A DNA stretch of 64,000 nucleotides, from positions 12,189 to 76,188 of the forward strand of contig DATKVX010000044.1 of NCBI GenBank assembly GCA_035529855.1. The letters are read 5' to 3'. The stretch's first letter is position 1; each line of letters starts with the position of its first letter. A program made the position numbers and the translations under genes. This document shows positions 1 to 64,000 of this stretch, piece after piece. This stretch comes from a bacterium. Lineage in GTDB: Bacteria > RBG-13-66-14 > B26-G2 > WVWN01. A model generated the notes under the pieces. It saw only the letters and a list, made by a program, of their open reading frames with translations. It did not search any database and was not told the DNA's origin.

Positions 1-179
1 GCAGTAGGAATATTATCGTCCCTTTGGATGCGTTATCGGGCCGCGTACACGCCTATAATATATTGGACCGCGAAGAAATTAAGGCCGACAATGGATATCG
101 ATACAATTTTGACGCGGAGAGGGCTCGTAAATGGATCGAGCTAAGGAAGCGACGTTTAGCCGAACACGGCATCGAATAA
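1..179 (+). CDS. 3'-terminal fragment of an unidentified gene running in from upstream of the window (…NFDAERARKWIELRKRRLAEHGIE*)
   Basis: Frame 3 is open from position 3 to a TAA at 177-179 and has no start codon, so it is a partial ORF not shown in the ORF track. A hairpin terminator follows immediately. The region is AT-richer than the rest of the window. Confidence 0.3.
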   Translation, partial: SRNIIVPLDALSGRVHAYNILDREEIKADNGYRYNFDAERARKWIELRKRRLAEHGIE

Positions 180-185
180 AATCGG

Positions 186-213
186 CGGCCTCGCGGCCGC
201 CTTCTTTCTGTGA
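186..213. terminator. GC hairpin (GGCGGCC-tcgc-GGCCGCC) followed by a TTCTTTCT run. Probably a bidirectional terminator between the upstream gene fragment and the convergent bCerS-like gene.
   Basis: Inverted repeat read directly; T-rich tract on the plus strand; the gene on the minus strand ends at 231. Confidence 0.5.
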
Positions 214-230
214 AAATCCCCCGGCCGAAA

Positions 231-1355
231 CTAAATCTCCTTCTCGTAAATTCTGTATCTCTTATAAGGCCGCGCGCCCAACATCTTCGCCGCGCGCTTG
301 GTCATTTCGTTCTCCTCCAGCACCCACGAGAACTCGGCCTCGCGGTAGCCGAGCTCGAGCGCCGCGCGCTGGTTGGAGGCCATGAGGACGGCGTCGATGC
401 CGCGCTTGCGGTACTCCGGGCAGACGCCGAAAAGCATCACGCGGCAGCTTCTAATCTTCCGCCTGCCCGTCAGAAATTTCAGGAGGCTTAGCGGCCCCAG
501 CGAACCTCCCATCCCGGCCAAGACCTCGTTGTAGTTCGGAATCGTCACGATGAAGCCGGCCGGCTCGCCGTCGACGAAGGCGATGGGGACGAGTTCCGGG
601 ACGGCGAGCGATTTAAGACGGTCGGCGGTGCTGTCGAACTCCTCCGGCGTCGGCGGCACGAAGCCCCAGTTGTCGTCCCAGGCGCGGTTGTAGACCTCGC
701 GGATTAATCGGAGTTCGGCCGCGAAGTCGCGGAGGTTGACGCAGCGGACGGTGAGGCCCGGGTCGCGCGCCCGCGCCCGAGCCGCGACGCGCTCGAGGCG
801 CTCGAGCCGCGCCGGCGAGATGCCCAACACGAAAGCGAACAAGTCGCGCGCCTTGCGAAAGCCGTACTCCTCCGCCAACGCCGCGTAATACGGCGGGTTG
901 TGCGTCATCATAATGTACGGCGGCCGGTCGAACCCCTCCACCAGGAACGCGCACTCCTCGTTGGTAGAGGGGTTCATAGGGCCGATGAATTTGGTAAGGC
1001 CCCGGCCGCGGAGCCAGCTTGCGGCCGCGTCCCACAGCGCCGCGGCGGCCTCGCCGTCCTCCTCCGCCTCGAAGAAGCCGAAGTAGCCGCACGGCTCGCC
1101 GGCGAATTTTATGTAATCGTCGTCTTGGATGGCGGCGACGCGGCCCACGACGCGGCCCTCCCGGCGCGCGACGAAAAGCGCCCGTTCGGCGTGACGCCAG
1201 AACGGGTTCTTCGGACCGAACGTGAACTTGACGTCGCGTTTGAGGGGCGGCACCCAGTTGGCGTCGTCGCGGTACAAACGATACGGGAAAGCTATGAACT
1301 CCGCCAGGGCGCGGCGCGACGCCGCCTCGTCGACCGTTATCACGCGCGCCCCCAT
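231..1355 (-). CDS. bcerS: GNAT-fold N-acyltransferase, candidate bacterial ceramide synthase (bCerS-like)
   Basis: ORF 231..1529. The start is trimmed to the ATG at 1355 (MGARVITVDE…), which overlaps the stop of the upstream Spt-like gene by 16 nt. Acyltransferase-like core. Tight operon context with a serine-palmitoyltransferase-like alpha-oxoamine synthase and an NAD-dependent epimerase-family reductase. Confidence 0.55.
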   Translation of the reverse strand: MGARVITVDEAASRRALAEFIAFPYRLYRDDANWVPPLKRDVKFTFGPKNPFWRHAERALFVARREGRVVGRVAAIQDDDYIKFAGEPCGYFGFFEAEEDGEAAAALWDAAASWLRGRGLTKFIGPMNPSTNEECAFLVEGFDRPPYIMMTHNPPYYAALAEEYGFRKARDLFAFVLGISPARLERLERVAARARARDPGLTVRCVNLRDFAAELRLIREVYNRAWDDNWGFVPPTPEEFDSTADRLKSLAVPELVPIAFVDGEPAGFIVTIPNYNEVLAGMGGSLGPLSLLKFLTGRRKIRSCRVMLFGVCPEYRKRGIDAVLMASNQRAALELGYREAEFSWVLEENEMTKRAAKMLGARPYKRYRIYEKEI

Positions 1356-2563
1356 CCCCCGATAACGCTCATCTCGTGCCCCACCTTGTCGAACACCTCC
1401 AGAACTTTGTCCACTTGCTCGTCGGTTTGCGTCGCCATACAGCTCACGCGGATGAGCGCGCGGTTCTCCGGGACGGCCGGCGTCATAATGGGCGTCGTGA
1501 ATATCCCTGCGTCGAAGAGCTTGCGCCACATCGTGCGCGCGGTGAGGTCGTCGCCCACGATGACCGGTATGATGGGCGTCGTACTCTCGCCGGTATCGAA
1601 ACCCAGGTTCTGCAGGCCGGTGCGCATCTTATCGCCGACCGCCGCGAGCCGTTCGCGCCGCTCGGGCTCCGTTTCGATGATGTCGAGCGCGGCCAGGACG
1701 GAGGCGACGTTCGCCGGGGGAAGGCTGGCCGAGAATATCATCGACCGGGCGAAATGCTTGAGGTAATGGACGACCGGCTCCGACGCGGCGACGAAGCCGC
1801 CCACACAGGCGAAGGACTTGCTGAAGGTGCCGATTATTATGTCCACCTCGTCCTCGAGGCCGAAGTGGTCGGCGACGCCGGCGCCCCGCGAGCCGAGGAC
1901 GCCGATGCCGTGGGCGTCGTCGACCAGGACCCGCGCGCCGTATTTTTTCGCCAGCTCGACGATGGCGGGCAGGTTGCAGACGTCGCCTTCCATGCTGAAG
2001 ACGCCGTCCACCGCGATCAGGGCGCCGCCGCCGTCGGCAGGCGACTGAAGGACGCGCTCGAGGTCGTGCATGTTATTGTGGCGGAAGCGCTTCATGTGGC
2101 CGAAGCTCAACCGGCAGCCGTCGATGATGCTGGCGTGGTCGTACTTGTCGGTCACGATGACGTCGCGTTTGCCGGCCAGCGCGGAGATGGCACCCAAATT
2201 GGTCTGCATACCGGTGGAGAAGACCAGCGCCGCCTCCTTGCGGCAGAACTTGGCGAGTCTCTCCTCCAGCTCTATGTGCAGCGTGAGGGTGCCGTTCAAG
2301 AACCTCGAGCCCACGCACCCGACGCCGAACTCCCGCGTCGCCTTGATGGCCGCTTCCTTGAGCTTGGGGTGGGAGGTCAAACCCAGGTAATTGTTCGACC
2401 CCAGCATGATCATCTTGCGCCCCTCGACCATAACCTCGGGGTCCTGGCCCGATTCGATGACGTGGAAGTACGGATACACGCCGGCGGCGATCGCGGCTCG
2501 AGCCGCGGTGAACTTCTCGCACTTCTCAAATATATCCGGCCGGTATTGTCGTTGCTCGGTCAT
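1340..2563 (-). CDS. spt: Alpha-oxoamine synthase (8-amino-7-oxononanoate synthase family), PLP-dependent. Candidate serine palmitoyltransferase.
   Basis: 418-aa ORF; likely start MTEQRQYRPDIF at 2563. Characteristic AOS-family motifs (GSNNYLGL, DDAHGIGVLG, GTFSKSF with the PLP lysine). Confidence 0.7.
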   Translation of the reverse strand: MTEQRQYRPDIFEKCEKFTAARAAIAAGVYPYFHVIESGQDPEVMVEGRKMIMLGSNNYLGLTSHPKLKEAAIKATREFGVGCVGSRFLNGTLTLHIELEERLAKFCRKEAALVFSTGMQTNLGAISALAGKRDVIVTDKYDHASIIDGCRLSFGHMKRFRHNNMHDLERVLQSPADGGGALIAVDGVFSMEGDVCNLPAIVELAKKYGARVLVDDAHGIGVLGSRGAGVADHFGLEDEVDIIIGTFSKSFACVGGFVAASEPVVHYLKHFARSMIFSASLPPANVASVLAALDIIETEPERRERLAAVGDKMRTGLQNLGFDTGESTTPIIPVIVGDDLTARTMWRKLFDAGIFTTPIMTPAVPENRALIRVSCMATQTDEQVDKVLEVFDKVGHEMSVIGGWGRA

Positions 2564-2568
2564 AACGG

Positions 2569-3573
2569 TCACAACCACCCTTGACCGCGATACCACGCGG
2601 TCGTTAACTTCGCGCCTTCGGCAAAACCGACGCGAGGCGCGAAACCCAATTCCGTCTTGGCTTTACTCGCATCGCACACCCATAATTCTTCCAACATAAC
2701 GCGGGCGCGCTCGCGGTTGAGGGTAGCCACCTTTCCCGAAAGAGTAGCGGCGAGCTCCGCTATCGTCGCCGCACCGAAGAGAACCACCTTGGGGACCCGG
2801 ACCTTCCTCGTCTTCACCCCCAACGCCGCCGCGGTTTCCCGCGCGACGCCGCGCCAATCCCAGACCTCGTCGTGGGCTACGAAGTACACTTCGCCCCGGG
2901 CCCGCTCGCAGCTTCCGGCAAGGATTAGCGCCTCCACCAAATCGGTCACGTAACAAAGGCTCACGTACCGGTCGTCCCACCCCAACGCGGGCTCGACGCC
3001 CTTGTTAATAAATTTGAAGAACAAAAACATCTCGGTATCGCGGGGGCCGTAGACGGCCGAAGGCCTGAGTATAACGAAAGGCAACTCGGCGGCGCGTTTC
3101 TGCAGCGCGCGTTCGCCCCCCAGCTTGCTGCGGCCATAGTCGCTTACGGGGGCGCACTCGTCGGCTTCGCGGCGAACGCCGTCCGCCCCGCAAGGCCCCG
3201 CCGCGGCCTGGCTCGAGACGTAAACGAGAAACGGCGGCACAGGGCGCACCAAGCACGCCTCGGCCAGGTTTGCGGTCCCCTCAGCGTTAACGCGGTATAA
3301 CAGCTCGGCCTTACGCGCTTTGGTCGCGCCCGCGCAATGGTAAACCACGTCCGCCCCGACTACGGCCCGCGCGAGCGAGTCCTCGTCATCGAGGGTGCCC
3401 AACACCGGTTCGTAGTCCAGCCCGTCCAACCAGCGCCGGTCCGACGTGGGGCGGAGCAAACACCTGACGTCGGCGCCCTTGGAGAGTAGGGCCTCGACGA
3501 GGTGGCTCCCTATGAAGCCGTTGCCGCCTGTCACTAAAACTCTCAAAGTCGCGTAGCTTAAATACGAATTCAT
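2569..3573 (-). CDS. cerR: NAD-dependent epimerase/dehydratase family protein. Candidate 3-ketosphinganine/ceramide reductase (CerR-like).
   Basis: N-terminal Rossmann motif VLVTGGNGFIGSHL; 334 aa; sits immediately upstream of spt in the same operon. Confidence 0.6.
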   Translation of the reverse strand: MNSYLSYATLRVLVTGGNGFIGSHLVEALLSKGADVRCLLRPTSDRRWLDGLDYEPVLGTLDDEDSLARAVVGADVVYHCAGATKARKAELLYRVNAEGTANLAEACLVRPVPPFLVYVSSQAAAGPCGADGVRREADECAPVSDYGRSKLGGERALQKRAAELPFVILRPSAVYGPRDTEMFLFFKFINKGVEPALGWDDRYVSLCYVTDLVEALILAGSCERARGEVYFVAHDEVWDWRGVARETAAALGVKTRKVRVPKVVLFGAATIAELAATLSGKVATLNRERARVMLEELWVCDASKAKTELGFAPRVGFAEGAKLTTAWYRGQGWL

Positions 3574-3664
3574 ATATTACCAAAAACGGCACCCTATGAC
3601 AAGCATAAGGGTGGCGGCGTTTTCTTGTTGCGGGCGTCGTAATTTCAAGGTATTATAAACCGCC

Positions 3665-4264
3665 GTGGGAACGCGTTCAAAACGCCCGCGCCCTAACTTT
3701 TACAGCGCGTCTATCGTTTTCGCCGCGTGCGTGATGTGGCTGGCGTTTGCCGGCTGCCGCGCGGTTAAAGGGCCGTCGCAAATCAAGGCCGCCTCGGCCT
3801 ACCGCGCCGACCTATTCCACATTACGGAAAAAATTAACGCCTACCTCGCCGAAAATACGCCCGAGGATACGCAGCGCCGGGAGCTCCAGCAAACGGTAGG
3901 CGCGACGGCGCACGAATACGCCATGCTCGCGGCGGAGGCCGGCCCGCTCCAGGGCAAGACCGGCGACGCCGAATACGGCGAAATAGCCGCGCGGGCCGAG
4001 GACGGCGAAATCGTCGCGGGGAACCTGGCCGGCGCGTTGGCCGCCGACCCCGCCCAAAAGCCGGAGGCCGTACCGACCCTCGCCGCCGCGGTCGACGACT
4101 GGGTCGCGTATAACGACGAACTCGCCTCCCGCGGTAACGCCGACGCACCTTTCAAGCCGAATCGTTGGTGGGAAACGCCGCCGTGGCGCCGCACGCTGGG
4201 TACCGGAGGCGAGCCCGGCCTCGGCACCGAGCACGGCGAGAAAGGGGCTCCGTCGGTAGATTGA
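3665..4264 (+). CDS. Hypothetical lipoprotein
   Basis: GTG start. Signal peptide ending in the lipobox LAFAG-C. No recognisable domain. Confidence 0.5.
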   Translation: MGTRSKRPRPNFYSASIVFAACVMWLAFAGCRAVKGPSQIKAASAYRADLFHITEKINAYLAENTPEDTQRRELQQTVGATAHEYAMLAAEAGPLQGKTGDAEYGEIAARAEDGEIVAGNLAGALAADPAQKPEAVPTLAAAVDDWVAYNDELASRGNADAPFKPNRWWETPPWRRTLGTGGEPGLGTEHGEKGAPSVD

Positions 4265-4476
4265 CCGCCGCGCCGGCCCGGAAGCGACGCAGCGTGGCCA
4301 CGTATTGGTCGAAAGTACCGGGGGGCTCTTTTACTTCCACTTCCCCCATTCCTCAATAAAACGGGGTAAAGCGAATTAACGGTTAAGCCCTTACGGCCCG
4401 GCGCCGTACCGGCCTAACCGCCGGCGTTAAACATTATAAAGTATAAACGTTAACCTCTAAAACCGGTAGTGCAGGA

Positions 4477-5013
4477 ATGGGAGACCAAAGGGAAAACGGA
4501 GAAAATATGGCGCGCTTGCGCGCCAAAGTGCACCTCGAGCGAGGCCGCCACTACTTCAACGCCAACCGCTTTGCGGAGGCGTTGGCGGCACTCGAGGAAG
4601 CCATAGCGGCGGACCCCGAATTTGTACGCGCGTATACCGCCAAAGCCAACACGCTGGCCATGTTGGGACGGGCCGAGGAAGCTATCGCCATTTGCGACGA
4701 AATAATAGCGAAGAACCCTACCTTCGCGTTGGCGTATACGACCAAGGCGTCGTCGCTCCACCGCGCCGGCCGGTCGGCCGAAGCGGCCGAAAACTACCGC
4801 CGCGGCATCGACCTCGCCCCCGACGAACACTTGACCCATTACAACTTCGCATGCTTCTGGGCGTTGGAGGGCAACGAAGAAGAGTGCGCGAAATACTTGC
4901 GGCGCGCGCTCGAGCTCGAGCCCAGGTCTAAACCCAAGGCGGCCACCGACGACGACTTCGCTTCGGTGCGGGGAAAAGAGTGGTTCCAAAACCTCGTCGC
5001 TTTCGGGAGCTAA
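4477..5013 (+). CDS. TPR-repeat protein
   Basis: Several 34-aa TPR-like repeats (AEALAALEEAIAADPEF…, AYTTKASSLHRAGRSAEAAENYRRGIDLAPDE…). Confidence 0.7.
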   Translation: MGDQRENGENMARLRAKVHLERGRHYFNANRFAEALAALEEAIAADPEFVRAYTAKANTLAMLGRAEEAIAICDEIIAKNPTFALAYTTKASSLHRAGRSAEAAENYRRGIDLAPDEHLTHYNFACFWALEGNEEECAKYLRRALELEPRSKPKAATDDDFASVRGKEWFQNLVAFGS

Positions 5014-5054
5014 AGGCCGGTACGCGCCGGCCGCAGCGGCGCACGAACTAAAAG

Positions 5055-5085
5055 GAAACGCCCCTCGTCCGAGGGGCGTTTACTA
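5055..5085. terminator. Bidirectional rho-independent terminator (AAACGCCCCTCG-tcc-GAGGGGCGTTT) between convergent genes
   Basis: Perfect GC-rich inverted repeat flanked by A/T runs on both sides. Confidence 0.7.
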
Positions 5086-5108
5086 TCTTTAACGGATGTG
5101 GCGGGTTA

Positions 5109-5753
5109 TTAATTAAATAACGTCTTGACCCTACCAAGGCTGGTCGGGCTGACGGCGGGATTGCCGATCGTAACCCTCGCGACATGGCCTTGGTTCGCCA
5201 ACAGCTTGCCTGTTTCCCCGGTCGCGTTGAACACCCGGAGGCGGCCCGGCTGGTCGGCAGCGGATATGAAGGTTTTGGTGGTAGTACCCGTGGCCTTAGT
5301 CCAGGAAATTTCCATCAGCAAGTTGTTCCGGTTGTTGTAGACGAAGTTATCGGGTTCGGCGAGCGTGAACCAATCGCCTTCCTTGAGACCTTCCGGTACG
5401 GTATACTTCCCGCTGAAGACCTGGACCGGGGTTTTGAAGTCGTAGTTCTTCTTGAAGGTGTTGGTAAGCTTTTCCTTGCTGGAGTGGCACAGGATCATCT
5501 TGCAGCCTTCGAGCGCGGTCGGCGTGGCGCCGCCCGATTGGAACATAAACTCGATCCGGGCTACGCTACCCTTCTCATCTATCTCTGCCTGCAACCACAT
5601 ACACTGGAACCGCATCGCCGGGGCGGTGGTATAGAAGGGCACGGTGTGTCCCTTTTCCGGTCCACCGCCTACTTCGTGCTCGCTGCCCGTCGCAAAAACG
5701 GTCCCTGTCGTAGCCAAGCCTAACGCCAACGTAAAGAGAAGCACGTTCCTCAT
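5109..5753 (-). CDS. Secreted hypothetical protein (signal peptide)
   Basis: N-terminal signal peptide MRNVLLFTLALGLATTGTVFA. No recognisable domain. The gene and its upstream region (5754-5925) are noticeably AT-richer than the window average. Confidence 0.5.
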   Translation of the reverse strand: MRNVLLFTLALGLATTGTVFATGSEHEVGGGPEKGHTVPFYTTAPAMRFQCMWLQAEIDEKGSVARIEFMFQSGGATPTALEGCKMILCHSSKEKLTNTFKKNYDFKTPVQVFSGKYTVPEGLKEGDWFTLAEPDNFVYNNRNNLLMEISWTKATGTTTKTFISAADQPGRLRVFNATGETGKLLANQGHVARVTIGNPAVSPTSLGRVKTLFN

Positions 5754-5925
5754 CTTGTTACCTCCTCTTCGCCGATAATCGAAACGTTATTAATCGCAGT
5801 TACGAGTACCCTATATTTATAAATTAAAATGGGAAAAATATCAAGTTAAATTTTTAGCGGTACGCGCGCTTTACTTCGGCCTACTTTAACCCTATAATAA
5901 ACGGAAAACGCGAGGTAAAACCGCT

Positions 5926-6489
5926 ATGGACGTCTTCGACGTTATCGCCGACCGCCGTTCCGTAAGGAAATACCTGCCGGACCCGGTCCCGGAAAGGGTT
6001 TTAGCACGCGTCCTCGAGGCGGGCAGCCTCGCCCCTTCGGGCCACAACCGCCAACCGTGGCGCTTCGTCGTCGTCCGCGAAGAAGGCCGACGGCGCGCCC
6101 TGGCCGACGCCGCCGCTTCCCACAACGGCTTCATCGCCGAGGCTCCGGTCGTGCTCGCTTTCTTGGGGTTTCTGGCGTACGGCGGCGCGCCCGCGCCCGA
6201 CGCGCGTACCCGCGGCAGCTGGACGTGGGACATGTACGTACGCTACAACGTCGCCATCGCCGCGGCGTACGTCACGCTGGCCGCGACGGCCAAAGGGCTC
6301 GGCACCTGCTGGATAAATAACTACGACGAGGAACGGGTGCGCGCGGTTCTGAACGTCCCGGAGCAGTACGCGCTCGTTTGCCTGATGACGGCGGGCTATC
6401 CCGCCGAGGAACCGGCGGCGAAGCAACGTCTGCCCTTGGCCGAGCTCCGCTTCGACGAGGAGGTGCCGCCGGCTCGAGATGGACAATAG
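5926..6489 (+). CDS. Nitroreductase family protein
   Basis: RSVRKY…PSGHNRQPWRFVVV motif typical of the NADH/FMN nitroreductase fold. Confidence 0.8.
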   Translation: MDVFDVIADRRSVRKYLPDPVPERVLARVLEAGSLAPSGHNRQPWRFVVVREEGRRRALADAAASHNGFIAEAPVVLAFLGFLAYGGAPAPDARTRGSWTWDMYVRYNVAIAAAYVTLAATAKGLGTCWINNYDEERVRAVLNVPEQYALVCLMTAGYPAEEPAAKQRLPLAELRFDEEVPPARDGQ

Positions 6490-7648
6490 AGTCTGCATCG
6501 CCCGCTGCCCCTCCTACGGCGACGCCGACGTCGCTCGCGCCCTCGCCGAAGCCGCGGCGCCGTGGGGCGGCTTCCGCGAGTTGTTCAAACCCGGCCGGCG
6601 CGTGGTCCTTAAAGTGAACCTGCTGCGCGGCTCGCGTCCCGAGGAAGCGGTAACGACGCATCCGGCGGTCGTGAAGGCCGTGGCGGCGGCGGTGCGGGAA
6701 ACGGGCGCAACGCCCGTACTGGCCGACAGCCCGGGCTCGGGCCTTCCGTATACTAAAAGAACTCTCGAGAAGTGCTACCGCCGCTCCGGTTATTTCGGCC
6801 TCGCCGACGAGGTAGGCCTGGAGCTCAACTACGACACCACCTCGCGTGAAGCACTCTTCGACGACGGCCGCGTCGCCAAAAAGTTCAACGTCATCACGCC
6901 GGTCCTGGAGGCGGACGCGGTCGTCAACCTGTGCAAATTAAAAACCCACACCTTCACCATCCTTACCGGCGCCGTCAAGAACCTCTTCGGCGTTCTCCCC
7001 GGCTTCGATAAACCCGGTTATCACGCGCGTACCCGAACGGTGGACAACTTCGCCGATATGCTGCTCGACGTCGCGCTTTTCGTCAAACCGGTTTTTAATA
7101 TTATGGAGGCCGTGGTCGCGATGGAGGGCAACGGCCCGGGCCTGGGCGAGCCGCGGAACGTGGGCCTTATCCTGGCCGGCGCGTCGCCGCTGGCGGTGGA
7201 CGCGGCCGCGGGGGCCATAACGGCGTTGCCGCCCGAAAACCACCCGGTGCTCCGGGCGGCGGCGGCTCGAGGCGTTGAACCCAACCGGCCCGAGGACCTC
7301 GACGTCGTCGGGCCCGCGCTCGAGGCCCTGCGCATTCCCGATTGGAAATGGCCCCCCACCATCCTCACGGAGGGCGGCTTCGCCGGTTACGGGCCGTTCC
7401 AGGGGATTTTACGGACGCTGCTGCGCAACGGCCTGTCGGTTCAGCCGCGGGTGCGACGCGAGCGCTGCACCGGCTGTGGCCTGTGCCGCGAGGGCTGCCC
7501 CGTCGCCGCGATTAGCGTCATCAACGACAAATCCTATATCGACGAGAAGCTCTGCATCCGCTGCTACTGCTGCCACGAGGCCTGCGCCTACGACGCGATT
7601 CAGCTGCACCGCTCGCTGCTGCACCGGTTGGTGGGCGGGAGGGTTTAA
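6479..7648 (+). CDS. DUF362-family protein with a C-terminal 2x[4Fe-4S] ferredoxin domain
   Basis: C-terminal CTGCGLCREGCP … CIRCYCCHEAC cysteine motifs. N-terminal region resembles DUF362. Confidence 0.6.
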   Translation: MDNRVCIARCPSYGDADVARALAEAAAPWGGFRELFKPGRRVVLKVNLLRGSRPEEAVTTHPAVVKAVAAAVRETGATPVLADSPGSGLPYTKRTLEKCYRRSGYFGLADEVGLELNYDTTSREALFDDGRVAKKFNVITPVLEADAVVNLCKLKTHTFTILTGAVKNLFGVLPGFDKPGYHARTRTVDNFADMLLDVALFVKPVFNIMEAVVAMEGNGPGLGEPRNVGLILAGASPLAVDAAAGAITALPPENHPVLRAAAARGVEPNRPEDLDVVGPALEALRIPDWKWPPTILTEGGFAGYGPFQGILRTLLRNGLSVQPRVRRERCTGCGLCREGCPVAAISVINDKSYIDEKLCIRCYCCHEACAYDAIQLHRSLLHRLVGGRV

Positions 7649-7676
7649 ATACGATTTAAACACGGGAGGTTCGCCG

Positions 7677-8876
7677 ATGGGGAATCGACTGAAATGCGCT
7701 CTCATAGTTACATGCGCGGCATACGGCACGGCGTCCGCGAACGTCGGGAATTACGAGGTCCTCAACGGCCCCCCGTATTTAGCCGACGCGGAACACGCCA
7801 CCGTAGCCATGGCCCGCGAACGCGTAACGTGCGTACTCGAAAAAGACTACGTTAACGTCGAAGCAACCTTCACGTTTAAAAACGACGGCCCGGCGATGGA
7901 CGTGAAGATGTATTTCCCCCTGGGGATCGACTCGCTCGATATGCCGGTTAATAGACCGAGCAAAGTGGACTGGGAGAGATATTGGGATTTTTACGGCGTC
8001 AACGCCGAAAACCCCGTGAACGAGGTGATAATTACGAAACCTTTTGAGGAATCTGTAATATACGTGAATAATCGGGAGACGGGAGGAGGAGCGGGGGGAG
8101 GAGTAGGGCGAACGTTCCCCTGGGATACGGAACTCGTGGATTTATACAGGGGGTTTAAGGCTTCCGCCGACGGCGAGCCACTACGTATCCGCACCGTGAT
8201 GCGGTTTTCGCTGGCCGTCGAACCGACCGAAGACCCGTATTACCTCGAGCGAGGGTATACCGATATAATCATATTAACTCGGGAAATACTCGACTATTGG
8301 TCGGTACCGTTCTCTGCGGGAGCGACGCGCGTAATAACGTGCGCGTACCGCAATAAATACGATGACCCCTATGATACTAAAGAAATCGGTACGTTCACCT
8401 ACCCGGTATTCACGGGGAAGGGTTGGGCCGGGCCTATCGGCGAAGGCGAAATCGAAATCTCTTATATAACAGACGAAGCGCCCGGCGCCGTATTCTTCTC
8501 GTCTCCCGGCTTGCCCCCCGCGGTAACCTCGTATAGCGAAAGCACGACGCGATTGACGTGGAGTTTTAAGGGATTAGAACCGGAAGAAGAAGCGGCGGTC
8601 AACGTCCGCGTGGGAGGCCGAACCGGCCGCGGTACGCCGGCGGAAATGCTCGTCGAACCCGGGATATTAAAAACCTCCCTCGACGACTCCTCCGGGATCG
8701 AAGTCACAACTGCATATGGGGGAAAAAACGAATTCGCCGTATTGGAATCCCGCGGCGAATGGTGGTACGTAAAACTCAACGACGGCGCCGAGGGCTGGCT
8801 CCGCTGGCGGGAAGTGGACGCCGCCACGGGCGAGGAACATATTAACGCCGCTTTCGCTTACTACCTTACCGAATAG
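7677..8876 (+). CDS. Secreted hypothetical protein with a C-terminal bacterial SH3-like domain
   Basis: The true start is the ATG at 7677, preceded by GGGAGG. The 7275 start in the ORF track is an out-of-context extension overlapping the previous gene. Signal peptide. C-terminal SH3b-like segment (EFAVLESRGEWWYVKLNDGAEGWLRW). Confidence 0.55.
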   Translation: MGNRLKCALIVTCAAYGTASANVGNYEVLNGPPYLADAEHATVAMARERVTCVLEKDYVNVEATFTFKNDGPAMDVKMYFPLGIDSLDMPVNRPSKVDWERYWDFYGVNAENPVNEVIITKPFEESVIYVNNRETGGGAGGGVGRTFPWDTELVDLYRGFKASADGEPLRIRTVMRFSLAVEPTEDPYYLERGYTDIIILTREILDYWSVPFSAGATRVITCAYRNKYDDPYDTKEIGTFTYPVFTGKGWAGPIGEGEIEISYITDEAPGAVFFSSPGLPPAVTSYSESTTRLTWSFKGLEPEEEAAVNVRVGGRTGRGTPAEMLVEPGILKTSLDDSSGIEVTTAYGGKNEFAVLESRGEWWYVKLNDGAEGWLRWREVDAATGEEHINAAFAYYLTE

Positions 8877-8921
8877 CCCCGTACCGAAGTTGCCGCCGGC
8901 CCCGAAAAGTGGTAGAATTAA

Positions 8922-8950
8922 AATAGAAACGCCGGGCCTTGCGACCCGGC
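8922..8950 (-). terminator. Rho-independent terminator downstream of tRNA-Ala (GCCGGGtcgcaaggCCCGGC followed by GTTTCTATTTT on the minus strand)
   Basis: Hairpin and T-rich tract read on the minus strand directly after the tRNA 3' end. Confidence 0.6.
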
Positions 8951-8954
8951 GGGT

Positions 8955-9027
8955 TGGAGCAGATCGGATTCGAACCGACGGCCTCCTCCGTGCGAGGGAG
9001 GCGCTCTTCCAGCTGAGCTACTGCCCC
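8955..9027 (-). tRNA. tRNA-Ala (anticodon CGC)
   Basis: Folded by hand into a 73-nt cloverleaf: acceptor stem GGGGCAG/CTGCTCC with the G3:U70 alanine identity pair and discriminator A; anticodon loop CTCGCAC; T-arm GGTTCGAATCC. CCA is not encoded. Confidence 0.85.
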
Positions 9028-9037
9028 GTCGGCGGAT

Positions 9038-9066
9038 ATTATAAATGAAACGCCCTCGCCTGTCAA
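9038..9066 (-). promoter_or_regulatory. Consensus sigma70 promoter for tRNA-Ala: TTGACA-N17-TATAAT
   Basis: Minus-strand read is TTGACAggcgagggcgtttcattTATAAT with a 17-nt spacer. The tRNA 5' end lies about 11 nt downstream of the -10 element. Confidence 0.75.
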
Positions 9067-9076
9067 GGAGTCTGCC

Positions 9077-9721
9077 GTGGAAGTCGAGCTTATAGCGGTT
9101 ACGCCCGACGCGGAGGAGTTAATCGAGGCCGCGGCCCGGACCTGCTACGACACCGGCGACCGCGCCGGCGCCGACTCCGCCGCCAAGTTCATCCGCATGT
9201 TAATCCGCCGCGGCCACCTCTCGGTCCTCGAGCACGCCGCCGCGACCTTCCGCGTCACCGGCGTCTCGCGCGCCCTCACCCACCAGCTCGTCCGCCACCG
9301 GTTGGCCTCCTACTCCCAGCGCAGCCAGCGCTACGTCGGCGAGGCCGGCTTCCCGTACGTCACGCCGCCGTCCGTAGCGGGGAACGCCGACGGCCACCGC
9401 GCGTTCGACGACGCCGTCGAGAACGCCCGCGCCGCGTACGAGAGACTAATCGGGATGGGCGTACCCCGCGAGGACGCGCGCTTCGTCCTCCCCAACGCGA
9501 CGGCCACCGAGATAGTCATGACCGCCGATTTCCGCGAGTGGCGCCACGTACTCGCGCTCCGCGGCCACGCGTCGGCGCAGTGGGAGATACGCCGGCTGGC
9601 AATCGCCATCCTGAAAGAATTAAAGAGACAAGCGCCGGCGACTTTCGCCGACTTCGAAATCGACGAAACTAAGGAAACGATAACCGTCGTCAAGGAAAAG
9701 GGTGGTGGGAATAATGTTTAA
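9077..9721 (+). CDS. thyX: FAD-dependent thymidylate synthase ThyX
   Basis: GTG start with AAGGAG 6 nt upstream. ThyX signature RHR…SQRSQRY. 214 aa. Confidence 0.85.
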   Translation: MEVELIAVTPDAEELIEAAARTCYDTGDRAGADSAAKFIRMLIRRGHLSVLEHAAATFRVTGVSRALTHQLVRHRLASYSQRSQRYVGEAGFPYVTPPSVAGNADGHRAFDDAVENARAAYERLIGMGVPREDARFVLPNATATEIVMTADFREWRHVLALRGHASAQWEIRRLAIAILKELKRQAPATFADFEIDETKETITVVKEKGGGNNV

Positions 9722-10175
9722 ATCGAAGTGGGCCGTAGCCGCGGCGGCGCTCGCGTTGCTGGCCGCGGCCGCGGCGGCGGAGATATCCGAGGCCGACGCG
9801 CAATACTACGACGACTTCGGCGCCGCGGCCAAGCGCATCGGCAAACAGCTCGATAAACTCGGCGAACTCTTCGTCAAAGCGTCCTCCGGCAAGGATTATT
9901 CCATCGACTGCGAGGACCGCGCCGCGGAACTGGCCGACGCCTACCACTTCCTCGCGGACCGCGTGCCGCCGGCCGAAGCTATAACGGCCCAAAAGGACCT
10001 TACGGCCAGCGCCGAGCTCGGCGCCGAGGCCGCGCTGAGCCTGGCCGAATACTTCGACGCCGAGTTCGCCCACAAAAATAATAAGGCGAGCGCTCTCGAC
10101 GTCTACGAACAAGCCATCGCCAAGTACGCCGACGCCCTGGCCGCAGCCCCGCCCGAAGTGTTAAAAAACCCGTAG
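9717..10175 (+). CDS. Secreted hypothetical protein
   Basis: Signal peptide MFKSKWAVAAAALALLAAAAAA. Ala/acidic-rich. No recognisable domain. Confidence 0.45.
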   Translation, partial: FKSKWAVAAAALALLAAAAAAEISEADAQYYDDFGAAAKRIGKQLDKLGELFVKASSGKDYSIDCEDRAAELADAYHFLADRVPPAEAITAQKDLTASAELGAEAALSLAEYFDAEFAHKNNKASALDVYEQAIAKYADALAAAPPEVLKNP

Positions 10176-10203
10176 CGCCGGACCACCGACCGTCTAGCCG
10201 CCC

Positions 10204-11856
10204 GTGGCGAACGCTTTTGACGTTACCGAGCTGACTTTTACGTACCGCGGCCGGTCCCGGCCGGCCCTCTCCCACGTTACCCTCGGCCTGGAGGAAGACC
10301 GCACCCTCGGCGTCTTAGGCCATTCCGGCGCCGGCAAATCGACGCTGCTGGCGGCGCTCGCCGCCGTCGTACCCGCCGTTAAAAAGGGAACGATGAGCGG
10401 CGATGTTACTTTACGCGGCGCCTCCCTCGCCGGTAAAAAGCCCCGCGACGTCGCCGGCGACGTGGCTTTCGTCTTCGAGGACTTCGACGCCGCGCTGGTG
10501 GCAACGACGGTCGAAGACGAAGTCGCGTTTGGGCCGCGGCACCTCGGCGTACCCGCCGGGGATATAGGCGGCCGCGTCGGCGACGCGCTGGCCGCCTGCG
10601 GCCTGGCCGGCCTCGAGGCCCGGCGCGTCGAAACGCTGTCGGGCGGCCAAAAACAGCGGCTCGCCGTCGCCGCGGCGCTGGCCACCGACGCGCGCCTGCT
10701 GCTCTTCGACGAGGCCGCGACCGATTTGGACCCGGCCGGCAAGGCAACGCTGCAGGCTATTATAACGGACCTCGGCCCTCGCGGCCGTACGGCCGTCGTC
10801 GCCGACAACGAAGCGGCGCAAGCGCTCACGTGGAACGAAGTAGCGCTGCTGGGCGGAGGCGAGCTCGTCGCCCGCGGCTCCCCCCTGCGAACGCTGGCCG
10901 ACGAGGAGCTTTGCCGGCGCGCCGGCGTCGCCGCGCTAAACTTTTTGAATTATTTTGAACGACGCGGCGACGGCTTCCGCCTTCTTCCCGGGGTGGAAAT
11001 CGGGCGGTTAAAATACGACGAGCCGCCGCCCGCGGCGGGGCCGCCGGCGGTCGTCGCGGATGACCTTACGCTAACGTACGCCAGCGGCGTAACCGCCCTA
11101 TCGGGTTTTAACCTCGCGATACGCGAGGGCGACTTCGTCGCGCTCGTGGGCGAGAACGGCGGCGGTAAGACGACGTTCGCCAAAGCGGCCGCGGGTCTAC
11201 TGAGCCCGACCGCCGGCGAGGTTCTCGTCGGGGGCCGGCCGCCGACGAAGCTATCGGCGAAGCAGCGCGCTCGAGCCGTCGGCTACCTCTTCCAAAACCC
11301 GGACCACCAGATATTTCAACCGACGGTCCGCGAAGAAGTCGCCTTCGGCCCGCGCCAGCTCGGTTTACCGGGGTACGATATCGAACGCCGCGTAGCGGCC
11401 GCGGTCGCCGCGGTGGACCTGGAGGAGCGCGAGGACGAAGACCCGTTCACGATGCCCAAAGGAGACCGCCAGCGCGTCGCGTTGGCCTCCGTCCTCGCCG
11501 TGGAACCCGAAATCCTGGTGATGGACGAGCCGACGACGGGGCTCGACCGCCGCGAAGTCGCCTCACTCATGGACGCCGTTACGGCGCTCAACCGGCGCGG
11601 CACCACCGTAATCTTTATAACCCACGCCATGGACGTCGTGGCCGGCTACGCCCGGCGCGTCGCCGTCGTCGCCGGCGGCCGCGTCGCGGGCGAGGGTACG
11701 CCTCGCGAGGTCCTGGCCGACGACGAACTTTTATCGCGAGCGGGTTTGAGGCCGCCGGTGGCGGCTCGCCTCGCCCGCGACCTGGGCCTCGACGCCGTAA
11801 CGGGGGACGAGCTAACGCGGGCGCTGCGGATACCGGGCCGTCGAACCGAGATATGA
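10204..11856 (+). CDS. Fused tandem ABC ATPase, energy-coupling-factor (EcfA1-EcfA2-like) type
   Basis: Two Walker A motifs (GHSGAGKST and GENGGGKTT), two LSGGQ-like signatures (LSGGQKQR and KGDRQR), and Walker B motifs. Confidence 0.8.
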   Translation: MANAFDVTELTFTYRGRSRPALSHVTLGLEEDRTLGVLGHSGAGKSTLLAALAAVVPAVKKGTMSGDVTLRGASLAGKKPRDVAGDVAFVFEDFDAALVATTVEDEVAFGPRHLGVPAGDIGGRVGDALAACGLAGLEARRVETLSGGQKQRLAVAAALATDARLLLFDEAATDLDPAGKATLQAIITDLGPRGRTAVVADNEAAQALTWNEVALLGGGELVARGSPLRTLADEELCRRAGVAALNFLNYFERRGDGFRLLPGVEIGRLKYDEPPPAAGPPAVVADDLTLTYASGVTALSGFNLAIREGDFVALVGENGGGKTTFAKAAAGLLSPTAGEVLVGGRPPTKLSAKQRARAVGYLFQNPDHQIFQPTVREEVAFGPRQLGLPGYDIERRVAAAVAAVDLEEREDEDPFTMPKGDRQRVALASVLAVEPEILVMDEPTTGLDRREVASLMDAVTALNRRGTTVIFITHAMDVVAGYARRVAVVAGGRVAGEGTPREVLADDELLSRAGLRPPVAARLARDLGLDAVTGDELTRALRIPGRRTEI

Positions 11857-12623
11857 ACCAACCGCCGCTAAAAAGGCTCCACCCCGCGACGCGCCTGGCG
11901 CTGCTCGTACTAACGCTCGTACTCCTCACGACGTTCAACCACCCGGCGTACGTGACGCCGCTGGTCGCCGGCGTCACGTTAGCCGCGCTATACCTCTGCG
12001 GGGCCGGGACGTCGCTGCGCCGGACGGCGCCGCTAGCCGCGGCCTTCGTCGTGCTGAGCGCCCTCCTATGGCCGCCTTTCATAAAGACGGGCGAACCCTG
12101 GGCGCACGTTTGGGTGTACCGGGCGACGAACCTGGGCGTGCTTTACGGCCTAGCCGTCGGCCTGCGCACCGTCGGCATGCTAGTCGCGGGGTTGGCGTTC
12201 CTGGCGGTTACGACGCCGGAAGAATTCAGCGAGGCGCTCCGCACTTACCGCGTGCCGCGAGGCGCGACCGTTACGCTCACGCTCGCGTTTCGCCTTTTGC
12301 CCGTAATGTTCGAGACCAGCGCCCGGGCGCTGGAGGCCCAACGCGCGCGGGGGCTAGACTTCGGCTCGAGCTTCCTATCGCAGGCGCGCCGGGCGCTGCC
12401 GCTCGTCGTACCGGTTTTCCTGTACAGCCTTCGCTCGGCCGACCAGCTCGCGACGTCGCTCGAGCTCCGCGGTTACCACACGACGAAGAGGCCGACGCCG
12501 TACGGCGCCCGGCCGGCGTCGGCGTGGGATTGGGGGGTATGGACGGCTATGGTGGCCGTCGTAGCGGCGGCCGTATTTATTAGATTGAGCGGCCACGGCG
12601 CCGTCCTGCCCGGGCGATTATAA
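11853..12623 (+). CDS. ECF transporter transmembrane component (EcfT/CbiQ family)
   Basis: Polytopic membrane protein directly overlapping the stop of the fused ATPase. Conserved Arg-rich loops as in the CbiQ family. Confidence 0.65.
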   Translation: MNQPPLKRLHPATRLALLVLTLVLLTTFNHPAYVTPLVAGVTLAALYLCGAGTSLRRTAPLAAAFVVLSALLWPPFIKTGEPWAHVWVYRATNLGVLYGLAVGLRTVGMLVAGLAFLAVTTPEEFSEALRTYRVPRGATVTLTLAFRLLPVMFETSARALEAQRARGLDFGSSFLSQARRALPLVVPVFLYSLRSADQLATSLELRGYHTTKRPTPYGARPASAWDWGVWTAMVAVVAAAVFIRLSGHGAVLPGRL

Positions 12624-12698
12624 CTACGGATTTCGGTTGACAGAGAGCCGGCTATCGGCTACTATTACGCGCCCCCGGCAAAGGGGGCATTATGGCAT

Positions 12699-13988
12699 AT
12701 GGGTAAGTTTCTTAGATATTGGAAATACGTAACGGGGGCGCTTGCGGTAACATGCGGGGCCGGCCCCGCCGCGGCCCAGTACGTCCCGGCGCCATACGAT
12801 ATCGAGGAGGAGTTCGACAAAGAGTACGCCATGGACCTGGTGCAGCTCTCGTACGACCGCGACTGGGACCGCATCTGGGACGAAAACGATATCGGCGTCC
12901 GCATCGCGATGGGCAGCCTTAACGTGCGGCAATGGTTTCTGGACCAAGAGGTCAAAGTCGCCGCCGATTTTACCGACTGGTTCCGCTTCCTCTACCGCTA
13001 CGACCGCTACGAGGGGCTCGAGCCGCTGTGGGACGAACGCCAGCTAAACGAATTCGAACTCGAGTTCGGCCTGTGGCGCTGGTTCAAGTTGGGCTTGCGG
13101 ACGCAACCCACGTTCTGGAAACGTTACTCCGACGCCGGCTTCACGGCCAAGTTCCGCTACGACCGCGACCGCTACGTCGAGGTAGGCTACACCGCCATCG
13201 ACTTCGACAACAACTACTCGTTTAGGCGCTCGTCGTACGACGAGGGTTACGAGGAGATGTTCGAAGAAAGCCCCCAACGTTACGAGGCCTCCGGCTCCTG
13301 GTCGTTCCCTTGGGGTTTAAGAATCAAGGGGGAGGGTCTTTGGCGGACGCCGTCGATTAAAAACTACACCTATTTCTACGGCCAGCGGCCCAATTGGGTG
13401 CGGCGGTACGTCGAACGATACGGCTCCGTCACCGTTCGGAAGGCGCTGCCGGCGAACCTGGAGGGGTACTACCGCGGCACGACCAACTCGTGGGAAGAGA
13501 CGCGGCGCCTTACGGGCCCCCCCGCGGGCGAGGCGCAGTTGGAAGAGGACTTCGACGGCCGATTGACGCTAGGTTCCCACGGCGGCGGCGTTTACTACCA
13601 ACCGCCGGGGCGGCACCGCCTCCGCGTCGGCTTCCAGCGACGTCACCAAACGCGCCGCTTTAACTTCGGCGGCAGGCCGCTCGAAAGTTACCTTTACGAA
13701 AAAACGGAATTGGTTTATCATATACTTTGGCGTTTACGCACCTGGCGCGAGCTATACCTCGAAACCGGCTATATGGGGGAGAGGATCGACGTCGATAAAA
13801 ACCTACCCGCCGCTAAATACGCCGAAACGTGGAGTTGGTACGAGAACCGGGTACCGATTTCGCTGGAATACAAGTTCGGCGAGAACTACGCCTTTAAATT
13901 GGCCTCGGGCATCGATATAGACAAACGCGACTGGGGAGATTACTTGATTTACGATAAGGCGTACGCGTTCGTAATCGCCTGTTTCTGA
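12699..13988 (+). CDS. Outer-membrane beta-barrel-like hypothetical protein
   Basis: Signal peptide. Trp/Tyr/Arg/Asp-rich with alternating amphipathic strands. Ends in aromatic …VIACF. Confidence 0.45.
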   Translation: MGKFLRYWKYVTGALAVTCGAGPAAAQYVPAPYDIEEEFDKEYAMDLVQLSYDRDWDRIWDENDIGVRIAMGSLNVRQWFLDQEVKVAADFTDWFRFLYRYDRYEGLEPLWDERQLNEFELEFGLWRWFKLGLRTQPTFWKRYSDAGFTAKFRYDRDRYVEVGYTAIDFDNNYSFRRSSYDEGYEEMFEESPQRYEASGSWSFPWGLRIKGEGLWRTPSIKNYTYFYGQRPNWVRRYVERYGSVTVRKALPANLEGYYRGTTNSWEETRRLTGPPAGEAQLEEDFDGRLTLGSHGGGVYYQPPGRHRLRVGFQRRHQTRRFNFGGRPLESYLYEKTELVYHILWRLRTWRELYLETGYMGERIDVDKNLPAAKYAETWSWYENRVPISLEYKFGENYAFKLASGIDIDKRDWGDYLIYDKAYAFVIACF

Positions 13989-14030
13989 GTAACGCGGCCG
14001 AAGGTGGCGCAACTAATCAGGGGTAAAGGT

Positions 14031-14576
14031 ATGGCCGACGAACTCGCCGTTGGCGATGCGGTGGTCGAACTTACGCAAGGGGACATTACCGCCTGGCGCG
14101 GGGACGCCATCGTGAACGCGGCCAACACGTCGCTCGTATTGGGCGCCGGCGTGGCGGGCGCCATAGCGAAGCGAGCCGGCCCCACGGTGCAGCGCGAAGC
14201 CCTCGAGAAAGCCCCCGTCGGCCTGGGCGAGGTCGCACGCACCAGGGCCGGCTTGTTGCCGGCGAAGTTCGTCATCCACGCCGCGGTTATGGGAGAAGAC
14301 CGCAAGACCGACGCCGGGGCCATCTCCCGGGCGACGAGGGCCGCGCTCGAGAACGCCGAGGCCATCGGCCTGAAGTCGATCGCCTTCCCGGCTTTGGGCA
14401 CCGGCGTGGGGGGGATGCCGTACGACGAAGCCGCCCGGGCCATGCTCCGGACGACCCTGAAGTATCTCTCCGCGCGCGAAACGTCGCGGCTCAAGCGCGT
14501 CGTCTTCGTTCTCTACGACGACGCGGCGGCGGAGAGCTTCCGAAAAGTATTAAGCGCTATTCGCGAGAATTCGTAA
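14031..14576 (+). CDS. Macro-domain protein (ADP-ribose binding / O-acetyl-ADP-ribose deacetylase family)
   Basis: GDITAWRGDAIVNAANTSLVLGAGVAGAI motif typical of macro domains. ATG at 14031 with an AGGGG ribosome-binding site. Confidence 0.8.
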   Translation: MADELAVGDAVVELTQGDITAWRGDAIVNAANTSLVLGAGVAGAIAKRAGPTVQREALEKAPVGLGEVARTRAGLLPAKFVIHAAVMGEDRKTDAGAISRATRAALENAEAIGLKSIAFPALGTGVGGMPYDEAARAMLRTTLKYLSARETSRLKRVVFVLYDDAAAESFRKVLSAIRENS

Positions 14577-14590
14577 AGGAGAAATGCCTT

Positions 14591-15946
14591 ATGGGCGCCC
14601 GTTCGGTAGCAATCGCTTTTTTAATCCTCTTAACGGCGGCCTGTTGGGCCGCGGAAGTCGAAGTATACGGCCATCTGTACGGGGCCGTAACCGACGACTT
14701 CGCGGAAGGCGACGTCGGACCCACGTCTATCCCCGAACCCGCCGCGGAAGAAAGCAGCGCCGACGATATCGTAAAGGACGGCGACCCCGCGTACAACTTC
14801 CGCTTGGAAGCGGACGTAGGCATCCGCGCCGTCTTCGACGAAAACGTAGCCGCGAACCTCGAGTTCACGTTCGACGACCGCAAGCAATCGGAATACTACC
14901 GTTACGTACTCCTCGAGCCGGAAGAAGGCGCGTATTACCTGACCGAGCAAGGGGAAAGTAAGTACGTATACGCGTCGCTGGAACAAGTCAACGTAGAGCT
15001 GAGTGACTTATGGCGCGCGACCGACGTAACGCTGGGCGGCTTCGACGTACGCTACGGCCACGGCGGGTATTACAACAACCTCGTCAACCGCATCGACCCC
15101 GTTTCCTTCGTGGCGTACCTCGACCCGTTCGGCGCGCGCGTCGGCGGCGAATTCGGGCCGGTTAAGGCTTCGTTGGACGTAGGCGCGGGGCTCGAGCACC
15201 AGGCCGTCGTCGCGGCCGATTGCCACGTGCGCAACTTCGGCCTGTTCTGCGCGACGGAGGGAAGAACGTACGACCTGAAATCGCTGTGGGATACGCACTT
15301 CGCGCCCGCCCTCCCCAAGTTCTGGCGCCAACTTTATTGGCGGGAGAAGAGGCTGGCCCCCGAACCCCGCGGGAGATTGGGGACGTTGGGGGATACGGTC
15401 CACGCCGGCGTCGAGGCGTCGTGGAAGTATTCGACGTGGGACCTCTACGCCGTCGCCGCGTACCACGTCTTCGCCGACGAGAGCGGTATGGAAAACCCGA
15501 CCGGCGGCCAGCTCGTCCAATTCTACCCCGACTTCGGCGTACGCGTAATACCGCCGCGGTTGTGGCTCCGGGGGGCCGCGCTATACGAGGCGTGGCGAGC
15601 CAACTACCACGGCACTTTCGGCGACGGCATAGATGCGGACGACTACCTGATGCTCTTCGGCGAACCGCAGCTCTTCCTGACGGAAAACCTATTCTTCGGC
15701 GTAGGGGGCCGTTACGTCAACCCGAACCGCCGCGCCGTAGACGACCCCCAAAGCTCGACCCGGGAAGACACCGTACTCAGCGTCGCTTTTATCCCCCATT
15801 TATCGTACGCCCCGAACGAGAACGTAAAAATCGACTTGAGCCACGCCGAGATATGGTGGGACCCGAGCTACGATTTAAAAACGACGGAGGGCTTCGAAGA
15901 AAACCGCGGGCACGAATTAAAACTGGAAATCGAGGCCGCTTTCTAG
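14591..15946 (+). CDS. Secreted / outer-membrane beta-barrel-like hypothetical protein
   Basis: Signal peptide. Aromatic-rich, with a C-terminal …EIEAAF. Confidence 0.4.
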   Translation: MGARSVAIAFLILLTAACWAAEVEVYGHLYGAVTDDFAEGDVGPTSIPEPAAEESSADDIVKDGDPAYNFRLEADVGIRAVFDENVAANLEFTFDDRKQSEYYRYVLLEPEEGAYYLTEQGESKYVYASLEQVNVELSDLWRATDVTLGGFDVRYGHGGYYNNLVNRIDPVSFVAYLDPFGARVGGEFGPVKASLDVGAGLEHQAVVAADCHVRNFGLFCATEGRTYDLKSLWDTHFAPALPKFWRQLYWREKRLAPEPRGRLGTLGDTVHAGVEASWKYSTWDLYAVAAYHVFADESGMENPTGGQLVQFYPDFGVRVIPPRLWLRGAALYEAWRANYHGTFGDGIDADDYLMLFGEPQLFLTENLFFGVGGRYVNPNRRAVDDPQSSTREDTVLSVAFIPHLSYAPNENVKIDLSHAEIWWDPSYDLKTTEGFEENRGHELKLEIEAAF

Positions 15947-15961
15947 TATAATCGAAAAAGG

Positions 15962-17881
15962 TTGCAAATGGGCCCGCGGTATTACATAAAGCGCTTAACA
16001 ATTTCCTGCGTCGCGACGTTGGCGGCGGCGTGGGCCGCTACCGGGAACCCCCAGTACCTCCCCGGTTGGCCCGCGACCGGCGGTTCTTATCACGGCTCGT
16101 CCCCCGCGGTCGCGGACGTCGACGGCGACGGCCGCCGCGAAATCGCGATCGCCACCTGGGACGGCAAGCTGAACTTATTCAACGCCGGCGGCCAACTCCT
16201 GGCCGGGTTCCCGGTCTCTACGGGCGTGCGGAGCGGGGAGCGCAATTCGCCCGCCCTTGCCGACCTGGACGGCGATAAGACGTTGGAGGTTATCCACGTC
16301 TCCGCCGACGGCCGCATCTACGCCTTCGACAAGCGAGGAACGCCGCTCGCCGGTTGGCCCAAGGAATTAGCCGCCGGCGCCGCGGGGCCCGCCATTCAGG
16401 ACTTCACGAGTTACGGCGGCCTCGAAATATTCGCCGCCGCCGGCGCTACGCTGTTCGGCCTCCACGGCAACGGCACGGTCGTAGGCGGGTGGCCCGTTTC
16501 GCTCGAAGGTTCGGCGGCGGGGCCGCCGGCGGTGGGCGACCTCGACGGCGACCACCGGCCGGAAGTCGTCGTCGCGGCCGACCGGCAGGTCTACGCCTTC
16601 TCGACCTCGGGCGGCGCCGTTCCGGGCTGGCCGGCGGCGGTGGACGGGAAAGTGGTCGGCGCGCCGGTTTTAGCCGACGTAGACGGCGACGGCCGAACGG
16701 AGGTTCTGGTAGGGACCACCGCCGGTTCGACGTACGTCATCGACGCGACCGGGAACATCCGGGCGGGGTGGCCGCAATCCCTCGAGCCGAAGCCGATAAC
16801 GACCCCCGCGGCCGTGGGCGACGTAGAAGGGCGCGGCGCATTAACGTTGGTATTCGTCGGCGGCGCGACCCACATTAATAGCGCGACGCTCGCGGCCTTC
16901 GACGCCGACGGCAGGCCGCGACCGGGCTTCCCCAAACAAATAAACCGCACCGTAGCCGCGGCCCCGCTTATAGTCGACGCCGACGGCGACGGCCTCCCCG
17001 AAATATTACTCGCCACGTACGACGGCTCGCTTTTGGCCTTCGAGAAAAACGGGGCGCTTACCGGCGGGTTTCCTCTTAAACTCCAAGGGAACGGCGTAAC
17101 GTCGACGCCGGCGGCCGCGGACGTGGACGACGACGGCTTCATGGACCTCGTCGTGGCCGCGCAGAACGGCTTCCTCGAGGTCTTCCGTACCGACGCGGCC
17201 TACGACCCCTCCGTCAACCCCTGGCCTATGTACGGCGGCAACCACTGGCGTACCGCTAAATACCGCGCGCCGGCGGCGAATCGCCAAACGTTCGAATTAT
17301 CCGCCCGCGGCGGCGGGATCACCGTTCGGTGGAAAGCCGACCCGCGAACCGGCCGTTTGGGATGGGCCGTATTCAAGGGCATAAAAGACACCGTGAGCGG
17401 CAACGTCGTGTATTTCGAGTTGGCGTACGTCGACGAACAGCCGACGCCCTCATACAGCTACCGCGACGATAAAATCGACGACGGCGTAATTTATTACTAC
17501 AAACTCGAGGAGCGCGTATCCTCCGGCGCGTCCTACACCTACGGGCCCAAAGCCATACGGGCCGTAGGCGGCAGCGCGACGAAAGCCCGAAGCGCTATCA
17601 CGAGTTGTTACCCTAACCCCTTCGCGACGCGGATTAGCATCGCCTACGAAGTCGCCCCGGTCGAAGACCGGGAATCTAAAACGTCGATAGCGGTATACGA
17701 TATTTCCGGGAAATTAATACGCACCATCGTGAACGAGGCCAACCCGCCCGGCAAGTACGTCGCGGAGTGGGACGGCACCGACAGCCGCGGCGTACCGGTG
17801 GCCAGCGGCGTATACTTGGCGAACCTCCGCGCCGGCGAAGGCACGCCCCCTTCCACCAAGACGCTCGTCCTCGTGCGGTGA
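15962..17881 (+). CDS. FG-GAP/VCBS repeat beta-propeller protein with a C-terminal T9SS (Por) sorting domain
   Basis: Repeated DVDGDGRxE / DLDGD / DADGDG calcium-binding-like FG-GAP motifs. The C-terminal ~85 aa (CYPNPF…IAVYDISGKLIRTI…WDGTDSRG…SGVYLANL) match the type IX secretion C-terminal domain pattern. Confidence 0.7.
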   Translation: MQMGPRYYIKRLTISCVATLAAAWAATGNPQYLPGWPATGGSYHGSSPAVADVDGDGRREIAIATWDGKLNLFNAGGQLLAGFPVSTGVRSGERNSPALADLDGDKTLEVIHVSADGRIYAFDKRGTPLAGWPKELAAGAAGPAIQDFTSYGGLEIFAAAGATLFGLHGNGTVVGGWPVSLEGSAAGPPAVGDLDGDHRPEVVVAADRQVYAFSTSGGAVPGWPAAVDGKVVGAPVLADVDGDGRTEVLVGTTAGSTYVIDATGNIRAGWPQSLEPKPITTPAAVGDVEGRGALTLVFVGGATHINSATLAAFDADGRPRPGFPKQINRTVAAAPLIVDADGDGLPEILLATYDGSLLAFEKNGALTGGFPLKLQGNGVTSTPAAADVDDDGFMDLVVAAQNGFLEVFRTDAAYDPSVNPWPMYGGNHWRTAKYRAPAANRQTFELSARGGGITVRWKADPRTGRLGWAVFKGIKDTVSGNVVYFELAYVDEQPTPSYSYRDDKIDDGVIYYYKLEERVSSGASYTYGPKAIRAVGGSATKARSAITSCYPNPFATRISIAYEVAPVEDRESKTSIAVYDISGKLIRTIVNEANPPGKYVAEWDGTDSRGVPVASGVYLANLRAGEGTPPSTKTLVLVR

Positions 17882-17957
17882 CTCCAAGCGAGCGGCGCAC
17901 GTGAAAAAGGCCCCCGTGACGGGGCCCTTTCTTATACGCGTTGCCGCGGGGCGTATC

Positions 17958-19706
17958 TCATTCCGGGCCGTATTCCGCCTTCCACGCGTTTATGGCGGCC
18001 TCGACCTCTTCCCGTATCGCGGAGCCCGGCGCGAATTTGGGAAGCCAACCCTCGACCGTCTCCACGATATCCTTACTCTTCGGGGATTCGGGCTCAAGCT
18101 TGATGTACTGCACGTAATGGTAACTCGCCTTTTCCACGTCCTCGAAGATTTTATATACCGAGGCCAAGTTGTAATGACAAGCCGCAAAGTCGGGGTCGAC
18201 GGACAACGACTTCTCGTAGGACTCGATCGCCGCGCGCAGAAGAGACTTCCAGTCCGAGTTATCCCTACCCATGAGCCACAACGTGTTGCCGAGGGCGTAG
18301 TAACCGTCCTTGTTCGTGGGCCAGACGGCAATGAAATTATCGTAGTTCTCACGCGCTTTCTCGTAGTCGCCGGCGGCGAAGTACATTCCGCCCAGGCCGT
18401 CGAAGGCGGGCGCGTAAGAGGAGTCGACGGCCAGCGCTTCCAAGTAGAAGTACCCCGCCGCTTCCGTGTCCTCCGGCTTTTCTTTACGCGAGCCGGCGGC
18501 TAACCCCACCGCGGCGGAGGGATAAAAGTCGGCGAGGCCGCGGGATTCCTCGAGTTCCGCCGCGGCGTCGGCGTACGCCTTCTCCTTCAGGTACGCCAAC
18601 CCTAAACGTAAATGGGCTTCGGCGAACGTGGGGTCCTTGTCGGCGGCGCGCAGGAAGAAGCTTATCTGCTCGCCGGTGTAGTATCGGGAAGCGCCCTTCG
18701 CGAACCATTTGAACGCCTCCATATCCGAGGTCGGTTGGCGCGTCACGTAGCCCGCCGTTTCGGCGCCGGTCGCCTCGAGCACGAACTTGGCCGCTTCGTC
18801 GGTCAACGCGAACAGGTCGTCCGCGCCGCCGGCGAATTCCTTGGACCGCCCTTTGGGGATGACGACGACGATTTCAGCTATCCCCTCGGCCGCCTCCCGG
18901 ATCTTGGCCCGTAAGACTTCGGCGCGGCGCTGCTTCTCATCCATTTTTATCCCCGGGTCGGTAAGCATTTCGGCCAGTTCGTCCGCCAGTTCGTCCAACT
19001 CCTCCAGCCGCACCCGGTTTACCTCCACCGCGTATTCGGCGGGGGGAACGGATTTCTTTATCTCTGCGGCGATTTCGGCCATCCGCGCGTTCTTCGCGTC
19101 CATCTCGTCGCGGATCGCCGCGGCCCGGTCCTTCTTCGCTTCCCAGGCGAGAGACGGGTCCGTCATGAGCTTCCTGAGCTCTTCGCCCGATTCCGTCAAC
19201 TCCCGGCCCAGGCGTTCCAGCTCGGCCTTGCTTTCCTCTAAAACCTCGAGCTGAGGGACGCGGAGGACCTCCTCGCCGACGGGCCATACCCGTACCTTGA
19301 ACGAGAGGTCCTTACCTTCTTTGTAGAAATACCCGGCCACGACGTGCGTCACGCCCTCTCGCTTCGCGACGTCGCTAACGTCCCCCACCGGCGTATCAGG
19401 CGCGAGCTCCAAATCCCGGTTTCTCTTAAGGCCCAGCGCCAGGTCCGCCCGCCGCAACAGGTTGACCGCGGCCGAGCGCTCGAGCGCGAGCTCCAATAAG
19501 GCGGGAATGCCGTCGCCGAGCCACGGCATCGGCGCCTCGACGTCGAACGGCATCCCGGGAACGGGCGGCACCTCCGCGCCGGAGCCGGGCGACTCGTCGG
19601 CAAAGGGCATAAAGGTCAAGGCCGGCCGCGCGGAAGGCGGCGCCTCCTGCGCAAAGGCCCACGTCGCCGCCGCGACGGCTATCGCTATCAAGGTTAAGTT
19701 ACGCAT
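17958..19706 (-). CDS. Secreted TPR-repeat / coiled-coil protein
   Basis: Start trimmed to the ATG at 19706, which has an AGGAGG 8 nt upstream. The 172 codons of Arg-rich N-terminal extension in the ORF track lie over a terminator and were rejected. Signal peptide MRNLTLIAIAVAAATWAFA. Central coiled-coil; C-terminal TPR repeats. Confidence 0.65.
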   Translation of the reverse strand: MRNLTLIAIAVAAATWAFAQEAPPSARPALTFMPFADESPGSGAEVPPVPGMPFDVEAPMPWLGDGIPALLELALERSAAVNLLRRADLALGLKRNRDLELAPDTPVGDVSDVAKREGVTHVVAGYFYKEGKDLSFKVRVWPVGEEVLRVPQLEVLEESKAELERLGRELTESGEELRKLMTDPSLAWEAKKDRAAAIRDEMDAKNARMAEIAAEIKKSVPPAEYAVEVNRVRLEELDELADELAEMLTDPGIKMDEKQRRAEVLRAKIREAAEGIAEIVVVIPKGRSKEFAGGADDLFALTDEAAKFVLEATGAETAGYVTRQPTSDMEAFKWFAKGASRYYTGEQISFFLRAADKDPTFAEAHLRLGLAYLKEKAYADAAAELEESRGLADFYPSAAVGLAAGSRKEKPEDTEAAGYFYLEALAVDSSYAPAFDGLGGMYFAAGDYEKARENYDNFIAVWPTNKDGYYALGNTLWLMGRDNSDWKSLLRAAIESYEKSLSVDPDFAACHYNLASVYKIFEDVEKASYHYVQYIKLEPESPKSKDIVETVEGWLPKFAPGSAIREEVEAAINAWKAEYGPE

Positions 19707-19795
19707 CTTTCCTCCTGCGTTGTATTCTGCGGCGTTACGCACCCCCTTCGCGAAGTATAACAAACGCCGGCCGAAAATCAAGGTTCCGCCTAAAA

Positions 19796-19826
19796 AACCC
19801 CGCCGAGGGCGGGGTTTTTTGGCATA
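19796..19826. terminator. Bidirectional rho-independent terminator (AAAAAACCCCGCCgagGGCGGGGTTTTTT)
   Basis: Perfect hairpin with flanking A and T runs, between two minus-strand genes. Confidence 0.8.
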
Positions 19827-19837
19827 GCGTAAAAAAC

Positions 19838-21271
19838 CTAGCGGGCTTTGACCCGTTGCTTTTTCTTCTTCGACGGCGGCACCCACCCCGTCTGCTCGAC
19901 CTCGCCGAACTCGCAATAAGGGTCGCCGTCGTACTTCCGGCTGTACTCGTCGACCTCGGCCTCGAACTTCTCGGCGTAGGCGTCGAGGTCTTCCGCCAAC
20001 TCCGTAATCAACTTTATATTGGCGTCGTACGAGGGCCGGGCGCCGCACTTCCGGACGCACTCGCGGAGTACGCCGGGATTGTCGATGATGGCGCAGGGCC
20101 GCCGTAAGTCCTTGCTGAACGGTTGGCGGTTGCGGAACTCGCGGAAGAAGTCGCTGCGCAGGCACTCGACCAGCGGCTTGTCGCGCACGTTGTCGACGGT
20201 GAATTGGGCGAAGACGCACGGCTCGACGTCCCCGTGGACGTTGACGTGGAAGTACCGCTTGCCGCCCATGATGCAGCCGTCGACGTGGGGGCCGTCGTTC
20301 CAGAAGTCGGCGGCGAAGACGGTGCGGGTCTCGCGGACGCGGCGGATGCGCGCGCCCAGCGTGTACCGCTGCGCCGGCGTCGGCATGAGCGACGTGTCCG
20401 GGTCGCGGCCTATGGGGATATACGTGAAGTACCAGCCCAGCGTACAGCCCTTACGCTCCACGAAGTCGATGAACTCCGGGCTGGTAATGGCGTCCAGGTT
20501 GTAGCGGGTGCAGGTGGCGCTGAAGCCGAAGCACACGCCCTCTTTTCTCATATAATCGAACGCCTCCGAGCACTTCTCGAAGACGCCCTCGCCGCGGCGA
20601 TTGTCGGTCTCCTCTTTGAGGCCCTCCAGGCTGATGCACGGAATTAAATTGCCGGTCTTCGCGATGCGTTTGGCCATCTTCTCGTCAATGAGGGTCCCGT
20701 TGGTATACATCTGGAAGCCGATGTCGGCGTGCTTCTCGATTAGGTCCATCATGTCGGCGTGGAAGAGCGGCTCGCCTCCCGAGATGACGATTAAGTGGAT
20801 GCCCATCTCCTTGGCCTCGGTGAAGATGCGGTCGATGAGCTCCGGCTCCATCTCGTACTTCTTGGGATACTGCGCCGCGTAGCAACCGGTGCAGGTTATG
20901 TTGCAGCGCATCGTCGGCGAGATGACGAGAAGCGTCGGCGGGTAGAAGCCGATCTTCTCCTCGACCTTGTGCCGCTTGTCGGCGCCGACGAGGCCCTCCT
21001 TCACGACCAAGTTGGTTAAAAGCCGCCGGCGCACGTTGGGGTTGAACTCCTTCATGAAGCGCCGGGCTATTTCCATCAGCGGGTGGTTAATGTCGAGGCG
21101 GTACTTGAAGCCCTGGATGGCGTCCACCCACAGCGGGTCGCTGGTTATCTTCTCGCCGAGCTTTATAATGCGCCTTAAATTTTTGTCCGGGTCGCCTTTG
21201 GTGGCCAGGTCCGCCATCCGGTTTATAGTCTGGTTTAACGCGAACTCCCGGACTTTGTCTTTAAAGCCCAT
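19838..21271 (-). CDS. Radical SAM enzyme with an N-terminal extension and a Cys-rich C-terminal (SPASM/twitch-like) domain
   Basis: CNITCTGC (Cx3Cx2C) motif near residue 120. Seven further Cys in the last 120 aa. 477 aa. Confidence 0.75.
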   Translation of the reverse strand: MGFKDKVREFALNQTINRMADLATKGDPDKNLRRIIKLGEKITSDPLWVDAIQGFKYRLDINHPLMEIARRFMKEFNPNVRRRLLTNLVVKEGLVGADKRHKVEEKIGFYPPTLLVISPTMRCNITCTGCYAAQYPKKYEMEPELIDRIFTEAKEMGIHLIVISGGEPLFHADMMDLIEKHADIGFQMYTNGTLIDEKMAKRIAKTGNLIPCISLEGLKEETDNRRGEGVFEKCSEAFDYMRKEGVCFGFSATCTRYNLDAITSPEFIDFVERKGCTLGWYFTYIPIGRDPDTSLMPTPAQRYTLGARIRRVRETRTVFAADFWNDGPHVDGCIMGGKRYFHVNVHGDVEPCVFAQFTVDNVRDKPLVECLRSDFFREFRNRQPFSKDLRRPCAIIDNPGVLRECVRKCGARPSYDANIKLITELAEDLDAYAEKFEAEVDEYSRKYDGDPYCEFGEVEQTGWVPPSKKKKQRVKAR

Positions 21272-21343
21272 GGTTCCTCCTAAAACGGAAATACGCTTAC
21301 GGCCGCGTAGATGCGGCGCTTATTATCGTTACGCTTTGGCCGT

Positions 21344-21372
21344 ATTATATATAAACGCTTCCCTAAAATCAA
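21344..21372 (-). promoter_or_regulatory. Sigma70-like promoter for the radical-SAM gene (TTGATT-N17-TATAAT)
   Basis: Read on the minus strand. A roughly 70-nt leader with a short GCCGC/GCGGC hairpin precedes an AGGAGG ribosome-binding site. Confidence 0.45.
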
Positions 21373-21490
21373 GGGCAAACGCGGGGGGTTAACGGCGTCA
21401 AGAAAAATACCCACGGCCGCCGCGGCACTCCCAAGGGTAAGATATCCCTCGAGTAACGCGCCCGGGATAAACGCCTTAAAAAGTTGGGGT

Positions 21491-22141
21491 TTATCCCTCG
21501 CCTTCATCGTCCTTCGCGGCCCGGCGGCGCAACCGGGCGCGGAGCCACGAGGCAAACGCCGGCAGCGCCAGCACGACGGCCACGACGCCGATGGCCCATA
21601 TCGGCGGCTCGAATAATTCCCCCGCCACAGCCAGGACGGCGTAGCGCGCGGTCCGGCCTATGAACGTGGCCGCGGCGTACTTCGCCCGCGGATACTTTGC
21701 CGCGATGGCAACCAACCGGACCAGGTCCCACGTAAACAGAACGAAGTTAACGGCCACCAGCGTCGGGAAAGCCACCCGCGAAAAGGCCCGGATGCTGGCC
21801 TGGGAATGTTCGCTCTCCTTTATCCTGCGCAGCAGTTTCGTCTTGAAGACGCTAGAGAAGACCTCGTAGTCGAGGAGGTTGGCCAGCGACGTCGCCGCGC
21901 CGCCCAAGAGCGCCACCACTACCCAAGGGTATTCCCGCCCCATATATATCACTAACGGCGTCGCCGGCAGCGGGATAGTGTTGGAGGCCAGCGACATATA
22001 GGCGAAGAAGCGCGTCAACCCGCGCGCCGCGGGGGGCATTAGGAAGCTTGCGGCGAAGAGCGCGGCCAAAGACGCGGCCAACGCCAACAGGTACTTGTTG
22101 CGGGCGATTTCGGCGAGGACTTTCACGCGGCATATTACCAC
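21491..22141 (-). CDS. DedA/VTT-family membrane protein
   Basis: Four or five TM segments with a SNTIPLP…YPRAKY-type signature reminiscent of the DedA/TVP38 family. Confidence 0.55.
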   Translation of the reverse strand: MVICRVKVLAEIARNKYLLALAASLAALFAASFLMPPAARGLTRFFAYMSLASNTIPLPATPLVIYMGREYPWVVVALLGGAATSLANLLDYEVFSSVFKTKLLRRIKESEHSQASIRAFSRVAFPTLVAVNFVLFTWDLVRLVAIAAKYPRAKYAAATFIGRTARYAVLAVAGELFEPPIWAIGVVAVVLALPAFASWLRARLRRRAAKDDEGEG

Positions 22142-22206
22142 AACGGCTCGAGCCGTAAAATTAAAAAAGCCGGCGCGGCCGGCGCCGGCTTCCTAAAAGG
22201 AGCTGC

Positions 22207-22590
22207 CTACTTAACGTCGATCCCCGAAGCCGTTAAACGGGGCGTCCCGGTATCCTTTTCGAGTACGATCTTCCCCTCGGCCGTAGTAAGATGGTACTTG
22301 GCCCCGCTCGATATCTTGAAATCGCCGGCGACCTCCACGTAAAGCAAGCTGCCGAGGCCGTTGTCCAATTGGAAGCCGAGGCCGTCGTCGTCCACCGTCG
22401 CCACCTGGCCCTTCACCATAACCGTCTTGCCCTCGAAGGACGCCGGGTTGTCCAGGATGTCCGAGATGGCGGTCTCATCCTTGGCTATTACCGGGGCCCC
22501 GAATTTCCCCGACGGGCTGCAGCCGGTCAGCAAAAGGGGCGCACTTACCGCGACGAAACACAACCCGGTCAATAATACCTTTAGCTTCAT
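22207..22590 (-). CDS. Small lipoprotein (OB-fold-like)
   Basis: Lipobox LLTG-C, 127 aa. Confidence 0.5.
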   Translation of the reverse strand: MKLKVLLTGLCFVAVSAPLLLTGCSPSGKFGAPVIAKDETAISDILDNPASFEGKTVMVKGQVATVDDDGLGFQLDNGLGSLLYVEVAGDFKISSGAKYHLTTAEGKIVLEKDTGTPRLTASGIDVK

Positions 22591-22594
22591 ATAT

Positions 22595-23419
22595 TTACCC
22601 CTTTCGATCTACGGCCCCGGCCAGCGGGTGCTGGCGTCGGAACTCGTAAAGGGTTACGGCCGCCGCGGCGGCCACGTTTAGCGACGGTACGTTGCCGGCG
22701 AGCGGGATGGCCACGACGGCGTCGCACTCCCTCCGCGCCGCCGCGCTCAGGCCTACGCCCTCGCCGCCGAGGACGAACGCCGCGCCCCGGCCGAACTCGA
22801 GCTCATCCATCCGCGCCTCGCCGTCCGCTTCCAAACCGTAACACCAAATCTCTGCCTCTTTTACTTGCCGCAAAAACTGAGCGACGTTGGCCACCGGTAC
22901 CACCGGCACGTATTCCAAACCGCCCTCCGCCACTTTGGCTACCGAAGGGGTAACCTGAACCTGGCGTCGAGGCGGGAAGAAGACGCCTCCCGCGCCGAAC
23001 GCCGCCGCCGAGCGGACGACCGAGCCTAAATTGCGTGGGTCCTCCACGTGGTCCAGCACCACGAACGGCTTTCCGCCCCGCGACTCGGCCACGAGCTCCT
23101 CCCAGGCCGGCGTCTGTTTTTTAGCGACGTACGCGGCGACGCCCTGGTGAAAATCTCCGCCCGCGAGTTCCGTCAGCTCCCGATTCGCGACCACGTTTAA
23201 TTCCGCGCCCACCTCCCGGGCGAGCCGCCTTATCTCATCCACCGCTTCGCCGCCGCCGGTACGGTCCACTATCACCGTGTGCACGGTACGCGTCCCGGCC
23301 CCGAGCGCCGCCAGAACGCTGTTCCGGCCTACCACGATGTCGAAAGGCGCGCTCGGGCGGCGTTTGCGACGCGCCACTACTTGGGAACCTCCACGCCCCG
23401 GCCGTGTTCCCATAACCAC
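22595..23419 (-). CDS. rlmB: SpoU/TrmH-family rRNA 2'-O-methyltransferase (RlmB-like)
   Basis: N-terminal L30e-like segment, then SPOUT motifs (LDHVEDPRNLGSVVRSAAAFG…, AIPLAGNVPSLNVAAAAAVTLYE). The start is uncertain: ATG at 23419 or GTG at 23377. Confidence 0.75.
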   Translation of the reverse strand: MVMGTRPGRGGSQVVARRKRRPSAPFDIVVGRNSVLAALGAGTRTVHTVIVDRTGGGEAVDEIRRLAREVGAELNVVANRELTELAGGDFHQGVAAYVAKKQTPAWEELVAESRGGKPFVVLDHVEDPRNLGSVVRSAAAFGAGGVFFPPRRQVQVTPSVAKVAEGGLEYVPVVPVANVAQFLRQVKEAEIWCYGLEADGEARMDELEFGRGAAFVLGGEGVGLSAAARRECDAVVAIPLAGNVPSLNVAAAAAVTLYEFRRQHPLAGAVDRKG

Positions 23420-24126
23420 TTGACCGCGGCCTCCCGCCTCGCCTGGTCCCGGCCGGCGCGCTTCAGGTACCGCACGTAGTAATCCCCCGCCTTCCCCTCC
23501 TCGCCCAAATATTTATAGGCCTCGGCCAGGCCGTAATAGGCTTCGGCCTGGGCGGCGTCAAGCGCTATGGCCTTCTCGAAGGCCGCGACGGCGGCCGCGG
23601 CATCGCCCTCGCGCAGCTCGACGTTGCCGAGGTTGACGTGCGCCGAAGCGAAGCTCGGCTCGAGGGCCACCGCCCGTTCGGCCGCGGCGCGCGCGTCGGC
23701 GACTTTGCCTTGCCGTAGGTACGCTATGGAGAGGTTGTTCCACCCCTTACAATGGTCCGGGTCCGCGGCCACGGCGTTCGACAACGTTTTGGCGGCCATA
23801 TCGACGTCGCCCACGCGGAGGTACGCCAACCCCAGGCTCACCTTCGAATCGGTCGAGGGGTTCCGCGCGACGATGCGCTGATAACGCTCGATGGCGCCGT
23901 CGTAGTCCCCCTGCAGAATCAAGATATGCGCGATCCACTCGTGGGCCTCGACCAGGTTGGGGTCTTCGGTCAAGCTTTTCTCGAACGCGGCCACGGCCTC
24001 CTCGTAGCGGCCCGCGTTCGTCTTCGCGACGCCGTCGTTGAAGAAAGCCGCGGCCTCGGGCGTCGTCTGCGTCGCCCCGGCCGCGGCCGCTAAAGCCACA
24101 AAACCGTATATGGCAAATTTCCTCAT
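23377..24126 (-). CDS. Secreted TPR-repeat protein
   Basis: Signal peptide plus at least five TPR repeats. Confidence 0.7.
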   Translation of the reverse strand: MRKFAIYGFVALAAAAGATQTTPEAAAFFNDGVAKTNAGRYEEAVAAFEKSLTEDPNLVEAHEWIAHILILQGDYDGAIERYQRIVARNPSTDSKVSLGLAYLRVGDVDMAAKTLSNAVAADPDHCKGWNNLSIAYLRQGKVADARAAAERAVALEPSFASAHVNLGNVELREGDAAAAVAAFEKAIALDAAQAEAYYGLAEAYKYLGEEGKAGDYYVRYLKRAGRDQARREAAVKWLWEHGRGVEVPK

Positions 24127-24293
24127 ATACCGTTCACCAACCCCGGCCCTCGTATTTCGTCATTAAATAAAACTTTTTACCCCCCTTGGCTCTTCCGTAT
24201 AATTTAAAGCGGTCGCCTTTTTTTCAACTTATCCCCTCGCGGATATTATATTATAGTCTACGTCAAAAAACCACCAAAAAGGGGGCCGCGGTT

Positions 24294-25034
24294 ATGAAAC
24301 GTTCGGACTGGTTACTATATCTGGCCGTCGCGCTGGTCGCGTTGTCTACCCTCGTTTACGTAATCCACTTCGCCATCTTCCGCGACGCCCACCACATATT
24401 CATCTATCTCGTCGGCGACATCGCCTTCGTCCCGATAGAGGTCCTGCTCGTAACCGTCATCATACACCGGCTGCTCGGCCAACGCGAGAAGCGCGCCCTG
24501 CTCAATAAATTGAATATGGTCATCGGCGCCTTCTTCAACGAAGTCGGAACCGACCTCCTGAAACGTATTATCGCCCTCGACGAAGACTTCGACGATGTCC
24601 GCCAAAACTTGCTCTTGAACAAGGAATGGACGCATCGCGACTTCGTCCAGGCCGGTAAACGGATGGCCGAATACGACTACACCATCGAAGTCGGGCCGGA
24701 AGCCCTGGACGAGCTTCGGGACTTCCTCCTCGCCAAAAGGGAATTCCTGCTAAGGTTGCTGGAGAACCCCAACCTGTTGGAACACGAATCGTTCACCGAT
24801 TTGCTGTGGGCCGTAACCCACCTCGCCGAGGAACTGGCGCACCGCGACGGGGCGTACGGCCTGCCGGCCGCGGACTACGAACACCTCGCCGGCGACATCA
24901 GGCGGGCGTACGTGCGGATCATCGGCGAGTGGCTCCAATATATGGAGCACCTCCAGCGGAAGTACCCGTACCTGTTCTCGCTCGCGGTCCGGACCAACCC
25001 CTTCGACCCGGCGGCCTCGGCCGAAATTAAATAA
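24294..25034 (+). CDS. Hypothetical membrane-anchored protein
   Basis: ATG at 24294 with an AAAGGGGG ribosome-binding site. Two N-terminal TM helices followed by a helical soluble domain. Confidence 0.45.
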   Translation: MKRSDWLLYLAVALVALSTLVYVIHFAIFRDAHHIFIYLVGDIAFVPIEVLLVTVIIHRLLGQREKRALLNKLNMVIGAFFNEVGTDLLKRIIALDEDFDDVRQNLLLNKEWTHRDFVQAGKRMAEYDYTIEVGPEALDELRDFLLAKREFLLRLLENPNLLEHESFTDLLWAVTHLAEELAHRDGAYGLPAADYEHLAGDIRRAYVRIIGEWLQYMEHLQRKYPYLFSLAVRTNPFDPAASAEIK

Positions 25035-25064
25035 AAAGCCCGCCGCGGCGCCGCGCCGCAAACC

Positions 25065-25307
25065 CTACCCGCCGCCGGCCGCCGACCTCTTGCGGATAAC
25101 TATCTTGTACCCCTCGTCGGCCTCCTCCAACGAGACCAGCTCGTGGCCGGTCACGCGGCACCAATTCGGGAAGTCGTTCTCCACGCCCGGGTCGTCGGCC
25201 AGGATCGTAACCGTCTCGCCCTCCGCGACGCCTCCTATCGCCTCCGCCGCCCGGGCGATGGGCACCGGGCAGTAGAGCCCTATGCAATCCACGGTTTTAT
25301 CGGCCAT
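25065..25307 (-). CDS. tusA: TusA-like sulfurtransferase
   Basis: Conserved CPVP motif within DCIGLYCPVPIARA; 80 aa. Confidence 0.8.
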   Translation of the reverse strand: MADKTVDCIGLYCPVPIARAAEAIGGVAEGETVTILADDPGVENDFPNWCRVTGHELVSLEEADEGYKIVIRKRSAAGGG

Positions 25308-25346
25308 ACCGAACCCCGCTATCTCCGGCTGCGCCGGCGCCGACGT

Positions 25347-25874
25347 TTAAATGAAAAGATGTACGTCGCTCTCGAGCGCCTCGGCCAGAAAGGTCGCCAC
25401 GCCCGCGAATTCCGTTACCTCCGGCCGCACGTTGGCGCGCGGGGTACCCAGCGCCTCGAGCGACGTCGTGCACGCGATGAACCGTACGCCCAAACTCGCG
25501 CCCAGCTTGATAAGCTCGTCGAGGTTCGCCATACGCGAGTCGCGCATCAGCCGCGCCGTCAACCGCCGGCCCAAACCCCAAAACGAGAACCGGCTCGGGT
25601 TCATGTACTTGCCGCCGCCCGGGTTAAGATAAGCGAACGCCCGCCGGAGGGCTCGGGCGCCGAAGAGGCCGATACGCTTCGGCTCCTCCCCGGGCGCGGG
25701 CGCCGGCGCCACGCCGTCCTTGCGGACGGCGTTCAGGCCGAAGAAGGTGCAGAAGACGGCCACCTCCATACCCATCGACGCGCCGCCGACGGCGATATTC
25801 ATACAGGCCAGCGCGCGGTCCAGCTCCCCGGCGCACAACACCAACGCCATCTTTCTCTTCTTCTCGTCGACCAT
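25347..25874 (-). CDS. DsrE/DsrF-like family protein
   Basis: Start trimmed to MVDEKKRKMALVLCAG. DsrE-like fold motifs. Adjacent to tusA, as is typical for sulfur-relay pairs. Confidence 0.6.
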   Translation of the reverse strand: MVDEKKRKMALVLCAGELDRALACMNIAVGGASMGMEVAVFCTFFGLNAVRKDGVAPAPAPGEEPKRIGLFGARALRRAFAYLNPGGGKYMNPSRFSFWGLGRRLTARLMRDSRMANLDELIKLGASLGVRFIACTTSLEALGTPRANVRPEVTEFAGVATFLAEALESDVHLFI

Positions 25875-26110
25875 ATCGCCCCTGCCTTTTTTACGCCGGT
25901 CGTAACATGACGAGCCGCCGCCCTCCACCGGGCGGGTAACGCGACGTTCTTATAACATAATTATAATTACTCCTGTCAAACATAACCGGCCTGACGCCCT
26001 TGCCGCGGGACGGCATTTTAAACGCCGGCCGCGAGGCCGGCGTCGTCGAGCGAACTTATATGGCTCCATTTAAGCCGAGGCCGAAGTCCGTCGGCGCGAA
26101 ACGCCACCGC

Positions 26111-26419
26111 CTAATCCCAGTCGCGCCATTCGTCCTCCCGTTCCTTACGTTCGGCCTTCTCGGGTTTCGGCGCGCGCCTGCGGCCCGGGCGCCGCTCGCT
26201 CGAGGCGCGAGCGCCGGCCAACTCCTCCCTTAACGCCCTCCAATCCACGGCCGCGTCGGGGAAGCGGCGCTCCACCTCCACGATAACGGCGTCGTCTATG
26301 GCCGGCTCGCGGCCCAGGTAGCAGAGGACGCGCTGGTGGACGTAACTCCTGCCGCCTACCTTCCGTCGCTCGTTCTCCACCAGGTACGCGTACGGCCCTT
26401 TGAAGCGTATGAAGGCCAC
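26111..26419 (-). CDS. Small hypothetical protein (basic, Arg/Glu-rich C-terminus)
   Basis: 102-aa ORF with a hairpin terminator downstream at about 26022-26045. Confidence 0.35.
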   Translation of the reverse strand: MAFIRFKGPYAYLVENERRKVGGRSYVHQRVLCYLGREPAIDDAVIVEVERRFPDAAVDWRALREELAGARASSERRPGRRRAPKPEKAERKEREDEWRDWD

Positions 26420-26425
26420 GGAACG

Positions 26426-26932
26426 TTAGAAACCGCCGGCGCCGAGGCTGAACCTGAACGCGGGGTACCCGCTGTCGAAATTGCCGGCGTCGGGAACGAC
26501 GTACTCCACGCCGACGCCCAGGCCCAAGTTCTTCGTCGCCGCGACGTTTAACCCGACCGAGCCGGCGTACCCCCACATATTGTCCGAACCTTCGAGCGCG
26601 CCGCTCCACCATTTCCGGGCGTAGACCAGCCCCAGGCCGGCGTACGGGTCGAAATTCTTCGTCAATACGAAGTGATAGGCCACGCGCGGGATTATAGGCA
26701 TGAAGTTGTACGTCGTATCGTTAAGAGAATAGCGCGCGTAGCCGACCTCGAGCGACGGCACGACGTGTTTATTCACCCAGTAATAGCCGTTCCCGGTAAA
26801 CATCGGCGTGTACGAAGAGTCCTCTTCCGCCGGTTTGAAGATAGTTACGCCCAGGCCGAAGCCGAGGCGCCCGGCCGAGGCCGTGGACGCCAGCGCGATA
26901 CTCAATAAGGCCGGAAGGACGGTCCGTTTCAT
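26426..26932 (-). CDS. OmpW/OmpA-like small outer-membrane beta-barrel
   Basis: Start trimmed to MKRTVLPALL…ASA. Alternating aromatic strands. C-terminal …GAGGF. Confidence 0.6.
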   Translation of the reverse strand: MKRTVLPALLSIALASTASAGRLGFGLGVTIFKPAEEDSSYTPMFTGNGYYWVNKHVVPSLEVGYARYSLNDTTYNFMPIIPRVAYHFVLTKNFDPYAGLGLVYARKWWSGALEGSDNMWGYAGSVGLNVAATKNLGLGVGVEYVVPDAGNFDSGYPAFRFSLGAGGF

Positions 26933-26988
26933 AAACGTACCTCCTGCGTTCGATTTAATAATTCCGGCTTGCTTCGCCACCCGGTGCG

Positions 26989-28590
26989 TTAGCCGTACGA
27001 CGCGAACAAATTATCCAAACCCGGGTCGCCCTCGCCCGGGCCTTCCTCTATCACTCGGAACGCGGCCGGCAGCGCCTCCAGGACGTCGCAGGCCACCAGC
27101 GACCGCTCGCCCGAGGCCTCCGCGGCGATGTCGGCGGCGAGGCCGTGGACGTACGCGCCGGCCCGCGCGGCCGCCGCGGGGGACGCGCCCCCCGCCAGGA
27201 ACGCGAGGACCACGCCCGTCAGTACGTCGCCGCTGCCGCCGCTGGCGAGGCCCGGGTTGCCGGTCGGGTTAAGCCACGTCTCCTCGCCCGGCGCCGCGAT
27301 TACGCTCAGGTAACCCTTCAATATGACGGCCATACCGGTACGGGCGGCGAGCTCGCGGGCCCACCGCGGCCTGTCGCGCTGCACGTCGTCCGCGCCCACG
27401 CCGAAGAGCTGCGCCATCTCGCCCGGGTGAGGCGTCAATACGCCGCGGAGCCGCGACGCCGTCAACCCGTCCAGGCCGAGGAGGTACAGGCCGTCGGCAT
27501 CGACGACGACCGGGCACTTAACGCGGCGCGTCACGTCGCGCAACAACGCCGCGGTTTCGCCCGCGCGGCCCAGCCCCGGGCCGATAGCGACGGCGTCCGC
27601 CGCGGCCGTCTTCTCTACGACGGCGCGCGCGGCCCCGGCCGCGAGCGCGCCCTCCGGCGTCTGCGGCAGCGGGTGCGACAGACATTCCAGCGTCGCGGCG
27701 CTGAAGATGACGTCGAGCTCGGCCGGCAGGCCCACTTCCACCAGACCCGCGCCGGCCCGTAAACAGGCTTGCGCCGCCAACGCCGCGGCGCCGCTCATAC
27801 CGCGCGAGCCGGCCAATACGTACGCCCGGCCCGCGGCCCCCTTATGTAAATTAAGCGGCCTTAACGGCAGTAAACCCGCGACTTCTTCCACCGCCGGTAT
27901 CCGCGCTACGTAGCCCGGCGCTTCGCCCGAAGGCTCGAAGGCCAGCTCGTCGACGGCGGCGCCGGGGTAGCCGACGGCGGCCACGTGGATATCTCCGGCG
28001 TAGCCCCGCCCGGGAAATTGCAGCAGGCCTATTTTAGGCAGGCCGAACGTTACCGTGGCGTCCGCGGCGACCGCCACGTCCGGCACGGCACCCGTGGCGG
28101 CGTCAACGCCGGAGGGTACGTCGACCGCGACCACCGGCCCGCCCGCCCGGCGCAGCGCCGCCGCCGCTTCCGCAAACGGGCCGGCCAGGCCGCCGCGGCT
28201 GCCGGTCCCCAACATGGCGTCCAGCGCTACGCCGGCCCGGCCTACGTCGCGGCCGAAACGGCGACGCTCGTACTCCTCGAGCTGGCCGCCGCAATTGACG
28301 AACGACTTACAATTCGCGGCCGCGTCGCCCTTCAACCGGGCCGCCGGCCCGAGCAAGTGCACGGCGACGTCGAAGCCGGCGTCGGCCAAATACCTCGCGG
28401 CCACGAAACCGTCGCCGCCGTTGTTGCCCGGGCCCGCGGCGACGGCGACCCGGTTTCCTTCCGCCAACGCCAGCGCGACCACGGCCACGGCCGCGCCCGC
28501 CCGGTCCATCAAGACCGAAGACGGGACGCCGAAGCCGTCGATGGCGCGACGGTCGACGTCGCGCATCTGCAGCGGCGTTACTACCTTCAC
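26989..28590 (-). CDS. nnr: Bifunctional NAD(P)H-hydrate epimerase/dehydratase (YjeF N- and C-terminal domains)
   Basis: YjeF_N motif GPGNNGGDG; C-terminal carbohydrate-kinase-like GPGLG…GGSGDVLTG. The start is set to the GTG at 28590 because the ATG at 28674 would abut the divergent aroB. Confidence 0.8.
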   Translation of the reverse strand: MKVVTPLQMRDVDRRAIDGFGVPSSVLMDRAGAAVAVVALALAEGNRVAVAAGPGNNGGDGFVAARYLADAGFDVAVHLLGPAARLKGDAAANCKSFVNCGGQLEEYERRRFGRDVGRAGVALDAMLGTGSRGGLAGPFAEAAAALRRAGGPVVAVDVPSGVDAATGAVPDVAVAADATVTFGLPKIGLLQFPGRGYAGDIHVAAVGYPGAAVDELAFEPSGEAPGYVARIPAVEEVAGLLPLRPLNLHKGAAGRAYVLAGSRGMSGAAALAAQACLRAGAGLVEVGLPAELDVIFSAATLECLSHPLPQTPEGALAAGAARAVVEKTAAADAVAIGPGLGRAGETAALLRDVTRRVKCPVVVDADGLYLLGLDGLTASRLRGVLTPHPGEMAQLFGVGADDVQRDRPRWARELAARTGMAVILKGYLSVIAAPGEETWLNPTGNPGLASGGSGDVLTGVVLAFLAGGASPAAAARAGAYVHGLAADIAAEASGERSLVACDVLEALPAAFRVIEEGPGEGDPGLDNLFASYG

Positions 28591-28679
28591 GAAAGCGATT
28601 ATAGGGCTTCGCCCCGAAGAGGTCAAGAATATCTTGCCCCGCGGAAGCCGTTGTGGTATTTTCACGCGAGGCAAAGGCT

Positions 28680-29777
28680 ATGTACGATATAGAAGTCAAA
28701 CATGCGGGCGCGTCGTACCGCGTACACGGCGAACGCGGCGCCCTCGCGCGCGCCGGCAGCCTCCTTCGCGAGGCCGCGCCGGACGCGCGCCGGACCTTCA
28801 TCGTCACGGACGAACACGTCAGGCCGCTGTACCTCAAAGCGCTCGCCCCCGCGCTCGAGCGCGCGGGTTTCGCCGTCAGGTCCGCCGCCGTACCCGCGGG
28901 CGACGATGCCAAAAGCCTCGCCCAACTCGCGGACTTATACCGGGATTTCACCGCGGCGGTGGTCAGCCGGTCGGACGTGGTGGTGGCGTTCGGAGGCGGC
29001 AGCGTGTGCGACGTCGCCGGCTTCGCCGCGGCCACCTTCAAACGCGGCGTGCCCTGGGCCGTGGTCCCCACGACCCTTTTGGCCCAGCTCGAGCTGTGTC
29101 TGGGCGGCGACGTGGGCATCGACGTCGACAACCTAAAAAACCAGGTCGGTACGTTCCACCAACCGCGGGCGGTAATAGTCGACGCCGAGCTGTTGGCGAC
29201 GCTGCCGGCCAAGCATCTCTCCGCCGGCCTCGCCGAAGCGGTAAAATACGCCGTACTCGGCGGCGAGGAAGCCTTCGCATATCTCGAAAACAACGCGCCG
29301 TTGCTTTTGCGGGCAAGCGTCGAATTGGACGCCGTCGTCGAGAGGGGCCTGAGGTATAAGGCTTCGGTGCTGGCCTCGAGAGAACGCGGCCCCGGCGAAT
29401 ACCACCTCCTCGAGCTGGGGCGTACGCTGGGCCGCGCCTTCGAGAGCGCGAGTCGGTTCGCCCTTAACCACGGCGAGGCGTTGGCCGTGGGCCTGATATA
29501 CACCGCTCTCCTCTCGGAGCTGCGAGGCGAAATCGCGACCGAGGCCGTCATACGCGTCGCGGCGCTTCTGCGGCGCTTTAACCTCCCCACTTACTTGCCC
29601 ACTTTAAACCTGGATAAAACGCTCGAGGCGCTGGTCGCCGGAAAGCCGACGGCGGGCGGCGAAATTTACGTGGCTATGCCGCGTGATATCGGACAAGTCA
29701 TCGTGGAACCCGTCGCCGTACGCACCGTGGCCGAGCTCCTTCCGCAGATCCACCGCCTGGCCCGGAGTATGCCGTAG
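28680..29777 (+). CDS. aroB: 3-dehydroquinate synthase
   Basis: DHQS motifs (FGGGSVCDVAGFAAATFKRGVPWAVVPTTLLAQ…). ATG at 28680. Confidence 0.8.
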   Translation: MYDIEVKHAGASYRVHGERGALARAGSLLREAAPDARRTFIVTDEHVRPLYLKALAPALERAGFAVRSAAVPAGDDAKSLAQLADLYRDFTAAVVSRSDVVVAFGGGSVCDVAGFAAATFKRGVPWAVVPTTLLAQLELCLGGDVGIDVDNLKNQVGTFHQPRAVIVDAELLATLPAKHLSAGLAEAVKYAVLGGEEAFAYLENNAPLLLRASVELDAVVERGLRYKASVLASRERGPGEYHLLELGRTLGRAFESASRFALNHGEALAVGLIYTALLSELRGEIATEAVIRVAALLRRFNLPTYLPTLNLDKTLEALVAGKPTAGGEIYVAMPRDIGQVIVEPVAVRTVAELLPQIHRLARSMP

Positions 29778-30003
29778 CGCCGCCTAACGGGCCGGCCCGA
29801 CGTGGTCCCGAAAAGGGAAAACCCTAAGGCGTATCATCCTCGAGCGGGACGTCGCGAGACACCGGCCGTTCGGTAAGGGCGGCCCGAAGCGCGCGCGCGA
29901 CGTCGCGCAATACAATCCCCGGGTGAATCGGCACGGCCGCGCATGCTTTATAAACCTTGCCCGCGTCGCGCCGTTATGGTAGTAATTGAAGCAATCTAAA
30001 TTT

Positions 30004-30744
30004 ATGGTAAAAAAGCTCGAAAACGTCAAACCCTCGATAACCGTAATATTCCCCGCCTTCAACGAGGAGGCCAACGTCGTCGCGTCGGTGGAGGGCGCGC
30101 GCGAGGCGCTGGCGACGCGCCACGGGGATTTCGAGATCGTCGTTGTGGACGACGGCTCGACGGACCGGACGCCGGCGCTGGCCGACGAGCTCGCGGTCAA
30201 ATACGCCGAGGTAAAAGCGATACACCACGACCGCAATTACAAGCTGGGCCGGACGCTGCGCACCGGCTTCGCCGCGGCCACCAAGGACCTCGTCTTCTAC
30301 ACCGACGCCGACCTCCCCATAGACTTCCGCGACGTCCACCGCGGCGTCGATTTACTGCTCCGGGACGGTGCCGACGTCGTGGCGGGCTACCGGCTCGAGC
30401 GCGGCGACAGCTGGTGGCGCAGCATATATTCGGTCGCGTATAACCGATTGATTAACGCGCTCTTCCGGCTGGGCGTGCAGGACGTCAACTTCTCGTACAA
30501 GCTGTTCACCAAAAAGGCCTTGCAAAAGCTTCCGCTGACGTCGGAGGGGTCCTTCATTGACGCGGAAATGCTCGCCCGGGCGAAGTTGGCGGGATTGCGC
30601 GTTACCCCGCTCGGCGTCCACTACTTCCCCAGGCGCGCCGGGCGGTCGACCCTCGCGTCGCCGGGAGTTATCTTGAAAATATTGGCCGAAATGAGCCGGT
30701 TTTGGTGGCGGGCGTGGCGACCCCGGAGCAGGCGTGCGGACTAA
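30004..30744 (+). CDS. GT2-family glycosyltransferase (dolichyl-phosphate mannose / polyprenol-phosphate glycosyltransferase-like)
   Basis: ITVIFPAFNEE…VVDDGSTDRT…DADL motifs. ATG at 30004 preferred over the TTG at 29986. Confidence 0.75.
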   Translation: MVKKLENVKPSITVIFPAFNEEANVVASVEGAREALATRHGDFEIVVVDDGSTDRTPALADELAVKYAEVKAIHHDRNYKLGRTLRTGFAAATKDLVFYTDADLPIDFRDVHRGVDLLLRDGADVVAGYRLERGDSWWRSIYSVAYNRLINALFRLGVQDVNFSYKLFTKKALQKLPLTSEGSFIDAEMLARAKLAGLRVTPLGVHYFPRRAGRSTLASPGVILKILAEMSRFWWRAWRPRSRRAD

Positions 30745-30784
30745 CGGAGGCCGTAAATCATCATTTTTAAAGGACGAAGGTTTG

Positions 30785-30813
30785 TTGACCAAAAAGCTGC
30801 TGTGTGATAGAAT
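30785..30813 (+). promoter_or_regulatory. Sigma70-like promoter TTGACC-N17-TAGAAT upstream of the membrane/cyclase module
   Basis: Hexamers and 17-nt spacer read directly. An AGGAGG ribosome-binding site follows before the ATG at 30862. Confidence 0.5.
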
Positions 30814-30861
30814 GTTGTTGAACGAAAGCAGGAGGCGCGGACGCAACGCGGGACGGTAACG

Positions 30862-31497
30862 ATGGGATTTCGCTTGTTCGACGTACTGTTCGCGGTGGTA
30901 CTCGTCTTGGCGGCGGTCGCCGTTGCCGCCGCATTTTACCTCGTTTCGCCCTACCCGGCCGTAATAGTCGCGGCCTTCGCCGCGGGCGCTACGACCTTCC
31001 TTTACTTAACCGTACGGGCTAAACTGGGCGGCATCTTGGAGACGGTGGAGCGGCGGCTCGCGACGCAAGAGCACGAGGCCGCGGAGCACCGCGCCGCCCT
31101 CGACAAATCGTTCGCCGAAATCGAACGCCTGACGCGCACGATACGGGAACAGGTCCAAGCGGCGAACGAGAAGAGCGCCCGGGAAAATGAGGCGCTGCGG
31201 AAGAACGTAAACGACGTACTCGCCCGATTCGCCGCCCAGATCGAAAAAACGACCTCGACGGTGGACGACACCAAACAGGTTCTGGACAAGAAGGCGGCGG
31301 TACTTCACGAACGAGTAAGGGAACTGGAGCATTACCGGGAAGAGACGGCGAAGCTGCTCGCCGGCTTCCGGGAGGAGTTCGACACGTTCACTACCGACGA
31401 ACAGCACTTCCGCGAAGTTATGGAAGCCAGCCTGGCCGAGAGGGTCTCGTACCTGGAAGATTTCATCCGCGAAAAACGTAAGAGCTTGCAGATCTAA
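30862..31497 (+). CDS. Membrane-anchored coiled-coil protein (2 N-terminal TM helices)
   Basis: Hydrophobic N-terminus, then about 150 aa of heptad-rich helix. Confidence 0.5.
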   Translation: MGFRLFDVLFAVVLVLAAVAVAAAFYLVSPYPAVIVAAFAAGATTFLYLTVRAKLGGILETVERRLATQEHEAAEHRAALDKSFAEIERLTRTIREQVQAANEKSARENEALRKNVNDVLARFAAQIEKTTSTVDDTKQVLDKKAAVLHERVRELEHYREETAKLLAGFREEFDTFTTDEQHFREVMEASLAERVSYLEDFIREKRKSLQI

Positions 31498-31505
31498 CAA
31501 CGGGC

Positions 31506-32732
31506 ATGGCAGAGGAAGGAAATAACAACGAAATCCGGGCCACGGTCCTATTCGTGGACATCATAAACTCGACCGGGATATCGGGCGTCCAGGACGCGGT
31601 CAGCTACAACAAGATGCTCACCGAATTCCAGTCGCTGATGTTCGACGTTATCGTAGACCACGTCCTACGCTACCGCTACGTACCGCGCGAAAGCATGTCC
31701 GGCCGCGGCGTAGACATACGAGTGGGCGAAGATTACGAATGGGACATCGAGGGCGACGAGGTGCGCGTATTCCTGTACTCGGGGAATACCGAGTACGACG
31801 TGCGCTCCGCGCTGCAACTGGGCGCGAAGATGAAACTGGCCTGGCTCACTTCGGACTTCAATTACGGAGCCTTCGAGGACAAGGGGCTCGTATTCGACGT
31901 CGGCATAGGGGTGCATACCGGGAAAGTAATCCGCGAAACCAAGGACTGGCGGGTGCGCAGCCGCGACGCCGTGCCCCGCATCGACGGTTTTACGATAAAC
32001 ATCGGGAAAAAGGTAGAGCAATATTCCCGCTCGGGCCAGGTCTACGAATTCTTCGTAAGCGGAAACGTCCGTTCGATACTCGAGCAAAGCAAAAATTTCG
32101 CCGTCAAGTTCTCCTCGGACAAACAACAGAAACTTAAAGATTCCGCGATTACCATCGCCATCTTCGAGGTGGTCTCATTTCTCGACCACGAGATATTCGT
32201 TTTCCTCCCGGAAGCGCTCAAGAAGCGCACCCTCGACCGCGCCTTGGAGTTGGTCCAAACCGCCCACCTGCGCCGCGACCTCTTCTGGTTGTATTTGCTC
32301 GTCATGAGGTTCTGGCTGATGGACGTTACGGGCAAGGAGGAATCGCGGGACGCGGCGGACCGCATCATCCGCCTGGGCTCCGCGGTGATGAACTTCGCCT
32401 CGCAGCTGAGTAAACCGGAACAGACGTACGTGCGGGATTACCTTTCCTCGGTCAACAATATGATCGCGCTCGCCTATACCGCCCGCGGCCTCGAGTCCGA
32501 CCAGCTCTTCGCACGGAAGATCTTCAATATGACGCTGGGTAAAATCGACCGGCAAAACATACCGGCGCGCCTCCACCTCGCCCGTTACCTGCTGGAAGCG
32601 GGCGACTTTAAGGCGGCCACGAAACACTGCGCGGACATACTAATGCTCGACCCCGGCAACCCGACGGCGAAAGCGATCATAGGCAGGGCCGCGGGCGAAG
32701 CGGCGCGCCACGGCGCCGAAACGCCGCGGTAA
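31506..32732 (+). CDS. Class-III nucleotidyl cyclase (CHD) domain protein with a C-terminal TPR-like helical domain
   Basis: TVLFVDIINSTGI (metal-binding Asp), EGDEVRVF (second Asp), GIGVHTGKVI and GFTINIGKKVEQ match the adenylyl/guanylyl cyclase catalytic core in the correct order and spacing. About 200 aa of helical repeats follow. Confidence 0.6.
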   Translation: MAEEGNNNEIRATVLFVDIINSTGISGVQDAVSYNKMLTEFQSLMFDVIVDHVLRYRYVPRESMSGRGVDIRVGEDYEWDIEGDEVRVFLYSGNTEYDVRSALQLGAKMKLAWLTSDFNYGAFEDKGLVFDVGIGVHTGKVIRETKDWRVRSRDAVPRIDGFTINIGKKVEQYSRSGQVYEFFVSGNVRSILEQSKNFAVKFSSDKQQKLKDSAITIAIFEVVSFLDHEIFVFLPEALKKRTLDRALELVQTAHLRRDLFWLYLLVMRFWLMDVTGKEESRDAADRIIRLGSAVMNFASQLSKPEQTYVRDYLSSVNNMIALAYTARGLESDQLFARKIFNMTLGKIDRQNIPARLHLARYLLEAGDFKAATKHCADILMLDPGNPTAKAIIGRAAGEAARHGAETPR

Positions 32733-32740
32733 AACCCGCT

Positions 32741-33334
32741 ATGGGTAAACGGTTTAACACGCTAATAATACTCCCGGCGCTCGTCGCGCTCGTCGGCCTC
32801 GCCGGGGCCGAAACCGGGCCGCTGCCCAAAGGCGTAATAAAAGCCAAAAAGGTCGGAACCGTCCCCACCGCGGTTTGGCTCGCCGAGTGCCAGACGGTAT
32901 TCGAAGACTTCCTGGAAACGCGGAAGGACCTGGACGAGCTGGTGGAAGCGGGCGGCTTCGCCGACGCCCCGGGCCGGTTGGAGCAAGCTATTATTAACCA
33001 AACGGTGCCGGCGGCCAAGGCCGCGGTCGACTTCTGCGCCGCGTACGTCCCCGATACGAAATGGGGCGAGCAACTCCGCCTCGAGATCATCGACGCCACG
33101 GTAAGCTCGCTGGCGGCGGACGCTCACGTCGTCGACGTCTTGCAAGGCAAGGCCGAATCCAAGGTTCCCGTCGCCGATATGCTTATGGAGCAGCGGGAGG
33201 TCAGCAGCGACCTTATCGCCCGCGTTCACCAGCGCATCTTAAACGCGCCCAAGAAATACCGCTCCAAGCCGGAGGAGCTGGCGCCGTCGCGGGAATACTA
33301 CTTCCAGGACTTCCACTATCGCGCCCGGCGTTAA
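32741..33334 (+). CDS. Secreted hypothetical protein
   Basis: Signal peptide MGKRFNTLIILPALVALVGLAGA. No recognisable domain. Confidence 0.45.
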   Translation: MGKRFNTLIILPALVALVGLAGAETGPLPKGVIKAKKVGTVPTAVWLAECQTVFEDFLETRKDLDELVEAGGFADAPGRLEQAIINQTVPAAKAAVDFCAAYVPDTKWGEQLRLEIIDATVSSLAADAHVVDVLQGKAESKVPVADMLMEQREVSSDLIARVHQRILNAPKKYRSKPEELAPSREYYFQDFHYRARR

Positions 33335-33365
33335 ACGTCCTGAATTAACCGTACTCGGATTTCCC

Positions 33366-33390
33366 GGCCCGCCGCGGCCGGTTTTTAACG
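33366..33390 (+). terminator. Rho-independent terminator (CCGGCCcgccgcGGCCGG-TTTTT)
   Basis: Hairpin plus T-run after the 32741..33334 gene. Confidence 0.7.
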
Positions 33391-33481
33391 TACGCCACGG
33401 CCGGAAAACACTTTATCGGCGGCGGCCGTTATGTTATAAATTCGAGTTTGGACGCCGGCCTTCTACCCGCGCCTGCGAACG

Positions 33482-35425
33482 ATGCCCGCCATAACAAACG
33501 TCAAACCCTTCGGCACGCTAGCCGACGACGACTACCGCGAGATAGGCTTCCGCGGCGGCCTCGAGATCCACCAACAACTCCTGACCGCCTCCAAGCTCTT
33601 CTGCCGCTGCCCCGCGGGCCTTTACTCGTACGACTACGACGCCAAGATCCTGCGCCACATGCGGCCTACCCTCTCCGAAATGGGCGAGTACGACGGCACC
33701 GCGCTCATGGAATTCAAGACTCGCAAGAACATAATCTACCGCACCAAGCAGAAGAGCTGCTGCACCTACGAGATGGACGATACGCCCCCCTTCGATATGG
33801 ACGAGGAATCCATCGACGCCGGCCTGAAGGTCTCGCTGCTGTTGAATTGCAACGTCGTCGCCGAGATGCACATCATCCGCAAACAATACCTCGACGGCTC
33901 CATCCCCACCGGTTTCCAACGTACCGCCATCGTGGGCGTCGAAGGTTACGTGCCGTATCGGGGCCGGCGCATCGGCATCAAACAGCTCGCGGTGGAGGAA
34001 GACTCTTGCCGCGAGGTGAGCGACGAGGGCCACGAACGGACCTACCTCACCGACCGCCTGGGCATGCCGCTCATCGAAACCGTTACCCACCCCGATATGG
34101 AGACGCCGTGGGAAATCGCCGAGGTGGGGCAACTCCTGCGCCGCCTCACCCGTTCCACCGGCCTCGTGCGCACCGGCATCGGCGCGGCCCGCGAGGACGT
34201 AAACGTGTCCGTCGCCGGCGGCACCCGCGTCGAGATCAAAGGCGTGCCGCGCCTCAAGGCCATACCGCGCCTCGTCCACAATGAGGCCATGCGGCAGCGG
34301 GCCCTACTCGACATACGCGCCGAGCTGAAGCGCCGAGGGATAACGGCCAGGTCTTTCCGAGCCGCGGTGGAGGACGTGTCGGGCGAATTCGCGAAAAATG
34401 CGCGCCGGCCCCCCGGCCGGGCCGTCCTGGACGGCGGCCGCGTCTACGCCGTGGCGCTCCGCGGTTACCGCGGCATCCTCGGCGCCCGCACCCAGGAGAC
34501 CAAGCACTTCGTGGACGAGATATCGGACCGGGTACGCGTCGTAGCATGCCTCGACCGGCTGCCGAATATCTTCGACGACGAGACCTCGCGCCGTCGTATG
34601 GACGGAGCTATCTGGCGCCGCCTGCGCCGCAAGCTTAAAACCGACCGCGGCGACGTCGTCGTGCTGGTGTGGGGGCCGCCGGCCGACGCCCGCCTGGGCG
34701 CCGACGAGGTCGTACTCCGCGCGCGGGAGGCCACGCTGGGCGTGCCGTCCGATACGCGCCAGGCCCTGGCCGACGGCACCAACGGCTTCGAACGGATCTT
34801 GCCCGGGCCGGACCGGATGTACCCCGATACCGACCGGCCGCCCATCACAATATCGGAAGAACGCGTCGCCGCGCTGGCGGCGGACCTCCCGGAACCGATC
34901 TGGGCGCGCGAAGAGCGCTACCGGGAGGGGGGCGTCCCGGAGGATTGCATCGCGCCGCTCGCCGCGTCGCGTTGGGTCCGTACGTTCGAAAAAGCCGTAA
35001 ACGAGTACGGCGTCGAGGCCAAATTCGCGGCCACGGTATTCATGCACAAGTTGAAGGGGTGGCGGCGGCGGGGGCGGCCCGTGGACGAGCTGGCCGAGGG
35101 CGACGTCGAAAGGGCGTTTTCCCTTTATGGCCGGGGAAAGATTACGCGGGAAGGCGTCGTCGCGGCGCTCGAGGCTCACGTGTCCCGCGGCGTGCCGCTG
35201 CGCCGCGCCCTCAACGACCTGCGACACGGCCGGGAAGCGAGGGAACGCGTCGCCGCCGCCGTAAAAAGAGTAAAACGAAAAGTCAAAAGACGCCGCTTCC
35301 CCGCCGGCCCCGCGGCGGTAAAGCGCTTCGCCATGGGCGAGCTAATGGCCGAGTTCCGGGGGCTGATACCCGGCGCCGAGTTGGCCCAAATCGCGACGGA
35401 AGAAATATCGCCGGCTGCTGGATAA
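33482..35425 (+). CDS. gatE: Archaeal-type Glu-tRNA(Gln) amidotransferase subunit E
   Basis: N-terminal GLEIHQQL…KLFCRCP GatB/E catalytic signature. 647-aa length with a large central insertion and a GatB_YqeY-like tail, which fits GatE rather than the roughly 480-aa GatB. Partner gatD lies downstream. Confidence 0.7.
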   Translation: MPAITNVKPFGTLADDDYREIGFRGGLEIHQQLLTASKLFCRCPAGLYSYDYDAKILRHMRPTLSEMGEYDGTALMEFKTRKNIIYRTKQKSCCTYEMDDTPPFDMDEESIDAGLKVSLLLNCNVVAEMHIIRKQYLDGSIPTGFQRTAIVGVEGYVPYRGRRIGIKQLAVEEDSCREVSDEGHERTYLTDRLGMPLIETVTHPDMETPWEIAEVGQLLRRLTRSTGLVRTGIGAAREDVNVSVAGGTRVEIKGVPRLKAIPRLVHNEAMRQRALLDIRAELKRRGITARSFRAAVEDVSGEFAKNARRPPGRAVLDGGRVYAVALRGYRGILGARTQETKHFVDEISDRVRVVACLDRLPNIFDDETSRRRMDGAIWRRLRRKLKTDRGDVVVLVWGPPADARLGADEVVLRAREATLGVPSDTRQALADGTNGFERILPGPDRMYPDTDRPPITISEERVAALAADLPEPIWAREERYREGGVPEDCIAPLAASRWVRTFEKAVNEYGVEAKFAATVFMHKLKGWRRRGRPVDELAEGDVERAFSLYGRGKITREGVVAALEAHVSRGVPLRRALNDLRHGREARERVAAAVKRVKRKVKRRRFPAGPAAVKRFAMGELMAEFRGLIPGAELAQIATEEISPAAG

Positions 35426-35449
35426 GGGTACAGCCGGGAGGATGCCGAT

Positions 35450-36289
35450 ATGGAACCGCTTACGAAAGCGTCGGAATACGTCATCGGGGCTGGGAAGGCA
35501 TATCACCTTCTCGAGCTCAGCCTCGCCGGCGTCGACGTACCGCGAGCCCTGGCCGACCTCGTCGCCGAAATCACCGGCTCCCAAAACGACGACGGCTCCT
35601 TCGTCGGCACGCGCGCCACAGGGGAACCGGGGAGCGTCCCCGTCACCGCCGGCGTGGTGGAAATACTCGCCCGGGAGGGCGCCGCCGACGCCGCGACGAA
35701 GGGCGCGGCCTGGCTCGCGGCGATGCAGCGGCCCGACGGCGGCTTCTGCGAGAACCCGGCGCTGGCGGCCGACCTCAAACCGGAATGGGATTGGTTCTCG
35801 GCCCAAAACGCGGTGACGTGGATAACGGGCGACGCGATCGTGGCGCTCGCGGCCGTAGGCGTTTTCGATAAAAATATTACCCTCGCCCGGAATTTCCTGT
35901 TGCGGACGCGTAACAAGGACGGCGGTTGGCCGGGGCAGGTGGCGCCGGACTACCCGGACCGGACGGACTTGTGGACCATCCCGGGCGTCGTGCGGGGCCT
36001 CCTGGCGGCGGGGATCGCCCCCAACCACGACGCCTTCGCCGGCCTATCCGCAGCGCTGGCCCGTCAGAAGGAACGCTGGCGCAACCCGGTCGAAAATCCG
36101 CTGCCGGCCTTCCTCGCCCTCGGCCGGCGCGGGACCGACGGCGACGTCCAAGAATGTTTAAAGTTACTGGCCCAAACGCAAAACGACGACGGCGGTTGGC
36201 CGTACCTCGCGGGCGACGAATCGCATCCCGACCCGACAACGGCCGTCGTCGCGCTGCTCGCGAAGTATAGGCTCTCGTTACCCGCTTGA
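35450..36289 (+). CDS. Prenyltransferase/squalene-oxidase-repeat (alpha/alpha-toroid) protein
   Basis: Repeated QNDDGSF / QRPDGGF / RNKDGGW / QNDDGGWPY motifs, the canonical terpenoid cyclase / protein prenyltransferase beta-subunit repeat. 279 aa. Confidence 0.65.
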   Translation: MEPLTKASEYVIGAGKAYHLLELSLAGVDVPRALADLVAEITGSQNDDGSFVGTRATGEPGSVPVTAGVVEILAREGAADAATKGAAWLAAMQRPDGGFCENPALAADLKPEWDWFSAQNAVTWITGDAIVALAAVGVFDKNITLARNFLLRTRNKDGGWPGQVAPDYPDRTDLWTIPGVVRGLLAAGIAPNHDAFAGLSAALARQKERWRNPVENPLPAFLALGRRGTDGDVQECLKLLAQTQNDDGGWPYLAGDESHPDPTTAVVALLAKYRLSLPA

Positions 36290-36336
36290 AGAACCGGGCG
36301 CGTACTACCCCCACTCTTTATATGAGGTAACGCGGC

Positions 36337-37740
36337 ATGGCGAAAAAGGAAACGGAGCAAGACCTTTACAAAGGCTACCGCGGCGCCGCGCTCAAATGCC
36401 TTAAGAAATACGGCGTCAAGGTTTGGAGCGACGTCGTCATCGACTCGGGCCGGGGCCGCTTCGAGGGAAGGGTACTACCCCGCGCCGAGTCCGGTGACGA
36501 CCAGCACATCGTCATCAAGATCGCCTCCGGGTACAACGTCGGCGTCGCCGCCGCTTCTATAACCGGCATAGAAGAAACCGGCCGCACCGTCGCCCATTAC
36601 AAGATTCCCGAGAAGGAGTTCCCGTTTAAAAAAGGCCAGCCGTTCGTGAAGCTTCTGGGTACCGGCGGCACCATCGCCTCCCGCCTGGACTACCGCACCG
36701 GCGCCGTCATCCCGGCCTTCACGCCCGGCGAGCTCTACGGCGCGGTCCCGGAATTGGCCGACATCTGTAACCTCCGGACCGAAAAGCTCTTCGGCGTCTT
36801 CTCCGAAAACATGGGCGCCGAGGAATACGTCGTCCTGGCCGAGGCCATCGCCCGCGAGATCAAGAAGGGCGCGGACGGCATCGTCGTAGGCCACGGCACC
36901 GATACCATGCACCACACCGCGGCGGTCCTATCGTTCATGGTGCAGAACCCCCCCGTCCCCATCGTCCTCGTCGGCAGCCAGCGCTCCAGCGACCGCCCCT
37001 CCTCCGACGCCGCGCTCAACCTCATCCACGCCGTCAAGGCCGCCGCGGAATCGGACATCGCCGAGATAATGGTATGCATGTTCGGGCCTACCTCGGACAT
37101 CTACGGCCTCCTCCACCGCGGCACCCGCGTCCGCAAGATGCACTCGTCCTACCGGTCGACCTTCCGCACCATCGCCGACGTCCCTCTAGCGACGGTGGAC
37201 CGCGAGTGCATCACGCCGCTGCGCGACGACTACGCCCGCCGCCGCCCGGGCGACCGCAAATGCGTCCTGAACACCGCCTTCGAAGAACGAGTGGCGCTTA
37301 TATATTATTACCCCAACATGCACCCCGACATCTTCGACGCGCTCGTCGACCTGGGCTACCGCGGCATCGTCATCGCCGGGACCGGCCTGGGCCACGTCAA
37401 CAAGCCCTGCTATCCGGCGCTCAAGCACGCCCGGGAGGCCGGCGTCGCCGTCTATATGACGGTTCAGACGCTGTGGGGTTACGTCCACATGGACGTCTAC
37501 GAGACGGGGCGCGATATGCAAACCCTAGGCGTCATCCCGGCCGAGAATATGCTGCCCGAAGTCGCGTACGTCAAGCTGTGCTGGGCGCTGGGCCAGACCG
37601 ACGACCTCGACGAAGTCAAGCGGATAATGCTCACCCCGGTCGCCGGCGAAATCACCGCCCGGGAACCCACCAACGGCTACCTCATCCTCCAGGGCGGCCT
37701 ACCCGAGGTCGAGGAGTTCATCAGCGGCCACTGGAAATAG
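36337..37740 (+). CDS. gatD: Archaeal-type Glu-tRNA(Gln) amidotransferase subunit D (asparaginase-like)
   Basis: About 90-aa N-terminal domain containing SGYNVGV, then the L-asparaginase threonine motif LLGTGGTIAS and the second Thr/Lys/Asp motifs. 467 aa. Confidence 0.7.
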   Translation: MAKKETEQDLYKGYRGAALKCLKKYGVKVWSDVVIDSGRGRFEGRVLPRAESGDDQHIVIKIASGYNVGVAAASITGIEETGRTVAHYKIPEKEFPFKKGQPFVKLLGTGGTIASRLDYRTGAVIPAFTPGELYGAVPELADICNLRTEKLFGVFSENMGAEEYVVLAEAIAREIKKGADGIVVGHGTDTMHHTAAVLSFMVQNPPVPIVLVGSQRSSDRPSSDAALNLIHAVKAAAESDIAEIMVCMFGPTSDIYGLLHRGTRVRKMHSSYRSTFRTIADVPLATVDRECITPLRDDYARRRPGDRKCVLNTAFEERVALIYYYPNMHPDIFDALVDLGYRGIVIAGTGLGHVNKPCYPALKHAREAGVAVYMTVQTLWGYVHMDVYETGRDMQTLGVIPAENMLPEVAYVKLCWALGQTDDLDEVKRIMLTPVAGEITAREPTNGYLILQGGLPEVEEFISGHWK

Positions 37741-37756
37741 CGGCCGCGCCGCGGAA

Positions 37757-37787
37757 TAAAAAGGCCGGCCCGCGGGCCGGTTTTTTA
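37757..37787 (+). terminator. Rho-independent terminator (AAAAAGGCCGGCCCgcgGGCCGGTTTTTT)
   Basis: Perfect hairpin with a T-run after gatD. Confidence 0.8.
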
Positions 37788-37976
37788 CGTTAAAAACGAT
37801 TCCCTATAATTGGGGTTCGTCGAGGGCGATGACGGCCAACTCGTCGCCCGCCTCCAACCGGAAGCCGATGTCCGGGTTGACGTGCGCCTTCTCCTCGCGA
37901 TCTAAAAACTTTATACGCCTTGACAACGCCGTAGCCCAACCTTAACCTTGGCCGCGTATCGCGACGTTAAAGGAGG

Positions 37977-39137
37977 ATGCAAATGCGCGCCGTAATCATA
38001 GGCGCGGGCCGGATGGCCGAAGCGGTACTGCGCGATTTCGCGACCCACGGGCCGTTCGACGAGGTGACCGTCGCCGACGTGGACGCCGCGCGCGCGGAGG
38101 AGCTCGCGCGCGCGCGGGGAGGCGGCCTGGCGCGGGCCGTCGCGGTCGACGCCGGCGACGAGGAAGCCGCGGCTCGAGTAATCGCCGGCCACGACGTATG
38201 CGCGTCCGCGGCGCCGTACCGATATAACCTCACCCTCGCCCGAGCCGCTATAGCGGCCGGCGCCCACTTCGTCGATATGGGCGGCAACAACGACGTCGTC
38301 GCCGCCGAGCTCGCGCTGGACGGGGATGCGAAGGCCGCGGGCGTGACCGTCGTCCCGGATATGGGCCTGGCGCCGGGGATGACGAACGTTCTGGCCGCGG
38401 CGCTGATATCCGGGTTCGACGACGTTCGCGACGTGCACCTCCGCGTCGGCGGCCTGCCCCGCGACCCCCAACCGCCGCTCGGCTACGCCCTCGTCTTCTC
38501 GGTATACGGCCTGATTAACGAATACGCCGAGCCGTGCCTGATATTAAAAGACGGCGACGTCGCGACGGCTCCGCCGCTAACCGGCGTCGAGGAATTCGAG
38601 TTTCCGCCGCTGGGCCGGCTCGAGGCGTTCCACACCTCGGGCGGCTCCTCGACGCTGCCGCATACGTACCGCGGCCTGGTGCGCGAGCTGGACTATAAAA
38701 CGATAAGGTACCCGGGCCACTCCGCCGCGGTCAAACCGCTCTTCGACCTCGGCCTGGCGAGCGAGGAAGAAGTCTCCGTCGGCGGCGTACGGTTCAAACC
38801 CCGCGACGTGCTCGCCGAGCGCCTCGCCTCGGTCCTACCCGAAGGCGAAGACGACGTCGTGCTGGTAAGGTGTTGGGCTGCGGGCACGGCTCGAGGCGAG
38901 GAGAAGGCCGCGTCGCTCGAGCTGGTCGACTACGCCGACGCCGCGAGCGGCCTTACGGCGATGCAGCGGACCACCGGTTTCCCGGTCGCCGTGGCCGCGG
39001 CGACGCTGGCTTCCGGCGGCGCAAAAAAAGCCGGCGCCTTCCCGCCGGAAGTCGCGCTCGAGCCCGGGCCGTTCATAGCGGCGTTGCGGGAGCGGGGGTT
39101 GGATATCCGATACGGCGGACTTAAGGCCAACGGGTAA
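37977..39137 (+). CDS. Saccharopine dehydrogenase NADP-binding family protein
   Basis: N-terminal Rossmann motif VIIGAGRMA. Sacchrp_dh-like C-terminal domain. Confidence 0.65.
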   Translation: MQMRAVIIGAGRMAEAVLRDFATHGPFDEVTVADVDAARAEELARARGGGLARAVAVDAGDEEAAARVIAGHDVCASAAPYRYNLTLARAAIAAGAHFVDMGGNNDVVAAELALDGDAKAAGVTVVPDMGLAPGMTNVLAAALISGFDDVRDVHLRVGGLPRDPQPPLGYALVFSVYGLINEYAEPCLILKDGDVATAPPLTGVEEFEFPPLGRLEAFHTSGGSSTLPHTYRGLVRELDYKTIRYPGHSAAVKPLFDLGLASEEEVSVGGVRFKPRDVLAERLASVLPEGEDDVVLVRCWAAGTARGEEKAASLELVDYADAASGLTAMQRTTGFPVAVAAATLASGGAKKAGAFPPEVALEPGPFIAALRERGLDIRYGGLKANG

Positions 39138-39213
39138 AAAATCCCCGAACGGGCCGAAAGAAACAACAGAAGCGGCGGATTTTAAATCCGCCGCTTCGCT
39201 TAATTTTCGTCCG

Positions 39214-39750
39214 TTAACCCAAGCAAGCGCCGTAGGCGAAGAGGTCGCCCGCCAGATAGATGTCCATCTGTACGCGCGAGAACGGCCTCGCCGCCGCGAG
39301 CTTACCGCGCGTCCGATTTTCCAACTCGCCCGTCTGAAAGTTGACCCTCAAAACGTCGCCCGCCGCGAGCTCCAATTTAACCAAGTCGGGGCATTCCACC
39401 AAAGGCCAGCCGGCGTTTATCGCGTTCCGCTTGTAGATGGCGCCGAAGGAGATGCCGACGATGCCGGCGACGCCCAGCGCGCGGAAGCAGTCGACGGCGT
39501 GCTGTCGGCTCGAGCCCGCGCCGAAGTTCGCGCCCACCGCCAAGATGTCGCCGCGCTTCGCCTCCGCCGGGAAATCTTCCCAGCCCGCGAGGTTGCCGAA
39601 AGCGTACCGGCCCATTTCGCCGACTTCCGTTTCGGCGAGGTAGGCGTTGTGGTAGATCTGGTCCGTATCGACGTCGTTCAGATAAGCCCCCGACGCGTCG
39701 ACGACGGGCCACACGCGGCCCTCTATTACCAGCGGCCCCGCCACAATCAC
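39214..39750 (-). CDS. leuD: 3-isopropylmalate/homoaconitate dehydratase small subunit (type 2, archaeal-like)
   Basis: Only the C-terminal 178 codons of ORF 39214..40494 are real. The GTG start overlaps the leuC stop (GTGA) and GGGAGGTG lies upstream. LeuD motifs GANFGAGSSRQHAV…ISFGAIYKRNAINAG. Confidence 0.7.
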   Translation of the reverse strand: MIVAGPLVIEGRVWPVVDASGAYLNDVDTDQIYHNAYLAETEVGEMGRYAFGNLAGWEDFPAEAKRGDILAVGANFGAGSSRQHAVDCFRALGVAGIVGISFGAIYKRNAINAGWPLVECPDLVKLELAAGDVLRVNFQTGELENRTRGKLAAARPFSRVQMDIYLAGDLFAYGACLG

Positions 39751-40994
39751 GCCACCTCCCGCGGGTCGGTAATGCTCCCCATCAGCGCCGAGGCCGCGGC
39801 CGTAGCCGGCGAACAGAGGTACGTCTCGCCGGCGCCCTGTTTGCCGGGGAAGTTGCGATTGGAGGTCGAGACCTGGACCTCTCCTTTGCCGGTCATACCG
39901 ATTTGGCCCTGGGCGCAGCCGCCGCAGCCGGCGTTGGAGACGACGAATCCGTAGCCGAAGAGCTCCGCGGCCAGCCCCTCCGCCAGCATCGCGCCGTAGA
40001 CGCGACGCGTCGCCGGGACGGCGTACGCCACCACGCCGCCGGCGACGGGCCGACCCGACATCACCCGGGCGACGGCGCGGAAGTCCTCCACCCGACCGTT
40101 GGTGCACGAGCCGAAGAAGGCCGAGCCTATTTCCTTCCCGGCGACCTCGCTCGCGGCTTTGACGTTGGCCGGCGACGGCGGGCACGCCACCAGCGGCTCG
40201 AGGCCGTCGACGTCGAGCTCGTACGTCGCCTCGTAGGAGGCATCCTCGTCGGCATAGACGCCCCGCACTTCCGCCCCCGCGGCCCCCTCGCACCACGCGA
40301 GCACCTCCTCGCTCGGCGGGATGAAAATAGCTATGGCGCCCATCTCCGTCGCCATCGACGCGACGGTGACCCGCTCCTCGACGGAGAGGGCGTCCGCGGC
40401 GGGCCCGTACAACTCCACCGCCTTGCCCAACAGGCCGCTCGAGCCGAACTCGCGGAGCATCGCGAGCGCCACGTCCTTGGCCGTCGTAGGCCACTTGTAT
40501 TTACCTTTCAATACGACTTTTACCGAAGGCGGGACCTCGAGCCAGGTACGGCCGGTGCGGAAGGCGAACGTTATGTCGGCGTCGCCCATCCCCTGGCCCA
40601 GGCAGCCGACGGCGCCCACGACGTTCATGTGGCTGTCGGTATTGACCACCGTCCCGCCCGGGCGCGCCAGCCCCTCCTCCATCAAGACGTGCGAGCCTAT
40701 GCCGGCGTCGACGTCGTATACCTTAATGCCCTGCCGCGCGGCGAACTCGCGGCAGAGTTGTTGGTTGTTGGCGTAGGGGATATCCTTGGCGGGGACGACG
40801 CAGTCGAAGGTAAAGAACGTCCGCGAGGCATCGGCCACCGGCATAGAGGTATAATGTCGGTCGAAGCTTCTAACGACGCTCGCGCCGCCGAAGTCGCGCG
40901 CGGCGCGGACGTCAAGCTCGAGCCAGACGGTAGCGCCCGGGTAAACCTCGTCGCCCGAGTGAGCGGCGATGATTTTTTCTATAATAGCAGGCAC
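39747..40994 (-). CDS. leuC: 3-isopropylmalate/homoaconitate dehydratase large subunit (type 2, ~415 aa)
   Basis: Aconitase-family motifs (NTDSHMN, FGSCTNGR, CGGCAQGQ, SNRNFPGKQG). Confidence 0.8.
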   Translation of the reverse strand: MPAIIEKIIAAHSGDEVYPGATVWLELDVRAARDFGGASVVRSFDRHYTSMPVADASRTFFTFDCVVPAKDIPYANNQQLCREFAARQGIKVYDVDAGIGSHVLMEEGLARPGGTVVNTDSHMNVVGAVGCLGQGMGDADITFAFRTGRTWLEVPPSVKVVLKGKYKWPTTAKDVALAMLREFGSSGLLGKAVELYGPAADALSVEERVTVASMATEMGAIAIFIPPSEEVLAWCEGAAGAEVRGVYADEDASYEATYELDVDGLEPLVACPPSPANVKAASEVAGKEIGSAFFGSCTNGRVEDFRAVARVMSGRPVAGGVVAYAVPATRRVYGAMLAEGLAAELFGYGFVVSNAGCGGCAQGQIGMTGKGEVQVSTSNRNFPGKQGAGETYLCSPATAAASALMGSITDPREVA

Positions 40995-41016
40995 TTCTAT
41001 CGGGGGTAAATCGCGC

Positions 41017-41451
41017 CTATCTCTTTTTTAAATTTTCGGTTCCCACTTTCGTACTGCCTTTCCCCGCCCACGTGCCGTCGAGGGAGCCGTCCGCCTTTAC
41101 CGCGTACGCGACGACGCCGTAGCCCTGCGGCCCGGCGAAGCCGACCACGAAGGTATTCCCCTTCAGGATGCCGGCGCCCTCGTAGCCGAGCTTCCCGTCG
41201 AAGTACCACATCACGCCGTACGCGTCGCCCTTGCGGGAAACCGTCACGTCGCACTCGTAGGAGCCGCCTTCGGGGTTGGTGCCGGAGCCGGTATACTTGC
41301 CCGCGACGCCGGCGGCGCTTACCGGTTCCTTCCCGCCCTCGCCGAAGGGCAACGGCCCACCCGGGCCCTCTCTCATCTCCTTCAACTTTTTACAGGCGCA
41401 AAAGGAGCACGCCAGGGCGAGCACCGCCGCCAAGCGTAACCACTTCTCCAC
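41017..41451 (-). CDS. Small lipoprotein, tandem paralog A
   Basis: Lipobox LALAC-S. Shares KYTGSGTNPEGGSYECDV…GDAYGV.W.FDG.LGYEG.GI…GYGVV.Y…DGSL.G.W with the downstream ORF. Confidence 0.55.
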   Translation of the reverse strand: MEKWLRLAAVLALACSFCACKKLKEMREGPGGPLPFGEGGKEPVSAAGVAGKYTGSGTNPEGGSYECDVTVSRKGDAYGVMWYFDGKLGYEGAGILKGNTFVVGFAGPQGYGVVAYAVKADGSLDGTWAGKGSTKVGTENLKKR

Positions 41452-41472
41452 CGTCTTCCTCCGTTCCCGAAG

Positions 41473-41826
41473 CTATTTCTTCGTCAGCGTCTCCCGGCCC
41501 AGGCCGTCGAAACCGGGCGTCGTCCAGATACCTTCCAACGCGCCGTCGCCCTTGATTTCATATACCACCACGCCGTACCCTTGGCCGGAGGCGTAGCCCA
41601 CGCAGAAGAGGCCGTCCTTCACGATGCCGACGCCCTCGTAGCCGAGCGCGCCGTCGAATAACCATTGGACCGCGTATGCGTCGCCCGTCCTGGTTATCTT
41701 GACGTCGCAGGCGTACGAGCCCTGGCCGCCCGGGTTGGTGCCGGCCCCCTTGTACTCGCCGACGACGTCGCCGAAGGCCGCCGCGGCGAGGGCGCACGTT
41801 AAAATCAAAAATCCGAAAACTCTCAT
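41473..41826 (-). CDS. Small secreted protein, tandem paralog B
   Basis: Signal peptide. Clear paralog of 41017..41451. Confidence 0.55.
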   Translation of the reverse strand: MRVFGFLILTCALAAAAFGDVVGEYKGAGTNPGGQGSYACDVKITRTGDAYAVQWLFDGALGYEGVGIVKDGLFCVGYASGQGYGVVVYEIKGDGALEGIWTTPGFDGLGRETLTKK

Positions 41827-41868
41827 CGAAGACCTCCTACATTCGATATCCCGTCGATAGGGATAACC

Positions 41869-42768
41869 TCAGCGCCACTCTACCTCGGGCGCGCCGCGGC
41901 CTATGGCGCGGCGGTATTTATATTTGGGATAGCCGAGCGCTAACGCGGCGTAGACGGCGTGGTCTTCCGGCAAACCCAGCGCTTCCCTGACCTCTTCGCT
42001 GCGGGCCGCGGCCGCGGTGAGCCAACCGACGAAGCACGTCCCCAGGCCCATGGCCGTCGCCATCATGACGAGCTGGGCGGCGGCGTAGTACGCCGTTTCC
42101 CGCGGCATTATCGCCGCCACCGGCGCGTGGAGGACGAGGACCACCGGCGCGTCGTGGAAGAGGTCGTCGCGGCCCGCGTCGTACGCCTCGACCAACCGCT
42201 TCATATCGTCCACCAAGGCGTAGGCTCCCAGCTTATCCTCGCGTTCGGCCACGGCGCCGTAAACGGTGCGGAGTATGGGGTTCTTCAGGCGCCGCACCGC
42301 TGTCCGGTGCCACTCCGCCGTCGCGTCGCGGACGCGGCGGATGCGCTTGGCCTCGCTCAGCGCAAGCACGCGAACCGGCCTGAGGTTGTGCGCGCTGGGG
42401 TACGACGACAGCGCCCGGCGTACCAACTCCTCCACCGCTTCGCGCGTAACCGGCTTGTCGCGGAAGACGCGGACCGAGCGTCGCGCGCGCAAGAGCGTCT
42501 CCAGCGCCGCCACGGTGGGGACCTTCCTGGCGCCGAGGGTCTTTATCGTGCCCTCCGGGTAGGCCTCGTGTTCGATGGCTTCCTCCGGGCACAGCGCGAC
42601 GCAGTGGCCGCAGCTGATGCAACGCTCCGGGTACGACGCTACGGCGAACTCCTCCAGCTCGTAGACGTCCTGGGGGCACGCCTCGACGCAGACGCCGCAG
42701 GCGTTGCATTTTACTTCGTCGACGTTTATGGCCGGCGGCTCGAGCGCCGGCTGGCTTTTATCAGTCAT
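41869..42768 (-). CDS. Ferredoxin-nitroreductase fusion protein (N-terminal 2x[4Fe-4S], C-terminal nitroreductase fold)
   Basis: CNACGVCVEACP and CISCGHCVALCP motifs, then a nitroreductase-like domain. Confidence 0.7.
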   Translation of the reverse strand: MTDKSQPALEPPAINVDEVKCNACGVCVEACPQDVYELEEFAVASYPERCISCGHCVALCPEEAIEHEAYPEGTIKTLGARKVPTVAALETLLRARRSVRVFRDKPVTREAVEELVRRALSSYPSAHNLRPVRVLALSEAKRIRRVRDATAEWHRTAVRRLKNPILRTVYGAVAEREDKLGAYALVDDMKRLVEAYDAGRDDLFHDAPVVLVLHAPVAAIMPRETAYYAAAQLVMMATAMGLGTCFVGWLTAAAARSEEVREALGLPEDHAVYAALALGYPKYKYRRAIGRGAPEVEWR

Positions 42769-42849
42769 ATCCCTGCGTAACGTAAGTCCCGTAAGTTCTC
42801 TTCGGAACGGTTTTAATAAGGAAGAGTTAACCTCCGGCGTTAGCCGATT

Positions 42850-43074
42850 CTATAACTCTAAAAATTCCCGTACCGTCAAACCGGCCTGTTTAATAATCGC
42901 TCGCAACGTCCCCTCCGTTATGTCGCCCCCGCGGTGGAGTACCATCGTACGCCGACGGCTAGCCGGGTTCCGCCAAATTTTGCGACTACCTTTGGCGCTT
43001 CGGTCGAACTTGAAGCCGGCTCGCCGTAATTTCGCCGCTACGTCGGCGTACTTACAACCCGCCAGTCGCCCCAC
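42850..43074 (-). CDS. hicA: Type II toxin HicA (mRNA interferase)
   Basis: 74 aa, YcfA/HicA-like (…GSRKIWRNP…HRGGDI..GTLRAIIKQAGLT). Confidence 0.75.
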   Translation of the reverse strand: MGRLAGCKYADVAAKLRRAGFKFDRSAKGSRKIWRNPASRRRTMVLHRGGDITEGTLRAIIKQAGLTVREFLEL

Positions 43075-43316
43075 TAAACCGCCACCGGCACCAGCAGCTC
43101 AAACTCGCCTTCGGCCGCCTCTTTCAACTTGGGCGGCACCGGGTCGCCGTGCTCCAGGTACGACTCGTACAGCTTACGCACCGCGTCCTGGGCGAACTCC
43201 ACCGTTTCGGCGATGGTCCGCCCTTCGACCACCAGCCCCGGGACGTCGTCGCTGGTGGCGACGTAACCCCCGTCGCCGAGGGGCTCGAGATGCAGTTTTA
43301 TTAATACTTCCGCCAT
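43074..43316 (-). CDS. hicB: Type II antitoxin HicB (UPF0150 fold)
   Basis: 80 aa, HicB-like N-terminal RNase-H-like fold (MAEVLIKLHLEPLGDGGYVATSDDVPGLVVEGRTIAE). Its stop overlaps the hicA start. Confidence 0.7.
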   Translation of the reverse strand: MAEVLIKLHLEPLGDGGYVATSDDVPGLVVEGRTIAETVEFAQDAVRKLYESYLEHGDPVPPKLKEAAEGEFELLVPVAV

Positions 43317-43335
43317 TTCCGACTCCTCGGATTTA

Positions 43336-44454
43336 TCAAACCCGCGCCGCCACAGCTTCCGCCATCTCCAGCGTGGAGCTTGAGCCGCCCATATCGTACG
43401 TGCGGACGCGGCCCTCCGCGATGACCGCGGCGACGGCGTTCTCCAAGGCCGCGGCCTTGTCCTCCTCGCCCAGGTACTCCAGCATCATCCGCGTCGCGAG
43501 CAGCGTCGCCGTCGGGTTGACCTTGGACTGGCCCGCGTACTTGGGCGCCGAGCCGTGCGTGGGCTCGAAGACGGCGTAGTCGTCGCCTATGTTGCCGGCG
43601 CAGGCGAAGCCCAGGCCGCCGACGAGCTGCGCGGCCTCGTCCGAGATGATGTCGCCGAACATGTTCTCGGCCACCAACACGTCGTAGTCCTGCGGGTTCT
43701 TGACGAGCCACATCGCCATAGCGTCGACGTTGGCCTCCCACAGTTCGACGTTCGGGTAGTCCTTCGCCACCTCGCGCGCGGTCCGGACCATCAGGCCGCC
43801 GGTCTCCCGCAGGACGTTGGGCTTCTCCACAATCGTTACCGAGCGGCGGCCTTTCTTCTCCGCGAACTCGAACCCGGCGCGCACGATGCGCGCGCACGCC
43901 TTCTTCGTCATTATCCGCGTCGAGATGGCGAGCTCGTCCAGCGGCACGCCCGCGAACGCCGCCATCTTCTTGTGGTTGGCCATAAGGCAATCGTAGACCG
44001 CCGGCGGGACCGGAGACCACTCCACGCCGGCGTACAGGCCCTCGGTATTCTCGCGGAAGATGACGAGGTCGACGTCGTCGCGGTAGTTGAGCGGGTTGCC
44101 GGCGTACGCCTTGCACGGCCGCATGTTGACGTAAAGGTCGAACTCCTGGCGCAGGCGGACGATGGGCGAATAGTAGACGTAGCCCTTATCCTGCAGCTCG
44201 GGCGCGAGCTCGCGCGCGGCCTCGTCCTTGGGCTTGGAGGTGATGGCGCCGAATAGCGCGCAATCGGTTCCGCGCATAAGGTCCTTGGTGCGTTCGGGCA
44301 GCGGGTTGCCCTCCGTGCGCCAGAACTCCCAGCCGATGTCGCCGCCGACGTACTCGGCGTCGAGCGCGAGGCGCTCCAGCACGAGCCGCGCCGCCTCCAT
44401 AACGTCGCGGCCTATGCCGTCGCCCGGCAGCCACGCAATTCTGTATTTGGCCAT
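43336..44454 (-). CDS. Isocitrate/isopropylmalate/homoisocitrate dehydrogenase family protein
   Basis: Beta-decarboxylating dehydrogenase motifs (NMFGDIISDEAAQLVGGLG…). 372 aa. Confidence 0.75.
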   Translation of the reverse strand: MAKYRIAWLPGDGIGRDVMEAARLVLERLALDAEYVGGDIGWEFWRTEGNPLPERTKDLMRGTDCALFGAITSKPKDEAARELAPELQDKGYVYYSPIVRLRQEFDLYVNMRPCKAYAGNPLNYRDDVDLVIFRENTEGLYAGVEWSPVPPAVYDCLMANHKKMAAFAGVPLDELAISTRIMTKKACARIVRAGFEFAEKKGRRSVTIVEKPNVLRETGGLMVRTAREVAKDYPNVELWEANVDAMAMWLVKNPQDYDVLVAENMFGDIISDEAAQLVGGLGFACAGNIGDDYAVFEPTHGSAPKYAGQSKVNPTATLLATRMMLEYLGEEDKAAALENAVAAVIAEGRVRTYDMGGSSSTLEMAEAVAARV

Positions 44455-44544
44455 AAAACCTCTCGGGGGAACTTGCTTTGGCGTATATATTAAATTAAAA
44501 TAGGCCGGTTCTCAATTACTTTCCGAGCCGGCAGGGGTGCCCCT

Positions 44545-45237
44545 ATGACGGACGACGTTAAAAAAGCGGCTCTGGCCGCTTCGCCGCTCTTCAAAAACCT
44601 CGCCCCGGCGGACGTGGGCCGCGTCGTCGGATTCTCCGTCTTCCGCGAGCTGGAGAAGGGAGAAGTCGTCTTCCGCGAGGGGGACGACGCAGCGGCCTTC
44701 TACGTCGTCGCCTCGGGCCGGGTCAAGGTTTTCAAGGAATCGGTCGACGGCCGTGAGCTTATCATAAAAATTATGCGCGCGGGGGACCTGGTAGGCGAGG
44801 CCGCCGCGCTGGCGGGCGTCCCCTACCCGGCGACGGCCCAGGCCCTCGACGACGCGGCCGCGGTAGAAATCCCGCGCCGCGAGTTCGTGGCGTTGATCGA
44901 AAACGAGCCGGACTTAGCGCTCAACATCATCGCCGCCCTCTCGGTCCGTCTGAACCAGATAAGCGCGGTACTCGAGAAGCTCACCCTTAAAGACGTGCCG
45001 GCGCGGCTGGCGTCGTACCTTCTGGAACGGGCGCGGGCCGGCGCCGACGGCCGGGAGTCCGTCGAGCTGGACGTGACTAAGACGTCGCTCGCGGCGGAAT
45101 TGGGAACGGTCCCGGAGACGCTGAGCCGGGCGCTAAGGCGGTTCGCCGAAGCGGGCCTGGTAGCGTCCAAGGGCAGGCGTATAATCATTTTAGATAAAGC
45201 CTCGCTCGAGCTCGTCGCCGGCAGTCCGAACGGCTAG
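44545..45237 (+). CDS. Crp/Fnr-family transcriptional regulator
   Basis: cNMP-binding-like beta-roll (VFREGD…FYVVASGRVKV) and a C-terminal HTH (TKTSLAAELGTVPETLSRALRRF). Confidence 0.8.
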   Translation: MTDDVKKAALAASPLFKNLAPADVGRVVGFSVFRELEKGEVVFREGDDAAAFYVVASGRVKVFKESVDGRELIIKIMRAGDLVGEAAALAGVPYPATAQALDDAAAVEIPRREFVALIENEPDLALNIIAALSVRLNQISAVLEKLTLKDVPARLASYLLERARAGADGRESVELDVTKTSLAAELGTVPETLSRALRRFAEAGLVASKGRRIIILDKASLELVAGSPNG

Positions 45238-45250
45238 CGGCCGGCCCGGA

Positions 45251-45277
45251 AAAACTACGAGCCTTGACCCAGGTCAA
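45251..45277 (+). promoter_or_regulatory. Perfect palindrome cCTTGACccagGTCAAGg, a TTGAC-N4-GTCAA FNR/CRP-type box centred about 41.5 bp upstream of a putative TATACT -10. It also forms the stem of the crp-gene terminator (followed by TTTTTT).
   Basis: Inverted repeat and T-run read directly. Spacing to the TATTATACT element was counted. Confidence 0.55.
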
Positions 45278-45352
45278 GGCTTTTTTATCCCCGGCCTATT
45301 ATACTGGATACGACGTTAAGGGAATAATCGAATCCGAAACAGGAGGTCCGTA

Positions 45353-46150
45353 ATGACCAAAGCAACCAGAAAAATCGTCGAAATAGACGAAGGACTTTGC
45401 GACGGCTGCGGCCTGTGCGTTCCGTCCTGCGCCGAGGGCGCCATCCGGATCGTCGACGGCAAGGCCCGGCTGGCGAGCGAAATTTATTGCGACGGCCTGG
45501 GCGCCTGCCTGGGCGAGTGTCCGCAAGGCGCCATTACCCTGGAGGAACGGCCCGCCGAGGAGTTCGACGCCGCCGCGGTGGAAGAACACCTACAAGGGCT
45601 CGGCCGCGAAGGAGGCACGGACCGGCACGAACACGAGGCCGCGGACGCGGCCACCGGGAGCCACACCGCCGACCACACCTTCAGCTGCCCGGGCGCGCGT
45701 ACGATGGTCTTGAAGCCGCGCGAAGACGAAGAGGGCACCGAGGTCGAGGCGACCGTAGAGGAGAAGTTGAAATCGGAACTCGGCCAGTGGCCCGTCAAGC
45801 TCTACCTCGTCGACCCCAACGCGCCGTATTTCCGGGACGCCGAGCTGCTGGTCTCCGCCGATTGCGCCCCCTTGGCCTACGCCGCCTTCCACCCCGACTT
45901 CCTCCGGGGGAAGGCCGTCGTCATCGGTTGCCCCAAGTTCGACGACGTCGCGCTCTACCGCGACAAGCTGACGGCCATACTGCGAGAAAACGACGTCCGC
46001 AAAGTCACGATCCTGCACATGGAAGTGCCCTGCTGCTTCGGCCTGGTCCAGGTGGCGAAGGAGGCGGTCGCGGCCTCGGGCAAGGATATACCCTTCGAGG
46101 ACGTGACGGCGACGATACGGGGCGAGGCAACGTCCGCCGCTGGCGTTTAA
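45353..46150 (+). CDS. 4Fe-4S ferredoxin-domain protein with a C-terminal Cys-containing domain of unknown function
   Basis: CDGCGLCVPSC…CDGLGACLGECP motifs. C-terminal GCPKFDD…EVPCCFG. Confidence 0.55.
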   Translation: MTKATRKIVEIDEGLCDGCGLCVPSCAEGAIRIVDGKARLASEIYCDGLGACLGECPQGAITLEERPAEEFDAAAVEEHLQGLGREGGTDRHEHEAADAATGSHTADHTFSCPGARTMVLKPREDEEGTEVEATVEEKLKSELGQWPVKLYLVDPNAPYFRDAELLVSADCAPLAYAAFHPDFLRGKAVVIGCPKFDDVALYRDKLTAILRENDVRKVTILHMEVPCCFGLVQVAKEAVAASGKDIPFEDVTATIRGEATSAAGV

Positions 46151-46169
46151 CCCCGGCCGAGGGTAACGA

Positions 46170-46200
46170 AAAGCCCGCCGCGACGGCGGGCTTTTTAAAT
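46170..46200. terminator. Bidirectional terminator (AAAAGCCCGCCGcgaCGGCGGGCTTTTT)
   Basis: Perfect hairpin between convergent genes. Confidence 0.8.
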
Positions 46201-46215
46201 CGTCCCTGAAAACCG

Positions 46216-46695
46216 CTACTCCTCGCCGGCAAAGGCGTCAACGAACTTCGCCAGCGCGTCCCTCTTGGCGTCGGCGTCCTCCGTGGGGTCGTAGTACGCC
46301 ACGAGGACGAGCGCGCCGTTGGTCGCGACGGCGAATTCGCGTAGGACGTCCATCGCCAGCAGCTCGGCGTTGCGCTCGGCGCCGTACTCCCGGGCGAGGC
46401 CGTCGTCCGTGAAAGCGAACGCCTCGAGGATCACTTCGGGCCCCGCGCTGCTGTAGACGGCGTGCCACACGCACCCCTCCGGGAATTCGCGCGTGAGGTC
46501 GCCGCGGTTTTCGATGGGAATACCGGCCGACTTGAGCAGCGTCTCCGCGCGCGCCGCCTCCGGGAAGATGAGCTGCGCGGGCCGGGCCGTCTCCGCGACG
46601 GCGGCCTCGTCCCCGCCGGCCTGGCGGCCGTCGCCCTTGCCGCAGGCCGCCGCGATTAAAACGCACGTTACGGTTATGACTGCGAAGTCCCTCAT
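46216..46695 (-). CDS. Hypothetical lipoprotein
   Basis: Lipobox IAAAC-G, 159 aa. Confidence 0.45.
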   Translation of the reverse strand: MRDFAVITVTCVLIAAACGKGDGRQAGGDEAAVAETARPAQLIFPEAARAETLLKSAGIPIENRGDLTREFPEGCVWHAVYSSAGPEVILEAFAFTDDGLAREYGAERNAELLAMDVLREFAVATNGALVLVAYYDPTEDADAKRDALAKFVDAFAGEE

Positions 46696-47186
46696 TTATG
46701 CGCCAACTCCTTTTTAACGTAGGGCACCAGGCCGCCCGCCTCGAGTATGCCGAGCACCTCGGGCGGCAGCGGCGCGAATTCGTACTTCGAGCCGTCCGCG
46801 GCGGTCAGCTCGCCCGTCTCGAAATCAATAGTTATCTCGTCGCCGCCATTTATATATGGTATCGCTTCGGGGGCCGCGACCGTCGGTAGGCCGGCGTTGA
46901 TGGCGTTGCGGAAAAATATCCGCGCGAACGACGCCGCTACCACCGCGGCCACGCCGGCGTACTTCAGGCACAACGCCGCCTGCTCGCGGCTCGAGCCGCA
47001 GCCGAAGTTCTTCCCGGCGACGACGATATCCCCCGGCTTCACGTTCTTCGCGAAACCGGCGTCGAGGTCCTCGAGGGCGTGCGAAGCTATTTCGCCCGGA
47101 TCCGTAACGGTATAGGTGTACCGCCCGGGGAAGATGACGTCGGTGTTGACGTCGTCGCCGTACTTCCAGACCTTACCTTTTATCAT
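46692..47186 (-). CDS. leuD: 3-isopropylmalate/homoaconitate dehydratase small subunit, second copy (type 2)
   Basis: GKNFGCGSSREQAALCL…SFARIFFRNAINAG; 164 aa. Confidence 0.8.
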   Translation of the reverse strand: MIKGKVWKYGDDVNTDVIFPGRYTYTVTDPGEIASHALEDLDAGFAKNVKPGDIVVAGKNFGCGSSREQAALCLKYAGVAAVVAASFARIFFRNAINAGLPTVAAPEAIPYINGGDEITIDFETGELTAADGSKYEFAPLPPEVLGILEAGGLVPYVKKELAHK

Positions 47187-47301
47187 CCCGCTTCCCCCGC
47201 AGCGACAACCACGTCGTCAGCATCACGGCGCCGAGGCCGACGAAGAGCAAAAAGGCCAGGACTACCAAGATAATTACGATTAAAAACACCAACGACTCCA
47301 T
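47173..47301 (-). CDS. Candidate 42-aa hydrophobic micro-protein between leuC and leuD (MESLVFLIVIILVVLAFLLFVGLGAVMLTTWLSLRGKRDDKR)
   Basis: ATG 5 nt after the leuC stop. GC3 is about 80% despite AT-rich first and second codon positions. One predicted TM helix. The stop overlaps the leuD start. Not in the ORF track, which omits ORFs under 60 aa. Confidence 0.35.
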   Translation of the reverse strand: MESLVFLIVIILVVLAFLLFVGLGAVMLTTWLSLRGKRDDKR

Positions 47302-47305
47302 GCCA

Positions 47306-48562
47306 TCACGCCCTTACCGTCCGCGGGTCCGTAATCTTCCCATACAAAGCCGAGGCCGCGGCGGTCGCCGGCGAGCACAGATATACCTCGGCCTCGCTCG
47401 AGCCCATGCGGCCGCGGAAGTTGCGATTGGCGGTCGAGAGGCAGACTTCGCCCGCGGCCAATATCCCCTCGTGGGCGCCAAGGCACGGCCCGCAACCCGG
47501 GTTCATAATTACGCAGCCCGCCGCCGCCAGCGTCGCCAGCGCGCCGATGCCCAACGCCTCCAGGTACGTCGCCCGGCTGGCCGGGAAGACGAGGATCCGC
47601 ACGCCGCGCGCCACGCGCCGGTTCCGCAAGATATCCGCCGCCGCCACCAGGTCGTCGACGCGGCCGTTGGTGCACGTCCCGACCACGACCTGGTCCACGC
47701 GCGTCCCGGCGACCTCCGCAACCGGCACGACGTTATCGACCGTATGCGGACACGCCACCCGGGGCCCGAGGCCGGCGACGTCGTAGCTCAGTACGCGTTC
47801 GTACGCGGCGCCGTCGTCCGGCAAGACTTCGTCGTATTCACGGCGCGCCCGTCCGTCGAGGAAGGCGCGCGTCTTCTCGTCCGGCGCGACGTACGCGTTC
47901 TTGGCCCCCATCTCCGCGGCCATGTTGCACAGCGTCATCCGCCCGGACACCGACGTCGCCGCCGCCGTCGCCCCGGCGAACTCCACCGACCGGTAAAGCG
48001 CGCCGTCCGCGCCCTGGTCGCCGATTATATAAAGGATTAAATCCTTGGGGTAAACGTCGGCGCCGAACTCCCCCGCTACTTCCACCCGCAGCGATTCGGG
48101 GCACCGGAGCCACAGCTTGCCGGTGGCGTAGAGCGCCGCCATCTCGGTCCGCCCGATGCCCGCGGCGAACGCGCCCAATGCGCCGTACGACGTCGTATGG
48201 CTGTCCGCCCCCAGAATCAGTTCGCCCGGCAGCGCGAAGCCCTGCTCCGCGAAGACCTGGTGGCATATCCCCTCGCTTATGTCGAAGAAGTGTTCGATGT
48301 CGTTCGCCGCGACGAATTCCCGGATCTCGAGGTGGTTCCGGGCGTACTTCTCCGACGCCGCGGGGACGCAGTGGTCCAGGACGACGACGGCCTTACCCGG
48401 GTCGGCGACGCGCTTCAGGCCGAACGAGGCGAAGGTCTTCGCGATGGCCGCGGTATTGTCGTGGGAAAGGAGGCGGTCCGGCTCGAGCGTGACGATTTCG
48501 CCGGCGGCCACGGGCCGGCCGGCCTTACGAGAAAATATCTTTTCGGCGAAGCTTTGAGGCAT
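47306..48562 (-). CDS. leuC: 3-isopropylmalate/homoaconitate dehydratase large subunit, second copy (type 2)
   Basis: Aconitase-family motifs (GADSHTTSYGALGAFAAGIG, VGTCTNGR, NPGCGPCLG, STANRNFRGRMG). 418 aa. Confidence 0.8.
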   Translation of the reverse strand: MPQSFAEKIFSRKAGRPVAAGEIVTLEPDRLLSHDNTAAIAKTFASFGLKRVADPGKAVVVLDHCVPAASEKYARNHLEIREFVAANDIEHFFDISEGICHQVFAEQGFALPGELILGADSHTTSYGALGAFAAGIGRTEMAALYATGKLWLRCPESLRVEVAGEFGADVYPKDLILYIIGDQGADGALYRSVEFAGATAAATSVSGRMTLCNMAAEMGAKNAYVAPDEKTRAFLDGRARREYDEVLPDDGAAYERVLSYDVAGLGPRVACPHTVDNVVPVAEVAGTRVDQVVVGTCTNGRVDDLVAAADILRNRRVARGVRILVFPASRATYLEALGIGALATLAAAGCVIMNPGCGPCLGAHEGILAAGEVCLSTANRNFRGRMGSSEAEVYLCSPATAAASALYGKITDPRTVRA

Positions 48563-48623
48563 ATCGGCCTTTACAACTTAAACGGCTTTCCCATGCGGTC
48601 AGGTGTTACCACCTGACCGGAGC

Positions 48624-49160
48624 TCACTTCAATTTAAACGGCTCGAAATTTATAAAGTCCGCGTGGTGTATTATTATGGCCTCCGGCGTCGCCCGGGCGC
48701 CCTCGCCCTCGCGGGCGTGCGTCGCGACGACGTGTACCACCGCCGGCGGCAGGCCGAACTCGTAGGCCAGCGCCGCCCCCGAGAACGGGTGCCGGAGCAT
48801 CCGGCCCAGCTCCGACTTGACGAACGCGCCGCCCTCCTCGCGATACTCCAGCAGCTTGCCGACGTCGTGCAGCAGCGCCCCGGCGAGCAAGTGGTCGCGG
48901 TTTATATCCAGCCGGGAACCGTACGTCTCGGCCACCACGGCCGCGACGGCGGCCGCGCATCGCGTTACGGCGCGGGTGTGCTCGAGGTACGTCGCCGGGC
49001 ACGGCTCGAGCAGCAGCGTGAACGGCATCCGCGCCATATCCTCGGGTTGCCAGCCGCCGCGCTCGAGCGCGGCCTCGTAGGCCGCGACGACCTTACCGCG
49101 CAGCGCGTCGTCTTCTATCTCCGCCAACTCCGGCAGGAGCTCGCTTATTTTTTCTTCCAT
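48624..49160 (-). CDS. HD-domain phosphohydrolase
   Basis: H…HD…D metal-binding pattern (LHDVGK…HHADF). Confidence 0.65.
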   Translation of the reverse strand: MEEKISELLPELAEIEDDALRGKVVAAYEAALERGGWQPEDMARMPFTLLLEPCPATYLEHTRAVTRCAAAVAAVVAETYGSRLDINRDHLLAGALLHDVGKLLEYREEGGAFVKSELGRMLRHPFSGAALAYEFGLPPAVVHVVATHAREGEGARATPEAIIIHHADFINFEPFKLK

Positions 49161-49173
49161 AATGCACCTCGAG

Positions 49174-49950
49174 CTAAGTTAAATGCCTTTCGTCCGGGCC
49201 GTCGTACGCCCACGCCGACGGCTCGAGGCGCCGCATAGGCCGCTCGCGCGCCCGCTCCTCGAGAACGTGCGCCAGCCACCCGGGCATGCGCGCCAGGATG
49301 AAGAAGGCGTTGGCGGCGTACGGCTCGAAACCCAGGTCGAAGAGGCACGCCGCGATGGCGCCGTCGACGTTCAGCGGCAGCGCCTTGCCGGTAACGCTCG
49401 CCAGCGGCGCCTCGAGCGCGCGGACCATCGGAATACCCTCGCGCGCCAGGCCCAGCTCCTCCGCCAGCGCGAAGAGCCGCGCCGCCCGCGGGTCGTCGTC
49501 GTGGAGGCGGTGGCCGAAACCCTCCACCCGCCGGCCCGCCTCGCGGTAGCGTTCCACTATCGCCGCCGCGGCCTCCTCCCGTAAGACGCCCGCCTCCTTC
49601 ATCTCGGCTAGCGCCTCGGCCAGCGCGTTCATACATCCCTCGACCGCGCCGCCGTGGAAGCGGTTGACGGCCAGGACCCCGGAGGCCAACGCGGCGTTGA
49701 CCGGCGCGCCGGTAGAGGCCGCCGTGCGCGCCGCCAGCGTGGACGGCGGCGTTACGCCGTGGTCCACCGACGACACCAGTATGGCGTCGAGCAGCTTCCC
49801 CTCAGCCTCGCCGGGCAGCTCGCCCCGCAGCGCGAGCCATACGACCTCGGCGAAGCTCTTGCGGCCCATCAGCTCCTCGATGGGGTATCCGCGGAGGCGG
49901 ATTTTATTCGGGCCGACGTCGGTGATTGCCGTGTGCCATTTATCAACCAT
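49174..49950 (-). CDS. Short citrate-synthase-family protein (citryl-CoA lyase-like)
   Basis: 258 aa, homologous to the citrate synthase C-terminal catalytic domain (…GFGHRLH…DPRA…, PNVDGAIAA). This is the same size class as citryl-CoA lyase from split ATP-citrate-lyase systems. Confidence 0.55.
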   Translation of the reverse strand: MVDKWHTAITDVGPNKIRLRGYPIEELMGRKSFAEVVWLALRGELPGEAEGKLLDAILVSSVDHGVTPPSTLAARTAASTGAPVNAALASGVLAVNRFHGGAVEGCMNALAEALAEMKEAGVLREEAAAAIVERYREAGRRVEGFGHRLHDDDPRAARLFALAEELGLAREGIPMVRALEAPLASVTGKALPLNVDGAIAACLFDLGFEPYAANAFFILARMPGWLAHVLEERARERPMRRLEPSAWAYDGPDERHLT

Positions 49951-49981
49951 AAAAATCTCCCGTTAACAACGCTATGACCTG

Positions 49982-50290
49982 CTACCCCCGCTCGGGCGAG
50001 TAGACGACGCGGCCTTCGCGCATCGCGTGCTGCACGAGGGGGCTCTCTCTTTTAGCGCGGTTGAACTCCGCGGGCGTGTACACGATCATATTCACCCTTT
50101 CACGGCTCTTGAGTTTTTCTTCGAAATATATCTGGCGCTCCTTGAACGGCAACTCGCTCGGGGCGACGACGATGAGACATATCTTCGAGTCGGCCCGGGC
50201 TTCGCCGCGGGCGACGGCGCCGTGGACGACGACGAACGTCGCCCCCGACATCACGAGGCGCGGGACGAGGAAATTAATCTCGGCCTCCAT
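49982..50290 (-). CDS. Nucleotidyltransferase-domain protein (MNT-like, minimal)
   Basis: 102 aa with GS…h[DE]h-type Pol-beta NTase features. No HEPN partner adjacent. Confidence 0.5.
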   Translation of the reverse strand: MEAEINFLVPRLVMSGATFVVVHGAVARGEARADSKICLIVVAPSELPFKERQIYFEEKLKSRERVNMIVYTPAEFNRAKRESPLVQHAMREGRVVYSPERG

Positions 50291-50351
50291 CTCGCGCTGC
50301 CGCGTTATCTTGGGCTTCTCGGCCGTCGTTCACCTCTTGCCCGGCGGTTAC

Positions 50352-50759
50352 CTACGGGCCGTCGAGTTCGTTTAAAAAGGCTTCCACCCGGGCGCGGATT
50401 TCGTCGCGCGCGCGGCGGTAATCATCCAAGGCCAGGCGGTACGGGTCGTCTATAGGCCAGTGGAGACGTTTGCCCTCGCCCGGGAAGTACGGGCACAACT
50501 CCCGCGCATTATCGCATAGCGTAATAACGTAGTCAAACTCTTCGCCGAGGAATTCGTCGACGCCCTTGGAGCGCTGGTGCGATATGTCCACGCCGGCCTC
50601 CGCCATGACCTCCACCGTCAGCCGCACGACGTCGAAGGGGTTCACGCCGGCGGAGTGGGCCTCGAGGCGGCCCGCGCCCAGGCGGTTCGCCCACCCCTCC
50701 GCCATCTGCGAGCGGCACGAGTTCCCGGTGCAAACGAAAAGTATTTTTATCTTCTTCAT
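50352..50759 (-). CDS. arsC: Low-molecular-weight phosphotyrosine-phosphatase-family arsenate reductase
   Basis: CTGNSCRS P-loop and downstream Cys; 135 aa. Confidence 0.75.
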   Translation of the reverse strand: MKKIKILFVCTGNSCRSQMAEGWANRLGAGRLEAHSAGVNPFDVVRLTVEVMAEAGVDISHQRSKGVDEFLGEEFDYVITLCDNARELCPYFPGEGKRLHWPIDDPYRLALDDYRRARDEIRARVEAFLNELDGP

Positions 50760-50775
50760 CCGACGAGCTGTTCCG

Positions 50776-52230
50776 TTATTTCCCGGGGCCGGGCCGAAAC
50801 CGCAGAAGCCACAGCCGCGCGTCCGCGGCCACGGCGCGCATCATGTGGTGGAAGGGCACCGCCCGCGGTTCCTTCACCCAATACATCGGGAAGTGCGAGA
50901 CCGCGCGTAACACCGTCGTTATCAGGAAGGCGACCTTCATGTCGAGTATTCGCCACCCGCCGAGCGAGACGTAACGCGGCAGCATCGCGACGAACTGGCC
51001 CGAGCCGATGGTCGCGACCAGGCCCCCCGCGCCGGCGACGACGGCGTAGACCGCGACGTAGTTATCCCGCTTGGCCTCCGGGCTCAGGCGGATGATGAGG
51101 TTCGTCGTCGCGACCATAGCCCCGCCCCACATCGCGCCCGACGTGACGGCCTCCAGCCAAACCCACCAGTAAAGGTCCGGCCGCATGAAAACGTACACGA
51201 ACGAGTTAACCGTCGCCATCAGGATAAGGCCCCGGAAAACGGGCTTGTTGCCAAAGCGGTCTATCAGACGACCCCACAGCGCCGCCGTCGCCGCCATCGC
51301 GATTATCAAAAGCGAGTTGTATATCTGAACGGCGGTTAGCGACATGCGCAACACTTCGAGGTAGAACGGCTGCCAGAACGGCGCCCCGAAAGATACGGCG
51401 AACCACCACCATCCGAAGAAATATACCAGGCGGCGGAAGCGGCGGTCGCGGAGGGGCTCGGCCAACGAGCGGAACGAAAAGCGTACGACCGGCGCCGGGC
51501 GGTCGCGCTGCCGCAACAGCAGCAGCGTAGAGGCGAGGCCCGCGACGCCGGCAAAGGCGAATATTATAAAGTAGGCGTACCGTTCTCCCCCCGGGCCCCA
51601 CAGGCCGCCGGCAACGCCGAACAGGCGGCGAAAGAACCCCGTCAGGCCCGTTTCGCCCCCCGGCACGGAAAGGTCTTTAAAAATGCTGGCGGCGAAGGCG
51701 ACGACCAACCCCAGCGCCATCATCAGCTGCGTCCGCTTGCCGAGGAAACGGCCGCGGATGCGCTCCGGGACGACGGCGCCGATCCAGCTCGTCCACACGC
51801 TGGTCATGACGCCGGTGAGAACTTGCGAGGCCAGGAAACAGACGATAAAGACGACGAGCGCCGCCTCCGGCTCGAGCCAAAGCACCACCGCCGGAATGAA
51901 GAAGATTACGCCGCGCGCGGCCGCGCTGGCCGCGACGACCAGCCGACGGCGCGAGCCGCCGAAGAGCGGCAGTAGCACCGGCCCCAATACCTGCGAAAAC
52001 GCAATGACCGGGCCCGCGGCGAAGATCAAGCCGAACGCCCGGCTCCCGGCGCCCAGGCTTAACGCCAGCGCCGTGATGAACGCCGACCAGGCGCCGGCGA
52101 GGTTTAAGAACATCTGGCCGAAGAGGCCCTCGCATACCGAGGCCCGCATGTCCGGTCGGGGCCGTAGTTTGGCTAACGCCGGCGACGCCGGCGTACAAGT
52201 CAAACCATCTCTTCGCTTTTCGTCGCTCAT
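50776..52230 (-). CDS. MFS transporter
   Basis: Twelve predicted TM segments. The N-terminal extent is uncertain; an alternative start is the MRASVCEG… codon. Confidence 0.65.
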   Translation of the reverse strand: MSDEKRRDGLTCTPASPALAKLRPRPDMRASVCEGLFGQMFLNLAGAWSAFITALALSLGAGSRAFGLIFAAGPVIAFSQVLGPVLLPLFGGSRRRLVVAASAAARGVIFFIPAVVLWLEPEAALVVFIVCFLASQVLTGVMTSVWTSWIGAVVPERIRGRFLGKRTQLMMALGLVVAFAASIFKDLSVPGGETGLTGFFRRLFGVAGGLWGPGGERYAYFIIFAFAGVAGLASTLLLLRQRDRPAPVVRFSFRSLAEPLRDRRFRRLVYFFGWWWFAVSFGAPFWQPFYLEVLRMSLTAVQIYNSLLIIAMAATAALWGRLIDRFGNKPVFRGLILMATVNSFVYVFMRPDLYWWVWLEAVTSGAMWGGAMVATTNLIIRLSPEAKRDNYVAVYAVVAGAGGLVATIGSGQFVAMLPRYVSLGGWRILDMKVAFLITTVLRAVSHFPMYWVKEPRAVPFHHMMRAVAADARLWLLRFRPGPGK

Positions 52231-53135
52231 ACCTCGCCCAGGTCCTTCAAGACTCCCAACGCGTACTCGGCTACCTTATCGTAGTCCTCCACGACTATGG
52301 CCCCCGCCTCGCGCAGCGCCTTCACCTTGCCCTCGTACGTGCCGCGGCCGCCCTCGACGATGGCGCCGGCGTGCGAGAAGCGCGTCCCCGCCGTCGCGGC
52401 CTTGCCGCCTATGAACGCCACCACCGGCTTCGTAACCACGCCTTCGGAAATAAGCTCGGCGACCTTCTCTTCCTGGCTGCCGCCTATTTCGCCGAACATC
52501 ACGACGGCCTTGGTGTCGGCATCCTCCTGGAACAACCGAACGACGTCCTGGTGAGGCGTGCCGACGATGGGGTCGCCGCCGACGTGCACGAGAGTGGTCG
52601 CGCCGACGCCCGCCCGGCCGAGGTAGTACGCCAGCGACGACGTTATTCCGCCCGAGCGCGACGAGATGCCGACCGGCCCGGGTTTGAACCACTCCCGCGC
52701 CGACTCGGGCCGGCCGCCGACCATACCCAGCACGGCCTTGTCCACCGAGAGCACGCCCAACGTGTTGGGGCCCACGTAGCGCGCGCCGGCTTCGCGCGCC
52801 GCCGCGTCTATGGCCATCACGTCCCATATCGGTACCCGGTCGGGGACCAGCACGGCCAGCTTGACGCCGCCGGCGAAGGCCTCCAACGCGGCCTCCTTCA
52901 CCGCGGGCCCGGGCACGAAGACGACCGCCGCGTAGATCTCCCCTACCGCCTCGGCCGCCGCGGCCACCGTATCGAAGACCGGGACGCCCTCCACCTCCTC
53001 GCCGCCGTGGCCCGGCGAGACGCCGGCGACAACGTTGGTCCCGTAGCCCTTCATGAGGCGGGTGCGCGCCCGCCCCTCGCGGCCGGTAATGCCGGCGACG
53101 AGGACTTTATCCTCTTTACTTACTAAGATTGACAT
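52227..53135 (-). CDS. Succinyl-CoA synthetase alpha-subunit family protein (CoA-binding; SucD / citryl-CoA-synthetase small-subunit-like)
   Basis: CoA-binding Rossmann N-terminus and the phospho-His loop region (SRSGGITSS…GGD…GEIGG). Confidence 0.7.
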   Translation of the reverse strand: MSILVSKEDKVLVAGITGREGRARTRLMKGYGTNVVAGVSPGHGGEEVEGVPVFDTVAAAAEAVGEIYAAVVFVPGPAVKEAALEAFAGGVKLAVLVPDRVPIWDVMAIDAAAREAGARYVGPNTLGVLSVDKAVLGMVGGRPESAREWFKPGPVGISSRSGGITSSLAYYLGRAGVGATTLVHVGGDPIVGTPHQDVVRLFQEDADTKAVVMFGEIGGSQEEKVAELISEGVVTKPVVAFIGGKAATAGTRFSHAGAIVEGGRGTYEGKVKALREAGAIVVEDYDKVAEYALGVLKDLGEV

Positions 53136-53136
53136 A

Positions 53137-54684
53137 TCAACGCGTCTTCTTCAAATAATCGTCCAACCCGGGGATAGGCAGCGTTATCAGGCCGCCGCCG
53201 TTGCCGCGCGCCCGGCACTCCACCTCGCACGCCAGGCACTCGCTACAGCGCCCGCGCGCCGCCTCGTCGGCGCCGATATTCAAGACCGGCCTGCCGTCCT
53301 CCAGCGTAAGGATTCGCGGGACGCATTCCGCCACGCATACTTTGGAATCGCATCCTTCGCATCGCGCGTAATCGTAGGAGACGGTCCCGCCCGTAACCGT
53401 CTTAAAAGAATAAGAAGACTTATGTTGCACCCGGGGCGGCTTCTCGCGGCGAGCGCCGTAGTCGTAGCCGTCCACGAGCTCGCGCAGTCGCGCCGCGCAG
53501 TACCGCGCCGGCGTATCCTTGCCGTAGCACTCCACCGGCGCGGGCAAGTCCTCCGTATATTCGGTCAGTATCCGGATGGCGCGCTCTTCCTGGTTGCCGC
53601 CCAGCCGCTCGACGCAGGGGACGTCGAGCCAAACCTCGCGGAAGGCCTTGACCAGGCCCCGGGCGGAGTGGAATTGTTCCTGGCTCGCGACGCCGGAGCC
53701 GGAGCCGAAGTAACCGACGAGGTTCCTCTGGGCCAGCAATATGCGTGCCGCGCGGTAGACTTTACTCGCCGGCGGGTTGCCGGAGGTGTCGCAAAAGTCG
53801 GCTATCTTAAAACCCTCGGCCAGCGCGGCGTCCATCGACATCATCGAGCCGCCGCCGCCGGCGCCGTGGAACGCGACGTAGCGTTCTTCCCGCTCGAAGC
53901 CCTCCGCGAGCTGGACGAAATAAAACGTGCCGCGGTAGTCGTCCTTCTCGACGTTGTAGGCGATGAGGTCCAGCTCGGTGGGCGGCCGGTCGAACTCGCG
54001 GGCGACCTCCACGCCGAGCTCCGGGTGCCGGTATACGGCGTAGTCGTCCACCGTAACGCGGCAGTCCGCGGCCACGACCTCGCCGGCGTCGGTCACGACC
54101 AGCGGGTTTATCTCCGCCGCCCGGGCCTCGGCGTCGCGGGCGACGCGCCACAGCTTCACCAAGACGTCCGCTACGGCCACGAGCTCGCGGCCCCGCAGGC
54201 CCGCGCGCCGCGCCAACTCCCGCGCGTCGTAACCGTAAAGGCCGCGCGCCGGCTCGACGTACATTCTTACCAGCGCCTCCGGGTGGGCGGCGGCTATCTC
54301 CTCGACGCCGCTGCCGCCGACGGACGAAAATATGAGGAGGGGTTTGCGGGCGTCGTTGTCGACGACGACCGCGGCGTACATCTCCCGGGCGACGTCCAAC
54401 TTCCGCTCGACCAGGACGACGTCGCAGCGCTGGCCCTTGAACTTGCGGCCCAATAAGTCGCGGCCGGCGACGCGTTCCGCGGCCATGGCGTTTTCGGCGA
54501 ACTGGATGCCGCCCACGGCCGCCCGGCCGGTTATGAAGACCTGGGCCTTCAGAACGACCGGCGCGCCGATCTCCCGGGCGATGACCGCGGCCTCGGCGCC
54601 GGAACGAACGGCACGTCCCGGCGGGACATCCACGCCCGCCCGCCGCAGGAGCTCTTTACCCTGGTATTCGTATAAACGGGCCAT
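53137..54684 (-). CDS. ATP-grasp succinyl-CoA-synthetase beta-subunit-like protein fused to a C-terminal 2x[4Fe-4S] ferredoxin domain
   Basis: N-terminus MARLYEYQGKELLRRAGV (SucC-like ATP-grasp). C-terminal CEGCDSKVCVAEC and CSECLACEVEC motifs. 515 aa. Confidence 0.65.
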   Translation of the reverse strand: MARLYEYQGKELLRRAGVDVPPGRAVRSGAEAAVIAREIGAPVVLKAQVFITGRAAVGGIQFAENAMAAERVAGRDLLGRKFKGQRCDVVLVERKLDVAREMYAAVVVDNDARKPLLIFSSVGGSGVEEIAAAHPEALVRMYVEPARGLYGYDARELARRAGLRGRELVAVADVLVKLWRVARDAEARAAEINPLVVTDAGEVVAADCRVTVDDYAVYRHPELGVEVAREFDRPPTELDLIAYNVEKDDYRGTFYFVQLAEGFEREERYVAFHGAGGGGSMMSMDAALAEGFKIADFCDTSGNPPASKVYRAARILLAQRNLVGYFGSGSGVASQEQFHSARGLVKAFREVWLDVPCVERLGGNQEERAIRILTEYTEDLPAPVECYGKDTPARYCAARLRELVDGYDYGARREKPPRVQHKSSYSFKTVTGGTVSYDYARCEGCDSKVCVAECVPRILTLEDGRPVLNIGADEAARGRCSECLACEVECRARGNGGGLITLPIPGLDDYLKKTR

Positions 54685-54897
54685 AGTTACGATTTATCCA
54701 CGTGATAAAATCGACAACGCGGGGCCGCCGCGACGACGCAACGGCGCCAATTATAAGATTATCACGAACGACGCCGCAATAAAAATAAGGGGGAATTGCC
54801 GCGCGGCGGCGCGCCGGCCTAAAGTAATTTCGCAATAAGGCGTAGGTTTTCTTTTGACAGGCATTAATATATAATGTTATATTCGCAACGGTCGGCG

Positions 54898-55170
54898 ATG
54901 CGGCTCGACAAATTCCTTACGGTCGCGCGGTTGGTGAAGCAGCGCGCACGGGCGAAAGAAATGTGCGACGCGGGCCACGTTAAAATCGGCGGCAAGAGCG
55001 CCAAAGCGGGCCGGGACGTCAACGAGGGCGAAACGGTCGAGCTTACGTTCCCGCGCCGGCGCCTGGTCGTACGAGTTGCGACGGTACCGGCGGCGAAATC
55101 CGTTTCTAAAGAAGCGGCTCGTACGCTGTACGACGTCATGGCCGAAGAACGGACCGGCGCATTGGAATGA
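54898..55170 (+). CDS. S4-domain RNA-binding protein (Hsp15/YbcJ-like)
   Basis: MRLDKFL…ARLVKQR…AGHVKIGG motif. Start chosen at MRLDKFL rather than the ATG at 54874. Confidence 0.65.
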   Translation: MRLDKFLTVARLVKQRARAKEMCDAGHVKIGGKSAKAGRDVNEGETVELTFPRRRLVVRVATVPAAKSVSKEAARTLYDVMAEERTGALE

Positions 55171-56201
55171 CCGAGGACGCGAAAAAATTCTTAGCCGAAG
55201 CAACGGCGTTAAAAACCGCGGCCGAGAAAGCGGCGGCCGCCGTTTCCGACCGAAAAGCGCTCGAGCACTGGCGCATAGAATTCCTCGGCCGGAAATCGCC
55301 GCTAAGCCGGCTGAGTAAAAACCTTTCCTCGCTGGCTGAGGGCGACAGACCCGCGGCGGGCCAAGCGCTCAACGAGCTCCGGGCGGGCCTCGAGGCCGAG
55401 TACGAATCGCTTCAAAAACGGCTCGGCCCGCGAAAAGCGGACGCCGGCGAGGCGCGCATCGACTACACGCTGCCCGGCGTAACACCGCCCATCGGCACGC
55501 TTCATCCGTTAACCAAAACCTACTACGAGATAACGGCGTTCTTCGCCTCCCTGGGGTTCTCCATCGCGCACGGCCCGGAGGTGGAGGACGAGTTCCACAA
55601 CTTCGGCGCGCTCAACTTCCCGCCCGACCACCCGAGCCGCGACGCCCAGGACACGTTGTACGTAAACGACGACTGGCTGCTGCGAACCCACACGTCGCCG
55701 GTGCAGATACGGGTAATGCTCGAGCAGCAGCCGCCGCTGCGCGTAATCGTCCCGGGCCGCTGCTTCCGCGCCGACGCGGTGGACGCGTCCCACTACCCCG
55801 TCTTCCACCAGGTGGAGGGCCTATTGGTGGACGAAAACGTATCGCTGGGCGACCTCAAGGGGACGCTGGCCGCCTTCGCCGCGTACATCTTCGGCCCGGA
55901 CACCGGGATGCGTTTCCGGCCGCACTTCTTTCCCTTCACCGAGCCTTCCGCGGAAATCGACGTCTCGTGCGCGGTATGCGAAGGCGAGGGTTGCGGGACC
56001 TGCGGCGGCACGGGTTGGCTCGAAATAGCGGGCGCCGGTATGGTCCACCCCAACGTCTTCCGCAACGTCGGCTACGACCCCGAACAATGGGCGGGTTACG
56101 CGTTCGGCATGGGCGTGGAACGCATCGCTATGCTCAAGTACGGCATCGACGACATCCGGCTCTTCTACGAAAACGATTTCGCGTTCCTGAAACAATTTTA
56201 A
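55167..56201 (+). CDS. pheS: Phenylalanine--tRNA ligase alpha subunit
   Basis: Class II aaRS motifs (FRPHFFPFTEPS, GAGMVHP, GFAFGMGVERIAML). Confidence 0.9.
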   Translation: MTEDAKKFLAEATALKTAAEKAAAAVSDRKALEHWRIEFLGRKSPLSRLSKNLSSLAEGDRPAAGQALNELRAGLEAEYESLQKRLGPRKADAGEARIDYTLPGVTPPIGTLHPLTKTYYEITAFFASLGFSIAHGPEVEDEFHNFGALNFPPDHPSRDAQDTLYVNDDWLLRTHTSPVQIRVMLEQQPPLRVIVPGRCFRADAVDASHYPVFHQVEGLLVDENVSLGDLKGTLAAFAAYIFGPDTGMRFRPHFFPFTEPSAEIDVSCAVCEGEGCGTCGGTGWLEIAGAGMVHPNVFRNVGYDPEQWAGYAFGMGVERIAMLKYGIDDIRLFYENDFAFLKQF

Positions 56202-56205
56202 AACG

Positions 56206-58200
56206 ATGAAGTACAGCCTGAAATGGCTCCGCGACTACTGCCCGGCCAACGTGCCGGCCGACAAGCTTGCCCGGCAGCTCACGATGGCCGGCCTGGAAGT
56301 CGAGTCGCTCGGCCGCGTCGGCGACGACGTCGTCTTCGACGTGGACGTCGTCCCGGTGCGCAGCGACTGCCTCTCGATGGTGGGCCTGGCGCGGGAGATA
56401 TCCTTCCTCACCGGCGCGCCGCTCACGCTACCGCCGGTATTCATTAAAGAAGTAAACATCCCTAAGGACTTCTCCGTCGACGTGGACCTCGTCGACCGGG
56501 ACTTGTGTCCCCGCTACTCCGCCCGCGTCGTAACCGATTTGCGCGTGGGCCCGTCGCCGCCGTGGCTCGCCGAGCGGCTGGAGGCGGTCGGCGTCCGTTC
56601 GCTCAACAACGTCGTAGACATCACCAACTTCGTGAACTTGGAGACGGGGCAGCCGCTGCACGCCTTCGACGTCGCCCATCTCCGGGGACGCAAACTCGTC
56701 ATCCGGCGGGCGGCCGCCGGCGAAAAACTCGTCCTCATCGACGGCCGGGAACTCGCGCTGTCGCCCGAAGACCTCGTAATCGCCGACGCCGAGGGGCCGG
56801 TGGCGCTGGCGGGCGTTATGGGCGGCCTGGACAGCGAGGTATCGTCTTCCACCGAGGCGGTCGTTATAGAGAGCGCGCACTTCGACCCGGTGAACACCCG
56901 CCGCACCGCGCGGCGCTACGGCTTGTCGACCGAGTCGTCGTACCGGTTCGAACGCGGCGCCGACCCCACCGCGACGCTGACGGCGGCGGACCGCGCCGCG
57001 GGGCTCACGGCGGAGTTGGCGGGCGGTACCGTACTCGGGCCGCCGGTCGACGAAGGTCAGACCGAGTGGTCGCGGCCGGCTATCGTCCTCCGGCCCGCCC
57101 GGGCCAACATGCTGCTGGGAACGAGCCTCACCGGCGAGGACATGGCGGTGCTCCTCCGGCGCCTTTACTTCGACGTGGGGTTGGACCGGATGGAGAACCT
57201 CGTTATCTCGGCGCCGTCGTACCGGCGCGACGTGAACGCCGAAATAGACGTAGTCGAAGAAGTGGGTCGGGCCTACGGCTATGACGACGTCGAGGCCACG
57301 CTACCCGGGGGAAGGTTGCCGGCGCCGGCGCGCGTCCCGCGCGAGGAGTTGGAACGCGCCGCGCGCGAAGTCCTGACGGCGGCCGGGTTCGCTGAAGTCT
57401 ACACGCCGAGCTTTACCGACCCCGAAAAGCTCGCGGCGTACGGCCTGGACGCCGCGGCCGCCGTCCGGGTCGCCAACCCGACGGTGAGCCAGTTTTCGCA
57501 CCTGCGTCCCGCGCTCTGGCCCGCGCTGGCGGAAGTCGCCACCCGCAACGGCCGCCTGGGCGCGCCGTCGGTACTCGTCTTCGAGCTGGGTACCGTATTC
57601 GAACCGGGCGAAGAGGGCCGCGTCGTCGAGCGACACCGCCTCGCGGCGTTGGCGGCGGGCGAAGCCGCACCCCGGCACTGGTCGCGGCCGCCCCCCCGCG
57701 CCGATTTCTTCTTCGTCAAGGGCGTGGTGGAAGCCCTGGCGCGCCCCCTCGACGTACCGTTGACCTGGCAAGGCGAGAGCTTCCGGCTCGGCGAAGGCGA
57801 GGGGAAGTACCTTCGCTTGCCGCTGGAGCCGTTCGGCGAGGGCCACGTCGTCGAGATGGACGTCGCGCCGCTGTACGACCACGCCGCGGCGCCGGGCCGC
57901 CGCTACCACCCGGTTTCACGCTTTCCGTCGGTAGTGCGTGACCTGGCGGTAGTAGTCGACGACGGCACGGCCGCAGCGGACGTCGTCGCCGCGCTGCGCG
58001 ACTCGAGCGAGCTGGCACGCGACGTATCGGTATTCGACGTCTTCGCCGGCGAGGGCTTGCCGCCGGGGCGAAAAAGCCTGGGGATACGAATTCGCTATCA
58101 GGCCGACGACCGGACGTTGACCGACGAGGAGGCCAACGCCGCTCGCGAAGACGCGATTAAAATACTAACCGAACGGTTCGACGCAACGCTACGCAGCTAG
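56206..58200 (+). CDS. pheT: Phenylalanine--tRNA ligase beta subunit (short form, 664 aa)
   Basis: B1 N-terminus MKYSLKWLRDYC; B3/B4 and C-terminal FDX-ACB-like domains. The region corresponding to the usual EMAP/tRNA-binding domain appears absent. Confidence 0.85.
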   Translation: MKYSLKWLRDYCPANVPADKLARQLTMAGLEVESLGRVGDDVVFDVDVVPVRSDCLSMVGLAREISFLTGAPLTLPPVFIKEVNIPKDFSVDVDLVDRDLCPRYSARVVTDLRVGPSPPWLAERLEAVGVRSLNNVVDITNFVNLETGQPLHAFDVAHLRGRKLVIRRAAAGEKLVLIDGRELALSPEDLVIADAEGPVALAGVMGGLDSEVSSSTEAVVIESAHFDPVNTRRTARRYGLSTESSYRFERGADPTATLTAADRAAGLTAELAGGTVLGPPVDEGQTEWSRPAIVLRPARANMLLGTSLTGEDMAVLLRRLYFDVGLDRMENLVISAPSYRRDVNAEIDVVEEVGRAYGYDDVEATLPGGRLPAPARVPREELERAAREVLTAAGFAEVYTPSFTDPEKLAAYGLDAAAAVRVANPTVSQFSHLRPALWPALAEVATRNGRLGAPSVLVFELGTVFEPGEEGRVVERHRLAALAAGEAAPRHWSRPPPRADFFFVKGVVEALARPLDVPLTWQGESFRLGEGEGKYLRLPLEPFGEGHVVEMDVAPLYDHAAAPGRRYHPVSRFPSVVRDLAVVVDDGTAAADVVAALRDSSELARDVSVFDVFAGEGLPPGRKSLGIRIRYQADDRTLTDEEANAAREDAIKILTERFDATLRS

Positions 58201-58223
58201 TAGCCCATCGAGGAGCGAGGTTT

Positions 58224-58550
58224 ATGGACAACCTCGAAAGTCTCGAAGAGAAAGTCATGCTCCTGGTACAAACGGTGCGGAAACACCAGGAAGGGAACGC
58301 GCGCTTGCGGGGCGACATCGAACGCAAAGAGGAAGCGTTGGAGGCCGCCGCTCGCGAGAAAGAGGAATTCGCCCGCAAGATAGACGAGTATAAAAAATTC
58401 GCCGTCGAGAACGAACAGCTGCGCACCCAGCAACAGGAAGCCCGCACGCGTATCGAACAGATGTTAAGCAAACTGGAAAAGTTCGAAGAAGAGTTGGAAC
58501 GAGGCGAAAGCGGCCAAGCGGAACTAATGCCCGGAGAAGAAGGCGAATAG
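58224..58550 (+). CDS. ZapB-like coiled-coil protein
   Basis: 108 aa, Glu/Lys/Arg-rich continuous coiled coil directly upstream of zapA. Confidence 0.45.
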   Translation: MDNLESLEEKVMLLVQTVRKHQEGNARLRGDIERKEEALEAAAREKEEFARKIDEYKKFAVENEQLRTQQQEARTRIEQMLSKLEKFEEELERGESGQAELMPGEEGE

Positions 58551-58586
58551 CGCCCTAGCCGCCGGCCGGAACCGACGGGGGTCGAT

Positions 58587-58877
58587 ATGGCGCAAGGCAA
58601 ACAAACGACAAAGGTTACCATCTTCGGCGTCGAATACTCGATTACGAGCGACCGCAATCCCGACGAAGTACGCCGGATCGCGAAGTTCGTGGACGACAAG
58701 ATGTGGGAGATCTCGGAGAACAACAACCTCATCTCGACCGAGAAAGTCGCCATACTCACCGCCCTGAACATCGCCGAAGACTACCTCCGAACCCTCGAGC
58801 AACGAAAGCGCGAAACGGAGCGGGTCGAACGTAAGACGTCGAGCATCATTAAATTAATCGACGAATCGCGTACCTAA
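58587..58877 (+). CDS. zapA: Cell division protein ZapA
   Basis: VTIFGVEYSITSD…FVDDKM…TEKVAILTALNIAED, the typical ZapA fold. Confidence 0.75.
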   Translation: MAQGKQTTKVTIFGVEYSITSDRNPDEVRRIAKFVDDKMWEISENNNLISTEKVAILTALNIAEDYLRTLEQRKRETERVERKTSSIIKLIDESRT

Positions 58878-58899
58878 TGCGGCGCCGCACATAAAGGCT

Positions 58900-59826
58900 T
58901 TGCGTACGTCGGCGCGCTACACGTTGGGCATCGACCTCGGCGGCACTACTACGTCGCTGGCGGTAGTCGATGCCCGAAACTATGTCGTCGAAGAACAGAG
59001 CTTTCCCACTCGGGCCGAGGCCGGGTTCGACGACGTCTTGCGTAGGATGTGCGAGGCCGCGGCGGCGGCTTTAGAGCGATATCCGTGCGTCGCGGTAGGA
59101 GTAGCCGCGGCGGCCCAGGTCGACGCCGAAGCCGGCACGCTGGTCGCCTCGCCTAATTTGCGATTCGCGAACGAACCGTTGGCGGCCCGGCTTCGAGACG
59201 CCTTGGGACTACCGGTTATTTTGGAAAACGACGTCAACGCCGCGGCGTACGGCGAATACCTGGCGGAGGCCGAAGCCCGCGAGCCGCTACTCGCGGTATT
59301 CGTCGGCACCGGTATAGGCGGCGGCCTCGTCGCCGGCGGCGAGGTATTCCGGGGCGCGGACGGCTTCGCCGCGGAAATAGGCCACGTACCGGTCGTGCCG
59401 GCGGGAGGCGAACCGTGCGGATGCGGCCGGCGGGGATGCGTGGAGGCGTACGCCGGCGGCTCGGCCATCGTGCGACGCGCCAATACCCGGCGCCCGCCCG
59501 AAGCCCCGGCCTTCGCCGACGTCGACGGCGTCGCGGCGGCGGCCGCCGCGGGGGACGCCGGAAGCCGGGCGATTTTGGAAGAGGCGGCCGACTATCTGGG
59601 CGTAGCGCTAGCCGCCGCCGTAAACCTCCTGAACCCGGGTACGCTGGTCGTGGGCGGCGGCGTCGCCCGGGCGTGGCCGCCGCTGGTACCGCGAGCACTC
59701 GACAGGATGAAAGAGTCGGCGCTGCCGCCCGCGCTCGCCTCGCTGGCGACGCGCGAAGCGTTGTTCGGTACGTGGGCCGGCGCGATCGGCGCCGCGGCGC
59801 TCGCCCGGAAATCGGTTAAGCCGTAA
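58900..59826 (+). CDS. ROK-family sugar kinase / glucokinase
   Basis: LGIDLGGTTTSLAVVD, and the zinc motif GHVPV…CGCGRRGCVEAYAGG. Confidence 0.8.
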   Translation: MRTSARYTLGIDLGGTTTSLAVVDARNYVVEEQSFPTRAEAGFDDVLRRMCEAAAAALERYPCVAVGVAAAAQVDAEAGTLVASPNLRFANEPLAARLRDALGLPVILENDVNAAAYGEYLAEAEAREPLLAVFVGTGIGGGLVAGGEVFRGADGFAAEIGHVPVVPAGGEPCGCGRRGCVEAYAGGSAIVRRANTRRPPEAPAFADVDGVAAAAAAGDAGSRAILEEAADYLGVALAAAVNLLNPGTLVVGGGVARAWPPLVPRALDRMKESALPPALASLATREALFGTWAGAIGAAALARKSVKP

Positions 59827-59863
59827 AGGGCGGGGCTGGCCGCGGTTGCCTCTCGTCAATATA

Positions 59864-62632
59864 ATGCGTAAATTATTCCTAACAGCGACGGCGCTTTCGC
59901 TAATAACCGCGACGGCAGGGGCGTACACCTACTTCGGCAAGAATAAAGTACAATACTACGGACACGATTGGCAAATCATCAAAGGGGACCACGTCGACCT
60001 CTACTTCTACAGCGCCGAGCGCGAGTTGGCGGAGCGCGCCGTCGGAATGGCGGAGGAGACGTGGGAGTACCTCTCGGTACGCATGGCGTACACCCCGCGC
60101 GAACGCGTCCCGCTAATAATCTACAGCTCCCACAGCGAGTTTCAAGAGACCAACATCCTGCCGTACATCCTGCCCGAAGGGGTAGCCGGCTTCATAGAGC
60201 TGATGAGGCACCGCGTCGTGATACCGTTCGACGGTTCGTATCTCCGCCTCCGGCGGGTCATACGCCACGAGATGGCGCACTTCTTTATGTACCAGAAACT
60301 CCGCGACGTCTACAAAAGGCACAACAGGTACGACTACGGCCAGCCGCCGTTCTGGTACGTCGAGGGGTTAGCGGAATACATGTCGACGGATTGGGATAGC
60401 TTCTCGGAGTCGTTCCTGGCCGACGCCCTCTATAGCGATGCGCTCGTACCGCTCGAGGAATGGCGTAGCATCGCCGGAACGTACCTGGCGTACAGGGAAG
60501 GCGAGGCCGCGCTGCGCTACCTCGCCGAAACGTACGGCGAAGATAAAATCATGAAAATAACCGACGAGGGTTGGCTCGACCGCGATTACGACGAAGTAAT
60601 GGACCTCGTTCTGCCGGTCCCATTCCGCGAGTTCGACGAGGACTGGCAGCGTTGGCTCCGCAAGCGTTACTGGCCGCGCTACGCCGAACGCACCGAGCTA
60701 CGCGCCATGGGCGAGGAGTTGTCCGAAGGCCCGGGGATGAGAAGCGGCATCGCCTGGCTGGACGAACGGCGCCTGGCCTTCCTCTCCGGGGAAGAAGGTC
60801 ACTCAAGCCTGTACGTGATGACGGTCGAAGAGGACGGCCGGAGCGCCGAGGTCCGCAAGCTCGTCGCCGGCGAGGAATCGCCGTCTTACACCGTCGTGCA
60901 CGTTTACCGCGAACGGCTCGGCACCTACGGCGGCCGCTTCATAGCGTTCGCCGCGCGCGCCCACGACCAGGACCGCCTATACATATACGACGTCACGCGC
61001 GGCAAAGTCGTGGAAAACTACGAGTTCGAGGACCTCATCGTCCTGGGCTCGCCGGCCTTCTCCCCCGACGGCGAAGAGATCGTCTTCCGCGGCCTGGCGC
61101 GCCGGGGACAGGCGGACTTGTACGTCGTAACGCGCGCCACGGGCGAGCGGCGCGCGCTGACCGACGACCCGGCCGACGACGCCTACCCCTGTTGGACCGA
61201 GAAGGGAATAATTTTCGCCTCCGAGAGAAGCGTCGCCTCGCGTAAAGACTATTACAACCTTTATCGCCTCGAGCCGACTACGAACGAGGTCGAAAGGCTC
61301 ACCGCCGGCCCGTGGCGAGACCTCTACCCGAGCGCCGACGACGACGGCAACATCTATTTCGTCTCCGACCGCGGCGGCCGGTACGACGTGTACCTTTGGG
61401 AGGGGAGTAACGGAACGAGGTCGTTGTCGAATTCGCTGACGGGGGTGACGGAAGTCGCGCCGCGGCCCGGCGGCGCGCCGGGCGAGGTATCTTTCATCGG
61501 CCTCGCCGACCAGAGCTACAACATTTACCTGGGGACCCTCGAGCCGCAAGGCCCGGGCGAAGGGGAAGTAGCGGAACCCGCCGCGCCCGAACCCCCCATA
61601 GCGCTGCCGGTAAATAGCTTCCCCGTCCGAGGTTATAGAACCACGTTCGCCCTCGATTACTTCGCGGGCGCCGTAGCGTACGGGCCCGAATTCGGAACCG
61701 AGACCGGCATCGTGATATCGTTCACCGACGTCCTGAACGACAAGAACATCCTGGTCCAATTCGGCAACGACGCCAACACCGCGGACGAGTTTCTGGAGCG
61801 CACCAGCGTGGGCGTCGACTACTACGACCTCAGCCGTCGCGTGGGCTACGGCGTAGGCGCCTTCCGCTACGTCCAAGACCGATTCGACTATTTACACGGT
61901 ACGGCGGGCCGCTATTATACCGAGACGCGCGCCGGCGGCGGCGCTACGCTCGTATACCCGCTGGACCGGTTCCACCGCGTCGGCGGCAGCCTGTACCTCT
62001 ACGAGTTGGAGCGGACGTGGGAGATATCCGCGCCGCCCGAGGTGGGCACCAAGGTCTCGCCGTACCTCTCGGGGGCGCGGGATACCTCGCTCTGGTATGG
62101 CGACGGTCCCGTCGACGGCCAACGGCTCCACCTAACGGTAGGCTTGACGGAAGACATCAGGCGGCGCCGCCGCGACTACTTATACCTGTTGGGAGACCTG
62201 CGCCATTACTTACGCACGACGCGCACGCAGGCCTTCGCGTTCCGCGGCATCTTCGTGGGGACGTTCGGGCCGGACGCGAGGCCGGTGTACGGCGGCGGCA
62301 GCCTCTCCATGCGGGGGTACAAATGGTTTGACTTCCGCGGCCACCGCTTCGCGATGTTCAACGCCGAATACCGCTTCCCCATACTGGAACCCTTCGGCCT
62401 CCACACCGCCATCGGAACGGCGCCCATGCCGCCGGTGCGGGGGGCGCTATTCTTCGACGTCGGTGAGGCGTGGGACGAAAAATTGGGACGCGTACGGGGC
62501 GGCTTCGGCCTGGGGCTGCGGGTTATCCTGTGGGGATTCCTGGCGCTGCGGACGGACCATACCGTACTTACCGACTTTGAATCGCTGGGCCCGTTCGTGC
62601 CCATAAGATTCTTCATCGGTTGGAGTTACTGA
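59864..62632 (+). CDS. Large outer-membrane protein: N-terminal HExxH-containing domain, TolB-like PD40 beta-propeller, and a C-terminal Omp85/surface-antigen-like beta-barrel
   Basis: Signal peptide. VIRHEMAHFF motif. Repeated PD40-like motifs (PAFSPDGEEIVF, YPCWTEKGIIF, YFVSDRGG). Aromatic-rich C-terminal barrel. Confidence 0.55.
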   Translation: MRKLFLTATALSLITATAGAYTYFGKNKVQYYGHDWQIIKGDHVDLYFYSAERELAERAVGMAEETWEYLSVRMAYTPRERVPLIIYSSHSEFQETNILPYILPEGVAGFIELMRHRVVIPFDGSYLRLRRVIRHEMAHFFMYQKLRDVYKRHNRYDYGQPPFWYVEGLAEYMSTDWDSFSESFLADALYSDALVPLEEWRSIAGTYLAYREGEAALRYLAETYGEDKIMKITDEGWLDRDYDEVMDLVLPVPFREFDEDWQRWLRKRYWPRYAERTELRAMGEELSEGPGMRSGIAWLDERRLAFLSGEEGHSSLYVMTVEEDGRSAEVRKLVAGEESPSYTVVHVYRERLGTYGGRFIAFAARAHDQDRLYIYDVTRGKVVENYEFEDLIVLGSPAFSPDGEEIVFRGLARRGQADLYVVTRATGERRALTDDPADDAYPCWTEKGIIFASERSVASRKDYYNLYRLEPTTNEVERLTAGPWRDLYPSADDDGNIYFVSDRGGRYDVYLWEGSNGTRSLSNSLTGVTEVAPRPGGAPGEVSFIGLADQSYNIYLGTLEPQGPGEGEVAEPAAPEPPIALPVNSFPVRGYRTTFALDYFAGAVAYGPEFGTETGIVISFTDVLNDKNILVQFGNDANTADEFLERTSVGVDYYDLSRRVGYGVGAFRYVQDRFDYLHGTAGRYYTETRAGGGATLVYPLDRFHRVGGSLYLYELERTWEISAPPEVGTKVSPYLSGARDTSLWYGDGPVDGQRLHLTVGLTEDIRRRRRDYLYLLGDLRHYLRTTRTQAFAFRGIFVGTFGPDARPVYGGGSLSMRGYKWFDFRGHRFAMFNAEYRFPILEPFGLHTAIGTAPMPPVRGALFFDVGEAWDEKLGRVRGGFGLGLRVILWGFLALRTDHTVLTDFESLGPFVPIRFFIGWSY

Positions 62633-62687
62633 CGCTTGACGCGGTCGCGGCCATCGGTTATAATTAATCCACACAAAGGAGTGGAAG

Positions 62688-63386
62688 ATGAAGCTTAAAG
62701 CTTTCGTTACGTTATGCATAGCGGCGGTCCCCGCGTTAGCGCTGGTCAATTTCAAAGGCGGCTATACGTCCACCCTGGGCGAGCTGGGTGAACGGTATAC
62801 CGGCGGCCTGGGCGTCATGATGGAGCTGGAGATCGGCCTGCCCGGCCCGCTGGCCGTCGTGCCGATGGGCGGCTACACTCAGCTCGGGCAGGATAAGGAA
62901 TTTACGGACCTGCTAAACGAATACATTAATGAATATTGGCCGCGCCCGCTTCCCATCCCGGAACAGCTGCGCGAATTGGGCAAGATAAACTCCAGCATGT
63001 TTTATTTCGGCGGCGGCCTGCGTTTCTACGCCATAAAAAACTTAGCGGTCAAAGTACACGTCGAGGGCGGCGCCGGTTATTACTACCGCGATATGGAAGC
63101 CCAGGGCGTCCCACTGTCGCTCATCGCCGCCGCCATCCCGGAATTCGAGGAATTCGAGGAAGCGGTGAAACCTGAAAAGGGCGCCGGCCTCCACGCCGAC
63201 TTCGGCCTGGAACTCTTCCCCATATCGCCGGTCGCGCCCCAGGTGGGCGTACGCTACATCCACGCCTTCGGCATCGGCCGTACTCGTATAGACGAATTTA
63301 TGGCGGAAAACATACCGGGGTTTAAAGCGTCCAAAAGCAAGGACGTGGACATGTTCCTGTTCTACGCAGGCCTCGGGATTTTTTAA
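62688..63386 (+). CDS. Small outer-membrane beta-barrel protein
   Basis: Signal peptide. Alternating aromatic strands. C-terminal …GLGIF. Confidence 0.55.
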   Translation: MKLKAFVTLCIAAVPALALVNFKGGYTSTLGELGERYTGGLGVMMELEIGLPGPLAVVPMGGYTQLGQDKEFTDLLNEYINEYWPRPLPIPEQLRELGKINSSMFYFGGGLRFYAIKNLAVKVHVEGGAGYYYRDMEAQGVPLSLIAAAIPEFEEFEEAVKPEKGAGLHADFGLELFPISPVAPQVGVRYIHAFGIGRTRIDEFMAENIPGFKASKSKDVDMFLFYAGLGIF

Positions 63387-63403
63387 TATTAACCGTAAAA
63401 AAT

Positions 63404-63432
63404 TTACCCGGCCGCGGAGGCCGGGTTTTTAT
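63404..63432 (+). terminator. Rho-independent terminator (CCCGGCCgcggaGGCCGGG-TTTTTATTT)
   Basis: Hairpin plus T-run. Confidence 0.8.
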
Positions 63433-63449
63433 TTAGCGCGTTTTCCCGC

Positions 63450-64000
63450 TCACTTCCCTAATACGGTCGCCAGCGCGCGGAGGAAGGCGTCGTTCTCCTC
63501 GGGCCGCCCGACCGAGACCCGCAGCGCGTTCGGAAGGCCCCAGCCGGCCATAGGGCGGACGACGACCCCCAGCTTCAACAATCCCTCGAATACCGGCGCG
63601 GCCTCCCGTTCCAAGTCGACCAGGACGAAGTTAGCCTCCGACGGCACGTATTTCGCGCCCAATTCTTCCAGGCCGCGGTAAATTTGCTCGCGGCCGGCGG
63701 CGACCATCTCGCAGCTGCGCGCGAGGTGTTCGTCGTCTTCCAGCGCCGCGACGCCGGCGACTTGCGCCAGCCGGTTGGCGTTGAAAGGCTGGCGGATGCG
63801 GTGCATCGCGCCCACAAGTTCGGCGTCCGCGGCGCCCCAGCCCAACCGCAGGCCGGCGAGGCCGTAGTTCTTCGAGAAGCTGCGCAACGCCATCACCGGC
63901 CGCCCGGCCCTCACGTAGTCGAGCGCGTCGGGGTAGTCCTTCGCCGTTACGAAGTCGAAGTACGCCTCGTCCAGAACGACGAGCACGGTATCGGGCACGC
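63450..64000 (-). CDS. hisC: Histidinol-phosphate aminotransferase, 3' portion (gene continues beyond the window edge)
   Basis: Class-II aminotransferase PLP-lysine motif SFSKNYGLAGLRLGW. The reading frame is open to the end of the window. Confidence 0.7.
   Translation of the reverse strand, partial: VPDTVLVVLDEAYFDFVTAKDYPDALDYVRAGRPVMALRSFSKNYGLAGLRLGWGAADAELVGAMHRIRQPFNANRLAQVAGVAALEDDEHLARSCEMVAAGREQIYRGLEELGAKYVPSEANFVLVDLEREAAPVFEGLLKLGVVVRPMAGWGLPNALRVSVGRPEENDAFLRALATVLGK

Follow-up and report, generated by a model that had tools for sequence, protein, structure and literature searches.

A candidate citryl-CoA synthetase/citryl-CoA lyase variant with a predicted ferredoxin-like module in a widespread operon of uncultured bacteria

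The locus lies in a window of 64,000 nucleotides, the whole stretch of bacterial DNA that was analysed. Six ORFs were confirmed on the minus strand at the positions where a first-pass annotation had placed them, and Pfam and NCBIfam agreed on their assignments. In the direction of transcription, they encode a SucC-like beta (large) subunit of 515 aa (53137-54684), a SucD-like alpha (small) subunit of 302 aa with CoA-binding and phosphohistidine domains (52227-53135), an MFS transporter (50776-52230; Pfam MFS_1 match), an LMW phosphatase/thioredoxin-type ArsC-like protein (50352-50759; Pfam LMWPc, 88.9 bits), a small nucleotidyltransferase (NTase) with a weak MntA-like match (49982-50290; Pfam Polbeta and NTP_transf_2, both below cut-off) and a 258-aa short citrate-synthase family protein, the citryl-CoA lyase (CCL; 49174-49950). 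The trio claimed by the annotation, i.e. a SucC-like protein with ferredoxin motifs, a SucD-like protein and a short citrate-synthase homologue on one strand, was thus confirmed, as were the MFS, ArsC and NTase genes between its members. Further along the same strand lie a conserved operon member of unknown role with an HD/HDIG domain (48624-49160; Pfam HD, 52.8 bits), the large subunit of an aconitase-family enzyme of the archaeal LeuC/HacA type (47306-48562; NCBIfam PRK00402, 555 bits, cut-off 385), its small subunit of the LeuD/HacB type (46692-47186; NCBIfam TIGR02087, 205 bits, cut-off 109) and a beta-decarboxylating dehydrogenase of the isocitrate/homoisocitrate type (43336-44454; Pfam Iso_dh, 307 bits).

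The 258-aa protein passed two NCBIfam citryl-CoA-lyase models, NF004869 with 251 bits (cut-off 212) and NF004866 with 248.7 bits (cut-off 245). Its best PDB match is 6hxp_A, the CCL of Hydrogenobacter thermophilus, with 172 bits compared to 87 for the runner-up. Alignment to E. coli GltA showed that all active-site residues are kept, the catalytic and oxaloacetate-binding positions being H64, H99, H147, R155, D196 and R221. The first-pass annotation had described a protein of CCL size whose homology to citrate synthase was limited to the C-terminal half. The size held, but the second part did not: about 50 residues at the N-terminus are homologous to the GltA start, and an internal block of about 115 residues is missing.

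The alpha subunit matches the Pfam families CoA_binding, Ligase_CoA and Succ_CoA_lig. It scored 276 and 270 bits with the NCBIfam SucD models, just below their cut-offs of 336 and 353, and by score it is nearer to SucD than to CcsB, the PDB matches being succinyl-CoA synthetase (SCS) alpha subunits with 257 (Aeropyrum) and 246 bits and CcsB with 164 bits. The alignment covers residues 15-302 of the 353 in CcsB, and nothing in alpha matches the remainder. In the PDB alignment 'fsHAGAIv' of alpha is paired with 'mGHAGAIi', and His255 in S-H-A-G-A is the predicted phosphohistidine. The beta subunit matches Pfam ATP-grasp_2 with 172 bits and displays the motifs E191-INPL, D299-TSGNPP, S328-GSGVASQEQFHSARG and R360-LGGN. 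Judged by the ATP-grasp, CoA-binding and phospho-His motifs, all of which are present, the ligase machinery is intact.

The body of beta (residues 1-405; 53470-54684) consists of the ATP-grasp region and a C-terminal substrate domain. With the NCBIfam SucC models it reached 230 bits against cut-offs of 370-375, i.e. 140 bits short. Pfam Ligase_CoA never matched the beta subunit, whereas it matches SucC of E. coli and Thermus with 114 and 75 bits, respectively. Pfam Citrate_bind, the corresponding domain of ATP-citrate lyase (ACL), scored 20.5 bits on the window protein, below its cut-off of 26.8, 19-32 bits across family beta proteins and 59 bits on CcsA; a weak match to Citrate_synth_N was also found. 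Among PDB entries, Thermus SucC scored 207 bits, CcsA 147 and AclB 68. An AF2 model of the fused protein (pLDDT 93.4, pTM 0.83) matched SCS beta, CcsA and ACLY in Foldseek, with E-values of 1e-20 to 1e-23 for ACLY and AclB. The SucC motif 'DxGGGA' is replaced by 'DTSGNPP', and 'GNPPA.K.Y' is common to beta and CcsA. A tree built by neighbour joining (NJ) only, with sampling biased toward the query, separated E. coli/Thermus-type SucC from a group made up of CcsA, the family and its unfused relatives (88% bootstrap). An invariant loop, SGSGVASQEQFHSARG, differs from its counterparts in SucC and CcsA, and also from that of human ACLY, and thus substrate specificity is not readable from it. These sequence features indicate that the beta subunit is not SucC and that the C-terminal substrate domain of its body belongs to the ACL/CCS "citrate-binding" type, CCS being citryl-CoA synthetase. 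The case that the first-pass annotation had set against its own reading was a pair falling firmly inside bona fide SCS. Since beta scores below the SucC cut-offs, carries the ACL/CCS-type domain and groups with CcsA, the pair does not fall there: beta lies outside the SucC clade and alpha just below the SucD cut-offs.

The remainder of beta (residues ~420-515 with the stop codon; 53137-53427) is a ferredoxin-like module. Eight cysteines, C442-x2-C445-x4-C450-x3-C454 and C480-x2-C483-x2-C486-x3-C490, lie in the last ~95 aa. Both motifs occur in 120/120 best homologues, and none of the eight cysteines varies across 86 aligned sequences with a mean column identity of 68%; the pattern is not due to chance. 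The window module stays under every cut-off of the Pfam Fer4 families (Fer4_9, 17.6 bits, cut-off 27), and its stand-alone orthologue at locus L092, 51% identical, passes Fer4_6 with 28.9 bits (cut-off 25). The domain model has a pLDDT of 93.8, and its Foldseek matches, though weak (E >= 0.09), are all Fe-S ferredoxin-like proteins, among them clostridial ferredoxin 1fdn/1fca (TM 0.63-0.66 normalised to target), FixX 7koe_D and, from archaeal RNA polymerase, the Fe-S domain of subunit D. The cysteines, CxxCxxxxCxxxC followed by CxxCxxCxxxC, are predicted ligands of two [4Fe-4S] clusters. At L091 and L092 the module is a separate gene of 84-98 aa between beta and alpha; some stand-alone copies are named FixX by JGI. 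Given this stand-alone form and the invariance of the cysteines, the module is an integral third component of the ligase, fused here and a separate small subunit elsewhere. We consider it a new feature; we found no published description of it. Ordinary SucC lacks the fusion, as the first-pass annotation had claimed. It is, as a correction to that annotation, not rare: a genome scan detected the SucC-like/ferredoxin fusion in at least 594 species-level genomes.

The survey of gene order covered 80 genomes belonging to many phyla. At 71/73 loci beta is followed by alpha, and at 51/53 the lyase lies within 2.5 kb downstream of alpha. The order beta-alpha-CCL is kept in Anaerolineae, Calditrichia, Marinimicrobia, Acidobacteriota, KSB1, Ignavibacteria, Hydrothermota, Zixibacteria and a Firmicute, and a family member from Planctomycetota (P0052) shows 61% identity. 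The genes that usually come after the lyase are the HD protein, LeuCD-type aconitase subunits, the dehydrogenase of the isocitrate dehydrogenase (IDH) type and an MmgE/PrpD-family protein. Among the 35 loci showing 8 kb of downstream sequence, the HD protein, for which no PDB relative was found, follows CCL in 26, the aconitase large subunit is present in 19 and the dehydrogenase in 20, while in 13 the last operon gene is of the MmgE/PrpD family. The dehydrogenase sits directly inside the operon in most other genomes. The large subunit is closest in the PDB to the M. jannaschii IPM/citramalate isomerase (403 bits) and homoaconitase (350 bits), and the dehydrogenase to Thermus homoisocitrate dehydrogenase (250 bits) and NAD-IDH (234 bits). 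As the order is conserved across phyla, the trio is not a chance neighbourhood; it is part of an uncharacterised operon that is very widespread among uncultured bacteria.

The MFS, ArsC and NTase genes are a clade-specific insertion outside this conserved unit. The MFS gene, whose start codon overlaps the stop codon of alpha, has no NCBIfam match and is confined to the window's own clade (L010, L012-L014 and L004); the NTase gene is conserved in L010, L013 and L014 at 72-81% identity, and the ArsC-like protein scored 125.7 bits with NCBIfam arsC_pI258, below the cut-off of 174. A close relative, CP070633, has beta-alpha-MFS with CCL absent nearby. At L092, the trio orthologues lie in a catabolic-looking setting beside a GntR regulator and a TRAP transporter, together with a PrpB-like lyase (284 bits with the methylisocitrate lyase model), flavoproteins and a fumarase-like enzyme.

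We consider it reasonably probable that these genes represent a distinct, widespread variant of the CCS/CCL system, which interconverts citrate with acetyl-CoA and oxaloacetate, here with an Fe-S module. Beta (ATP-grasp) and alpha (CoA-binding, phospho-His255) would couple ATP/ADP to citryl-CoA formation from citrate and CoA; the reaction would run via phosphohistidine and acyl-phosphate, in line with the established mechanism of the SCS/ACL superfamily. The lyase would interconvert citryl-CoA and acetyl-CoA plus oxaloacetate by the His/His/Asp triad of citrate synthase. With its products linked to the aconitase-type and IDH-type enzymes, the operon would span acetyl-CoA + oxaloacetate, citrate, isocitrate and 2-oxoglutarate. 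Both citrate as the substrate and cluster binding we infer. Since the ligase chemistry needs no electrons, a structural or sensing role seems plausible for the module, which possibly makes the citrate step responsive to redox state or Fe-S status; such a coupling would match downstream dehydratases that themselves depend on Fe-S. The alternative of the first-pass annotation, a redox-gated acyl-CoA ligase, may also be right. The overall reaction lies close to equilibrium, and the host lineages are mostly heterotrophic. We lean slightly towards the direction that forms citrate, conserves ATP and supplies 2-oxoglutarate synthesis, over cleavage. The aconitase-type and IDH-type partners suit either direction of the citrate/2-oxoglutarate branch.

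The first-pass annotation had likened the genes to CCS plus CCL of reductive TCA (rTCA) organisms. The likeness is upheld by the lyase models, the 6hxp_A match, the operon and the position of beta outside SucC, but the rTCA link is not, as ~71 kb of the source contig contain no OGOR, PFOR or fumarate reductase; gltA and canonical sucCD were likewise not found there. In an rTCA cycle, as known from Aquificaceae and Leptospirillum, the pair would split citrate with ATP and so regenerate acetyl-CoA and oxaloacetate during autotrophic CO2 fixation, and the ferredoxin module might connect to ferredoxin-dependent steps. We regard this as unlikely. At least 594 species carry the operon, in lineages commonly regarded as heterotrophic (Anaerolineae, Calditrichia and Marinimicrobia, for example), and the setting of the L092 orthologues looks catabolic. 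The IDH-type and aconitase-type genes would, nevertheless, serve the reductive direction also. All organisms in which CCS/CCL is known to date use the rTCA cycle (PMC13147460), ccl in Zixibacteria is counted as an rTCA marker by MAG surveys (PMC11279179), and a Planctomycetes bin with a similar trio is described, in its paper's rTCA section, as having further rTCA genes (PMC5459899).

Two further explanations concern the ligase substrate. An ordinary SCS with an accessory Fe-S domain might stand beside a short, self-sufficient citrate synthase, as co-located TCA enzymes that pass no citryl-CoA. The raw scores, which for both subunits favour bona fide SCS structures (Thermus/Aeropyrum) over CcsA/CcsB and run counter to our CCS/CCL reading, would fit this, as would an alpha subunit just ~60 bits under a SucD cut-off and a window without other sucCD. 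It is made highly improbable by the beta subunit, with its 140-bit shortfall, the missing Ligase_CoA-type domain, 'DTSGNPP' instead of 'DxGGGA' and its place apart from SucC in the NJ tree, and by the short citrate-synthase homologue, which belongs to the CCL family and is not full-length. The same architecture could also act on another acyl pair, e.g. as a split ATP-coupled methylcitrate synthase (propionyl-CoA + oxaloacetate, 2-methylcitryl-CoA, 2-methylcitrate), or activate an imported hydroxy-tricarboxylate. The MmgE/PrpD-family gene at the operon end (13/35 loci) and the PrpB-like lyase, flavoproteins and fumarase-like enzyme of L092 hint at 2-methylcitrate or another hydroxy-tricarboxylate in some members, and transporters are attached in L092 and the window. 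For the family we think this very unlikely, as the associated MmgE/PrpD proteins are far below the PrpD cut-offs (122 bits vs 458-950) and the window operon encodes no PrpB but a dehydrogenase of the IDH type, which cannot act on 2-methylisocitrate, a tertiary alcohol. That the lyase retains the oxaloacetate-binding residues of citrate synthase does not discriminate between acyl donors.

Among known systems, CcsAB/Ccl of H. thermophilus (PDB 6HXQ, 6HXP) shares the three separate genes and the ~260-aa short citrate-synthase homologue, its Ccl being the nearest solved relative of the window lyase. CcsA resembles beta in the GNPPA.K.Y motif, the Citrate_bind-type domain and the NJ grouping, but identity is just ~29% and the 429-aa chain 6hxq_B lacks the eight-Cys module. 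CcsB is longer than alpha, and the window genes, unlike those of H. thermophilus, share one operon with aconitase- and IDH-type genes, in mesophilic uncultured lineages rather than Aquificaceae. As a precedent for our reading, a similar trio in the Planctomycetes OTU-14 bin was read as putative CCS/CCL (Thiel et al., 2017, PMC5459899); that paper's rTCA section mentions neither a ferredoxin domain nor an aconitase/IDH operon. ACL (Chlorobium AclAB, ACLY and the proposed type II ACL) has the same three modules and overall reaction, but its alpha-type and CCL modules are fused, as in the 617-aa 6hxj_B, it has no Fe-S module, and the similarity of AclB to beta is much lower. SucCD is the most similar system by raw score and has the same fold, phosphohistidine mechanism and division into two subunits. 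It differs in that the window proteins are below its cut-offs, beta has other substrate-site loops and no Ligase_CoA-type C-terminal domain, and the window system has a ferredoxin module and obligate synteny with citryl-CoA lyase. Finally, the module itself resembles 2x[4Fe-4S] bacterial-type ferredoxins and FixX-like proteins in its two Cys motifs and predicted beta-alpha-beta ferredoxin fold. It differs from them in its first motif, CxxCxxxxCxxxC, in a last cysteine without a following proline and in its dedication to a CoA ligase, the reaction of which does not require electron transfer.

Gene calling, with Pfam and NCBIfam in agreement, revealed a row of co-directional, tightly packed genes on the window's minus strand, from 43.3 to 54.7 kb. 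The row begins with a SucC-like beta subunit of 515 aa (53137-54684) and a SucD-like alpha subunit of 302 aa (52227-53135), which starts 1 bp past beta. These are followed by an MFS transporter whose start overlaps the alpha stop codon (50776-52230), an LMW-phosphatase/ArsC-like protein (50352-50759), a small MntA-like nucleotidyltransferase (49982-50290) and a short citrate-synthase homologue of 258 aa (49174-49950). Directly after the latter come an HD/HDIG-domain protein (48624-49160), the large (LeuC/HacA-type, 47306-48562) and small (LeuD/HacB-type, 46692-47186) subunits of an aconitase-type enzyme, a 159-aa protein without a family match (46216-46695) and, past two plus-strand genes, an Iso_dh-family dehydrogenase (43336-44454). 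The three genes singled out by the first-pass annotation, SucC-like, SucD-like and short citrate synthase, are present on one strand at 49174-54684, and our finding goes beyond them to a conserved operon rather than three scattered genes. In a promoter/terminator scan, terminator-like sites were no more numerous than by chance.

The fused beta-ferredoxin architecture of the 515-aa protein is common. A word-indexed search yielded 5923 matches at E <= 1e-10, the best 120 of which were all about 505-535 aa long and contained both cysteine motifs. At least 594 carrier genomes were detected in a scan of one genome per species. The best 80 of these carriers were all MAGs or SAGs, with the closest (89%) from Zixibacteria, and they included Zixibacteria, Anaerolineae, Calditrichia, Marinimicrobia, Acidobacteriota, KSB1, Ignavibacteria, Hydrothermota, Gemmatimonadota and others. 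Synteny was counted by tblastn of the window's proteins on the carrier loci, in some cases with gene calls and Pfam. Beta was followed by alpha in 71 of 73 loci, and the homologue of citryl-CoA lyase (CCL) lay within 2.5 kb downstream of alpha in 51 of 53 loci, 42 of them with a distance of at most 400 bp. Since this order is kept across many loci and phyla, beta, alpha and CCL are not a chance neighbourhood. Among 35 loci with 8 kb visible downstream, an Iso_dh dehydrogenase was found in 20, an aconitase-type pair in 19 and an MmgE/PrpD-family protein in 13. The HD/HDIG protein follows the lyase in 26 of the 35 and has no sequence relative in the PDB. The transporter, ArsC and nucleotidyltransferase genes do sit between members of the trio, as had been noted earlier, but within the conserved operon this block is an insertion, confined to the window's own clade (loci L010, L013 and L014). 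In a relative, CP070633, beta, alpha and the MFS gene are kept and CCL is absent nearby.

The 258-aa protein was compared with the citryl-CoA lyase class (EC 4.1.3.34, NCBIfam PRK06224 group) and scored above both curated cut-offs (NF004869, 251.1 against 212; NF004866, 248.7 against 245). Its best solved relative in a PDB search is the CCL of Hydrogenobacter thermophilus (6hxp_A), matched over nearly its full length with 172 bits, followed by methylcitrate synthase with 87 bits and the C-terminal modules of ATP-citrate lyase (ACL) with about 56. Alignment places H64, H99, H147, R155, D196, F217 and R221 on H229, H264, H305, R314, D362, F383 and R387 of E. coli GltA, so that this short citrate-synthase fold of about 260 aa retains both catalytic His and the Asp, as well as the Arg residues that bind oxaloacetate. 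It had been described as homologous only to the C-terminal half of citrate synthase; it is indeed a short homologue, but the alignment shows that an N-terminal piece is kept and an internal block is missing. A pseudogene or fragment was ruled out, because the protein has the length of a complete CCL and is conserved in different phyla. The best reading of the sequence is therefore a putative citryl-CoA lyase, which would convert citryl-CoA to acetyl-CoA and oxaloacetate.

Alpha consists of CoA-binding and ligase domains according to Pfam, and its His255 lies in an S-H-A-G-A motif that aligns to the phosphohistidine motif G-H-A-G-A of the alpha subunit of succinyl-CoA synthetase (SCS). Beta contains an ATP-grasp domain with conserved EINPL and RLGGN motifs. 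The pair thus has the composition of the SCS-superfamily heteromer expected of a citryl-CoA synthetase (CCS, EC 6.2.1.18), an ATP-grasp subunit and a CoA-binding phosphohistidine subunit, and in the same 51 of 53 loci it is genetically associated with a citryl-CoA lyase. Raw PDB scores are nearer to SCS for both subunits, with 207 bits for beta to the Thermus enzyme against 147 to CcsA, the large CCS subunit, and 257 bits for alpha to the Aeropyrum enzyme against 164 to CcsB, the small one. A bona fide succinyl-CoA synthetase would nevertheless be expected to pass the curated NCBIfam models, and both proteins stay below them (beta 230.6 and 229.5 against SucC cut-offs of 375.55 and 370; alpha 276.3 and 270.3 against SucD cut-offs of 336 and 353.2). 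The Pfam domains were compared as well. As controls, E. coli and Thermus SucC match Ligase_CoA at 114 and 75 bits and never Citrate_bind, and H. thermophilus CcsA matches Citrate_bind at 59.2 bits and never Ligase_CoA. The family betas never matched Ligase_CoA and reached 19-32 bits with Citrate_bind: 20.5 for the window beta, below the cut-off of 26.8, 26.0-26.5 for P0097 and P0117, two other family proteins, and 32.4 for the beta of L092, a Firmicute contig. ADP-forming acetyl-CoA synthetase, the name NCBI gives to some members, was rejected at 18.6 bits with AcCoALig_Archglob, whose cut-off is 1200.

For a beta tree, 1.84 billion cluster representatives were searched exhaustively for nearer and farther relatives, and neighbour joining was run on 376 columns with 200 bootstraps; the sample is biased toward the query and contains no ACL sequences. 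In one split, with 88% support, the family stands together with its unfused 400-425-aa DTSGNPP relatives and CcsA, apart from SucC of the E. coli/Thermus type. In a second, with 80% support, the family and the unfused relatives are joined and CcsA is left out, so that the family is not CcsA's sister. The likeness to CCS proposed in the first-pass annotation is partly supported, in that this tree puts beta apart from SucC, on the CcsA side; beta is not sister to CcsA, however, and raw scores are nearer to SucC and SucD. The motif GNPPA.K.Y is common to the family betas and CcsA, at a position where SucC has GGGA. In the alignments, the family betas have an invariant loop, SGSGVASQEQFHSARG, unlike the matching loop of SucC or CcsA, and therefore known residues give no substrate specificity. 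The counterpart in human ACLY presumably differs as well. Alpha lacks the C-terminal extension of CcsB, its 302 aa aligning only to CcsB residues 15-302 of 353; statements on the stalk element of CcsB and ACL are based on chain lengths and on PMC9560492.

The two ferredoxin motifs reported for the C-terminus of the 515-aa protein were confirmed as C442-x2-C445-x4-C450-x3-C454 and C480-x2-C483-x2-C486-x3-C490. All eight cysteines are invariant in 86 aligned sequences and the motifs occur in 120 of the 120 best homologues; a chance cysteine pattern was ruled out by this invariance. The window module remains under all Pfam Fer4 cut-offs (best, Fer4_9, 17.6 bits against 27). An AlphaFold model of full-length beta is confident throughout (pLDDT 93.4, pTM 0.83) and predicts a compact beta-alpha-beta domain beyond a well-ordered linker at the C-terminus; when the whole model was compared with the PDB, matches were confined to the SCS/CCS/ACL-like body. 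The module modelled alone (pLDDT 93.8) has weak structural matches in the PDB (E >= 0.09), which are nearly all Fe-S ferredoxin-like, including all 40 best; oxalate oxidoreductase, archaeal RNA-polymerase subunit D, HdrA, FixX and clostridial 2[4Fe-4S] ferredoxin are among them. The module is predicted to bind two [4Fe-4S] clusters through its eight cysteines.

Stand-alone copies of the module with 75-100 aa are common. In locus L091, which carries the unfused relative P0133, both motifs are found in an 84-aa gene (1444-1698) between a 409-aa beta and alpha. Similarly, L092 has a separate 98-aa module gene between beta and alpha; its product is 51% identical to the window module and lies above the Fer4_6 cut-off (28.9 bits against 25). 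Beta of L092 shares 60% identity with the window beta and 62-67% with other fused members, and the split and fused forms therefore constitute one orthologous family. Both the invariant cysteines and the stand-alone gene between beta and alpha in relatives argue that the module is a fixed third component of the enzyme, sometimes a separate subunit, and not a fusion accident. In literature on citryl-CoA with ferredoxin, 4Fe-4S or fusion, we found no description of an Fe-S module as a fixed part of an SCS-superfamily enzyme. Since the ligase chemistry does not need electrons, we infer a structural or sensing role; one possibility is that the module makes the citrate step dependent on redox or Fe-S status. 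The module could be a new instance in which Fe-S regulates central metabolism.

The aconitase-type subunits are closest in the PDB to the isopropylmalate/citramalate isomerase and homoaconitase of M. jannaschii, and the Iso_dh dehydrogenase to Thermus homoisocitrate dehydrogenase and NAD-isocitrate dehydrogenases. The MmgE/PrpD proteins associated with the operon are far from true PrpD. Given a citrate-synthase-family enzyme with an oxaloacetate site next to aconitase- and IDH-type partners, the simplest reading is a unit that spans acetyl-CoA and oxaloacetate, citrate, isocitrate and 2-oxoglutarate. The source contig (ENA ERZ27256810 k141_938795), over the roughly 71 kb that were searched, showed no gltA, canonical sucCD, sucA, 2-oxoglutarate or pyruvate:ferredoxin oxidoreductase or fumarate reductase. 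The flanks of 87 loci contained no full-length citrate synthase, and sucCD, sucA and the two oxidoreductases were likewise not detected there.

Several further genes were observed around the operon. A 42-aa ORF lies between the aconitase large and small subunit genes at 47187-47305 (17384-17512 of the source-contig locus L001). On the opposite strand, the gap between the operon and Iso_dh holds a Cys-less Crp-family regulator (44545-45237) and a 265-aa Fer4/AF_0155 protein (45353-46150), and a nitroreductase fused to two Fer4 motifs is encoded at 41869-42768. A second LeuC/LeuD-type pair on the minus strand (39747-40994 and 39214-39744) adjoins a saccharopine dehydrogenase (37977-39137); many related loci likewise have two such pairs, about 55-62% and about 37% identical to the operon pair. 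On the plus strand, a 647-aa GatB_N protein (33482-35425) and a 467-aa GatD_N and Asparaginase protein (36337-37740) look like the archaeal-type GatE/GatD Glu-tRNA(Gln) amidotransferase, here on a bacterial contig.

The mechanism of SCS, CCS and ACL via a phosphohistidine is established. By analogy with these enzymes, beta would bind the nucleotide and alpha His255 would be phosphorylated; the phosphate would then move to a carboxylate and be displaced by CoA, giving citryl-CoA, which the lyase would cleave or form. For ATP-dependent citrate cleavage about -8 kJ/mol is given (Table 1, PMC13147460), and the overall reaction is therefore near equilibrium. The operon fits either direction, and citrate cleavage, possibly in the reductive TCA cycle, is among the options. 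Citrate formation that conserves ATP and supplies 2-oxoglutarate is slightly favoured, because most carriers belong to lineages described as heterotrophs, the operon is self-contained to 2-oxoglutarate, and Desulfobacter postgatei runs ACL in the citrate-forming direction. Run toward citrate, the pair would keep as ATP the thioester energy that an ordinary citrate synthase loses, which has a bearing on how ACL and citrate synthase are proposed to have evolved from CCS/CCL. In a fuller proposal, the ferredoxin module would make the ligase a valve at the citrate node gated by Fe-S or redox, and the pair would replace citrate synthase by two ATP-conserving steps in hundreds of energy-limited, uncultured anaerobic species; this is speculative and less likely than not. 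If true, it would mean that a common variant of the TCA cycle's opening step has gone unrecognised.

Other settings were found as well. L092 (1-15902, Desulfotomaculum-like, Logan SRR35947633) carries the same orthologous set next to AcnX, a GntR regulator, a TAXI-TRAP transporter, a PrpB-like lyase, an MmgE/PrpD-like protein, two TfrA-like flavoproteins, an Fe-S protein and a class-I fumarase-like pair. By gene content this cluster looks catabolic or methylcitrate-cycle-like. The differing neighbours therefore indicate that the system serves more than one setting, and some members may act on related tricarboxylates. In Desulfitobacterium hafniense DCB-2, proteomics showed 5-30-fold co-induction of ACL21108-ACL21112 during pyruvate fermentation, a cluster of malic enzyme, citryl-CoA lyase beta, SCS alpha, a hypothetical protein and SCS beta (PMC9888536). 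This cluster may represent a related system, here in an organism that has been cultured, and its hypothetical protein might be a stand-alone ferredoxin module. Desulfitobacterium proteins were not among the best 120 matches of the unfused L092 beta.

These results describe a system related to CCS/CCL but distinct from it in at least 594 species-level genomes of many phyla, at a time when CCS/CCL is otherwise treated as a rare hallmark of autotrophy. Reviews confine CCS/CCL to Aquificaceae and Leptospirillum (PMC13147460), and a mud-volcano survey counted Zixibacteria ccl as a marker of the reductive TCA cycle (PMC11279179). Annotation pipelines name the system succinyl-CoA synthetase, acetate--CoA ligase family or ATP-grasp protein, and in genome surveys it is now taken either for a succinyl-CoA synthetase or for a sign of reductive-TCA autotrophy. 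Its function, once known, would alter the scoring of carbon fixation and TCA completeness for Anaerolineae, Calditrichia, Marinimicrobia, Zixibacteria and others.

ACL (AclA/AclB) carries its alpha-type and CCL modules in one chain, whereas in the window these are separate ORFs 2.3 kb apart, and alpha and CCL were separate matches in all 51 loci where both were seen. A comparable trio from a Planctomycetes bin was annotated as SCS alpha and beta and citrate synthase by Thiel et al. (2017), who read it as a CCS/CCL that lies between type II ACL and the enzymes of Aquificae; the part of their paper that treats the trio does not mention a ferredoxin domain (PMC5459899). Judged by its sequences, the present system is best filed as a variant of CCS/CCL, set apart from both the characterised CcsAB family and succinyl-CoA synthetase.
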